Notes: generated from the letters alone by a model not told the origin. 64,000 nucleotides of DNA from Phaeosaccion multiseriatum (GCA_965112735.1 OZ218958.1:1860001-1924000), one strand, 5' to 3'. Shown: positions 1 to 64,000, counted from the stretch's first letter. Program-made: numbers and translations.

Positions 1-932
1 AGTGCTGTGCTCAAGGGGTGCTCTGAATGGGGCCCTACGCTGCTAGGCTTAGGCTGTACCGAGGTGAATGGGCCTCCTGGGGGGCTGCGGGGATGGCAGT
101 GGACGGTTAACGCGACGCGCCGGCGGAGAAGATGTGCGTGTGTGTGTGTGTGCACGCTTTCTTTCGCCCCCCTTACGAGGCAGTCTGTGAGGTTAAGTAA
201 AGGAGGTGGGATAGGAGGGATTATTATTATGTTTTTTTATCATTTTTATGATTCATTGTTATGATATATACGGCAGTGAGTACCTGTGCGTGAAAGCGTA
301 TGGCGTGGAGGGGGCTGGGAGCTGGCGCACACATGCGAGGTGGACGTTGGGGTTTGCTTGATGGGTGCCCCAAGCACGAGCACGAGCACCAGCACGGTGT
401 GTACAAGTATGTAGGAAATGTATGGAAGGAAGAGCATAGATTGAGGAAATTCAAAGGAAATATGGGTACAGTATGTAACGTCGTCTTACGTATCGTTAGG
501 GAAGAGGGGTGGGAAGTGTGTAGGGGTATTTCTTTAACTTTTTTTGGGTTGCAATTACGCCAAGTAAGCAGATAGGCGGGTAGGCGGGTACGGTAGGTGG
601 GTAGGCGGGTAAGTAAGCAGGTGGGGCTCCGAGTTTCACCAACTCGGGCTCATAACCTTACAACAAACAGTTGACACGAAATAAAAACATCACTTTTTAA
701 GGAGAAAAGGACTAGTGTGGCTTGGCTATGCCCCTCTCTTCCTTCAGATTCTTGCACCCCTCTGCCCCACTCTCCCTTCATATGTCTTACCCCATGCCAG
801 GGTGCGTTACGTCCTCTCCACTCCCTCCTCCACACCCTCCAGACCCTCCACACCGCCCCATACCTTCCTACCCTTCACACGGCCAACCCTTCTCCACACC
901 TCGCTCACTTGCTCACTCACTCACTCACTCAC

Positions 933-3807
<2,875 letters not shown>

Positions 3808-3955
3808 CAGCCGCCTGTGCGCTCAGCCCTACTAGAGGGGGAGAGAAGGACGAGTACAGAGTATAGAGAGTTAATCGCCAACTGTGAAGGATCGTGGCTA
3901 GCCAACCCGCGCAGCCAGCCAGAACTCGCGCCAAAAAACACATACCACACAAACC

Positions 3956-4057
<102 letters not shown>

Positions 4058-4411
4058 GGCACACCCAATTATGTAAATCCTAGGTTGATTCGATAGCTTA
4101 GTTTCAGTTTCGACACCCCCCCGCACTCGTCACTGGACCTGATCCAGTCAATCCAAGCTTGAGTGAGGGAGGCGTGTTGTGTGAACTGTCGAATGAATGA
4201 CTGCTGACTGGCTGCCGCTGAACTGTCGACTGGCTCCCAAAAGAGACCCTTTCAATTTCTCCTCATTTCTACTTCTTTTTTCCTTGGGCTCTCGTTATAC
4301 CCCTCTACCTCTTACACTGTGCCCCCTGCCCCTCTACTACCGCTACCGCTACTATTTCTCCTTCTCCTTCTAAGACTGCTACTACTGCCACTACAGCTCG
4401 GTCAATGTTTA

Positions 4412-5070
<659 letters not shown>

Positions 5071-5485
5071 ACCTCCTCCCCTGGTAGTACACCACTACAC
5101 GCCACCACTACTACTACTACGACACTACTACTACGACGACTACTGCTGCTGCTGCTACAACTACGACCACGACTACCTACTCGAGATGGGCGGTATGCTT
5201 ACAAAGAAAGTCGCCATCACTCTCAGTAGCCCGTCCCCACAATGTCTTGGACCCCTCAACTACTTGTTGTAGTGGCCGTGTTCCTCCCCATCTTCCTCCC
5301 TACCTCCCTCCCTCCCTCCCTCCGTCCCTCCCTCCCTCCCTCCCTTCGTCCCCTCCCTTCGTCCGTCCCTCCCTCCCTCCGTCCCTCCACCCTCTCTCCC
5401 TCCCTCCCTCCTTTCTTTCCTTCCCTTCCTCCTGTTCCGCCCACCCTCCCTTCCTTCCTCCACCTCGTTACGTAAGTTAAATACG

Positions 5486-7789
5486 TTACGAGTTCTCAAT
5501 GGCAACATTAGTAATGAGGGTGATGCGCTTCGTACTGAGGTGTGGCTGCTCGTCATAGCTCTTGTTGAGCCTTGCTTGAGCCAGCTCCCGCGCCTCAATC
5601 TTGCGCATAAACGCCAGCTGCTGCCGACTGCCGTCATGGTTTCGGCTCTCCAGCCAGGCAGGGTCTCGAGGATCGCGCGTAAAGTCGTTCCATGCACTTG
5701 TGTCAAACTTGTCGTTGTAAAAGTTGTGTCGCAGCAACCCCTTGTTCTTCATCGTCACGCAGTCGAGAACTCCCTGAGGGGGAAAGCAAGGGAGAGAGGG
5801 AGGAAGAGAAGAGTAGAGTGAGTGAGTGCGTGAGTGATGGAAAGACTCCTACAGCGTCTAAGACTCTTGTAGCGTTTGGTGGTGGAAGAGAGTCCCGTCC
5901 TCTCCCCTCCCCTCCGCTCCCCTCCCCTCCCCTCCTACTCCCCTTCCCGCACCTGGCTACCCGTGGTGCTGAACATCTTCTCCTTCTCTCGCAGCTCCGA
6001 GATGAGTTTCTTGAAGCTTCTGCTCTTGGCCACCTGCGTCATCAGTTTTCAGTTTTTCAGAAATAGTTCCCGTTCCGGAGACCTACTACATCCCAAACCC
6101 CAATCACCTCGTCCTCGGGACTAGTCTTAGTAGGCAACAGCATTGACGGCACTGAAAGGAGGGTTGGAAAGAACCAAATGCTTCGACGGCAAGGGAAGGC
6201 CAAGCAGTAGAAACTCTTGTCTGGACATTTTACCCACCCACACACCTGTGTAATGTTGTGTGCCTTGGGCTTTTGCGCAAAGCCGTGCCCATAGAGATGC
6301 AGGTCGTCATCGTGCTTGTCGAAGAAGTCCTCAGCGATAATGCGCCGCCCCACAAGCTTCTCAGCTTCGTCGAGCACTCCGTCGCCGTTACAGTCGAATC
6401 TGAGGGGGGTGGGTAGGTAAGTGGGTGGGTGGGTGGGATGGCTGAGTGGGTGAGTACACTCAGATGAGAAGAAGACATCTTGCATTCCCTCCCTCCCACC
6501 CTCCCTCACGTACCTCTTTGCCAGTGAGTAGTCTTCCTGACTGACCACCCCATCGCCGTCAATGTCATAGGAGCAGTGCGGGATGTTGCGCCTCCCCACG
6601 AGAGCGTCAAGGTCTGACTTGGTCTGGTGGGGGGGGATGTTATTGGTCTTGGGGTCCAGCAGGAGCGATCGCAGCGGCTGCGCTTTGCTCATTTTGCAGC
6701 GACTGTACCACCTCGGGTCCATTTCTTCGCTGCGATCGGTCGCTGCTGATTCTCCTGCTGCTGTTGCTGCTGGCCCCACGCCGCTGCTGGTGGCAACCTC
6801 GTCACTTACGCCATTCGCAGCTGGGCTGGAGGACGAAGGTGGTAGGCCCATGCTCTTCCTATACTGCGCCTTTCTTCGCACCTTCTCAATGTCTTTGGCC
6901 ATGCTCTCTTCCTCCAGCCTCTCTCGGACCTGTTCCACATAGAACTCGAGGTCCCCAATATCCATCTTGTTGAGACCCAATGGGAACTCATCCACGTGGG
7001 ACGCAGACGCCGATGACGATATTGTGGGTTGTGCATAGGACCCTTGCTGCTGCTGCTGCTGCTGCTGGCCGACTCTCGTCGGGCTACCGCCTCTGCTCCT
7101 GCTTCCTCCTCCCCACCCCCCTTCTCTGTTGTTCCCTTCTCTATTGCTCGCTCGAGAGCTCGGCCGTGAAGCCCGCTCGAAAAGCGGTACACCTGTGCCT
7201 CTACTACTTGAGTGTGGGGCAGTGCGTGGGGGCGTTCGATATCGGGAGGAGGGACTGCCACCCGCGCGATTGTTGCTCCTGCCACTATTGCTGTCTCCAA
7301 AGAAGGCCTCGCTGCTGCCGCTACTGCTGCTGCTGCTAAAGTGCCCCGGGGATGATCGCCCTGCGTGCTGTTGCTGGATTCCAAACTCTCTGTCGAATGT
7401 CACGGGAGATAGACCCCCCCCGGTCAAGCCGTTCAGGACGGGGGAGAGGCTGGAAGAAGACTTCCGACCTGCACTGGGACTGCCGCGACTGCACCCACGG
7501 CGAGAGATAAATGGAAGACAGGTAAGCTCGGATGCTAACAGTTGAGGAAAGAGAGCGGGGCAGCAACGGCTTCACATCTGGAAGAACCTCATCTCATAGC
7601 ACTTGTCTACGAAGTGACACTCGTGTGTGCGTCGTGCCGGCTGCTTTCACCTTTTCAGTCACGTTCCACCTAAGCCCCTCCCTCCTTGCCTCTTGCTGCT
7701 CACCTGGACGAGCCGCGGTACCCTCTCCCAATATGTATGTTGTTCGTGACGCCCACTTGATTGCGGCCTCGCCTCCCTGTTGCTGGCAT
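5486..7789 (-). CDS. EF-hand pair protein with long disordered N-terminus (about 5 exons)
   Basis: YDIDGDGVVSQEDYSLAKR|FDCNGDGVLDEAEK gives two DxDGDG loops across an intron. Downstream exons VAKSRSFKKLISELREKE and GVLDCVTM...NVAIENS* splice in phase. ATG 7789 inferred from a phase-compatible GTGAG..CAG intron. Confidence 0.7.
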
Positions 7790-8125
7790 TCTGTCTTCCT
7801 TCGCTGAGTATTGGACACTGAGAAGCTTGTCAACCTCTTTTCTGGCTCCTCTCACCTACGCCTGAGGCATATCTCTTTACAGCTGTCTGTGTTCTGCCTG
7901 GTTTGGTGAGCGCTGATCCGGAAGCCAGAAAAATCGTAACGCCAGTTTCAGCTCATGAGTCATTCATTGACTTACTTTCCTATCTCTCTCCTTTTGCTAT
8001 ACACCATGAAGAGGGGGGATCAGAGGCATTTGTAACGGAGCGGATGGCCCTGTGAAAGAGGGGATTACAAGCCCTGATTTTGAAAGGACTTGAATGAGGC
8101 GATCCAGGGCCAAGGGCTGAAGGAT

Positions 8126-9706
8126 ATGGTATACCTCCTTATTCCCGAGGAGGACTTGCCTGCAGCAGCCGCAGAAGCAGCAACAGAGACCGAAGAGAGT
8201 GAAGCCGCAGGAGGGGTGGAGTCAAAAGCAGTAGCAGTAGGATTACCCCAGCAAAAAGTGTCGACGGCAGCCTTCTTTCAACGCTTTGGGCTGGAGGAGT
8301 TTGACCAATCGCTCTCCTCGGTCCGGTTGCGCAACACCTTTAGCCACTTTCTCTCCCAGTCGACTGGTGGCAAGCCTTACGAGGTCCTTGTCCGGGAAAA
8401 GGCGGGATGGGCAGAGTTCTTGCAGTACGAGCCGAAGGGCTTTCCCAAGGAGGCTTTTGACAAGGAGCGGTTAAGGAGGGCGTTTGCTCTCAGCACTAGC
8501 AGCATGGGGGGAGGAGGCGGTGGGGCGACGGAGCAATCCAGTGACGCTGCCAGTGCAGGTGAGAAGAGTGAGAGATGGCGTTCTCACCAACCCTGCCCGA
8601 ACCTCCTTCAAGTAGCACCTTTCCATCTTTTGTCATTGACGGAGGGAGGCCTGTGAACTGTGTGAGCATGACAGCAGCAGGGCAACAGCTCTACGCAAGC
8701 GGTAGCAGCAGCTTGTTTTATAAACAGAGGGTGGCGGTGCCGATCGTTCCTCCAAGGCGAACGAGGAGCTTGCTGAGATTAAGGACCAGGTCAAGCTCAA
8801 GGAGAAGGAGCTGCAGGCCGTGGCGAAGCAGCACGAGGCGATGGAGGCAGCGCTGCAGCAGACGCAGCAGCAGCAGTAGTAGTGCACTGGGAAGCGTAGC
8901 CTCGAAGAGATTCACAGAGTCGGTGTCGTTTATGAGCAGTTCCCCCCTGTTTTTGCCGATGCTGTGCGCTCACTGTGCCCCCCCCCCCCACACACACACA
9001 CACACACCCTTCCGGTCACCTCACCCACACAGGGTCCAAGAGACAGACACCACCTCCTGGGGGCTACGTCAGCGCCTTGCCCGTCTCTCTGAAGCGGAAG
9101 CGGGATGGAGGGACGGTAGCGGCCGCGGGTAGTGGCACCCCTGCTTTCTATGGAGCATCAACAGCAACAGCAGCAGCTAGTTATACAGCGACATCGCTGG
9201 GCGCCCCTCACGGGCCTGCCGCTGTACTACCACCAACTTCTGCTGCTGCTTCTTCTGCTGCGGCGTCATCATCAGCAGCTACATGGGGCAAGGCAAAGCC
9301 CGTGCACAAGCCGAGTAAGTCAGTGGTGGACCGCCTAGCCAAGCTGTCCTGGGGCAGGAAATGGAAGAACCCGTTCCTGGCGGTCATCACGCGAGAGAGC
9401 GCACCTGCCCTCGGCTGCCCTGCCTACTTTACCGTAGTGCAAGACCCGATGAACCTCACCTGGATGAAGCAAAAAGTAACGGGCAAGACGCCGCCCGCCG
9501 CCACAAGGGTCGCCCAAGAGCCCTATCGCCACTTGCTTAAGCAATACACCTCCTTGGAAGAGGTGGAGGCAGATTGCCGCCTGCTGGTGAGGAATGCGCA
9601 CGCCTACAACCGGCCTGGTGATGATGTGTACGGCTTTGCGTCGGAGCTGTTCCAGGTGCTGCAGTCCGAGTGCCTCAAGCATGGGCACCAAGTGGCCGAC
9701 TTATGA
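8126..9706 (+). CDS. C-terminal bromodomain protein (3 exons; model contains in-frame TAG TAG at 8877-8882)
   Basis: NPFL...CPAYFTVVQDPMNLTWMKQKV...YTSLEEVEADCRLLVRNAHAYNRPGDDVY matches the bromodomain pattern with the conserved Asn. Introns 8559-8727 and 8923-9032 are both phase 1. Start uncertain. Confidence 0.7.
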
Positions 9707-10097
9707 CACTTCTTTTTGTGACACTTCACTTTTGGGCACCAAGTGGTAGCCCCTTTATGACACTATTTGCGACAGCTCATGGAGGGAGGGAGGTCTGTTC
9801 AGGAGTAGCCCGGTATCCTTCTCGAGAATGAATAGATATACTCCAAGGGAGGGAAGGAGGGAGGGAGGGAGGGAGGGACGTTCTCCTGCGTCCCTACGTC
9901 CCTCTCCACACAATACAAGTCCATGAGAAACGATGCAAAAGCAAAAGCCTCTCCAGCAGCAATGGCAGCAGTAAGAAGGAAAGACCAAAGAAAAAAGAAA
10001 GGGAGGAAGGATTCAAGGAAGGAAGGAAGGAAGGAAGGAAAGCACATAATATATGTATGTAGAGAGGTTTCTGAGCAGAAAAGATGACGTCAATCGA

Positions 10098-13000
10098 TCA
10101 TGACCCTGCGGCTGCCGGGGCGGTGTTGACGGAGCGACGCGGCGGGGGTGGGCCTCTCGGTGTGACGGCTTGCAGCCACATCCACAGATCAGAAGGGTGC
10201 ACCACTCCGCCGCCCAAGCCACTCCTTTCCCCCGCCACTACCTCCACCTCTGCGTCCTCCTCCTCCTCCTCCTCCTCCTCATCCTCCTCACCCTCCTCCT
10301 CCTCCTCATCCTCCTCACTCCCTGGTGGCATCTTCGCACTCGTCCTGACCTTTTTGCTGCTAGCGCCAGGACTGGATCCGTCCCCGGCCGCCGATGCGCT
10401 TAAAGGATGAGACGATGCGCCCCCCCTCCCTCTCGGGATGAAAGATGACAAAGAGGACTTCATGCCTCCCCCTGCTGGGTCCAGGCGCCTCCCTCCTTTG
10501 CCACCATAGCCCAGAGGCTGCTGCCGTCCACTGCCATGTGTACTGCCACGTCTACTGCTACCCCCATGCTGCCGCTCCTTCTGCTGCTGTCGCTCCCTCC
10601 GGTGCTGCCGCAGCTTTTCGTCGCGACTTCGTGACGGTGGTCGATTGGCGATCTCTAACGTGGCGTCGTAGCCGTGGCTGTTGAGCAAAGAGAGGACGAG
10701 CAGCGGGTCTCTTCGAGCCGCGTGTTCCACAAAACCCAAGAAGCTCTTCAGCGTCAGAGCCTTGCACGACATGAGGCTGCGGAAACCGCCGCCCTTCGTC
10801 GCACTCCGGACGCAACCCTTGGTACTCTTGGCAACTGCTGCTGTATCACCAACGGTCGATGCTGATACTCCTCGGACCAACCCTCCGTCCGTGCCGCCCT
10901 GCCTCCTCTGGCCGTTACTGTTGCCGCGGTTGCTGCGACGGGGAGGAGGAAGCGTCTGCGCGGACTGGGACTTGGACAGGTAGCTGAGGCTGGGGCTGCC
11001 ACGAGAAGAAAGCCGTCGCTGATGTTGCCGTTGTTGCTGGCTGGACCTGAGGCTTCTCGTCGACGGCTTGATCCACCGCGGGCTTGTCTGTGAGGTGTGG
11101 GCTTCTTGTGCCGCCCCGACCTGACACCAGGCATCTTGTAGCGCTCCGACCTCCTCTTCGTCCAGCCTGTCGTCCGCATCGCTATCGTAGAGCCGAAACA
11201 GCGCCGCAAACACTCTGATCGCTCGGGATGTCAAGCCGGCTCCTCCTCCTGGTGTTGCTGCTGCTCCTCCTCCTCCTTCTCTACCTCCTCCTCCTCCCGC
11301 ATCCCCTCCTCCTCCTCCTCCTCCTCCTCCTCCTCCCCCTCCCCCTCTTCTTTCCACTCTGTGCTCGTCCTGGTGTGGCGCCGCAAGACGAAGTTGCAGG
11401 GACGAAGGAGAAGGCGCCAAAGAAAGACAATGGACAGATCCCGGCCTTGCTTTGCTTGTCATCATTCCCTGAGCCGAGGAGGGCCGTTGCTGCCGCTCCC
11501 CCTCCTCTTTTTCCTCTTCCTCCCCCGCACACGCCTGCTCGTTATCTTCCTCCTCCTCCTCCTCCTCCTCCTCCTCCTCCTCCTCCTCCTCCTCCTCCTC
11601 CTCCTCCTCCTCCTCCTCCTCCTGAGTAGTACCTCTCCGCCGCATCCCCTCCGTCTCCTTCAGAGGGGCAAGAAGGACAGCGGTGGCCGCCCAAAGGGCA
11701 GCAGGGCTGTCAAACACCGTCGCACGCTTCCTATCCTCCCCCCCCGTTCCTACTTCCAATACACCTCCTTGCGTAACAGAAGCTGTGCGTTCCTTCTCAG
11801 CATCTCGTCGCATCTGAGGAGCGGAGGCAGGGCGACTCTTTCGACTTCTCCTACTAGTACTAGTAGTCGAAGGAGGATTACCACCACCACCACCACCACC
11901 TCGACTACCCTGCCCGGATGCTGCGGAAGGGGCGGACTTGATAGGACCGTTGATACCACTACTGCGGCACAGGGCGGAGGGAAAGGCTGCCTCAGACGGC
12001 TGCTGGTGCGACTGAGCTGTTTTGGCGGGAGTCTTGACCTGGACCCTGCTTTCCCAGGGCCTCACTACGGCCGCTGCCTTGACAGCGTGGGTGTGTGCGT
12101 AGGGCAGAAGGGCGGCCTTGTCCGGCGGCGGTGCGAGGGGCTTGGCCTCTCCGCCTTCGCTGTGTGTGTCTGTAGAGACGCTCCTGATGACTTTAGCCTG
12201 TGGTGGATCATGGATGGAGAACCGTGGTGGATCATGGATGGAGAAGCGCAAGTGTGTGTGTGAGTGTGCGTGTGAATGTGTGTGTGAGAGAGAGAGAGTG
12301 TGTGTGTGCGAGTGCGTGTGCGTGTTTTCGTGTGCGGGCGCGCGTGTGTGTGTGTGCGTGCGTGCGTTTTGTGAATGTGTATGCGTTTGTGTGTGTGCAC
12401 ATATCTCCTCCTCCTCCTCCTCCTCCTCCTCCTCCTCCCTAACCCCCTCCCTCTATCTGTGTAGACTGACTTGACAAGTGAACTGACGTGACGGACTCAC
12501 CACCTACCCCCACACCTCACACCCCACCACCCCCTTCCTTCACCTGAACTGGCGTGTTGGTGACCTTCCTCGCCAGGAGTGCATAATTGAGCGTGTTGAT
12601 TGTCTCCTCCAGCATGGTGTGCGACGGGTTAAGATTCAGAACGAGCGCAGAGAAGCTGTTACCCCCGAGGCTGTCGCTGAGGATGCGCGTGAGCTTGGAC
12701 TGGCGGTATGGTATATAGGCATCTCCTTCCGCGAGGGCCTTGATCACCCGTCCTAGAGAGAGCAGAGAGGTTCCTATCGCCACAGAGTGGGGTAGGCAGG
12801 GCAAGGCAGGTGGGACGGGGGGGGGCAGGGAGAAGGGGGGGGAAAGTGTGAGACAGATGTACGCACGAACAAGGCAGGGATCCGGCTGCCGCGTAGGGCT
12901 CCTTTCGTAAGCATTTCGTAAGCATTGTCACACGCGCCAGCCCCTCCCCTCCCCTCCCCTGTCCTCCCCTCCCCTCCTTTCTCCTCCCTTCTCCTCCCCT

Positions 13001-14608
13001 CTCCCCTCCCCTTCCCTCCCCTCCCCTCCCCTCCCCACCCCCTCCCTCCCTTACCCCCCCCCCCCTCCGTTCTTCTCACCGATAGCTCCCGCTTCCTTCG
13101 CCCGCTCCCCTCTCGCTCCGCTCCTCTTGATGTTCTCACTGCCGCACAAGTCCACGAGGTTAAGCTTCCCATCCCTCACTACCTCTCCCCCCCATGCCGT
13201 CAGCTCGCAGCTCACCACCCGCAGACCGAACACAGCGTGACTGCGAGACGAGTGGCGGTTACAGAGAGTCTCTGCTGTCCGACGGCGCTTTTGACTCCGA
13301 CGCATGAGGGCAAAGATTTGCTCCGCGGACGTGACCTGCACCTGTAGTAAGATAAGTCAATGATGTAGCGCCGTGTTAGAACCAAACTAAACCAGGTGCT
13401 CTATAGGTCTCTCCACAGCCGCTTTCGGAGTGAGTTAATACACTCTAAAGTCTCGTCTTCGACTGAGTCAGTCGCTGCCCCGCGCAAGGAACACAAATGA
13501 ACCTCATCCTTCTAACGCCAGCCCGGCAGACCTACCCACGTGCAAACACAATCATGGACTTGGGGTTGCACCAACACACACACCTGTGTGAGCCCACGCA
13601 CCACCACACCGAGCTCGGGATGCTCCTCTATGGTGAGCGAGGCCTGCTGATGCCCTTGCTGCGGCTTGTGGTTCGACGAGCTGCCTCCCCCCCCTGCCCC
13701 GCCGTGTTCGTTACGTCCGTCTCCCGCGTCGATTCTCGCTCTCAGCCGCCTCCATGCGTCCGCCCCGACCCCCTTGGGACTACCACCACCCCCCCTGGGA
13801 CTACCACCACCCCCCCGGGGACTATTCATGCCCCCTCGGGGAGATCTTGGCGAAGGGCTATACGAGCGCCGATGCTGTGGCGAACGCACGGGAGAGGAGG
13901 CGCCGCTGTCTCTGTCTCCGTCTCTGTCTCTGTCTCTGTCTCCTCCTGACCCCCAACCCGCTGCTCTCCCACTCGAGGTGCTGAGTCGAGGGCTTCGGTG
14001 GCTGTACCTCCCTTGGTGGTGGGTAAGGTTGGGCCTCCCGTGGTTGTTGTTGTTGGGGTTCGTGTTTGGCTTGAGGATGTTGTGCGCGACACTGTCCCGC
14101 GGGTGGCTCTTCTCAAGCAAGTCGAACACCTGGGGTGCCATAGGGAGAGAGAAACGACACACACAAAAGAGATGAAAGAGGGAGGGAACTGATAGGATTT
14201 ATGACGGCGAAACACACATATACACACATGCATCGTGTACACACACACACGCACACACACATGCACACACACGCACACACACATACCCAGCGGCGCCACA
14301 ATCACCCTCCCGTGTCAAAGAGAGAGGATGGCAGTAGACGGACCTCCAAGCATTCGACTATCGACCCGCTTACTCTGGTTCTTTGGTGTTGCATGGGGTC
14401 TCTATTACTCTGAAACTGAAGCTGAGAACTGACCTGCTCGTTGTATATCTCCATGTGCGAGGCGTAGATCCAGTGCCTTCTGTGCCCAAACTCTTGCGTG
14501 AGGGCCGTGAAGATGGAATGGACGGCTCTGGGGATCACGCCAAGGGAGGCTGCTGCTGCTGCTGCTGCTTCTGCTGCTGCCGCTGCTGCTGCTCCTCCTC
14601 CTCCTGCG

Positions 14609-14644
<36 letters not shown>

Positions 14645-17600
14645 TCTGCAGATGGCGTCAACTCGGGCTGCTGGAGAGCCAATTGGTCCTGCTCGAGACC
14701 CCCCTCCATGGTAAAAGTCTTGCCGCTGCCTGTCTGTCCGTAGGCGAGGACTGAGCAAATGTAACCGTCGAGTACTTTGTGGACCATGGGTTGCACAACC
14801 TGGTCATACAGAAGGGAGGGAGGGAGGGAGGGAGGGAGGGAGGGAGGGAGGGAGGGAGGGAGGGAGGGAGGGAGGGAGGGAGGGAGGGAGGGAGGGAGGG
14901 AGGGAGGGAGGGAGGGAGGGAGGGAGGGAGGGAGGGAGGGAGGGAGGGAGGGAGGGAGGGAGGGAGGGAGGGAGGGAGGGAGGGAGGGAGGGAGGGAGGG
15001 AGGAAGGAAGGAAGGAAGGAGGGAGGGAAGGGAGAGGGGGAATCAATCAATCACTAGTCAATCAATCAAACAACCAATAATCAGATAATCAACCAAATAC
15101 TCAACCAACAATCAATCAGTCAATCGATCGATCAATCAATCGATCAATCAATCAATCAATCAACCAATGCGTCAATCAACAAATCAATCAAATAGCCAAT
15201 CAATCAACCAAGCAATCAAATAGCCAATCAATCAACCACCCACTCAATCTCACAATCAATCAATCAATCAATCGATCGATCAATCGATCAATCTCTCACT
15301 CAGACCACTACACCACTACACCATTCAAACCTAAACCTCAAACCTCAAGAAACCTCAAGCCTGAAGCTCAAACTCAAACCTCGAACTCAACCTCACTATT
15401 CTTCTACCCTAAAAAACGCAAACTCACCTGGCGATATACCGCCGCCTGCGACGTCTCCGCCGGAAAGACGGCGTCGAAAGGGAAGCTGTAGCTCGTGCGT
15501 TTGACTGCCATTTCCTCAGCAAGCAACGATACAGTTGGCGGCGACCCAAAGGCGGCGGATGTCGAAGTGGTAATGGCCGGTCGGGTGCCCGCTCGCTTCT
15601 CGTGCGCCAACAGGGGTCGCACCCTAGCTACCACTCGAATGCTCACCCCGCCCTTCCCGGTCAAGAGGCCATAGCTACCACTGCTGCTGCTGCTGCTGCT
15701 GCTGCCTGCTGCTGTATCGCCAACTGCTGCGGCTCTATCACCAGCCGCATCATCTCCCTGCTGCTGCTGCTCCTCCCCTACCGCCCTCTCCGCCTCCCTT
15801 CTTCCAGTCTCAGTCTGCGTTGGTGCCCCTTCCGCTGCCGCCTCTCCCGTCAGGGCGGCGAGGAGTCGCCTGGATACCTCATCGCGATGAGCAGCAGTGG
15901 CGGCGGCTCCTCCTCCGTCAGACAAGCCAAAGCCGGAACCTCCTCCGCCCCTCTGCCCCTGGGTCTCTGCCGCCGATGGCAGCTGACGTCGCCGAGGGGT
16001 GAAGCCGTTTCCCCCGTCCTCCTCGTCCTCGTCCTCCTCATCCCTCTCATCCTCCCCGCCCTCCTGCCCTTCGACTTTCCCCCTCCTCCTCTTCCTCCTC
16101 CTCCTCCTCCCGCTGTTGCTGGCACTGCTGAGCACTGCTGCTTCAATGGGAGCCACCGCAGCCAGAGACTGCAAGCGTCGGCGGTAGCCCCCCCCGCCTC
16201 TCTGCCAGAGTGCCGTGAAGCCCCCCCACGTGCTGGCAGAAAGATACATGAGGCTTTGCTCGGTGTCCACGGCAACGGCGGAAGCATGGCCCCACATGAG
16301 GGGGTGAAACGAGGCCTCGATATCGGCGTCATCGACATCATCAACATCGACATGGACATCGACATCGGGACCGGCATCAAAACCAAAACCAACACCAATA
16401 CCTCCACTCCTGCTGCCCGCTAACATGTGACCATCTCTACCCCTATCCCCCGGTCGTTGGCTGCCCCCTCCCCTTCCTCTTCCTCTTCCCCTTCCTCTTT
16501 CCCCTCCCCTTCCCCTTCCCCTTCCCCCGTCGCCCCATCTCCAGTAACGTGTATTCTTGGACGAAATCGCCGCTGCAGAAAGCACCACCTTCGCTCTGAA
16601 AGCGGCAAGCACCTCGTCCACCCCGTCGAGCCAGGCCACTGCCACAGGCCTCCCTCCCTCCGCAAAGCCGTGTTGACGTGCCCCGCAACAAGCCAGGTAC
16701 ACGGCTCTGTTGGTAGTTGTGGTGGTGGTGGTGGTGGTGGTGGTGGTGGTGGTGTTGAGTTGGGACGTGCGTGGCGAGTGGCGACCCAAGCAAAGACAGG
16801 ACGGACGATGCCGGGTAAGGAGAGCGAATGACAAGAGGCTGAGGGGCGCGCACACACACACATCCAGGAACGCTCTATCTCTGTTCGGTCCGAGAAGAGA
16901 GGGAAGAGAGAAGAGAGAAGAGAGAAGAGAGAAGAGAGAAGAAGGGGAGACAGGAGAGAGGAGAGAGGAGAGAGGAGAAGAGAGAGAAGGGAGAAGAGAG
17001 AACAGAGAAGAAGGGGAGAGAGGAGAGGAGAGGAGAGAGAGGAGACAAGAAACAAGAAGCAAGAGAGAACAACACCGCGGTAGAGCGGCAACCAAGCCAA
17101 ACCAAGCCAAGCCAAGCCACGCCGCGCCACCCCAAACGAAATGGGCGCCAACTTGTCACTTACGTTCTGACGTGGCTGGCAGCGGTGTCACTCCTCCTCC
17201 TCGACACCATCCCCTGGAGCGGCGGTAGGTCTCTACATACGGTCACCGCGTCGGGATAGAAGCCCCTCTCCGCCTCGGCGTATGACTCGCTCTTGGTTCG
17301 TGGCGTGCCCAGTCCTATCGGTGTACCACCAACTGCTGCTGCTCCTCCTCCTGCTGTTGGGATGACATTATCGACCCGCAAGTACGCTCTTACTTCGCCT
17401 GTGACCTATTCATGTGGAAAACACAGCCGAGAAGGAGCAGGGGAGGTAAAACGTGTGATGTGAGTACAGATCGGGGAGGAGGAGGAGGAGGAGGAGGAGG
17501 AGGAGGAGGAGGAGGAGGAGGAGGAGGAGGAGGAGGAGGAGGAGGAGGAGGAGGAGGAGGAGGAGGAGGAGGAGGAGGAGGAGGAGGAGGAGGAGGAGGA

Positions 17601-18306
17601 GGAGGAGGAGGAGGAGGAGGAGGAGGAGGAGGAGGAGGAGGAGGAGGAGGAGGAGGAGAAGGAGGAGGAGGGGTGTGAAGCTGGAACTGTGCCTTACCTG
17701 CACTGGGAGGCCAAGGTGCAGCCCTCGAACGCTCCGCCCGGCACGGCGCTGAGTGAAGGAGACGAGAAGCGTTCCATCCGCGAGGAGAGAGAGGTCCGTG
17801 GGCTCCTCGTCCAGCAGCGGGGACGGCAGAGAGAGAGCGGTGCGCGGGACGAGGCCTTGTCTCTGCATTCCGGAGCAGTCGGGTCGGTTGAGAATAGGCA
17901 GCACGTTAAGAGCGCGCATTGGCATGCAAGGGGGAGGAGGGGTCTAGGGCGTGCGTGCGCACAGGCACACACACACGCGCGTGCAAACACACACATGCGC
18001 GCGCGCACACACACGCACACACACACACGCACCCATACACACACATGGCACATCCACACACGCACGCCCCCCCACACACACTCGCATGCACACACACACC
18101 ATCTGCCGCAAAGACACCTCTTGACCCATGCAATAAGCCTCTGTGGACGCCCCTGCCTCACTCAAATCCCCCTCTTCGCCCCTACGTCTCTCACCTCTCG
18201 GGGTGGAATCAGCAAAGGGCCGTCGCGTTCGTCGTCCGACCAAAGGCTGTCTGTGCCGTCATCCTGGCTCTCGATACTCCTGCCTGCAGCGTCGCCATCT
18301 TCTCTT

Positions 18307-18339
<33 letters not shown>

Positions 18340-19926
18340 ATCGCCAACTGCTGCTTCTTCTGCCGCATCACCAACCGCTGTTGCTCCAGATGTCTCGCGA
18401 GGGCCCCGTCCAGCAGTTCCGACACACTCGCTCCGCTGAGGAAGCGAACGTCAAACCCAACCGCAAACCTCTCCGATTGGCCGCCTCCGCTGTTCTCTGG
18501 TCTGGCAGCTGCTGATGCTGCTGTCCCTCCTCGTGGCTTGTCTCGCTGTCCTTTTCCCTCACCTGCTTTGACTCGGTCCTGCCCCTGACGACGGCTCCTC
18601 TTGGCTTTGGCTTTGTGCACTGGCACGAGCGGCGGCCTCTCTCTGCATTCTAAAAAGTAAACGTTCAGATCATCGCTTACAACGAAACCTCTCGGGCTGC
18701 AAAGGGCAGGGGAGGGAGGGAAGGTGTACAACGATCCGAGTGGAGCAAGGCCCAGGGGGGGATGAGACGGCCCACAACAACAGAGAAGAGCGAATGAATG
18801 CAGACATCAAGCAAGCAATTAGCCAAGGGCCGGTGTACGGAACGCGTTTGTTTGGACGTCAACCTTTCCATCACGCACCTCTGCAGCTCCTCTGCGACGA
18901 CGACAAAGTCGTTCCTGTCCCACACCCAAAAGCACAGCCTCCCACCGCCCGGTCTCTGGGTGGTGGTGATGGTGCTGTCTGTGCCGTTGTCCTCATTGTT
19001 CTCCCCACCCCCCGCTGCGCCTCTTGCATTGAGTCTCTCGAAGGCGGTGTGGGCCTCTCCTCGCGCTGCGCCCTCTTCAAGGAAGAAGAAGCCTCCATGC
19101 TCTCTCCCCTGTGTCACAACGACCTTCGAGGGTCGGTCCAGGCCCGAAAGCAGCAACTCGACACGGCATTTGCCTTTGCCCCCGTCACCTTCGTTGCCTT
19201 TGGCATCATCTTTGTCGTCCTTTTCCACATTGTCCTCCCCTCCTTGATCACCTCTGCGTCTGTAGCGCCTGTGCAAGGGGAAGGTTACTGCCTCCCCTGC
19301 GAAGCCGTCTCTTTCGCCTTCAGAGGCGGGCTTGGAAGGCTTTGAGCTGTCGCCCACCTCCGGCCGCTGAAGCCCCGACGCTATGCTCTTACGACCTGAC
19401 GCGACGAAAGTGCAGACAGGAGTGTGCAGCTAAGTAGCGGAGAAAATGAGGCACCTCCTCCCCCCCTAAGTTATGTGTCACGGAGACGTGAGTGAGCGAG
19501 CATCGAGATGGCAGGGACATCTGCTTGCCGAACCGCAGTAGAGTAGCAGCGCCATTGGAAATATGTTTGCCTCAGCAGCATCTTACGTACTCACATACTG
19601 GAATCGTGGCGTAGCCCAGGGTCCCTCTCTCCTTATCGCACCAAACAAAGAAGCGTTGCTTGGTGTCTTCCCCTCTCCATATCGGCGCGGCGGCAACGCT
19701 GCTGAAGGTGCATGGAGACAAGAGAGTGTCCACTACACGTCCCTTATCAATGGTGAGGTGGGCCCGGAGCAGGCTCTGCGGTGGGCCAAAGGATCATCAA
19801 GCGCAAGAGATAATCCGCAAGAGGAGGGGAGAAGAGGGGAGGCAAGAACACTTCTGTCAGTCTCCGTGAAGGAAGGCGGGAACTCCCTTTAAGCAAGGCA
19901 CGCACCTCTTCCCTTTCGCGATCCAT
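10098..19926 (-). CDS. Kinesin with central kinesin-5/BimC-like motor, N-terminal beta-propeller-like region and low-complexity C-terminus with an EF-hand-like loop (about 13 exons)
   Basis: [30 protein letters not shown] (P-loop), GVIPRAV, MEIYNEQ|[16 protein letters not shown] (switch I), [19 protein letters not shown] (switch II), [28 protein letters not shown]. 5' exons traced by phase: MDREREE|SLLRAHL...[13 protein letters not shown]...|[11 protein letters not shown]. The motor is certain; the 5' extent less so. Confidence 0.8.
14813..15295. repeat. (GAGG)n followed by (ATCA)n-like microsatellites in kinesin intron
   Basis: Directly visible. Confidence 0.95.
17476..17670. repeat. (GGA)n microsatellite in kinesin intron
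   Basis: Directly visible, about 195 bp. Confidence 0.95.
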
Positions 19927-20433
19927 CAACAGGCAGGTCTCCTCCTCCTCCTGCGCTATTGAGGGCAAGGGGTACAAAAGCCTCACGGAGGGAAGAGAGA
20001 CCCAAAAAGGAGAGAAGGCAGGATTTTTCGAAAGTCAACGAATTTTGTAACGCCAAAGCGCACACTGCAAACTAAACTGGCCGTTCGCACCCGAAGCCCC
20101 ATCAAACCTCCTTCCACGGTGTTTGTTTTCTGCCTCCTGATCCAAACCGCAGAGACAAGCAGCAGAAGTGTGAAGCACAGCAGCACCTCCTCCCGCTAAA
20201 GGACCGGAGGAAAGATATTTGTCCCCGTTCCGTCCAACAGCAGCTGACTAGACACCGGGTTGAAACTACGGTAGCAGCGGCGAGTCCACATAAAGAGGGC
20301 GAGAGGAAAGCGCGGAGGCGTCTCCAGCTGGACAGAGTGGTGACTTAAGAGAGTTTTCTAGGGAAGGGGAAGGAGGAGGAGCTGCAGTTTGAGGGATTTG
20401 GGGCTGCAGTAGGGGCAGTGCAGGCTGGCAACA

Positions 20434-20996
20434 ATGGCGCAAAAGAATGAGAGAATATTTGCGGAGGACATGAACGATGAGATGTGCACCTTTGCTCTGG
20501 AGACGGCGCGGGAGGCGTTCCAGCTCACCATCAGCAAAGGACAGGTGCGTGGGGAGGAAAGGGGATGCAATGGATAAGACAGCCGCGACCTGATGGGAGA
20601 GTGCTATAGTCACACTAATTGCTCACGGCATTCACTGCTCACGGAGGGCAAAGGTGACCGTCAGAAGCGTAAGAACCGCTCCTTTTTATCCTCGGGCACG
20701 GGCATTTGCTCGTATCCTTCCGCAAGTCACGGGCTCGTATCCTTCCGCTATTCTCCTTGTCAGTCGGGAAGGTCACCTCTCAAGCTCTGCCCATGTCACC
20801 CCATGTCTTCCCCCCGGCTCTCCAGGTTTTCACAACACTAGCATCATACATTCGAAAGACGTTCGAAAAGTCGCACGGTCGGGGCTGGAATGTGGTGGTG
20901 GGCAGGTCGTTCGGAGCATACGTGACCCACGAGATCAAAACCTACATGTACTTCACCGTCGTGCCAGGCACCTACGTTCTCTTATGGAAGGCATGA
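20434..20996 (+). CDS. Dynein light chain, LC8/type-1 family (93 aa; exons 20434-20544 and 20826-20996)
   Basis: MAQKNERIFAEDMNDEMCTFALETAREAF...|VFTTLASYIRKTFEKSHGRGWNVVVGRSFGAYVTHE...YMYF...LLWKA matches the LC8 pattern (W.cvVG.sFg.yVTHE). Clean phase-0 intron. Confidence 0.9.
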
Positions 20997-21546
20997 GGCG
21001 GCTAATCGGCACCACAGAGAGATGGAGAGAGAGAGAGAGACGTGGTCTGTTACGGAACGCACGAAGCATCTCTTCGGTAGCATATGCTGTGGGTACAACA
21101 CCCGACCCGCTCTCCCTCTCCCTTGCGGAAGGGAGGTAGGCGTCATGGGCACAGCTACATGGTAGCAATAGTATACACCCAACCCCCCCCCACTCTCTCT
21201 CTCTCTCAAATAGCTCATAGAAGCGCTCCAGAACAGAGATGCAACCATGCTTTTGATGTTGAATATAGTCCAAACTATATAGCGGTTTGTTAATCATAGT
21301 AAGTCGACGCAAGCGATTCAGTCGCCGCCATGTCTTGTTCTCTGTGGCAGTAAGGGGGCATGCGACTCTTGGCAGCGGAGCATGAGGTGGGCGGAGCTTC
21401 TTACGACTCACTCACCACACATGTTCCTCCAAGAAGGGCGAGTGTTGATACACATTCATTCTTCTATGGCCACATTCTTCCATACGACCCTTCGTCAATC
21501 GTACCCTCCCTCCCCACACCTTCCTTCCCCTCCTCCTCTTCTTCAT

Positions 21547-24500
21547 CTATTCGTCATCCTCATCGTCCTCGTCATCTGAGTCGTCATCATCATCATCATC
21601 GTCGTCGTCGTCATCGTCTCTGTCTTCCGGGTCCTTCTCCGTGGCATCAACCGACAGCTCCTCTCCGTACAGCTCAATCTCTTCTGCCTTGGCCATCTTT
21701 CTGGCCTGCTCACACAGAGAAGCGTGGGTGGTGGTGGTGCGTGGTGCGTGCGTACGTGCGTGCGTGCGGTTGCGGCCCAGCGACGAGAGAGGGAGGCGGA
21801 GAAGTGGATAAACATCGTCAGAAGCGTGTGGTGTTGCGAGTGACGGGCAAAGACAAGAGACAAGCATTCCACCCCACCCTTGAGTGTTCACCCCGCCGGG
21901 TGTGATGGGTTGGAAGGACGAACGAAAGGTAGAGCTGCTTTGGATACCGCGGCGGCTCTAAACACTAGAGCAAAGACAAGGACAAGACGTGGCTGCCTTG
22001 GATACCCTACGATCTCACTCACCGCTTTTATGATCGTAGTGAGGGTGGTGAAGAACAGGCCCAAGCTCGCCGCTAGCACCGCAATCAGAAAGCCGGCCTC
22101 GAATTTCTCTACCGTTCCCTCCCTGAGACGGAAAAGACAAAAGAGGCAAGAGAGGGACGGGATGACGGGATGGCAGCAAATGGATGGGGTGGTGGTGAGG
22201 CGCACGGACGAGACGAGGGCGAGGCTTTGTGCGTGTGATGGGGGAGGAGACTTTGAGGCGTTGGGCCTTTCTACTCAGCCCCTGAGACACATGACAAGAA
22301 ACAAAAGACACGCGTGTCATACCAACCACCCCCCTCAAAAGAGGCGTTTGATTCAGGCCCTCCATTTACCCTCCATGTCTGGAGCACGTATGCAAACCCC
22401 CATCAAACGGAGGCCACGCCAGCGCCCATCTCAACACACACGCACTCACACACACACGCATACACACACACACGTCTAAATACACACACACACGCACGAC
22501 GTACACTGCGGTCCTGGACTGTGCGATGAGCTCCCATCGCATTGCATCGTCCAACACGTCCGTCCTTGTCATCTTCTCGCTGAAGAGGCGACTGTAAGGC
22601 AGGGTAGGGCACGGCAGGGCAGGGAAGGGCACGGCAGAGAGGGAGGGAGGGAGGGAAGGAGGGAGGGAGAGAGATGAGAAACAGACAGAGAGGGGGAGGG
22701 GAGAGAGGGGGGCGGGGAGAGAGCAAAAGGGAGAGAAAGACAGAGAGACGCACACACAGAGAGAGAGAGAGCGGGAAAGAGAGCGGGGAAGAGAGCGGCG
22801 AGAGGGAGAGAGAGAGAGCGAAGAGGTGAAGACTAACGTCCTAGAGAGAGCGAGCGAAGACATGACTCACTTTCTATTTAGGTACTTGTCGTCCCCTGGA
22901 AGGCGGTACTTATCCATATCGATATCGGGGTCCTGCACCACCCCATGCAGCTGCTCTCGGATGTACCACTGCCGACCGGGCAGAGTGTCTTCCAGGCCAG
23001 ACTGGAAGCAAACAACAACACAGCGAAGGGAAGGGAGGGGGAGAGACAAAGTGAGTCCATCAGTCAGTAGAGAGATATGGTCAAAACACAGACAGACCAT
23101 CAGCTGCTCAGTACGTCCTTGACTCGACGGCATCACCAGCATTCCAGCTACCAAACCGCCCCCTCACTGCTCGAACGCGCCGAACGCGCTCCGACGGTTC
23201 CGTCACGACTGGGGTTCGGTTCGGTGTAACGGAGGGACGCACGAACCTGCGGAGGAGGGAAGTTCTGCCCCCACTTGTACTTTCCCTTGGCGCGGGGGAG
23301 GGCACACTTCTCCACCTGCTTCGTCTCCCATGTACGGATCTGTTTGGAGAGCAGCAAATGTTGGGTGGGGAGGGGGAGGAGAGGGAAGGGAGGGTTTGAG
23401 TTGCGTGTGCGAGGGTCGCCCGACCAAAAGGGGCAGCCCCCTCCGCATTCGATTTGACTGATTGGTTTGAATGTAGCCACCACAAAGAAAAAGTTTCCGC
23501 TGTTCCGACATGCGGTATACACACATACGCCTACCTTTTGCAAACCGTTCTCGATGGTGTCCCAGGCGTACATATGCGGGGGGAGGTGAAACTCCGCAAT
23601 GCCCGCGTCCTTGTCCGCGAGCAGCGTTTCCTCTTCCGTCTTGACGTACTTGGCCCTATTCTCTCTCCGAGTGTCCTTTTTCCTCTCCTCCCTCGACATT
23701 CTAAAGATCTTTGGGACCGTGAACTTCATGCTGGGCATGGTGGGTGCTACTATGGCACATGCCTCTGGAGGAGACCCGATGCGAAGACCAGTGGGGCCGA
23801 CCAAGTGGATGTTGGTGGTCAGGATGAGCGTCGCCAGCACAACTGCCAAGATTCTCTTGGCTTCTCGCTTTCGCGATGCTGTCCACTGGCGCAAGGCTAT
23901 AGCGACGGATGGACGGCGAAGGAGGGAGGGAGAGAGCGAGGGAGGGAGGGAGGGAGGGAGGGAGGGAGGGAGGGAGGGAGGGAGGGAGGGAGGGAGGGAA
24001 GGGGGGAGGGAGGGGGGAAAGGAGGGAGGGAGGGAGGAAGGAAGGGACGGAGGGAGGGAGGGAGGGAGGGAGGGAGGAAGGGGGGGAGGAAGGGGGGGAG
24101 GGAGGGAGGGAGGGAGGGAGGGAGAGAGGGAGGGAGGGAGAGAGGGAGAGAGGGAGAGAGGGAGGGACGGAGGGACGGAGGGAGGAGGGGAGGCAGGCAG
24201 GCAGGCAGGGAGGGAGGGAGGGAGGGAGGGAGAGGGTACAAAGAGCGGCAGAGGGGGGACGAAACATGACACATGAGGTACATGCGAGGAAGGCTGGCCA
24301 TAGAGACACACCACGCCAACGGCGCTGTACTTGGACCATGAATATACAGGCAAGAGCAATGCGGGCAAAGGCCTGTCGAAGAGTTCCTGCTCTGCTTCAG
24401 GGCCAGTGTTCTTTCTTACCTCGAGCCAAGTGGCGCAAAGACCTCACCCCTGGTCCTTGTCTGCATTCCCCCACCCAATGCCGAACACCCGCTCCATTAC

Positions 24501-24879
24501 CGTACAGTCCCGTTGTCACTATACCACCCACGTGAAGCATGCTCATGCTTCCCCTCCCACCGCTATGCCGCCTGCCCCTGCTGCTGCTGCTGCTGCTGCT
24601 ACCCCAGCGTGATGGCCCTAACCCAACCACCCCACATGACTTGGTCAAGCACCGCACTGACGAGGACTGTGACACACCCGTCCCTGCTGCTGCTCCGGCT
24701 GCTGCCTCTGCTATCCGTGACCCTGTTCCCGATCCCGCTACTGCTGCTCCTCCTCCTGCTCCCCTCCCTGGCACTGGCAGCGCCGAGGACGAAAATGCAT
24801 GAATCGGGCGGCTGTGCCCGAGCAGGCCGATCACACTACAGGCTGCCGTGGCCACCGAGCCTGACACTGCGAGCCTCAT
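21547..24879 (-). CDS. Hypothetical protein with putative bipartite plastid-targeting leader, C-terminal TM helix and acidic tail (7 or more exons)
   Basis: N-terminus MRLAVSGSVATAACSVIGLLGHSRPIHA-FSSSALP (signal + Phe). Phase-compatible exons ...NGLQK|IRTWETKQ...PPQ|SGLEDTLPG...|RLFSEKMTR...|EGTVEKFEAGFLIAVLAASLGLFFTTL; last exon KAEEIELYGEELSVDA-poly(D). Confidence 0.6.
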
Positions 24880-25049
24880 CACGGGCAATGCTCGAGGGCA
24901 CCAGCACCTCTGCTGTTGCGGCTGCTGTAAGCAAGCAAGGTGTCCAAAGGAAGGAAGGGATGGAGGAGAATGACCTCATCCTCCAAATTCATTACGTAAG
25001 CTTCTGAAACCTTCCATCTAAATCTTCCTTCTCTCGCTCCTTGTGCTCC

Positions 25050-26534
25050 ATGAAGGGGGCAATGTTTGAAGGGATGGTAGTGGTGGTGTCTCCTGTCGGC
25101 CTGACCCAAAAACGCGTAGACATCTTCTCGAAGCGGCTGGTGGAGAACGGGGCGAGCATCAAGGCCATGCCGGCCAAGTTAACGCAAAAGATCCCGGCAA
25201 TGTTTTTGAAGGGGAAGGATAAGAAGAGACAGAGGGAGGAGGGCACGGTTGGGCACGCATTAGAAGGGGTGACGCACGCCTTCTGCGAGCCAAAGGACTT
25301 TAATTTGTCAAAATTGCTGAAGGACCTGGGCATTCCCCTGCCATCGGCATCGGCGCCGGAAGAGGAGCAAGCGAGGCATGTGCGGGGAGTGTTGGGGGAG
25401 GTGAAGCTGGTCTCGACCCAGTGGCTCAGTGACTGCTTGTTGCAGAAGAAAAGGCTTCCTCTGGAGGGCCTTGAAGGATGCGGTGGAAAGGGAGACGATG
25501 GAGGAGCCAAAGAACAAGGTGGGTTGGAGGGGGGGGGGGGCTATGGAGCCATGTGGACAGACGTGCACGTTGGTGCTTTCTTGTTTTGTTTTTACTAACT
25601 CCTCCTGCTTTCGGTACAGGCGGCGGTCCTTCCTATCTGCTCAGTGCGGCGTGGTCTTGTGCCCCCCCCAAGAACAAGAAGCAAAAGATATCACCATCAC
25701 CAGCATCAGCAGCAGCAGGAGCAGGAGAAGGAGCAACCGAGAAGAAGAGTGGCGGCAGAGACGGACGTGTTGCGGATGCAGAGGGTCATGGGGCAGGGGG
25801 TGGGCTCGGGCTCTTTTTGCGCAATAGCAGCAGTGGTGGACGGGGCGCCGAAATTGTCTTTCAAGACGTGGAGAGCAACGGAGGCTGGGACCAGCCAGTA
25901 GGGGACAGAGGATATGTGCACAGGTTCTTGTCCGTGAGTAGACGCTTTTCTTCCGCGGTGGCCGCTTTTGACATGGATTGTACCGTCATTCGAACCAAGA
26001 GGTGAGTGGGTGGGTGAGTGAGTGCGCCCTACGGGGGGGGGGGGGTGTAGCGTCGGAACAGACAAGAAAGGGCGGAGGAGGGGGAAGTTATACATTTGGT
26101 GGGGCCAGGATACGAAGGCGGTCGTCAACGCCGCTCAAGTCATCTTGGGTTGACCTCGGAGAACCAGACACGCTATTGAACTACGGGGGGGATGGCCGGC
26201 ATGCTATCGCAAATAGCAGCTCAATAGCCCGTAAAGGGTCAGGTGCCTCTCCCCCTCTTCCCCGCAAACCCATGGCGTTTCATCCCTGTTCCCTACGATA
26301 CTCTGTAACTACTCCGCAGTGGGGCAAAGTTCCCTCGTGACAAGTATGACTGGAAGCTCTTTGACCCTTCCGTGCCGGCCAAGCTCAAAACCCTGTACGA
26401 CAAGGGGTATCGCATCGTGCTCGTGTCCAATCAGGTGAGTGGCAGTGCGCGCCGATGAATGGGAGAGGGTGAGAGAGGAGAGAATGAGAGGTCATGAGCC
26501 CGCTGACACAACTACAACAGCAACAACAGCAACT

Positions 26535-26573
<39 letters not shown>

Positions 26574-28529
26574 CCCCTCCTTCCCCCCCCCCCCCCCCAC
26601 ACACACACACACACGTCGGTCCCGTCGGTCGGCACAGGGCGGCATTGGCAAGGGCAAGCTACAAGCCAAAGAGATTCAGGACAAGGTGGAGGACGTCATT
26701 GCCCGCATCGGTATACCCATGGAGGCCTACCTCTGCTGTGGCGACGACTTGTATCGCAAGCCCCGCCCGGGCATATGGGACTTGCTCAAACTTGAGGCCC
26801 CACTGCTGCGGCAGGGGGAGGGGCAGAGGCAGGGGGAAGGCAATGAGGTAGGGGGGGGGGCGAAGGAGGAGGCTGAGGAGGAGGGCGGCGAGGGCAAAGA
26901 TGCTGCTGTATCACCAACTGTTGCTGCTACTGCTGCGGGTGGTGCTGCTACCCTGCTCCTACCGGAGCCCCCCAGCGCCAGTCTCTTTGTGGGCGACGCG
27001 GCGGGGAGGCCCAAGAGGGGCAGCACGTGGAAGAAAGACTTTAGCGCTGGTGACCTGAAACTGGCACTCAACCTGGGCATGCAGTTTCAGACCCCGGAAC
27101 AGGTGGGTGTACTCGTAGCGCACGGAAAGGGAGGGCGAGGGGCGGGTGGTCCGGGGAAAGATGGCCTCTCCTCTGCCCAATACGATTTTCGTGGTTCTGC
27201 CCTTCCCTCGCACCTCCTTTATCACGTGCCATCTCTCCAGTGTGTACATCTTGGCCTCTCTTTGCTCTCACCCGACATCATGTGTGTGTGTGTGTGTGTG
27301 TGACAACACAACCAAAACAGTTCTTTCTGGACAGCAGTGCTCCTCTCCACTGCAGCAGAGCCGATGCCCTCCTGGGATTCAATCCCGCCACACTGAGGAA
27401 CGCCGCCAGGGAAGAGGATGCAGCGTCATCATCCTCTCCCGCTGGGTCGGCCCCAGGGGTGGATGATGCCCAAGAAGTGCTGGTGCTGGTGGGTTCTCCG
27501 GCGGCGGGCAAGTCTTCGCTGTGTGCGTCGCGCTTCCCTCGGCATACACGTGTCAATCAGGTGGGTGGATGGGTGAAGGGGGAGGGGAGGGGGGGGGGGG
27601 GAGGGGCAGCAGGAGGGAGGGGGAGGGCATTTGTTGGGTGGTTATGCTGATTGTGATGTGATATTCGCCCCTTGCCCCACATGAGATGCCAATATCGTGT
27701 GTACCTTTCCCCTCATCCCCCTCCCCCCCTCCTCGCCTTCCTCGTTTGGGACTCTCGCTGCAACCGATCAACTTCTTGGCAACCGCTCGGCAACCGCTCG
27801 GCAACCGCTCGGCAATTGCAATGTCTTGTGTATGTGTGTGTGTTTTCTTGTCTTGGCCTGCCTTGCCGTTATCGTGTAGGATACGCTCAAAACGCGCGAG
27901 AGATGCATGAAGGCCGCCTCTGCAGCGTTGGGGAAGGGCGAGAGCGTCGTCATCGACAGCACCAACAGGGACAAGGTCACCAGGGCACACGTGAGTGAGT
28001 GAGTGGGTGAGTGAGTGAGTGAGTGGGTGAGTGGGTGGGTTGGGTGTGTCTTTTGATATTCATTTTCACCACTCGCGCTTCCCACCCGCACACAAAGGCG
28101 TACTATTATTGTCTACGTCCAATCCGCCCTGCCTACATACAGAGGCTTGTGACTTGTACAACCTCCCTCCAACCGCCCCCGTCCCCTCCCTTCCCCTCCC
28201 TTCCCTTCCCTTCCCCTCTCTGTGGAATGGAAGCACAGTGGGTGCAGCTGGCGCAGGAGAAGGGTGTTCCTGCCCGCTGTGTGCACCTTACAACCTCGTT
28301 GGAGGCCGCCAAGCACTTCAACACGTTCAGGCGCCTCGGGGGAGGAGGGGAGGAGGACAAGCGAGGCGTGCCGGACGTTGTACTCTGCAGTTATTTCAAG
28401 CACCGTGAGGCTCCCAGCACGGAGGAAGGGTTTGAGAGAGTGGAGCAGCTGGAGGTGGTGCCGGGAGCGAATGGGCACGCCTTTTTGGATGCGGAGAAGG
28501 AGCGGCTCTTCTACATGTATCTGAGGTAG
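25050..28529 (+). CDS. PNKP: Bifunctional polynucleotide kinase 3'-phosphatase with N-terminal BRCT-like domain (7 exons)
   Basis: HAD motif AAFDMDCTVIRTK, DWKLF, VLVSNQ|GGI, YRKPRPGIW, FVGDAAGR, DFSAGDLKLALNLG...TPEQ|FFL; kinase P-loop VGSPAAGKS, VNQ|DTL, VVIDSTN; C-terminal EAPSTEEGF. Confidence 0.93.
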
Positions 28530-29514
28530 CGACGTTAGAGTGCGGCTCTTTTCCACTCTCTTGTCTATCTCATAGAGGTAGAGCGAACTAGTGAGCGGCC
28601 CTTTTGCACATTCTTTTTTCTTATCTCAGCGGAGAGTGAGATGGAGAGGAGGTGGAGAGGTCGAGGAGGTAAGAGCATGGTCGTCTCTAGGAGGAGCAGC
28701 AAGAGAAGGTCACATTGAAAGGTACATCGGCTCCATCAAGCAGGAAAGGTGGCAGTGTGAAAGCGCCGTACGGACCTTTCTTGCTTGCTTGGACGGAGGC
28801 CATTCTTCCTTCAATGTGACCCCGTCATGCTGCTCTACTACTTGGGGGGATGATGACCCATCACTTGTTGCCGTCTCAGTTCCAGTAGAGAGCGCGGCTA
28901 CTCTGCATGTACGTGATGTGCATCATATAGGCACGTAGCTAGAGAGGAGGGAGAGAGAGTCTCTTGTTATACGTGTGTCTCAGGCAGAGAGGGGGGGAAA
29001 GGGCCCAATACCTCGACAAGTCAACGAGTCAGTCAGACAGGTCAGTCAGTTGACAAGTGGAGAAAGGGCGAAGGGACATGTCCAGCCGTGCATGGTCATG
29101 GTCAACCAACTGCCTGCTTCTGTTTCAGTTTCAGGTTTTTTAGACCCCTACCCAGAAACTTCGATGTGAACCAATAAAAGCGTGCTCAGGGACTTTCCGC
29201 ACGACTTCCCAGTCGATTGAAGCCCTATAAAAGCGTGTGTGTATATTTCTAACCAGTTCTGAAGCAATCCCGTAGCTCCTCCACATCTGGGATAATACCG
29301 GTAGCGGCACTCCTCTGCTCCGCCCCCTCGGGCGACAAGAGGAGCGTGCTTCACGTCGTGCTCACCGCCGCCGCCCCCCTTCCTACTCCTCCTCCTCCTC
29401 CTCTCGACTCCTCCTCCTCTCGACTCCTCCTCCTCCTCCTCCTCCTCCTCCCATGCCCTCGCTCTCTTGCGTCTTTTCAGTGGGGGCAGTAGGCTCACCC
29501 CGTGCACCTCCAGC

Positions 29515-31345
29515 TGCCCACCGACTTTCTTCTTCGTGACAAGATATTCCCGGAACAATCGCTCCGCCTCCTCCAACTGGCCCTTCTCACGCAGCAGCAC
29601 CGCCAGACCGTTAAGCCTCACCGCAACAGAGGACGACTCCTGCCCGTAGACTTTCTTATCGATGGCAAGACTTTCCCGGAACAATCGCTCCGCCTCCTTC
29701 AACTGGCCCTTCTCACGCAGCAGCACCGCCAGGTCGTTAAGCGTCGCCGCAACAGAGGACGACTCCTGCCCGTAGACTTTCTTCGAGATGGCAAGACTTT
29801 CCCGGAACAATCGCTCCGCCTCCTTCAACTGGCCCTTCTCACGCAGCAGCACCGCCAGGTCGTTAAGCGTCGCTCGCCGCAACAGAGGACGACTCCTGCC
29901 CGTAGACTTTCTTCGAGATGGCAAGACTGTCCCGGAACAATCGCTCCGCCTCCTCCAACTGGCCCTTCTCACGCAGCAGCACCGCCAGCTCGTTAAGCGT
30001 CACCGCAACAGAGGACGACTCCTGCCCGTAGACTTTCTTCGAGATGGCAAGACTTTCCCGGAACAATCGCTCCGCCTCCTCCAACTGGCCCTTCTCACGC
30101 AGCAGCACCGCCAGACCGTTAAGCGTCACCGCAACAGAGGACGATTCCTGCCCGTAGACTCTCTTCGAGATGGCAAGACTTTCCCGGAACAATCGCTCCG
30201 CCTCCTCCAACTGGCCCTTCTCACGCAGCAGCACCGCCAGCTCGTGAAGCGTCGCCGCAACAGAGGACGACTCCTGCCCGTAGACTTTGACCTTGATGGC
30301 AAGACTTTCCCGGAACAATCGCTCCGCCTCCTCCAACTGGCCCTTCTGAAGCAGCAGCACCGCCAGGTCGCTAAGCGTCGCCGCAACAGAGGACGACTCC
30401 TGCCCGTAGACTTTCTTAGAGATGGCAAGACTTTCCCGGAACAACCGCTCCGCCTCCTCAAACTGGTCCTTCTCACGCAGCAGCACCGCCAGGTCGTTAA
30501 GCGTCGCCGCAACAGAGGACGACTCCTGCCCGTAGACTTTCTTAGAGATGGCAAGACTTTCCCGGAACAATCGCTCCGCCTCCTCAAACTGGCCCTTCGT
30601 ACGCAGCAGCACCGCCAGACCGTTAAGCGTCACCGCAACAGAGGACGACTCCTGCCCGTAGACTTTGACCTTGATGGCAAGACTTTCCCGGCACAATCGC
30701 TCCGCCTCCTCCAACTGGCCCTTCTCACTCAGCAGCACGGCCAGACCGTTAAGCGTCACCGCAACAGAGGACGACTCCTGCCCGTAGACTTTGTTCAAGA
30801 TGGCAAGACTTTCCCGGAACAATCGCTCCGCCTCCTCCAACTGGCCCTTCTTACGCAGCAGCACCGCCAGGTCGTTAAGCGTCGCCGCAACAGAGGACGA
30901 CTCCTGCCCGTAGACTTTCTTAGAGATGGCAAGACTGTCCCGGAACAATCGCTCCGCCTCCTCCAACTGGCCCTTCTCACGCAGCAGCACCGCCAGACCG
31001 TTAAGCGTCACCGCAACAGAGGACGACTCCTGCCCGTAGACTTTGACCTTGATGGCAAGACTTTCCCGGAACAACCGCTCCGCCTCCTCCAACTGGCCCT
31101 TCTCACGCAGCAGCACCGCCAGACCGTCAAGCGTCGCCGCAACAGAGGACGACTCCTGCCCGTAGACTTTGACATTGATGGCAAGACATTGCCGGAACAA
31201 TCGCTCCGCCTCCTCCAACTGGCCCTTCTTATGCAGCAGCACCGCCAGACCGTGAAGCGTCGCCGCAACAGAGGACGACTCCTGCCCGTAGACTTTCTTC
31301 GAGATGGCAAGACTTTCCCGGAACAGTCGCTCCGCCTCCTCAAAC
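29515..31345 (-). repeat. Tandem 126-bp coding repeat: 14 near-identical TPR units plus one partial unit
   Basis: Unit ESSSVA(A/V)TL(N/H/D/S)(G/D/E)LAVLLxxKGQLEEAERLFRESLAIxxKVYGQ, counted from the ORF translations. Confidence 0.95.
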
Positions 31346-34334
31346 TCTTCACAGAGTCTCATCAATCTCCCCACAGCAAGCAGATCCAGTAGCCGCACTG
31401 CGGCTGGCACATCTTCGCTTGCACTCAAACATTGTCGATAGAATGTCACCTGCGCTTCACGGCTGCCGTGCAGCTCGCGAACGCCCTGCCAGTACGAAAA
31501 GAGTCTGAAGGCTCCGCCAAAACAACCAACACCTGAGGATGTCTCATACATGTTACTCCTCGTCAACTGGAGATCGGCCAAGAAGGAGGCCTGACGCTCA
31601 ACGGCCTGGGGGATGAGGGTCTTGAATCGCGCTTTCCCAATGGTGTCTCTGATGTACTCTGATTGCACATCATGGGGCCGAACGCCGTCGCTTGTCCGCT
31701 GAAGCAGGGAACGACCGACAAGCAGGTCTTCAAGCACTTTTTCGGAGGACGCCTCAGACACCCCAAAAAGGTTCATCAGCATGGTACTCGAAGCCGCGAC
31801 CCCCGTTGGAAGTACGGCAAGAAGCAGGTACCTTTCTTGCGTTTGCCGGTCAAGAGCGCGAAAGCTCAATTCCACAATGCCCTCCAGCTGCACCTCTTCA
31901 CTATCTCGCACACCGGGTAACTCCAGTAACGTGATCAACACATCCTCAACCTTCTGCCAGGCCTCGTTACTGTGTTGACGTTGAACTTCGGGGAGCGAGC
32001 CAACCATAGAAACCGCGATCGCGAGATGCCCACATTTGCCCAGCAAGCGGCGCGCGGAGGAGGGGCACTCGGTCTCGTCCTTCCATCGCCAGTCTTCCAA
32101 ATGTGCTGCTTTCCGGAGAAGCTCCATGGCCTCCTTGGGCTGAAGAACATCCACCTTAACGATCGCACTCGAAGACACGACGTCTGTTTGTCTCGTAGTG
32201 ACCAACAGTTGCATTCCAGTGCCGCGGAAGAGGTCCAGCACTTGTCCGTCCGACACGTCATCTACCACCACCAGACATCGCAAGTCGTGCTCGACAATAA
32301 ACTTCCTCACGTAGGCCACGCATCCTTCTGTGTCCTCGGGAGCGCTGAACGGGAGCTGCTTCAGGAGTTGTCCTTCGATCACGTTCGAGTGAAAGTCCTG
32401 GGCGAGGCCTTGGACCAGAGGTAGCAGCATCTCCTTGACGCACCTGCCCACCTTCACCCAGAAAAAGCCGTTGCGAAACCGTTTTTGTACTTCTAAGCGG
32501 TCGATTGCTGTGCGAGCCAAGAGCGTCTTGCCCGCTCCACCCATGCCTTCCAAACACACAACTTTCTCCTCGGACATGAGAACCTCGACCAACTGATCTT
32601 CCACCTCACGTCGCTTCACATACTCTCTTGGTAGGATTGGCATCGCCCCCCGTCCAAAGGCACGGCCCAGTTCAGGAGGAGTTGCTGTACTGCTGGTCAA
32701 GTGAGCGTCGACTTTGCGAATTAGGCTCATTGCTCCCAGCGGTTTGTCCTACGGAAGCAATGCGTAGAAACGTGTGGACAGGGAGGGTCAGCCAGGCACA
32801 TGATGAGGCCATCGTTTCCTTTGGGTAGTGGGAAGAGGGCAGTGGAGTAGAGGAGTAGTGTGCGGCTGACCGCCCATTGGCCACTAGAGCGACTCAAGCA
32901 ACTCATACCACTGGCCCGCGTCAAAAACACTCCCATAGTATGAACCTCTACAAATCCTGATACACTTCAACTCGGGGAAGGAACAAACACGTCCATTACT
33001 TAGCACAAAAATATTTCCCCGGCCGGGTCCCGAGGTCCTATTTGTTTGGGCTATAAACCCGAAACAGCGGCAGTACCACTGCCAACAGGTGCTACGTCAG
33101 GGAACAGCAACAGGTCCGTCTTGCCTCGGCTCTGGTGAAGTCCAAGCCAAGTATTTTGTGACAACAGCCTGCTCTCCCCTGCTAACTCACCAGTTGCCCG
33201 TTCACCATACTCGCAGCCTCCCTGAACAGTTGTCTGTTTGAATTAATGTACGCTCGAGTAGCCACCTTGACGACTTTCATGACGTTCGTATCATCCATGG
33301 CGTGATTGCCAGCTCCGCCGTCCGGGTTCAAGCGAATGTATCGCCCTTGTAGACTGTGGCCGTCAGCCTCGCTCTCGGCAAGCAAGTGAAGGTGGGTTTG
33401 CTCACACTGTGTGGCTGTGTCGACCAGCAGCTTCATCACGTTCGACAAAGACTGATTCTCGTGGAGCTCCACGCTTTGTAGCCCCGTGCCCATCGAGATT
33501 AGAAACTCAATCTCACGGCCACGAAATTCCTCTTCGGTAAGGAGGTGTGCCAAGACATCTCGAGTCGGGTTGTTGTGACCAACGCCGCCGTCGATGTACT
33601 CCAGTCCATCTGATGAAGCGCACGCAAGCACACAAGCAACAAGAGTAAGTACAATGGTAATGGAGGAAGAATAACAGGGAGGGAAGGAACAGCAGCAGCA
33701 GGCAGAGGAAGACGCCCGGCCGGCCGGGGCCAACTCCGTTGACGCACTCACCGATCTCGATGGGCGCGAAGAAGGAAGGCGCGGCACTCGTAGCTCTAAC
33801 AGCCTGCCATGCCGGTACGTCGGACATCCCGACAGCACGGGGGACGCGGAAGTTGGTGAAGAAGAATGGATTCGCTGTGTTTCCATTCACCCTCGACACC
33901 AACCCCAAAAGTGGGGTTCTTTCTTCTCCCTCTTGCGGCCCCACGTCCTGAAGTTTCATCTCTCTGTTCTCGGTGCTCTTCTCCAGCTGAGCTTTCACAG
34001 CGTCGACCAGGTTGCCATGGTCGTAAAGGGGCCAGCCTGTGGCACCTTTCACGAACCTCAAGACGGAATCGAAATATCCTCCTCGCAGTATTCCTTTCTC
34101 GAAGACATGGCCGCTGATCTCGTTGTAGATGTCCTCGACCTCGTTCAGTGGCACTTTCAGTGCCAACAAGAGTGCCAGGATGCCCCCAGTGCTCGTGCCT
34201 ACGATGAGGTTGAACATCTCATACGGCTCCTTGTCTTCACATTTCTCAGACAGGCTCCGCAGCATTTCAATGGTGGCCGCTCCTCGGACTCCGCCCCCAT
34301 CCAAGCACAACACGCGAAGGTGGGGGCGCGACAT
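29863..34334 (-). CDS. NLR-like protein: patatin phospholipase + NB-ARC + TPR array (exons 34334-33752, 33609-33191, 32748-29863; about 1295 aa as assembled; frameshifted extension to about 29148)
   Basis: Patatin motifs LCLDGGGVRG, GTSTG, ATSAAPSFF, IDGGVGHNNP. NB-ARC Walker A GMGGAGKT, Walker B LVVVDDV, LLVTTR, CGHLAIAV, MHD-like PHD. 42-aa TPRs. Donor CTG|GTGAGT (33190) and acceptor TTCCGTAG|GAC (32749) are both phase 0 and join NGQL|DKPLGAMSLIRK in frame. Confidence 0.88.
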
Positions 34335-34911
34335 AGCCGCCCTACCGAGTGAAAGTGGTGGTGGTGGTGTGGCTTTAAAGATGAATGCTACTCCGCGCCC
34401 AAAAAGTAATGTAGTCATCACATCACAACGTGAGTTTCAGTTTTTGACTTCAACCCTTTTCTTTTCTTTCCTACTTCCTTGGTTGCTAATCAAACAAAGG
34501 GCATTCAATTCCCTTGTCCTTGGACTGTAATGAAATAAAGGCCTCTATGTGTCTGGTGTCATGCGACACGCAGCCCCTTTCCTTTGGTCCGGTGGTCCTT
34601 GGCGTTATACTTACAGATGAATTCACTCTCCTCCACCCCCTCCCCTCGGTGACAGCTCTGTCTCCCGACTACCTCCCTCCCAATTGCTCGGTGAGGCACC
34701 ATGCCGTCTCGAACCACTCGCAAGGCTTGCCAAGCCACTGCGGCCTTGCCTTGCCTTGCCTTGCCTTGCCGTGGAAGCGACAGACAGCCTCCCCCCTTTC
34801 CCCTCACAGTTGGCAGCAGTAGCCTCCAAGGAAGGCAGCAAAAACTGCGCCAAGATCGCCTTGCTTCCCCCCTTCACTCCCTCATAGGCTCACACGTTGG
34901 TGACAGCAGGC

Positions 34912-36793
34912 TCACAGGTTGTCAAGTGCTGTTTTGAGGGCCTTGAGCAGGTCCTCGGTGGTCTCCACTCCGCAGGACACACGCACAAAGCCGTCCGTGA
35001 TGCCCACCTACAGCAGTTGGTGATACAGCAGCAGAGAGTGTGGATTAGGAGTGTGCACACTTGAAAACTTCCCCTTCCGCCCCCTACTGTCCCCAACACG
35101 CACCCACTGCCATCCCCTGCCCATCCACTGCCATCCCCTGCCCATCCCCTCACCTTCAGCCGGTCCTCCTTGAGCATATTCCCGTGCGTCATAACGGCGG
35201 GACATGTGATGATGGACTCGGTGGCCCCGAGGTTCTCGCAGAGGGTCCAGGGACGCTGCACAGAGTCCATCAGCTTGCGCCCCGCCTAACAGGAGGGGTG
35301 GGAGGGGAGGGGGGGGTAGGTGGAGGGGTGGCAGTGGATGGCAGTGGGTGGCAGTGGGTGGTAGTGGATGGCAGTGGGTGGCAGTGAGTGGATATGGCTG
35401 TTGGCAGTGGATGGACGCGAGGTTGGGTCGGCTGAGGGAGAGGAGGAAGAGGGAGGGAGGGACGGAGAGAGAGACAAGGGAAGGACACGGGAGTACAGGG
35501 ACCGACGAAGCACCTTGTCCTGCAGCTCTCCCTCTCTCTCTGTGTGTGTGCGTGCTCGGCACACTCCCTCACCTCCACCCCTCCGACCACCTCGAACCAG
35601 AGCATGCTGCCGTGAATGCCGTCGGTGTGCTGCCTGTCTGCCAACTCCTTCTGGGGGAAGGAAGCAAGGCCGGGGTATCGCACAGTCTCCACCTTGGGGT
35701 GTGTCTCCAGGAACTCGGCGAGGGCCTGGGCTGTGGCGCACTGTTGCTTGAAGCGCAGGGCCATGGTCTTGCTGTTCTGCAGAATGTAAAACGCCACCTG
35801 GGGGCTGGAGAAAGGGCATATAGGCAGGTAGGCAGGTAGGCAGACAGGTAGGCAGACAGGTAGGCAGACAGGTAGGCAGGCAGGTAGGTACATGGTTTAC
35901 GGTTGGGCAGGCAGGCATAGGCAGGAGGGAAGCCTATGGGTGGGCAGGCAGCCAGTCATACAGGCAGGCAGACGCATATGGGTAGGTACATGCAAAGACA
36001 ACATACAACGCAACGCGACACTCCTCCTCCCTCCCCCCCTCCTCTCCATCCCCTCCTCCTCCTCTCCTCCTCCTACCTGAGAATGTTCCCGTGAATGTTT
36101 TGGTAGAAGCGTATCTTGTCGTCCATCTCCTTTGTGCTGCTGATCACAGCCCCCTGTGAGTGTGTGCAGAGCCAGGCAGACCACAGCACAGCACAGCAGA
36201 GAAGAGGGGGGGGGGAGACGGGGGGGAGAGGGGGAGGAGAGGGGAGGGGAGAACCCCACAAAACGAGTGGCCAAGGAGGGAAGTGGGTGATGGGTGAGTG
36301 GGTGAGTGAGTGAGTGAGTGAGTGAGTGAGCGGGTGAGTGAGTGAGTGAGGCATGGGTGTGTCGGCACAGAGCGGAGCTGAGGCAGCGAGTGAGGGAGGG
36401 ATAGATAGCAGTGGATGGGAGTGGATGGGAGTAAGCTGATCGTTGGTGTCTATCCTATCCAGCCATCCTTCAACCTCCCTCCCTCCCTCCCTCTCCTCCC
36501 TCCCTCCCTCTCCTCCCTCCCCCCGCTCCCTCCCTCCCCTCCCCTCCCCTCCCTCACTTACTCACCCCCACAGACACGTTATGCCCATCATAAAACTTGG
36601 TAAGGCTCTGCAGCGTCATGTCACAACCCAGAGCGATGGGCTTGACCATGAGGGGCGTGGCGAAGGTCGAGTCACACACATGAGGGATACCCCGAGCCTT
36701 GGCCACCGCACTCACGGCACGGAGGTCCGTAAGCGTCAGCGTGGGGTTAGCGGGCGTCTCGGAGAAGATCAGCTGTTGTGTGTGCGCGCGTGC

Positions 36794-36843
<50 letters not shown>

Positions 36844-39388
36844 GTGTGTTGTGTGTGTGTTGTGTGTGTCACGAAGGTGTGGGTGGGAAGGTGGGCAAGG
36901 ATGTAGGATTTAGAGGCTAGGTGGAGGGAGGGGGCAGGAGGAGAACACAACACAATAAACTGAAACTGAAACTGAAACGTACTTTCCCCTCGCCTGATCT
37001 ACCTTTGTGTTTGGCTTGATGGCGGCCTCGACTATCTTGGGGTCTCTGAAGTCCACAAAGGAGAAGGTGATGCCCCAGTCAGAGAACATCACGCGAGCAG
37101 CGCGGTTGGTCCCGCCTGGAGGGGAGGGAGGGAGAGAGGGAAGGGAGGGGAGGGATGGCAACAGAGGAGGGAAGGGATGGCAACAGAGGAGGGAAGGGAT
37201 GGCAACAGAGGAGGGAAGGGATGGCAACAGAGGAGGGAAGGGATGACAACAGAGGAGGGAAGGGATGGCAACAGAGGAGCGGAGGGATGGCCGCGAGTCG
37301 ACACACACAGGAAGCACAGAACAGCATCAGTGCATTGCATTGGGAGTGACTGAAAGGGCTCTGCTCTCTCTGCTCTCTCCCTCTCTCTCTCTCTGTCCTC
37401 TCCCTTTCCGCTCCCTCCCTCTCTCTCTCTCTCTCTCTCTCGCTCGTTAGCCCCTCAGCGGCTCTAATAGTCCCTCCTCTCTGCCATCTTCACCCCTCTC
37501 ACCACCTTAGTCTCACCGTAGGAGCAATCTGTGATGACGCAGTGGTCCCCAGCCTTGAGGAAAGCGCTCATGACGGTGACTGTTGCCGCCATACCGGTGT
37601 TGAAGCACACCGTCCCCTCGCCGCCCTCCAGAATACTGATCTGCGTTGGTGATACAGCAGCAGCAGAAGTTGGTGATACAGCAGCAGAAGTAGTTGGTGA
37701 TACAGCAGCAGCACCAGTTGGTGATGAGAGCTCTGTCTGGATCGAAGAGCTCTCACTCATCGCGTCTTTGCCTCTCTCTCTCTTTCTCCAGCAACTACCC
37801 TCTCTCTGTCCCCTTCGCTCTGACATACTCTGCTCCATCTGTCCTCTCCGTCCCTCTCTCTCTCCTCTCCCTCTCCTCTCTCTCTCCCTCTCTCTCTCCT
37901 TGTCCCTATCTTCCTGTCTCTCTCGATCCGCAACGCCCTCTCTCCTCTCTCCCTCTCTCCATCTCTCCTCTCTGACCATACCTTGTTCTCCAAAGTGGTG
38001 ACGGTGGGGTTGTGGGTGCGTGAGTAAGAGTACCCCTTAGACTGAGAGACAGAGACATTGGACAGGCAATGGGAGGAATAGGAAGGAAGGGCACGAGGGA
38101 GGGCAGCGAGGAAGAGGATCGGACAAGAAGGCACAGAGCAGCACAGAAGAAAGAGAGAGGTAGATGCGAGAGAGATAGGACAGGACAGAACAGCAAGGAA
38201 GGACGAAAATGGACAGGCAGGGAGGGAGAGGGAGTCGGGGCGTCAGCCAATAGCGTACACGATAACAGTGAGCATGCCATCCACCACAAGGTCCTGTGTG
38301 GTGGCACAAGGCCTTATATAGTGGTACTCAACGCATACATGGCGAGGGCTCATCACAGCGGTCGTGCTGTGGTACTGTGGGTGTGTCACAGCTTTGTCCC
38401 CAGGCTACAGGCATCATGCAGATACGAAGGAGCAGCGACGATGGGTCCTCGCCCTCTTGTGTCCATGTTCAGAAAGCATGAGGGGCATCCATCCCCACTC
38501 AGCATGGATGGGCAGGTGATCGAAGCACTCCTCCGTCCCTCATTCCCTCCTCCCCCATCTCCACCGGCCCCGTACCCCCCTCTTGTCCATGCTAACCCAC
38601 CCAGAGCCAGAGCATGAGCACCATATTGACTAGTTGCTGCTGGTCCAGTGCTGTGGGTGAATAGAGTGATACTTTGCCCTCCATTTCAGCTGGCTTACCA
38701 AGTACTTCTCGACGGAGGGCTGTACATAGGTGGTGGCCTGGACGATGGGGGTGAGGATGGCTCCCGTCTTCTCGTCAGGGAAGATGGCTGCGTGGACTAG
38801 TTGGCTGCAAGGAAGAGAGCACAGAGTGAGGGCACAGGGAGAGAGGGGTACGGAGCGAGAAGAGCAGGAGAGAGAGGAGAAGAGAAGAGAGGAAGAGATA
38901 GATAGCACAGAGAGAGAGACAGAGAGAGGATAGAGAGAAAGATATGTAAGGAGCAGAGGGGAGGAGCCGAGGGTCAGCATCTCAAGATGGGGGAGCACGG
39001 GGCTTCCTGTGTCCACATCATCATATGGCGAAATAGGATGTTGTCTGTACTACTCTGCACCGCGGTCACACTCCTCCGCTGCTGCTTCTCGAGTCGCATG
39101 TAAAGCGGCAAGAGCTCAACAATGTAGTATCCTCCGAAAAGTACGGCACCAACGCGAGCCCCACATCCCCATCGCCTCTGCGCTCCATTCCCGACCATCA
39201 CTCCACTTCTCCTCTTGCTGCTGCTGCTGCTACCGCTGCTGCTGCTCCTGCTGTCGCCCCACCCACCAGCAACTTTCAACGGGCACTTCCGCCGCAAGAA
39301 CAGCTTTCAACAATACGATTCTCCTCTCCAGGACTTACGTCTTCACCCCCTGCTCTTCTTCTGGCCATGTGCCTGAAAGGGAAGCCAT
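34912..39388 (-). CDS. PLP-dependent Cys/Met metabolism enzyme (cystathionine gamma-lyase/gamma-synthase family), about 10 exons
   Basis: TGAILTPIVQATTY, YSYSRTHNPT, FNTGMAAT, DCSYG|GTNR, SETPANPTL, VCDSTFATP, QSLTKFYDGHN (PLP Lys), VRYPGL, CENLGATESII, GITDGFVRVSCGVE. Confidence 0.93.
37147..37290. repeat. 22-bp minisatellite (GGGATGGCAACAGAGGAGGGAA), about 6 copies, intronic
   Basis: Directly visible tandem units. Confidence 0.85.
37645..37727. repeat. Four tandem copies (about 24-bp period) of the GTTGGTGATACAGCAGCA motif adjacent to a 3' splice site
   Basis: Cores at 37645, 37669, 37693 and a degenerate copy at 37718. Confidence 0.9.
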
Positions 39389-40074
39389 GTGTCTCTCTCT
39401 TTGCGCGCTTCAAGCTGGTTGTAGTGAAGAAGGATGGGACCGGGAAAAACATCAGGTTTCCGAGCCGTGGTTTTCCTCTTTTTTTTTCTCTCCTGTCTTG
39501 GCAGTCTGCAGACCGATTACATTTGTATCGACCTCTGAACGGGGAAGAAGGGTGAGAGAAGAGTAGAACCTTATGTGCAGCTACTAGACGGTCAGTGTTG
39601 CGTCGAAGATCGATACTCCCCTGGAAATTGGAGCGTCATCTTAATGGGTAAGGAGACTCCTCCTTCCCGCAGGCGTCCACGGTGACTTCCCGGCATTCGC
39701 ACACTGCCGGTGGTGCTGGTGCTGCTGGTGCTGCTGGTGCCGGAGTGAGGCATGGTACCGAGGGTGGTGTAGAGGGCCAGCAGCGTATAGCAGCAGCATC
39801 AGTAGCCGCGGCGGCAGCGGCATCAACCACCAACGTCCTCCCTCACAAACGGAAGCGAAGAGAGAGGAGCGCCGAGAAGCAAGAGGCTGAGAAGAAAGAA
39901 AAACTTACAGAAGAGGAGGATCAAGACGCGGAGGACGAGGAAGAGAAGGAGGGACACCACGAGAAGGAGTTTAAAGGAGTGCAGGACCACCACCACCACC
40001 ACCACCAGCACCAGCACCAGCAGTTGGACCACGAGCCTAATCACGAGCATCAGCATCGGCGTCTACATCAGGGA

Positions 40075-41514
40075 ATGGCCGTAGGCTCCTCGTCTTCCTC
40101 AGCTTCGACCCCGCGTGGCCCGCGAGGTTCCGGTGATGATGCTGCTGCCACGGCCAGAGCAGTTGGTGATACGGCAGTAGCACCAGCGCCAGCACCAGCA
40201 CCAGCGGCAAGAAAGGGGGCGTGGGGAGCAAGGGAGGGGACTGAGAAGCAAAGCCTACAAGAGCAAGAGCAGGGTCTCAGTGAGGGCCCCGAGTGTGGAG
40301 GGGAGGGGCCACCCCAAGAGGATGGAGACGACAGCAGGGCCTATGGGAAAGGACCCCTGTCAAGTAGTACCAAGGCTAACAACGCACGGGGGGGAGGAGA
40401 GGGAGAGGAAAGAGAGTGGCGAAGAAATTGGCTGCCGAACGGAGGGGAGGACGGGGACGAGGAGAATGAGGACCATGAGCGCGAGCAGCAGCATCAGCAG
40501 CAGCAGGAGCAGCCGGCATCTGACTCGGAAGGCGTGTCTGACTTGCCCATGCTAGCGGAGCTCCGCCAACTTGCTCGCTCGAGCCTGCAGGAGGGAATGT
40601 CTGCAGCCGGAAGCTTCTACGCTGACAAGGCTTGCTCGTTCAGCGGCCATGACAGGTACGCTTTCTACCTCTCCCTCTCTCCTTCTCTCTCGCTCCCTCT
40701 CTTCTCTCTCCTCTCTCTCTCGCTCCCTCTCTCTCCCCCTCCCTCTTTATTGACAATCATTGGCTGTGGTGTACTGGTACTGGGTAGGTGGTTGGTTTAT
40801 CCATCTGAAACTGAAAACTCTCCCCTCTCTCTGTCTTGCCTATCTCTCGGAACGACACGACACGACAGAGAGGATGTGCTGCTCCTGGCCAGGGCATACA
40901 GGGACGAAGGGGAGCACCTCAGGGCCGTGCATCTGGTGGGGAAGGTGGGTGGGTGGGTGGGGGGGGGTATCGCGACCTGAATAAATGGTCTTCACCTCCT
41001 CCCTCCCTCCCTCCCTCCCTCTCCCTTCCTCTCCGTTCCTCCCCCTCAGCACCGGCTGCTCAACACGTCGGACGAGTTCGGTCTGCGCGTGATTCACTTG
41101 GCGTCAAGGTGCCTGGTGTCAGCCAAGAAACACGAGGTGAGAGAGAGAATGGGGGGGGGAGGGAGACAGAGAGGGAGTGGGGGGGAGAGGGGGAGAGAGA
41201 GACAGAGGCTCACTCCTCGTCCGCTTCTTCTTTCTGCCGTCCTGTTCTGCCTTCTGGTGCCATCCCTTAATGACTGCCCCTCTGCTGCCATCCCTTGCAC
41301 TTATCAACAGGAGTGCATGAAGCTTCTGGAGGGGGCTCTGGGAGCAAGAGACGAAGATGCCGACGAGCTTGTTCGACACTCGAGCATGTTCGAGCATCAA
41401 CAAACCACGTAAGAGCAAGGGAAAGCAAGTAGATTCAGATAGACAGACAGACAGGCAGACAGGCAGAGAGAGAGACATACAGACTGACCCTCTCTCTCTT
41501 CGCCTTTGTCGTAT

Positions 41515-41561
<47 letters not shown>

Positions 41562-41580
41562 TTCTTCTTCTTCTTCTTCT

Positions 41581-41648
<68 letters not shown>

Positions 41649-41827
41649 TTCTTCCTCTTCCTCTTCTTCCTCTTCTTCCTCTTCTTCCTCTTGGTTCTGT
41701 GGTGCTGTGGCGGCGTGGCTTGGCGCAGGGAGGGCGGCATCAATCTGTACGCGGCCCTCTGCTGTGTACGAGGTCAGCTCTACGCCACACTCGACTACCG
41801 CCTACGGGCAGCCATCTGGCTCAAAGC

Positions 41828-41870
<43 letters not shown>

Positions 41871-44855
41871 CCCACCGCCGTAAAGCCCACCCCTCTGCGG
41901 CCGCTCCATCCACTGCCATCCACCCCACCCCCACCCCCCCAGGGACGCCTGCGCCACCCTACCTCTCTCTCCCCTCTCTCCCCTCTCTTCCCCTCTCCTC
42001 TCCCCGCGCTCTCCCCTCTCCATGTCCGATAACCCTTGCTGTGTCCTCCTCACCCCCCCTCCCCCTCCACTGCGCTACCCCTCCGGCCTCCCATCCACTG
42101 CCATCCCCTCCCCTCCCTTCCATCCACTGCCATCCCTCCCCCCCCTGCCCATATGCCTGCCCTCCCTTCGCCCTTGCACAGCTCTGCACATTGACGCACG
42201 CTGCGTGGAGGCACTGCAGCTGCTGGTGAAGGTGAGCAGGCGGCAAAGAGGTGGCGGAGGAGGAGGAGGAGGAGGAGGAGGACGAAGAGGAGGCGGAGGT
42301 GGAGAGAGGAGGAGGAGGCGCCTGGACCGCCCGCCCTCGAAGAGAGTGGTGCGAGCGAATGCTCATGCGCTTTGCATTTGTATCTTTCTTTCTCCATCCA
42401 TCTGTGCATCTGTGTACCGCCTCACCCACCCCCCTCTCGTGCGCCTTCTCCCCTCCCCTCCCTGTGTGGGCTGTTCTCCCTCCCTCTCTCCCTCCCTCTC
42501 TCCCCTCCCTCTCTCTCACCTCAGTGGCAGCTGCTTAGCGCTGACGATCAGCAGACGCTCCTGGAGTCTCTCTCTCTGGACGGGAAGGAAGGGGAGTGTC
42601 TGCGCGACCTATACCGGAGCATGGTGGGGGCATACAGGAGTCTCACCCCCGGTGCGTAGAGCGAGCCTTGACCCTCGGTATATCACCCATACAAAGCTTG
42701 CTTGCTCACACCCCTTCATATCTCTCTCTGTCTTCCTGTTCTGTCTGGTGGCGTGTGTGTGCTTGTGTGTGCGTGTGTGTGTGCGTGTGCGTGTGTGTGT
42801 GCGTGTGTGTGTGCGTGGGTCTTAAGCAGACTCCAAGCACCAGGCGGTGTTTAAGCGTCTTGAGGAGCAGGGCCTGGGCAGCAACGGGGATGTCCTCGCA
42901 TCACGAGCAGAGCACTCCTACTACCGCAGCGACCCACGCCAGGTACTGAGTCTCTTGCTCATTGTGCTTCTCTTGTGCGCGTCTGTCTGCCTTCTGCCTG
43001 TCTGTCGTGTCATCTCTAGTGAGTGTAGGGAGTGCAGCAGTGGTGCCGTAAAGGGGAATGGGGCCAGATGTGGTCGGTCGCGTCAGCGTCACACTCACAG
43101 AAGACGCATAGAGACACATACACCCAACACCCGAGCAAAACCTTTTTGAGGCCCTGGACTTGTGTGCTAGTGCCCTCCGCTTTCGTCCTGACACTCACTA
43201 CGACTGACTTGTGTCCTGACACTCACTACGACTGATAGGGTGTGTCCTGACTCTCACTACCCCTATATGACCTGAGGAAGTGTCCTACTAGTACTACCTA
43301 CACAACTACCACCCACTGTCCCTGACCCTTCTGATGCTGACCCTTCAGGCACTGGAGCTGTGCAAGGCCCTCTTGGCCAGAGACCCGCACAACACCACGT
43401 GTCTGCCCATCTATGTGGCGTCCATGGTGGAGCTCAAGATGAAGAACGAGGTGAGGACGGAAAGGAGCAGGAGGAGGAGGGGGGGGGGAGGAAGGAGGAG
43501 GAGGAGGAGGAGGAGGAGGAGGAGGGAGGAGGAAGAGAAGCAGCAGCAGCAGCAACAGGAGGAGGAGGAGGAGGAGGAGGAGGAGGAGGAGGAATAGGAG
43601 GAGGAGGAGGAGGAGGAGGAGGAGGAGGAGGAGGGATATCTCTCTCGCACTCACGCACACACACATACTTGCACACGCGCATTCTCCCCCCCCTCCCCCC
43701 GTGCCTATTTTCTCTTCAGCTGTTCTACGCGGCACACACGCTAGTGGACACGTCTCCCACTGCGGCGGTGAGCTGGTTTGCCGTGGGGTGCTACTACTTC
43801 CTCTTGGGCAGGCACGACATGGCTCAGCACTACTTTCTCAAGGCAAGGTTTATTCCTTCCTCTTTGTTTCCTCTCCTCCTTCCTTTCCTCCCTCCCTCCC
43901 TCCCTTCCTTCCTTCCCACATGCATACGAAAATACCGTCTCTTACCTCCTCCCAAACACTTCTTCCCTCCCCTCCAACTCCCCTGCCCTCCCCTTCCACT
44001 CTCCTGCTCTCCCTCCACCCTCCTCTCCCCCTCCAGGCGACTAAGCTGGATGGACGGATGGTGGCAGCTTGGATCGGCTTCGGCATCGCAGCGGGGCAGG
44101 ACAAGAGCGATCAGGTCAGGTCAAAGGAGGAGAAGGGGGCATTGAAGAAGCCTTGGCGGCTTGGGCCGGCCTTACTCCCTCAGTCACTCACTCACTCACT
44201 CACTGACGGACTGACTGAGCCATTCTCGTCTCCTTCCCTCTTGCTTCATTCCCTGCCTTACTGCCTCGACTGACTGAAACCCAAACACTCTACAAACTGA
44301 ACTGACGTCTTGTCCCTCACCCTTCTCCCCCAGGCCGTGTCTGCCTACCGCACAGCCGCTCGCCTGTTCGAGGGCTGCCACCTCCCGCTGCTGTACATGG
44401 GCATTGAGTACCTACGGACCGACAACCTCAGGTGAGTACATAAGTCAATGGGTGTGTGTGTGCGTGTGTGAGTGTGGGTGCGTGTGCGTGTGTGTGTGTG
44501 GATGTATGTCGTGTGTTGTGTGTGTGTGTGTGGGCGTGGGTGCGTGTTTGTTGTGTGCGGGCGTGTGTGAGTGTGTGTGCCTCACAGGAGGAGAGTGTGG
44601 GGTTGTGTCTCACGTTTCCTCTGCCACACACACTCACACACACACCTCCCCTGCCCATCCGCTGCCATCCCAGCCTGGCCCAACACTTCCTGGAGGCGGC
44701 GGCTTCCCTCCACTCCGGAGACCCCCTCGTCTTCAACGAGTTAGGGGTTATTCTCTATCGCAAAGGCCAGTACGACCAGGCAGCAAACCAGTTTCGAAAG
44801 GTAAGGGAGGGCAGAGGAGGTGTGTGCGTGCGTGTGTGTGTGTGTGTGTGTATGT

Positions 44856-44890
<35 letters not shown>

Positions 44891-45917
44891 CGCGTGTATG
44901 TGTGTGTGTGTGTGTGTGCGTGTACGTGCGTATACTCCTGACGGTCTCTCTTCTGTCCCTCCCTCTCCCTCTGTGTGTGTACCATATCCCCTCCCTCTCT
45001 CTCTGTCACACACACTCTCTTTCTCTCCCTCCCCTCTCCCAAAGGTGATGGACATGGCGAACGAGCTCCCCCTTCCCCTCCGCAAGGCGTGGGAAGGCAC
45101 CGCCTTTAACCTCGGTCACTGCCATCGCAAACTCCGCGACCTCCCTTCGGCCCTCCGCTACTATGAACTCGCACTCGCTATGAACGCCACCAATGCAGGC
45201 ACCCACGCCGCCCTCGGGTTGGTGTATCAGGTGAGCTCTTTCTGTGGTTCGTTATTTTTATCCCGCTGTAAATCGACCTGCTTCTGATCCTACTTCTCTC
45301 CTTCTCTTGATTTTATAAACCTCCTTCCATTCTCTTCTCTTCTCTTCTCTGCTCTCCCGGGTACAATTAATTGTCTCGTATTTTTGGATTATGTATGAAC
45401 TTGTATCAATTGTGTATCATCACTGTGTATGGATGTATGCATGTATGTATGTATGTATGTATGTATGTATGTATTTATGTGTGTTGTGTGTGTATTCCAT
45501 CAGATGCTCGGGAGAATGGACGACGCCATCGACTCTTACCACGTGGCTTTGGGGTTGGAACCCCAAGACCCCTTTGCAAGTGATATGCTCCGCATCGCAC
45601 TCAAGGAAGCTCTTGATCAACCCTTCGATGGTGGGGCGTTGGAGGGTGGGGAGGGGGGAGGGGGGAGAGGCGGGGGGGGCGGAGGAGGAGGAGGAGGAGG
45701 AGGGGCGTGGAAGGGGGGAAGGTTTTCTTGGACAGACAGTCTCGATGCAGGAGGAGGGGGAGAGGAAGGGAGAGGGGGGGGGGTTGGAAGGAGAGGGAGC
45801 TTCATTTCGCTTCACGGGGGGGGTGGGGGGGTTGCAGATGGCGACGACAGTGATGCGCTAGAAGCAAGCATAAGGGAGCACATCGATCGAACTAACGACT
45901 TGAGCATTGGGGATTGA
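40075..45917 (+). CDS. CDC16: Anaphase-promoting complex subunit 6 (TPR protein), about 14 exons
   Basis: SFYADKA, CLPIYVASMVEL, LFYAAHTLVD...VSWFAVGCYY, WIGFG, AYRTAARLFEGCHLPLLYMGIEY, DPLVFNELGV, WEGTAFNLGHCHRKL, AIDSYHVALGLEPQD are APC6 hallmarks. Start uncertain (frame open from about 39673; conserved part from ATG 40549). Confidence 0.92.
41516..41690. repeat. (CTT)n microsatellite in CDC16 intron
   Basis: Directly visible. Confidence 0.95.
43186..43262. repeat. About 28-bp minisatellite (GTCCTGACACTCACTACGACTGA...), 3 copies, intronic
   Basis: Directly visible imperfect tandem units. Confidence 0.75.
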
Positions 45918-46484
45918 GGAGGAGGGGAAGGAGTGAAGAGGGCTTCAAGACGGAGTGCGAGGGGAGGAGGAGGAGGAGGAGGGGGGGGCTTCTTGCTTCA
46001 GCAGCCCGTCCGAAGGCGTGTCAAGCACGTACCTGTGTACATGGCACGGTGGATGGCAGTGGATGGCCCTGCAGCCCAACCCGGTCACAACCGAGGCCCC
46101 CGCCAGACACTTAACTTAAGAGTAAACCCCATCACAGTGCCAGTGGACAAAAAACACACACAACACACACCAGTTGTTACGTATTTTCTCATATTTTTTT
46201 CACAATTGCTCGAATATTCACACTCATCGGGTCGTCTGTCTGTCGTCTGTCGCCCCCCCCCCCCCCCCCTTTTTCGGATGGCTGTCTCTCTCCCCTCTCC
46301 TCCCCTCTCGTTCTCTGCTCTCACTCCCACTCTCTCCCTCTCGTGCTCCTTTCCTTTCCGTCTCACACTCTCCCTGCTTTCATTGCTGTTCGCTTCCTGT
46401 ATTTTGTGTTGTGATTGATACATACGTAGTGGTATGAAATACCTTCCACCACCTAGCCCCGCTGCCTCCTCCTCCTCCTCCTCC

Positions 46485-49400
46485 TCATCCCAGGTTCAAA
46501 GGTGCCTGTCCCCTCAAAAAAGGGTCAAAGCGGCACTCAAAGGCGTCCGGCTCATCCTGCCTCACATCCCAGGCCCAGGGCTCGTCGTCAGCTGCCATCT
46601 GTGCCCCTTGCTGCAGCCCCTGCTGCTTGTACCGCGGAGGTGGCAGGGTGTAGGGCAAAGGAACAAGGTCGAGAGGGAGTCCTCCCGTCTTTGGCGAGGG
46701 TTGGCAGGTGTAGCTGAGCGCCGGGAGGGGCGCGGATGGGGTGCACGAGAAGGGAGGGGAAGCAGGGCCGCAGAGGCGAGACGGTACAAAAAGTACGCTC
46801 ATCTCGTAGTGATCCACCTTCAGCTGAGGAGTGGGTGGCAGGGGGATGGCAGTGAATGGCAGTGGATGGCAGTGGATGTGGCAGGGGGGGGGGGTTGGGA
46901 GGGGGTGGGGGTTGAGAGTGAGCTCTCTACCCCTCTCTTACCATATCCCCTCTTGTTTTTATCTCTTTTATCTCTTTGTCCCTCTCTGTCCCTCCATCCC
47001 TCTAACTCGGAGACTGATCGTCTTCACTCCCGGACTGACCTGAGTCTCGTTCTTCTGCAGCTCACCGAGGGCGGACTTGGACAAGTTGTGACTGCCCATC
47101 ATCAGAAAGCCCAGTGTCGTCTCCCGTTCCTCTCCCTGTCCCTGTCCCCGCCCCTGTCCCTGCCCCGGGCCTGGCGAGGGGGTCGAGGAGAAGTACCGAC
47201 AGAACGTCTTGATGTGCGGCATGACTTGGTTGCGCTGCCATCGGGCCTCTCCCACCCAGCGGTGCAGGTATTGGCGGAGCTTGTTGATGTTGGCTAAGCA
47301 CGGAGGGGAGGAGGGAGGGAGGGAGGGAGGGAGGGAGGGAGGGAGGGAGGGAGGGCAGGCCAGATCAGGGCCAAGGGAAGACGAAAGGGAGTTGGAAAGC
47401 GAAAAGAAAACAAAAACGAAACCTAAACAACTCGACACATAGACACGAGATGCAAAACAATTCAATTGATAGAAGAAAGCGAGAGAGAGAGGGGGGGGGG
47501 GCTAGAGAGAGAGAGAGGGCAGAGAACGAAAGAGACGAAGAGAGGGGGACAGAGAGGAAGAGGGAGAGCGAGAGGAGAGAGGGACGGGGGGGGGAGAGGG
47601 GAGCCGAGAGGAAGAGGGTGAGATAGAGAGGAGGGAGTAGAGGTTTAGAGGCGGGGGCATAGGCTCAGGGTCGAGGAGATGAGGAGATAAAGACCACCGC
47701 CGCTGAAGCACAGTCGTCGTCCTACACGCATTGGTGATATGACCACTTCTCACACCTGTCGTGGCACAGATGGCGCCCCCTGAGCCCCAGCCTTGGATGG
47801 AGGTTCGGACTTGCTCCACAGTGGGCCACACTGAGGGAGGCAGAGGGGGGGGGGGGGGAGGGGGGGAGAGAGAGGGGGGGAAGAGAGAGGGGAGAGAGAG
47901 GAGGGAGAGAGAGGGGAGAGAGGGGAGGGAGAGGGGGGAGAGATGAGGGAGAGAGCGGGGAGAGACGGGGGAGAGAAAGGGGGGGGGGCTAAGGTTGGGG
48001 CAAGATGGGACGTAGTAGCAGTCAGCGACCAGAGGCCAGAGACAAGAGGGCAGGCATCCCTGCTCGCCCACTCCTCCTCCTCCTCCTCCTCCTCCTCCTC
48101 CTCCTCCTTCCTCCTCCTTTCTCCCCTTAACGCACCGAGCTGCAGAGTCTTCTTCATCAAGTCTTTGGATGGTGCAGCGTTTGACCCTCCCCTCTGGGCC
48201 ATGAAGCTCGTCCACAACTGCATGAGCCAGTTAGGACTATTGCCCGCCACGCTGCTGACTTGCAACAGCACGAAGCTCTCCCTCTGGAGGGCGGGCAGAG
48301 GAGGGGCGCTGGACAGTATGTGCCTGACTCGCATGTGTCCGAAGCTGTTGAGAAGATGAGAAGGACAATGCAAGAGAAGGGATGGGCAGGGGGAGGGGGA
48401 GGGGGAGATTCTTAGATAAGTCACTTAAGTCACCTGCGCACCAGACGTCTTGTCTTGCTGGTGGGCAGGGTTGTTGACGTACGACTTACGACATATAAAA
48501 ACAGCTCACTCAATCACTCAACCACCCACGCACTCACTCTTTCCCTCACTCACTCACTCGACTCTCGGTACCTCACTCCCCCAACCACGCACTCCCTCCC
48601 TCCCTCCCTCACTCACTCACTCACTCACTCACTCACTCACTCACTCACTCACTCACTCCCTCACTCACTAACTCACTCACTCACTCACTCACGCACTCAC
48701 TCACCGGTGGATATCTCTCCTTCCCTTGAGATGCTTGCCAGGCACGCTCGGCACGAGCACAGCGGTGGCGCGGGAGAAGTCCGCGCACCCCAGCAGCGCG
48801 GCAAAGGGGATGGCAGGGCCTTTGAGGCGAGTCAAGTAGTCTATCAGGACGGCCGAGAAGTCGTTGCGAGGAAGGGAAGAAGATGAAGATGAAGAAGAAC
48901 AAGACGAAGAAGAGGCCGCTTCTGTTTTGTTTTGTCGTCGCGTTTTTGTGGTGTTGAGCAGGGAAGAGCAGGGCAGGGCAGGGCAGCAGGGCAGCAGGGC
49001 AGGGTGGGGTAGAGCTGAGGTGAGGGCAAGGGCCCAAGGATCGAATGGACACATGATGCGCACCATACAGGGCATCTTCATCATCAACACACAAAGCTCT
49101 CCCTCCTCCTCCCTCCCCCTCCCCCATCCGGGTTGTGGCTCCCCTCCCCACTTTATCTTACTAGTTCATTGCCCTATTGTTTTCACTGCCCCCGCATGGA
49201 TTACGTACCCTTTCCTTTTCCCTTGCCCATTCCCGGCCTGTCCTCTCTGTTGCTGTTGCTGCTGCTGCTGCTGCTGCTCTTCCCCCCCTCCCCCATGTCG
49301 TCCTTCAAGGGAAAGTCTTGGTACCAGCTTCACAGGGGCATACATGGGCGGCAGCAGCAGAGAGGGGGGGGGGGGGGGCAGGGGGAGAGGGGGGAGACAG

Positions 49401-50425
49401 GGGGAGAGGGGGGGGGGGCAGGGGGAGAAGGGGGGAGCATGAGTATGGTCAGCAGCAGCGCCACGCACGAGTACGCTCTCTTCCTCCCCAACCAGCCGCC
49501 AGTGGCCTCCCTTCCTCCCCCTGTCCCTCTCTCCCCATCCCTTTCCCTCTGTCTCCCTCACTATGTACACCTCACCATGCTTGCGTCTTGCCACTCCAGT
49601 CGGTGGGGCAAAAGTTGGCCGTCGCCACCACGACCCTGACGCCGGCCTTCTGACCGATGGAGGGCTTGTCTTCGAAGATTAAGATTATCATCTTCGTATG
49701 CATGCAGCTGGATTGCGCAGCGCAGAGGGGGGTTAGGTAGTGGAGAAGGGGGATCAAATGATGAGAGGAGAGGAGCTCGGTTGGTGTGGCAGGCGTGAGT
49801 ATCCATCCCAACCCCCTATCTCCTCGCACTCTGAGCCCCTCCCTTCTTGAAGGTCCTGTGGGCACTTACGTCCACTCCTGGGTCTTGGCGGGTATCCACT
49901 CCTTGATGTTCCAGGCTTGTGCCATCGCCGGAGACATGAGCATCCCCTGGTGGAGGCGAGCAAGCGTGCATACCAGTCAGAGTGCATACAATCCACCCCA
50001 GTGACTGCCAACCTCAGCCAACACTGCCACACTCAGGTACTACTTACATCCCCATGTCCTCCGTGCCCATGGATGAGGATCTTAGACGCTGCGCTGTCCC
50101 GCAAGCGAGGGCATTCTGCCAAGAGAAAGTTGAAGTCCCAGCCGCAGTTGCTCAGCAGGGCAGATCGCCACTGCCCCGCGAGGAGATCCCGAAGAGACAC
50201 ACAACCAACGTCCATGGAGGAAGACAAACCAAAGCCGGGGTGCGCACTCCCTACCGACACCAAGCGAAAGAGCGGAGGCAAGGATGGGGGGAAGAAGGAG
50301 GAAGAGGTCGCCTCCCTCCTTCGCTTGCGGCTGCCCTCGCTTTCATCGCGTCCACCAACTCTCTTCCTCGTCTCGACCTCATCGTCACTCAGGGAGAGGT
50401 CGATCGCGCTCTGTAGGGACGCCAT
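46485..50425 (-). CDS. TDP1: Tyrosyl-DNA phosphodiesterase 1 (about 9 exons)
   Basis: Two HxK motifs (MHTKMIIL...VRVVVATANF...DW..KTQ; MPHIKTFCR...GSHNLSKSALG), LVPSVPG, GHMRVR, QVSS, VWPTVEQVRTS..GW.SG, YEMSVLF, PLPY.LPP.RY...DEPW. Alternative upstream ATG at 50491. Confidence 0.93.
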
Positions 50426-50608
50426 ATTTGATTTTGATTTTTGATTTTTGTGTATGGCGCGCGGGATTTGAGGGTTGCCATCCGCTGCCATCCGGTGCCG
50501 TCAAGGCGATTGGTTCTCCACCGGAATCTGTGAGCTCGTAACGATTTTCAGGGGACACTCACATTCTCTCTATATTGGGCCATTTTGGTCCTATTTTGGA
50601 GACAAAGC

Positions 50609-52702
50609 ATGGCAAAGCTTGGAGGCACTCTGCTGGCGCCAACCGCGTCTTCGAGAAACCATGCGGTGACGCTGAACTTGCAAGATGTTGGCGCGAGGCG
50701 GGAGCTCTCTCGCTCCCGATCTCCCCTTCGACCTCAGGCCACCATGACTGGCACTGGCCGGGGATCTCCGGCCAGTACTGGCACTGGCGGGGGACTCGGC
50801 TTTGGTAGCTCCTCTCCTCGCGGCAGCCCCTTTTCATGGAGGAATGGCTTTCGGAGGAAAGGCTTGGCGACGGGAGAAGAGGAGGACGGGGAGGAGTGGT
50901 TCAAACGACGGAGGGGGGCGTCCCTTCCTAAGAAGAAGAGGGGCAAGAGAAAGAGGGCGACGGGGACGAAGAGACAGCCGATTGGGGGCCGGAGCCGTAG
51001 GAAGTCGGGTACTGACGGTGCGGGCTTGGCTTGGACCCTCCCGCGGAGTCCCGAGGAAGAGCAGGAAGAGGAGGAGGAGAGCCAAGGGGTCCGACCACAG
51101 GGTGACCAGCACTTGGACAGGGACTTCCTCAAGGAGGAGGAGGAGGAGGAGGAGGAGGAGGAGGAGGAGGAGGAGGAGGAGGAGGAGGAGGAGGAGGAGG
51201 AGGAGGAGGAGCCGCAGCAGCAGGAGCAGCGGGAGGGGGGAGGGGAGGAGGAGAAAAGAGCAAGAAGGAGAACGAGAGCGGCAATGAATGCCGCAATCCC
51301 CACATCTCGTCGCCCACAACATGCGCGTGTGCCTTCTTCCTCCTCGAGCGTTGAAGACGATCGCGATCTGCTTGGTTCTGCAGAGGTGAGTGAGTGAGAG
51401 AGTGAGTGGTTTGTGATTGACTTCTCCGAGTTAGGCAGAGACTCGGTCGATGGGGTACCAGCCAATGTGAAGAATGACCGCACTCCCACTGCAAGCCCCC
51501 CCCCCCCACACACACACCTCTCCCTCCTCTGATGGAGCTTGAGAAGGAAGCAGTGGAGGGCAGCTTGTCCCCTGCTCCTGCTGCCCTCCCTACCCCACCC
51601 GGAGTACCTTGCTTCACACACGGTGTGTGTGTGTGTGGCCCGTCCCCACCCCTCCTTGTCATCTCGCGCCCATATCCACACGCGCACGCACTCCCACACG
51701 TCCATACTCTCCACATGCGTAACCACACATACGCACATACGCACGCCCACGCGCACACAGGCACAGCGAGGCGAAGAGGCCGTGCCGCAGCTCGGCCCCG
51801 ACTGGATCAGCGTGCAGGCCGTCGTTAACAAGTACGCGCGCGCCAACGCTGCTCTCGCAAATGAGCTCCACACCACTCGCGCCAACGCCACTGGTCTGAA
51901 ACGGGCCCTAGCAGAGGCACGGGGGGAGGACGGGCATCGTGCCACAGCTTCAGCAGATGGTGGTACAGCAACCACAAGTCCAGCGATGGCCGACCCCGAG
52001 CTGCTGCTTGAGCGACTTCGAGAGGCCTCAAGTCTCCTGGTGAAGAAGGACGCGGTGCTGCTGCAGCTTCAGGGCGTCATGGCCGAAGCCCTCAAGAGGA
52101 TGGACTCGAAGCTCATGGCGGCCAAGGCGGGGGAGATCCTCGCTCGGGCTGAGGTACAGGAGTTGGTGCTACAGCAGCAGCAGCAGCAGCAGGGGCAAGG
52201 GGAGGTACGGCAGTTGGTGGTACAGCAGCAACAGGAGCAACAACCGCAGCAGCCGAAGGAGGAGGTGAGGGAGGTACGCGAGCTGCTGATACTGACCTCC
52301 CTCTCGCCGGATCCTCGAGGGGGGGGGGCGCGGGGTGGGGCGGGGAAGGAAACGGAAACTGAAACTACGGAAACCCCACTTCGCGTGTCTGGAGAGGGTG
52401 TGAAGAAGCTCCTGCAGGCTTTTTTGGAGAAGGAAGAGGTACGTCAAAGTTCAACGGCACGCAGCAAGCACCACACGGTCAATGCGGTTACGTGCCAAGT
52501 CGATCTCTTTTGCTGGTTTTTTCCTTGTGAGTATTTTCCCTCTTGTGTGTCTATCTCTCTTTATGTACCTTTCTCTCATTCTCTCTTGGTCTCATATCTC
52601 TGTTCATGTGCCTCTCTCTCTATCTCCCTCGCCCCCCCCCCCCTCTGTGTGTGTCTCTCTCTTTCTCTCCCTCTCTCTCTCTCTCCCTCTCTCTCTCTCT
52701 CC

Positions 52703-52755
<53 letters not shown>

Positions 52756-55700
52756 CCTCTCTCCCTCTCTCTCCCTCTCTCTGTGTGTGTGTGTCTCTCT
52801 CTCTCTCCCTCTCTCTCTCTCTAGGAGGCGAAGCAACTCAGCACCAGGAACAGGAGCCTCAGGCAGCGTCTCGCAGTCGCCACCAGAGACAGGCTCAGCA
52901 CGCTGAGAGCAGACGAGTGGGAGCAACAAGACGACCAAGATGACCTGCTGCTGCCCAACGGGGCGCCATCCGCTGCTCCTGTATCACCAACTGCTAGTGC
53001 TGCTGCTGCTAATGGTGGTGGTGCGGGTGCTGCTGATCCCTCTGGAGATAGTGCGGAGGACGCGGCAGCCGTGACGGGAGGAGGAGGTACCCCCGCGTCG
53101 TCCAAAGGGGGAGGAGAAGGAGGAGGAGGAGGAGGAGGAGGAGGAGGAGGAGGAGGAGGAGGAGGAGGAGGAGGAGGAGGAGGAGGAGGAGGAGGAGGAG
53201 GAGGAGGAGGAGGAGGAGGAGGAGGAGAGGGCACATCGGTGAAGGATGGGGGTCCGGGGAGTGGTTCGAGCGGGGCAACGGCGGATTGCTCTCTCCTCGG
53301 GGAGGAGAGTAAGTCAGTGAACGAGTTCTTACTGAGCGTGTCCTCCCTCTCGCTCACCGCCCTTTGCTCCGAGGAGGGGAAGGACAGAGCAAAAGCCCTT
53401 AAAGGGCTTGACACGGCCTTTCACGCCGCCGCCGCCGCCGCCACGCACGCACACACACACGCACCCACACACGCACCCACACACGCACCCACACAGGCAC
53501 ACGCACACGCACACACACACCCGCGTGAAGCAGTGTCGAGGTCAGGGCCTGCTGTCCACTACCCCGGGGAGGAGGTGGGCAGGGAGGCAGGGGGGGGGGA
53601 AGGGGGAGGGGGAGGGATGGTACCCTACGGTACGATGGCACCCTACGGGATGGCAGCAGACGCGACGGCAGTTCAAAGCTTGCGGGTAAGTCAGTGAATG
53701 CAGAAGTGAACACGGGTAGGCACCCTCCCTCCTTTCCTCCCCCCTCTCTCTGCTCTGTGTCATTCACTACCTCCCCTACCCTACCCTACCCTACCCTACC
53801 CTACCCTACCCTACCCTACCCTACCCTACCCTACCCTACTCTACTCCACCCCACCCTACCCTATCCTACCCTACACCACCCTACCCTACCCTACCCTACC
53901 CTACCCTACCCTACCCTACCCTACCCTACCCTACCCTATCCTACCCTACCCTACCCTACCCTACCCTACCCTACCCTACCCTACCCTATCCTACCCTACA
54001 CCACCCTACCCTACCCTACCCTACCCTACCCTACCCTACCCTACCCTACCCTACCCTACCCTACCCTACCCTACCGCCGAACAGGTCGAGCGTGACTCTC
54101 TATCTAGCGATTGTGCGCGTCTTCGTGTGGAGCTAAGGTCTGTACGACAACGCTTGGCCGAGAGAGAGTTGAGCCTCGCGGAGGAGAGGGTCGAGGGGCA
54201 TGCCGTGAGGGCACACTATGGGGCTTTGAGGGAGAGGCATGCCCGCTTGGAGGAGGAGATGGCGCGGCGCGGTGGGGGGAGGGAGAGGGAGGAGGGGGAG
54301 GAGGAGGAGGAGGAGGAGGAGGAGGAGGAGGAGGAGGAGGAGGAGGAGGAGGAGGAGGAGGAGGAGGAGGAGGAGGAGGAGGAGGAGGGGACGACAGTAG
54401 CCCCTGTTGTGGACGGGGAGGGGGAGGAGGATGCCCAAAAGGAGGAGGAGGAGGAGGAGGAGGAGGAGGAGGAGCGGGAGCAGGAGGAGCAGGAGGAGCA
54501 GGAGGAGCAGGATAAGAAGGTGGTGGTGGTGCCGAAGGAGGAGGAAGACGTCCAGGAGCAGGTGGAGGAGGAGGAGGAAGAAGAAGACGAGGAGGAGGAG
54601 AGAAGAAGAAGGAAGGCAGGCTGGCGGAGGGCATCCAAGGAAGTCACAGCTCGGCAAGGGGAGCTATCGGCCCTACGGGAGAGCATGATTGCCACGCAAC
54701 GGTTACAGTCCTTCAATGACCTAGGTGATGACGCTGTGTTGTTACCTTCCGTACCGCTACCGAGCGAGGCGGGGAGGGGAGGGGAGGAGGAGGAGGAGGA
54801 GGAGGAGGAGGAGGAGGAGGAGGAGGAGGAGGAGGAGGAGGAGGAGGAGGAGGTGGTGGTGGAGGAGGAGGAGGAGGAGGAGGAGGAGGAGGAGGAGGAG
54901 GAGGAGGAGGAGGAGGGAAAGCACGAGTCTTCGCGAGCAGTAGTAGCGGGTGAGGCAGAAGCCTTGGCGTCCAGGCTGGCAGCGGCAGAGGCGCAAGTGC
55001 TATCCCTACAACAGCAGGCCGAAGAAGAGCGAGAGACACTCTCTGCCAGCCTGGCTGAGCAGAAGCAGTCGTATGGGGAGGTGGTGGAGGAGCTGGAGGC
55101 GTTGAAGGCTGAGGCACAACGAGCGCAAGAAGAGCGGCAAGCCTTGGCGGATGCTGAGAAGGAGGCTGCGGACCAGCGGCTTGCACGAGTCCAAGAAGAG
55201 GTATGTGCGGCAGGAGAGGCCGAATACCAAGCGGCAGCGGCACAGCTTGAGAAGGATCTGGAGAAAAGGTTCGGCATCGCCCTCGAGGAGTCAAGGAAGG
55301 AGTGCGAGGCGTTGGTCATCCGAATGCAGAAAGAAGCGGCGCGTAGCTCAGCGGCGCTGGAGGGGGCAATGCGTATGTCGCGAAGCGCTCAGAGCGAGCG
55401 AGAAGAGCAGGGCCGACGAGCGATGGAAGCGGCTGAGGCAGCGGAAGCGGCGGAAGCAGAGGTCGTCAAGTTGAAGATATTGAGGGATGAGTATGCCCTG
55501 TCAGAGGCCAAGGCAAGGGATGAGAACGCTTCATTGAAGGCTATGACGAGGGAGCTCGAGAGGGAGGTGCGAGATGCCAAGGAGAGGGTGACAGCGGCAG
55601 AGGCAGCGTGTGAGCGGCTGACAAGGCAGGCAGAGGCGGGGGCAGAGGGGGGGGAGGAAGAGGAGGAGAAGGAGGAGGAGGAGGAGGAGGAGGAGGAGGA

Positions 55701-58700
55701 GGAGGAGGAGGAGGAGCACAAGAAGGATCGGGGGGCACCACAAGTCAAGCAGCACCAGCACGACAAGAAGCATCATCACACTATGATGGTGGAGCTGGAG
55801 GCCCACTACCGAGATGGCATTGAGCGTGTCAAGATGCTCGAGAAGCAGCAGCAGGAGCAGCGTGAGAAGCAACAGTTGGTGATACAGGAGCAGCAGGAGC
55901 ACATCGCCAGGCTAGAGCAACAAACCGCAGCCGCAGCCGCAGCAGCAGCAGCAGCAGTTGGTGATACAGCAGCAGCTGGCAAAAGTAAGGCTGAGCTGCA
56001 GGAGCAGCTACAGAAACTGCAGGAGCGGCATCGTGTGATAGAGGCGGCGATGCAAGCGGCGGGGCAGGAGGTAGGGCATCGCTTAGAAGAGAAGGAGAAG
56101 GAGGCAGAGGGTCTTCGTAGCTACGGGGCAGAGGTGGAGCAGAGGTTGGAGGAGAAAGAGAAGGAGGCGGAGGACCTTCGAGCTTATGCGGTGGAGCTCG
56201 AGCAACACACGAATGAACTCGAGGCGCACGTTGCGGAGTTGGAGGAGGAGCATGAGGACTTTCTGAAACAGACGCTTAGCAAGGGGGGGGGAGGAGGAGG
56301 AGGAGGGATAAGGGAAGAAGGGGAGCAGGAGGAGGAGGAGCAGGAGGAGGAGGAGGAGCAGGAGGAGGAGGAGGAGGGGGAGGAGGAGGAGGATGTAGGG
56401 GAAGGGGAGGAGGCATGGGAGGGGGAAACGGAGGAAGGTGGGGACGATGACGTGTTGGAAACGGAAGATGAGGAGGGCGGGATGGAACGGCCTCAAGAGG
56501 CAACAGAGGACATCGGCGACGGGGGAGAGGAGAAGGAGGAGAAGGGGGAGGGGGGGGGGGGGGGGGTACGGCACGTGTCAGAGATTGACTTCGGGGCAGC
56601 GTGTGACGGAGGAGGAGGAGGAGGAGGAGGAGGAGGAGGAGGAGGAGGAGGAGAGGAGAGTGAAGGTGGTGACAACGAGCCCAGGGGCTCTCTTCATCTC
56701 CAAGCCATGGCGGAGGCGTCCCTGATGAAAGAGCTGGAGCTCGATACGGAGGACCACCAACATGCGCAGGTCACAGATGACGAGCACAAGGCGGCGGCCG
56801 CGGACCTTTCCCGGACCCTTCTGAAGACCCAAGCGCAGTTGGGAGACGCTTTGATGGAACGGGTGGCTTTGTTGGAGCAAGTACGCCAGTTGGAGAAGGA
56901 GAATCACCAACAGGCGGTGGGGCTCGCAGGCAAGGAGGAGGAGCGGGCCGGGCTGAGGGCGCGTCTGACTCTGTTGGAACGTGACCATGAGCTGCAGCTG
57001 GAGCAGTTGGTGGTACAGCAAACACAGCACGGGGTCGAAGAAGTCGAAACGACCGAGACAGATTCAAAGGCATTGCGAGTAGACAGTAGCGGCAAGGAGA
57101 AGGAGAAGCAGGCGCTATACGCTGAGCGCCTGGCGTCGCAAGCAGCCCGGTCAAAGATGGAGATGGAAGTGGCGCGCTTGGAGGAGGAGTTGCGGAAGGC
57201 GCAGGAGGAGCAATTGGTAGTACAGCAGGAGGAGGCGTTGCGCGCAGAGGAGCAGTTGGTAATACAGGAACAGAAGCAGCTGGTGGTACAGCAGCAGGAG
57301 GAGTTGGTGATGCAGCAGCGGGAGCAGTTGATGATGCAGCAGCAGCTCCTCGAGTCCAAGGAGCAGGAGGTGAAGGAGAAGGAGGCAGAGAGGGTCGAGT
57401 TGGAGGGGCGGGAGTTGGTGATACAGCAGCGGGAGGAGGCACTGAAGGAGAGACTGGAGGGGGCTGAATCACAACTGGCTCAGGCTGAATCACAGCTGGC
57501 TCAGGCAGTGAAGGAGGTGGGTGCGAGCGTGGAGGAGAGCGGGCGCCTGGGGGCAGCGTTGGAGGAAGCAGAAGGCCGCATCGATGGGTTACGGAGCACG
57601 CTGGAAGCTTTGCAGGGTAGAGCAAGGGAGGCAGAGGCAGAGGTGGAGGAAGCGCGAGACCGAGAGACCGCCTTGAAAGCAGAGATGAAGGAGATGCAAC
57701 AGATACGACAACAGCAAGAGGATCAAGAAGACTTGCTTCGGTCAGAACTCGAGACTATGCAAGTAGAAGGAGGAGAGAGAGAGCAGGCACTGGCGGAGAG
57801 GCTACAGATCGTGCAATCACAATTGGCGGTGGCAGAGGCCGAGTACGAAGCCGTAGCTGCGCAGCTTGAGAAGACTCTAGAGCAGAGGGAGGGGACGTTA
57901 GAGGAGTCGAGAAAGGAGTGCGAGGCTTTGTCCATCCGAATGCAGGAGGAGGTGGCGCGTAGCTCAGCGCTGGAGGAGCAGATACGGGTGTTTGAGGAGA
58001 AGCACGAGGCTTCGCGAGCAGTAGTGGCTGGCGAGGCAGAAGCCCTGGCATCCAAACTGGCAGCGGCAGAGGCCCAAGTGCTCTCCGCCGAGGCAAGGCA
58101 AGGGGAACACGCCAGTGTACATGCACGAGTGGTTGCAGAGAAGGATGCCACTGCATCGAGGCTCCAGGAAGCGGGAGCGCGGTTGGCAGCACTCGAGGCG
58201 CAACAGGAACAGAGAGAGGCTCGCTGGGCACTGGAGCGTACGAGCACGGCAGAGACTATCGGTGGACTGCAAGACCAACTGGATACAGCTCTGGCGGAGA
58301 GGGCATCGACGTCTACACACGCAGAGGAGAGTGTGAGGGAGATGGAGGAGAGGTGTGCAGAGAGACTTAACGCCATACGGAGAGACATGGAAGCCCCGTT
58401 CGAGGCCGTAGAGAAGGAGAGGGACGCAATGGCGTTGAAACTTGCACAAGCAGAGGCGTTGGTGATACAGATGGAACAAGACCGCGCTGAAAAGGAGCGT
58501 GAGTCACTCTCCGTCGCTCTGCAAGAGAAGGCAGAGATGGTGGCCATTGTAAAGGAGGCAGGGGCAGCTGCCGAGGCGTCAAGGAAGGAGTGCGAGACCC
58601 TGACCTTCCGACTGCAGGAGGAAACACGAGTGGGAAGTGAGAAGGAGAGCAACGCAGTGCGTGAGAGAGAGGCAATGGCGTCAAAGCTCGAGGAAGCAGA

Positions 58701-60905
58701 AGGCCGGATCGATGGGTTACGGAGCACGCTGGAAGCTTTGCAGAGTAGAGCAAGGGAGGCAGAGGCAGAGGTGGAGGAAGCGCGAGGCCGAGAGAGAACC
58801 TTGGAAACGGAGTTGAGAGACAGACGTGAGACACGGCAGCAGCAAGAGAAGCTGCTTCAATCGAGGCTAGAGACGATCCAAGGAAGCAGAGAGCGGATAC
58901 GAGAGAAGCTTCAGGTACAGCTGCAGAACTCGCTTGTAGGCAGGGAGTTACAGGAGGAGGATGGGGAGGGGGAGGAGGAGGAGGGGAGGGCGGAGGGGGA
59001 GGGGGGGGAGGAGGAGGAGGAGAAGGAGGAGGAGGAGGAGGAGGAGGGGGAGGAGGAGGGGGAGGGGGAGGAGCAGGAGCAGGAGCATGAGCAGGAGGAG
59101 GGGAAGGAGGAGCAGCAGGAGGCGGAGGAGAAGGAGGAGGAAGTGAGGGAGAAGGAGCAGGTGAAGGAAGTGAGTGGGGGGCGGCGACACAGCGAGAGGG
59201 CGCAAGTGCTGTACCTGCAGGAGCAGTTGGTGATACACAAGCAGCTCCTTGCCTCTAAGCAACGAGAGGTGGACGATATGGAGGCAGAAATGGGGGTGTT
59301 GGGAGACAGATTTGTGGAGATGGAGGAGAGCCACAACCAGCTGCTAGAGAGGCTTGAAGAGGTGGAGGAGGAGCAAGAGGAGGAGGGGGAGGAGGAGGAG
59401 GAGGAGGGGTGGGAAGGGCAAGAGGAGGAGGAGGAGAGAGAGGGAGGGGTAGTAGATACCACAGGATGGCCCAGCGAGAGAGGTAGGGCAGTGAGGGTGG
59501 GGCAGCAGCTGGAGCAGGATGTCGATCTCATGGCAGGGTCACAGCGGGCGGCGGCAGTGGCGACCAACGAGCTTCGGCCAGCGAGGGACGAGAGCGCCGT
59601 CCTGGAGAATAAGTTTGAGGAGCTTCAAAGCGGGCATCGGCTCTTGCTGGCGCGCTTGAGGCGAGCGGAGGAGACACAGGGAGAGGCAGAGGAGGGCTGG
59701 GCGGCAGGAGAAGCGGCCTTCTTGGAGGGGAGGCTTGAAGCGTTGAGGGAGGAGCATGGAAGGATGAGGGCGGAGGTGGCGAGAGGAGAGGTGGAGCAGC
59801 GGCAGTGTGTGGAGGACTTGGAGGATGAGGTGAGTCATTGGGAGGGAGAGAGGGAACGGGGGGAGAGGGGGAAGGAGGGAGGGAGGGAGGGAGGGAGGGA
59901 GGGAGAGGGAGGTTGTATCGATTATCACACAATCACGTACTCACTTACAATCACTCGCTCACACACATTCACTCACGCACTCACTCAATCAATCACTCAC
60001 TCACTCACTCAATCACTCACCCGCTCCCTGACTCACTCACTCCCTACCTCACTCACCCACTCGCCCACTCAATCACTCACTCGCTCAATCACTCACCCGC
60101 TCCCTGACTCACTCACTCCCTACCTCACTCACCCACTCGCTCACTCACTCACTCACTCACTCACTCCCTGACTCACTCACTCCCTACCTCACTCTCTCAC
60201 TCACTCACGCACTAACTCTATCACTCACTCACTCACTCACTCACTCCCTACCTCAATCACTCACTCACTCAATCACTCACTCACTCACTCACTCACTCCC
60301 TGACTCACTCACTCCCTACCTCACTCACTCACTCACTCACTCCCTCACTCACTCACTCACTCACTCCCTCACTCACTCACTCACTCACTCACTCACTCAC
60401 TCACTCCCGACTCACTCACTCCCTACCTCACTCACTCACTCACTCACTCCACGCACAGCTGCAGCGCAAGGACATGGAGGCAGAGGAGCTTCGAGCGGAG
60501 GTGTTGGTGCTCGAGATGGAGCTACTCGATCGACAAGAGGCAGAGGCAGACGCAGAGGCCGAGGCAGAGGCAGATAGACAGAGGCGGGGACAGGGGGGGG
60601 GAGAGGCGGAGGCAGAAAGGAAACGGCAGAGACAGGGGGAAGAGGAGGAGGGAGACAGTCCCCTCTCAGAGCCGTCGAGGAGGGCAACAGGGAGCGTGGA
60701 CACGCGGGAGCGCTTAAGACAGAGGAGACTGTCTGTGAATAGGCTCATTGCAGCCGCTGGTCAGGCGGCGACGGAGACTTTGCAGCGCAAAGTGAAGGGG
60801 TTGGAAGGAGAGGTGGCGAGGTTGAGGGGAGAGGATCCGAGGGCGGCGGCTGTATCACCAACGGCTAGGGAGGGGAGAAAGGAAGGAAGGGAGAGAGGGG
60901 GGTGA
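50609..60905 (+). CDS. Giant Glu/Gln-rich coiled-coil protein (5 or more exons; one exon about 5.7 kb)
   Basis: 2014-codon ORF 54127-60171 with heptad-like E/Q/L/A/R composition. Flanking exons near 50609-51385, 51761-52438, 52825-53685 and 60459-60905 have GT-AG borders. No recognisable globular domain. Confidence 0.7.
53773..54075. repeat. (CCCTA)n pentanucleotide array, about 60 units, intronic
   Basis: Directly visible; ends just before the acceptor AACAG at about 54084. Confidence 0.95.
59940..60450. repeat. (TCAC)n-rich tract, intronic
   Basis: Directly visible degenerate tetranucleotide array. Confidence 0.9.
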
Positions 60906-61351
60906 GGAGGGGGAGGAGGACCAGGGGCAGTCAAGCTCCACTTGTCCTCTCGCACCAGAGGGACGGAAAGGGCCGCTCTAGCGAGAGACGAAGTGGGGGC
61001 AAGGATGAGCGAAGAGGAGGGGAGGGGCTGAGGAGGATGAGAGGGGCGAAAGGACCATCGCCGTTGGAAGGGAAGGGAAGGCAAGGTAGCGAGGGAGGGA
61101 GGGAGGGAGGGAGGGAGGAAGTCTAGACTGGTTTTGTTTTTATTTTTCGGATACGGCAGAGCAGGGCAGCTCGGCATACAATATATATACAAACTGAAAC
61201 TCTTTTGCTCTTAAGCTTTAATACGTAAGCTTACGAGATGGTGAGAAAACGAATGATCGCTTCATAATTGGGGGTTGGGTTGGGCCGTGTCGTCCTCCCT
61301 TCCTAGATCGGTTGGTGATACAGCCACTGTATGTGTCGTAGCACCACATGC

Positions 61352-64000
61352 TCACCACGGCTTCGGCCAAGGCACAAGAGAGAGGGGTAGCCGTCCCACA
61401 GGCCACTCCGTGAAGGCCCCTGGCCCCCTGTCAGCCACACCCTCCAGCAAGTAGGGAGGTGCGGGCAGCAGCAGTCCACACGTTAGTCGTACAGGCACTT
61501 TCCCCACCACCACGGTCAGCGGGGGGAGAAGCAAGGAACTGTAGAGGGGAGGGCAAAAGAAGCTCTGCCCTTGCCCCTGCTCCTCCACCCCTTCCCCCTC
61601 CTGCCCCCCTCCCCCCTTCTCCTTCTCCTCCCCCTCCTCTTCCTCCTCCTCCTCCTCCTCCTCATCTTCATCATCATCATCATCATCATTATCATCATCA
61701 TCATCATCATCCTCTTGGTAACGCATGCACGTGCACTGCCATCCCTCGAGGCTAGGGCTAAGGTCGAACGCCAACGACAACACCCCGTCTCCATCTCCAT
61801 CCTCCTGCTCCTCCTCGTGCTCCTGCTCCTCCTCCTGCTCCTCCCCCTTCCCTACGATCCCACACCCAAGAGCACGAAAAGCCTCGACGCCCATTCTGCC
61901 AGCTGTGAATGATGTGGTGCCATTGGTTGCCATCCGCCGCATGGTCTCAGCCACCTCAAGATCGTTGGCTGCCATCCTCTCTGCCTTGCGCTTTGCCCTT
62001 GCCGTCATGTGGCCGCAAGAAGAAGGGCCTGCTATTGCCAAGGCCGCTCTCCTCACAAGGCCCCGAAGAGTGAGGAGTGAGCTGCAGGGCCCTCTGAGCC
62101 AGCAGCAGTTGGTGATACAGTGGCCGCAGCTGTTGCTGATACAGTACTTACACCTTACCCCCCCTGCCTCCTTCTCGACACGCCTATCGTGTTCCTCCTC
62201 CCCCTCCTCCTCCTTCTCTCGCTCTCGCTCTCGCTCTCGCTGCTGGGTGCCGGTGTGAGAGCTCCGCTGCCCATATGACTGCCCATACGACTTCTGCTGC
62301 TGCTGCTGTATCACCAACTGCTGCTGCTGCTGGTGCTGCTGGAGCTGGAGATGTGGCAACAGCACCTGGAGGGCTTTTGAGAGGCTCTCCTCTGCCCCTC
62401 TGTAGCGGCCCCCCTTGAGCAAGGCCAGCGCCTCCCACCACCACAGAGCAGCTTCCGCAGCCCAGGGGCAAGGCCCGCCCAGAGCAAAGAGGGAGGGAGT
62501 AGGAGGAGGAGCACAAGGAGTAGAAGAAAGAGGAGAAGGAGAGGAAAGAGGAGGAGGAGGAGAAGGAGAGAGAGGAGGAGGGCCTGGGGCCAAGGACAGG
62601 TCCTCCTCCCCTTCACCTTCCTCTCGCTCCTCGCCCGCCCCTCCTCCTGCTTCTCCCCCTCCTCTTCCTCCCCCTTCTCCTTCTCCTCCCTCTCCTCCTC
62701 CTCCTCCTCCTCCTCCACCACCACCACCACCACTACCACCACCACCTCCAGCCCTCCTCCTCCTCCTCCTCCTCCTGCCGTAGTTCAAGTGCCTGAGGGC
62801 GGCGAAGGGCCGCTGTATCACCAACTGCTGCCCCCCCTTGTCTTCCCCCTCCTCCTCCTCTTGAAAGAGCAAGCCTACCCCCACCAGCGCATGGCACATC
62901 GGTAGAGAGTGAAGTGTCGGCAGCATCGAACGCGCTGCCCCTCCCCCTCCCCCCCCTGCTTCCGTCCCCCTTTCCCCTCCCTGACCTCCTGCCCCACTGC
63001 TGTTACTCTCTCCAACCCGACCTTCGCCCAACACGGGCAGCACCTTGTCTGATGTGCAGGCAGGGGGGGAACAGTTGGTGATACAGCAGTGGCCTTCTTC
63101 TCCGAGTGCGGGTGACGACAACGACGACGACGACGAGGACGAGGACAATGGTTTCCCCCCCCACATGTCGAGCAAGGTGGGCTTGAAGGTCGTCACCTCC
63201 ACAGATGGTAGAAGCGCCGATACACGCAGAGTACCAACAGGTTGACCTGAGAAGGAGGAGGAGAAACAGTCGTCGCCATACATACCTCCTCCCCCTGCCC
63301 TTCGACGATGATTCATGAGGTTGGCGCGTGGGTGATCCGTGTCTGGTGTCTCGAGGTCGAGGGAGGGGAGGAGCCTGGCGAGCTCCTCCACAGCCCGACG
63401 GACGCTCTCCCCTTCCCCTCCTCCTCCTCCTCCCCCCCCTCCCCCTCCCCCTTCTCCCGAAGGACCCAGGAGCGCCCCTACCAAGGCCAGTATTCGCCAC
63501 TCCATCCTCCCCTCCCGGTCCAACAGGGGGGCATACTGCTGAGCCTCTTCATCATCATCATCATCGTGCCTGGGTGCACTCCGTCCACTCTCACTCCTCT
63601 TGCTCTTGTGTGCATCCTTGCCCTCGCCCTTGCCCTTGCCCTTGCCCTTGCCCTTGCTCTTGCTCTTGCCCAAGTCAACGGCCCCTGAGGCCCTGCTCTT
63701 CTTCCTTCTATCGGCACTCTTCCTCCAGTCACAGATGGCTTCGCCAACCCTGCCCGACATGAGGTGCATTCTGCTGCGGCTGCGTAACGTCAAGGTCAGA
63801 TTCACCGCTGCTGCTGCTGCTGTATCACCAACAGCTGCATCGATGGTACCTGCATCTGTATCACCAACTGCTGCTGCGGCGGCACAACTAGCCTCCCCGG
63901 CTTGGTGTATGTGAGCTCTAAAGATTCCCCTCCTTCCGCCTCTTTCCTTTCTCATCCCCTTGCCGCTGCTACCCCTCCTGCCCCCCGCTGGACTGAGCCC
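61352..64000 (-). CDS. 5'-truncated low-complexity protein with scattered TPR-like helices
   Basis: Frame open from the window edge to 61352 (867 aa or more). TPR-like segments LTLRSRSRMHLMSGRVGEAICDWRKS and EALALLKGGRYRGAEESLSKALQVL. True 3' end uncertain. Confidence 0.5.
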   Translation of the reverse strand, partial: GLSPAGGRRGSSGKGMRKERGGRRGIFRAHIHQAGEASCAAAAAVGDTDAGTIDAAVGDTAAAAAVNLTLTLRSRSRMHLMSGRVGEAICDWRKSADRRKKSRASGAVDLGKSKSKGKGKGKGKGEGKDAHKSKRSESGRSAPRHDDDDDEEAQQYAPLLDREGRMEWRILALVGALLGPSGEGGGGGGGGGGGGEGESVRRAVEELARLLPSLDLETPDTDHPRANLMNHRRRAGGGGMYGDDCFSSSFSGQPVGTLRVSALLPSVEVTTFKPTLLDMWGGKPLSSSSSSSSLSSPALGEEGHCCITNCSPPACTSDKVLPVLGEGRVGESNSSGAGGQGGERGTEAGGGGGGAARSMLPTLHSLPMCHALVGVGLLFQEEEEGEDKGGQQLVIQRPFAALRHLNYGRRRRRRRRAGGGGGSGGGGGGGGGGGGGEGGEGEGGGRGGGEAGGGAGEEREEGEGEEDLSLAPGPPPLSPSPPPPLSSPSPLSSTPCAPPPTPSLFALGGPCPWAAEAALWWWEALALLKGGRYRGAEESLSKALQVLLPHLQLQQHQQQQQLVIQQQQQKSYGQSYGQRSSHTGTQQREREREREKEEEGEEEHDRRVEKEAGGVRCKYCISNSCGHCITNCCWLRGPCSSLLTLRGLVRRAALAIAGPSSCGHMTARAKRKAERMAANDLEVAETMRRMATNGTTSFTAGRMGVEAFRALGCGIVGKGEEQEEEQEHEEEQEDGDGDGVLSLAFDLSPSLEGWQCTCMRYQEDDDDDDDNDDDDDDEDEEEEEEEEEEGEEKEKGGGGQEGEGVEEQGQGQSFFCPPLYSSLLLPPLTVVVGKVPVRLTCGLLLPAPPYLLEGVADRGPGAFTEWPVGRLPLSLVPWPKPW

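Follow-up and report, generated by a model that had tools for sequence, protein, structure and literature searches.

The Phaeosaccion multiseriatum window (the whole stretch of 64,000 nucleotides that was analyzed) carries on its minus strand an NB-ARC and TPR reading frame and, 442 nt upstream of it, a complete CapV-like patatin phospholipase. We consider this locus to be probably (roughly 0.6) one three-exon gene encoding an NLR-like STAND receptor composed of a patatin phospholipase A, an NB-ARC and TPR repeats. The predicted protein would be of a known kind, the fungal PLP-1/HET-Z type, and what is new is a candidate member in a stramenopile alga.

Gene model and neighborhood

The gene model has exons at 34334-33752, 33609-33191 and 32748-29863 on the minus strand and about 1295 codons as assembled. 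Its features are as follows.

33752..34334 (-), exon 1: patatin N-terminal part; ATG at 34334
33610..33751 (-), intron 1: 142 nt, phase 1, within the patatin domain
33191..33609 (-), exon 2: C-terminal part of patatin, including catalytic Asp motif DGG
32749..33190 (-), candidate intron 2: 442 nt, phase 0; would connect patatin to NB-ARC
31441..32748 (-), exon 3, first part: linker of about 35 amino acids, then NB-ARC (NBD-HD1-WHD)
29866..31440 (-), exon 3, second part: in-frame TPR array
29870..29877 (-), 4-nt tandem duplication GCGA GCGA: frame shift leading to TAA at 29865-29863
29148..29862 (-), out-of-frame remainder: about 3 TPR units and a low-complexity tail; 3' untranslated as assembled

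We judged an alternative in-frame ATG at 34418, upstream of 34334, to be the less likely start; GC by codon position was coding-like in exon 1 and not in 34418-34335. The upstream neighbor is a Cys/Met PLP enzyme gene, separated by a tandem intergenic spacer of about 577 nt, and the downstream neighbor is a PNK3P gene. None of the five flanking reading frames that we scanned gave a match to a SEC-9/SNAP-25-type SNARE, and the scan of flanking frames likewise turned up no CD-NTase. NB-ARC loci number only 5 and patatin loci about 10 in the whole 67-Mb genome, so their same-strand adjacency is unlikely to have arisen by chance.

The patatin module

Profile searches for patatin, NB-ARC and TPR domains, proposed as a check in an earlier sequence-only reading of this DNA, returned matches for all three. 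The Pfam Patatin profile (PF01734) matched ORF 33513-34421(-) with an E value of 1.5e-23 (profile positions 1-172 of 191; 84.4 bits versus a cut-off of 27.7), and exon 2 supplied positions 138-190, with the DGG end of the profile in ORF 33182-33886(-). The PADLOC CBASS-type phospholipase profile PDLC00758 matched with an E value of 3.2e-34, where exon 1 corresponds to positions 4-171 and exon 2 to positions 177-308 of 331. The NCBIfam CBASS_lipase profile gave an E value of 1.5e-23 and 83.5 bits, which is far under its equivalog cut-off of 200 bits. The best solved relative was CapV (PDB 8zr9, E 6e-12), and iPLA2-beta also matched (E 1.5e-10).

Reading the sequence directly, we located an intact oxyanion loop (DGGGVRG, 34301-34281), nucleophile elbow (GTSTG, 34199-34185) and catalytic Asp motif (DGG, within 33592-33566), as had been claimed before. 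In our patatin alignment (alignment A1), positions D12-G15, R17, G18, G46, G50 and G51 were invariant; T47-T49, including the nucleophile Ser48, were nearly invariant; and the DGG was matched in homologues. The module is a predicted phospholipase with all catalytic motifs intact.

The internal split of the patatin domain by a phase-1 intron (33751-33610) was absent from the earlier reading. Intron 1 has the donor G/GTGAGT and the acceptor CATCAG/AT (slashes mark splice borders), and its excision gives ...FFAPIEI-D-GLEYIDGGVGHNNP...; homologues in alignment A1 are continuous across this junction, which validates the intron.

The NB-ARC module and its family

Pfam NB-ARC (PF00931) matched ORF 29863-32730(-) with an E value of 1.3e-21 (77.4 bits versus a cut-off of 23.5). 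The Walker A (GMGGAGKT, 32547-32524) and Walker B (LVVVDDV, 32274-32254) motifs, previously called intact, were both found directly in the sequence, together with a sensor-1 motif (LLVTTR, 32208-32191) and a degenerate GLPL-like motif at 32034-32011 (CGHLAIAV; CGRLALAL in the brown-algal homologue). The MHD motif indeed reads PHD, as the sequence-only reading had it; it lies within 31680-31669 and aligns with VHD of the brown-algal homologue. With its nucleotide-binding motifs intact, this NB-ARC is a predicted ATPase switch. Exon 3 residues 33-366 match APAF-1 residues 116-445 over 334 residues (E 3.5e-13), and this alignment begins directly past the APAF-1 CARD. NRC4, Sr35 and ZAR1 also match the NB-ARC module, and there are AfsR- and HaaT-like bacterial matches to the NB-ARC-TPR part. 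Among database proteins, the NB-ARC half is closest to one from Sphacelaria rigidula (29% identical, E 8e-28), which has 213 amino acids ahead of the shared PRxYVxR start.

A paralogue count, also suggested earlier, found five NB-ARC genes in this genome including the present one, but the other four, all on contig 12, have different N-terminal parts. These four paralogues are 33-35% identical and alignable from about residue 35 of exon 3, and in at least three of them the NB-ARC shares its ORF with another, unrelated N-terminal module of about 300 amino acids. Because at least three of the four paralogues, the Sphacelaria homologue and APAF-1 have a module before the NBD, one is expected at the N terminus of this NB-ARC-TPR chassis.

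The probable join between patatin and NB-ARC

Candidate intron 2 has the donor CTG/GTGAGT at 33190 and the acceptor TTCCGTAG/GAC ending at 32749. The donor is a perfect GTGAGT two codons ahead of the patatin stop, and the AG of the acceptor belongs to the TAG with which the NB-ARC frame opens; both ends are in phase 0, leaving the spliced product in frame. Of the donor-like hexamers in the window, GTGAGT is by far the most common (168 observed versus 29 expected, about 6-fold over), and an intron of the adjacent Cys/Met gene, supported by homology, is built in the same way, with a TAG acceptor. Inside the candidate intron, each frame has 3 to 8 stops and GC is flat across codon positions; coding-type GC periodicity is lost from the donor on and returns in exon 3. 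The intron sequence occurs once in the genome. These features make it likely that splicing of intron 2 fuses patatin to NB-ARC-TPR in one polypeptide.

The phase-0 intron at 33190-32749 was the core of the sequence-only reading, and its splice signals proved exact and in frame. We found no transcript or protein record of the gene in protein collections, including transcriptome assemblies, and the splice is thus unproven, but this blank says little about expression because those collections hold no reading frame that we searched from the locus. The patatin-NB-ARC-TPR architecture holds if phase-0 intron 2 is used, and the sequence evidence leans that way.

The best-surviving alternative, which we consider unlikely, is a pair of neighboring genes, a stand-alone patatin of about 337 amino acids and an effector-less NB-ARC-TPR starting from ATG 32730, perhaps as a trans cassette. 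Without splicing, the patatin frame stops at 33182 with the last residues ...GQLVS, and the end of exon 2 is close to the C-terminal end of stand-alone 340-amino-acid patatin homologues (alignment A1), the form that the nearest patatin relatives take. The internal ATG of exon 3 is in good context, with A at -3, and lies 18 nt past the putative acceptor. Two genes would also fit a gap of about 450 nt, similar to the upstream spacer; the 442 nt of candidate intron 2, three times the length of the validated introns nearby (142 and 146 nt); and the lack of a spliced transcript in the collections searched. However, without splicing, a consensus donor at the end of one ORF and a TAG acceptor of matching phase where the next one opens would be expected together in less than 1% of cases, as a rough estimate from GTGAGT density. 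Moreover, an NB-ARC-TPR protein with about 33 residues before its NBD would be without an output domain, while at least three of the four paralogues, the brown-algal relative and APAF-1 have an N-terminal module there. A single spliced gene is therefore our preferred reading.

The TPR array and its 4-nt duplication

TPR_12 (E 6e-132) and TPR_10 (E 9e-126) matched ORF 29863-32730(-). The in-frame array has one degenerate unit, 11 near-identical 42-amino-acid units and a 12th that ends after four codons; Tandem repeat analysis (TRF) gave a period of 126, 14.3 copies and 92% matches. The units differ by about 55 nonsynonymous versus 4 synonymous codon changes, and the variation is clustered at 7 unit positions (1, 4, 5, 11, 12, 30 and 31).

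The GCGA duplication at 29877-29870 is present in only one unit, where the spacing is 130 rather than 126; at this site the 12 other anchored units have GCGGCGACGCTT or GCGGTGA(C/G)GCTT, without the extra 4 nt. The duplication shifts the frame, so the TPR ORF stops at 29863 and the final three TPR units fall outside the frame. The sequence-only reading had carried the frame on to 29148, and this part of it does not hold; the frame ends at the TAA at 29865-29863. ORF 29148-29972(-) matches TPR_12 (E 1.3e-30) and contains about 3 further units, the last one degenerate, followed up to its stop by a low-complexity tail rich in Glu, Arg and Gly; a (TCC)n/(GAG)n repeat lies at 29381-29451. On our reading, a recent 4-nt duplication truncates the sensor array and leaves about 12 of about 15 units. 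The out-of-frame units are still nearly the same as those in frame; the lesion is therefore either very recent, a polymorphism or an error in the assembly.

The truncated array, possibly the onset of decay, and the lack of self matches in protein collections, including transcriptome assemblies, would also fit a decaying or nonfunctional gene that no longer makes a working receptor. We find this doubtful, more so than two genes: about 1295 codons are open but for one 3'-terminal lesion, coding periodicity is kept, the catalytic and nucleotide-binding motifs are all intact, and both the near-identity of the out-of-frame units and the content of the collections weaken the case for decay. Repeat number also varies naturally in such receptors (PMC4986451).

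Possible origin of the probable fusion

The NB-ARC-TPR chassis is native to the alga. None of the 150 nearest patatin representatives had an NB-ARC or TPR, and patatin was likewise absent from all 14 listed NB-ARC relatives. The nearest patatin relatives stand alone: the contig sequence searched around them (up to 8 kb per side) contained neither NB-ARC nor TPR. Because the nearest relatives of both halves are unfused, the gene was apparently assembled independently of fungal PLP-1/HET-Z, and the data favor independent assembly over shared ancestry with the fungal genes. The fusion resembles the product of lineage-specific exon shuffling, in which a stand-alone-type patatin module would have been placed ahead of the alga's NB-ARC-TPR chassis via a phase-0 intron. 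We give roughly even odds to the full proposition that a photosynthetic stramenopile built a working phospholipase-armed NLR independently of fungi from a CapV-like patatin exon pair and its native NB-ARC-TPR chassis.

Proposed mechanism

By analogy with fungal PLP-1/HET-Z, APAF-1 and plant NLRs, the gene may have an immune or allorecognition role. At rest, the TPR array and bound ADP would hold the protein monomeric with its lipase off. The variable TPR surface may bind a ligand, either pathogen derived or altered self, and this binding would lead to nucleotide exchange and oligomerization, by which the patatin heads would be gathered and activated. The active heads could then hydrolyze the phospholipids of membranes, so that the cell is killed or disabled.

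A true fusion that acts as a regulated lipase in lipid signaling or membrane remodeling, with NB-ARC-TPR as a scaffold or regulatory switch, is the least probable alternative: patatin-family enzymes such as iPLA2-beta have housekeeping and signaling roles, bacterial NB-ARC-TPR proteins (the AfsR- and HaaT-like matches) also regulate transcription or biosynthesis, and the gene is single copy with housekeeping neighbors, but near-identical repeats with focused nonsynonymous variation are a hallmark of recognition receptors, the profiles that the patatin module matches best are those of anti-phage CBASS lipases, and the sole characterized proteins of the same architecture carry out cell death (PMC12881547).

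If the receptor reading is true, the design in which an NLR switch drives a patatin executioner would be convergent in fungi and an alga, alongside bacterial defense systems in which this lipase is deployed as an effector that is activated separately. The gene would also be a genetically tractable microalgal candidate for virus- or pathogen-triggered programmed cell death.

Comparison with known systems

The fungal patatin-NB-ARC-TPR NLRs are Neurospora crassa PLP-1, Podospora anserina HET-Z (PaPLP1), Cryphonectria vic2 and Botrytis Bcvic1. The literature agrees with the sequence-only reading: fungal cell-death NLRs of the PLP-1/HET-Z type have this architecture (PMC12881547, PMC4986451). In fungi, patatin is nearly always coupled to NB-ARC, which is then preferentially followed by TPR, and there are 1-2 such genes per species (PMC4986451). 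The PLP-1 protein associates with itself, and the death that it causes depends on its P-loop and its patatin activity (PMC12881547). The algal gene model has the same order of patatin, NB-ARC and TPR, as compared by published description, and its catalytic Ser/Asp and P-loop are intact. It also resembles PLP-1/HET-Z in its low copy number and in repeats that are internally conserved with few variable positions. Unlike these genes, it is found in a stramenopile alga, has patatin and NB-ARC in separate exons across a phase-0 intron, and has no SNARE partner among the five flanking frames scanned. What a linked, coevolving SEC-9 partner defines is the allorecognition system of fungi rather than the architecture. 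We found no evidence that the gene is orthologous to PLP-1/HET-Z; the NB-ARC groups with its own paralogues and the brown-algal protein, and the nearest patatins stand alone.

CapV is the cGAMP-activated patatin phospholipase of CBASS, a bacterial anti-phage effector. It gave the best profile and solved-structure matches to the lipase module, with positions 4-308 of 331 covered and the same motifs. Unlike CapV, the algal protein scores under the equivalog cut-off, is eukaryotic and intron containing, has no CD-NTase in the flanking frames scanned, and would be activated by a fused NB-ARC switch, not a cyclic-nucleotide signal. We rejected an identity as a CBASS CapV effector on the score (83.5 versus 200 bits), the introns and the lack of a CD-NTase match in the flanking frames scanned.

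That brown algae have NB-ARC-TPR families, another earlier claim, agrees with the literature, where patatin is unmentioned (PMC3341825). The Ectocarpus candidates (Zambounis et al. 2012) and the paralogues in this genome share the NB-ARC-TPR chassis and repetitive TPR sensors with the present gene, but its patatin head is neither reported nor seen in those families. The TPR units of Ectocarpus are separate, shuffled exons, whereas here the entire array lies in one exon.

APAF-1 and the plant CNLs (NRC4, Sr35 and ZAR1) have a homologous NBD-HD1-WHD, and by analogy the algal protein may share their oligomerization-driven activation logic. It differs from them in having a TPR sensor, not WD40 or LRR, and an N-terminal enzyme in place of a CARD adaptor or a pore-forming coiled coil.

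Domains and motifs of the locus

The window is eukaryotic nuclear DNA and lies on contig 9 of a 67-Mb assembly of 22 contigs with ~58% GC. The finding rests on four minus-strand reading frames in the interval 34421 to 29148. We ran every search by single exon, and Pfam matched Patatin, NB-ARC, TPR_12 and TPR_10, so the separate patatin and NB-ARC-TPR frames described in the sequence-only reading are present on this strand.

33513-34421, minus strand: ORF with Patatin (Pfam E 1.5e-23, profile positions 1-172 of 191)
33182-33886, minus strand: ORF with the end of the Patatin profile (138-190) and the DGG motif (Pfam)
29863-32730, minus strand: ORF with NB-ARC (Pfam E 1.3e-21, 77.4 bits against a cut-off of 23.5)
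29863-32730, minus strand: same ORF, TPR_12 (Pfam E 6e-132) and TPR_10 (Pfam E 9e-126)
29148-29972, minus strand: ORF in another frame with further TPR_12 (Pfam E 1.3e-30)
34301-34281, minus strand: DGGGVRG, intact
34199-34185, minus strand: GTSTG, intact
within 33592-33566, minus strand: DGG, intact
32547-32524, minus strand: Walker A, GMGGAGKT, intact
32274-32254, minus strand: Walker B, LVVVDDV, intact
32208-32191, minus strand: LLVTTR, intact

Direct reading of the sequence found every motif named earlier to be intact and confirmed PHD at the MHD position, where the aligned brown-algal homologue has VHD. The GLPL motif of the NB-ARC part is degenerate (CGHLAIAV).

Gene model and neighboring genes

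The assembled gene model has 1295 codons (334 + 961).

34334 (ATG)-33752, minus strand: exon 1, first part of patatin
33751-33610, minus strand: intron 1, 142 nt, phase 1, G/GTGAGT...CAG
33609-33191, minus strand: exon 2, end of patatin
33190-32749, minus strand: candidate intron 2, 442 nt, donor CTG/GTGAGT, acceptor TTCCGTAG/GAC
32748 to TAA at 29865-29863, minus strand: exon 3, NB-ARC and TPR

An alternative in-frame ATG lies at 34418, and the intervening 84 nt have no coding-type GC periodicity. Removal of intron 1 gives ...FFAPIEI-D-GLEYIDGGVGHNNP..., a stretch across which twelve homologues in the patatin alignment are continuous; because they read straight through the junction, homology validates this splice. 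In the same alignment, the end of exon 2 falls only a few residues from that of the stand-alone 340-amino-acid homologues. Exon 1 covers positions 4-171 and exon 2 positions 177-308 of the 331-position PADLOC profile for CBASS-type phospholipases, and the lipase module is therefore complete.

Two genes flank the model.

34912-35893, minus strand: upstream neighbor, multi-exon gene for a Cys/Met-metabolism PLP-dependent enzyme (Pfam PF01053, two ORFs)
26494-28529, plus strand: convergent downstream neighbor, polynucleotide kinase 3'-phosphatase (PNK3P; PF08645, E 4.6e-23)

The Cys/Met gene stops near 34912, only ~577 nt from the patatin-gene ATG, and the PNK3P gene sets the limit on the 3' side of the receptor gene. 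A coding-looking ORF at 28023-28529 is probably the last PNK3P exon. Elsewhere in the window, 54001-60200 (plus strand) holds a 2014-amino-acid open frame (54127-60171) with GC skew of ~+0.4 and AT skew of ~+0.4 over 6 kb, which probably represents repetitive coding sequence very rich in purines, and 4001-6000 shows a strong GC skew of -0.53 with an AT skew of -0.25 over 2 kb.

Evidence for and against the patatin/NB-ARC splice

We put the probability that intron 2 fuses patatin with NB-ARC-TPR at roughly 0.75. The sequence-only reading had proposed a phase-0 intron here; its signals lie in frame exactly as placed, and the splice itself is a probable one. No codon is split at the junction between exons 2 and 3, and the reading frame would be kept across it. 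The donor is an exact GTGAGT two codons ahead of the patatin-frame stop, and the acceptor AG belongs to the TAG at which the NB-ARC frame opens, preceded by a tract that is 75% pyrimidine. The last intron of the adjacent Cys/Met gene (35153-35008, 146 nt, AAG/GTGAGG...CTGTAG/G), which is supported by homology, has the same layout. GTGAGT dominates the donor-like sites of the window, with 168 observed against ~29 expected (GTAAGT, 21). Short tandem runs of the GTGA/GTGAGT type at 48684-48704 and 60439-60447 (minus strand) add to this 6-fold excess.

Base composition separates the exons from the putative intron. All three exons show coding-like GC at the three codon positions (about 0.6/0.4/0.65-0.74). 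Across the 442 nt of intron 2 the values are flat (0.52/0.51/0.57), and every frame carries 3 to 8 stops. The NB-ARC chassis is normally preceded by an N-terminal module in its relatives, a point that we counted for the fusion. Head-to-tail adjacency by chance is unlikely because there are only 5 NB-ARC and ~10 patatin loci in the 67-Mb genome. As a rough estimate, by hand arithmetic from GTGAGT density, this arrangement of donor and TAG acceptor would fall between two unrelated genes by chance in <1% of cases.

Two separate, adjacent genes would be the less probable reading, and three observations count toward it. The patatin frame alone would encode a normal stand-alone protein; exon 3 has an internal ATG at 32730, 18 nt past the acceptor and with A at -3; and, at 442 nt, the gap is three times as long as the two validated introns nearby and comparable with the ~577-nt spacer to the upstream gene. 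The protein collections searched also count against the fusion: word searches with the NB-ARC part and with exon 2 found neither the protein itself, transcript-derived or annotated, nor a near-identical one, and a metagenome scan with exon 1 gave no match. A repeat or transposon origin of the 442-nt spacer was rejected, as the spacer is unique in the genome.

TPR array and frameshift

The TPR array consists of a 126-nt unit in 14.3 copies with 92% identity. Twelve other anchored units begin GCGGCGACGCTT or GCGGTGA(C/G)GCTT, and the unit at 29877 reads GCGGCGAGCGACGCTT, a tandem duplication of GCGA (29877-29870) that gives a unit spacing of 130 versus 126 and shifts the frame to the TAA. The coding region had previously been drawn to 29148; owing to this 4-nt duplication, the frame stops at 29863. 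The assembled protein retains 11 complete units along with one degenerate unit and a truncated 12th, and about three further TPR units and a Glu/Arg/Gly-rich tail lie out of frame at 29862-29148. Since a 4-nt tandem duplication is not a usual type of long-read error, it is probably real and not a sequencing error. It appears to be recent or polymorphic because the out-of-frame units are still near-identical, and the frameshift is not necessarily disabling for the gene.

Among 13 TPR units, differences from the commonest codon comprise ~55 nonsynonymous versus only 4 synonymous changes (the script count of 62 includes an artifact at codon 30, a false stop from the column-wise consensus). The differences cluster at unit positions 1, 4, 5, 11, 12, 30 and 31. 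Near-identical units with few variable positions make the algal array resemble the repeat domains of fungal NLRs, which are homogenized repeats with few hypervariable sites (PMC4986451).

Relatives of the two halves

The best matches of the lipase module are profiles of bacterial anti-phage CBASS lipases and CapV structures, at scores well below equivalog level. ESM Atlas look-alikes were generic TPR and bacterial patatin clusters only, and the patatin result agrees with these matches. A HMMER search with exon 1 returned 370 proteins at E<=1e-10, all at or below ~46% identity; in 17 of these, Pfam showed nothing but stand-alone patatins or fusions with LRR/ARM, kinase or dynamin domains. Local phmmer, run with a positive control, found no NB-ARC or TPR in the nearest 150 patatin representatives, nor was either present within the fetched sequence (<=8 kb each side) around the two nearest long-contig patatins, whose contigs are eukaryote-like. 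The nearest long-contig homologue, P0014 (421 amino acids, 37% identical; contigs Logan SRR6869053 and ENA ERZ27264732), is stand-alone. Its contig probably comes from a small eukaryotic alga, because it is gene-dense, with ~50% GC and ClpB, PPR protein and transporter neighbors.

Among database entries, a Sphacelaria rigidula (brown alga) protein with 213 residues ahead of the common PRxYVxR start is most closely related to the NB-ARC part. The alignment of APAF-1 with exon 3 begins at APAF-1 residue 116, just past its CARD. The genome's four other NB-ARC loci show 33-35% identity, with alignments that begin at residue ~35 of exon 3.

Contig 12, 1995052-2007612 and 2168993-2178929: NB-ARC-TPR paralogues L002-L005, two tandem pairs

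An unrelated N-terminal module of ~300 amino acids, in the same ORF as NB-ARC, is common to at least three of these four, with short ETKQIVTESKD-like repeats between the two; the fetched stretch of L004 starts ~100 residues before the P-loop, with the upstream exon outside it. Because module and NB-ARC share one ORF in at least three paralogues, paralogue intron position is of no use for judging the fusion. Including the window gene, there are five NB-ARC-TPR genes, whose N-terminal modules are of at least two unrelated kinds, a family that illustrates modular N-terminal swapping. The NB-ARC half belongs with this small family of the alga's own and with brown-algal NB-ARC proteins.

The nearest kin differ between the patatin and NB-ARC halves, and in both cases they are unfused. 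The candidate phase-0 intron falls right at the domain boundary. The simplest reading of origin would be a lineage-specific exon-shuffling fusion, not an inherited or transferred fungal-type gene.

Proposed mechanism and comparison with fungal receptors

Few receptors or executioners have been identified for regulated cell death in microalgae, as in viral infection or bloom collapse. A single-copy gene coupling a recognizable sensor with a switch and a lytic enzyme would offer a candidate open to direct testing. By analogy, ADP and the TPR array would hold the protein off at rest, and binding of a ligand to the variable face of that array would switch it on. NB-ARC would then drive oligomerization, and the clustered patatin heads, once activated, might hydrolyze membrane lipids.

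Full-text literature searches found the patatin-NB-ARC-TPR architecture described only for fungi, NB-ARC-TPR families in brown algae, as the sequence-only reading had held, described without patatin, and no paper uniting patatin, NLR and algae in this sense. Lipase-headed STAND/NLR-like proteins are also catalogued in bacteria.

If the splice is used, the layout is, as proposed, that of the fungal cell-death NLRs Neurospora PLP-1 and Podospora HET-Z (PMC12881547). In those fungi, the three-domain protein self-associates, and an encounter of its TPR side with an incompatible SEC-9 makes it kill the cell; death needs patatin activity and the P-loop (PMC12881547). Unlike at the fungal loci, the flanking reading frames that we scanned gave no SNARE match and hold the Cys/Met and PNK3P genes instead; therefore, the fungal guard/partner arrangement is not reproduced. 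The algal gene would represent no new principle, because the architecture and logic are already established in fungi; if the fusion is true, the patatin-NLR design would reach beyond them.
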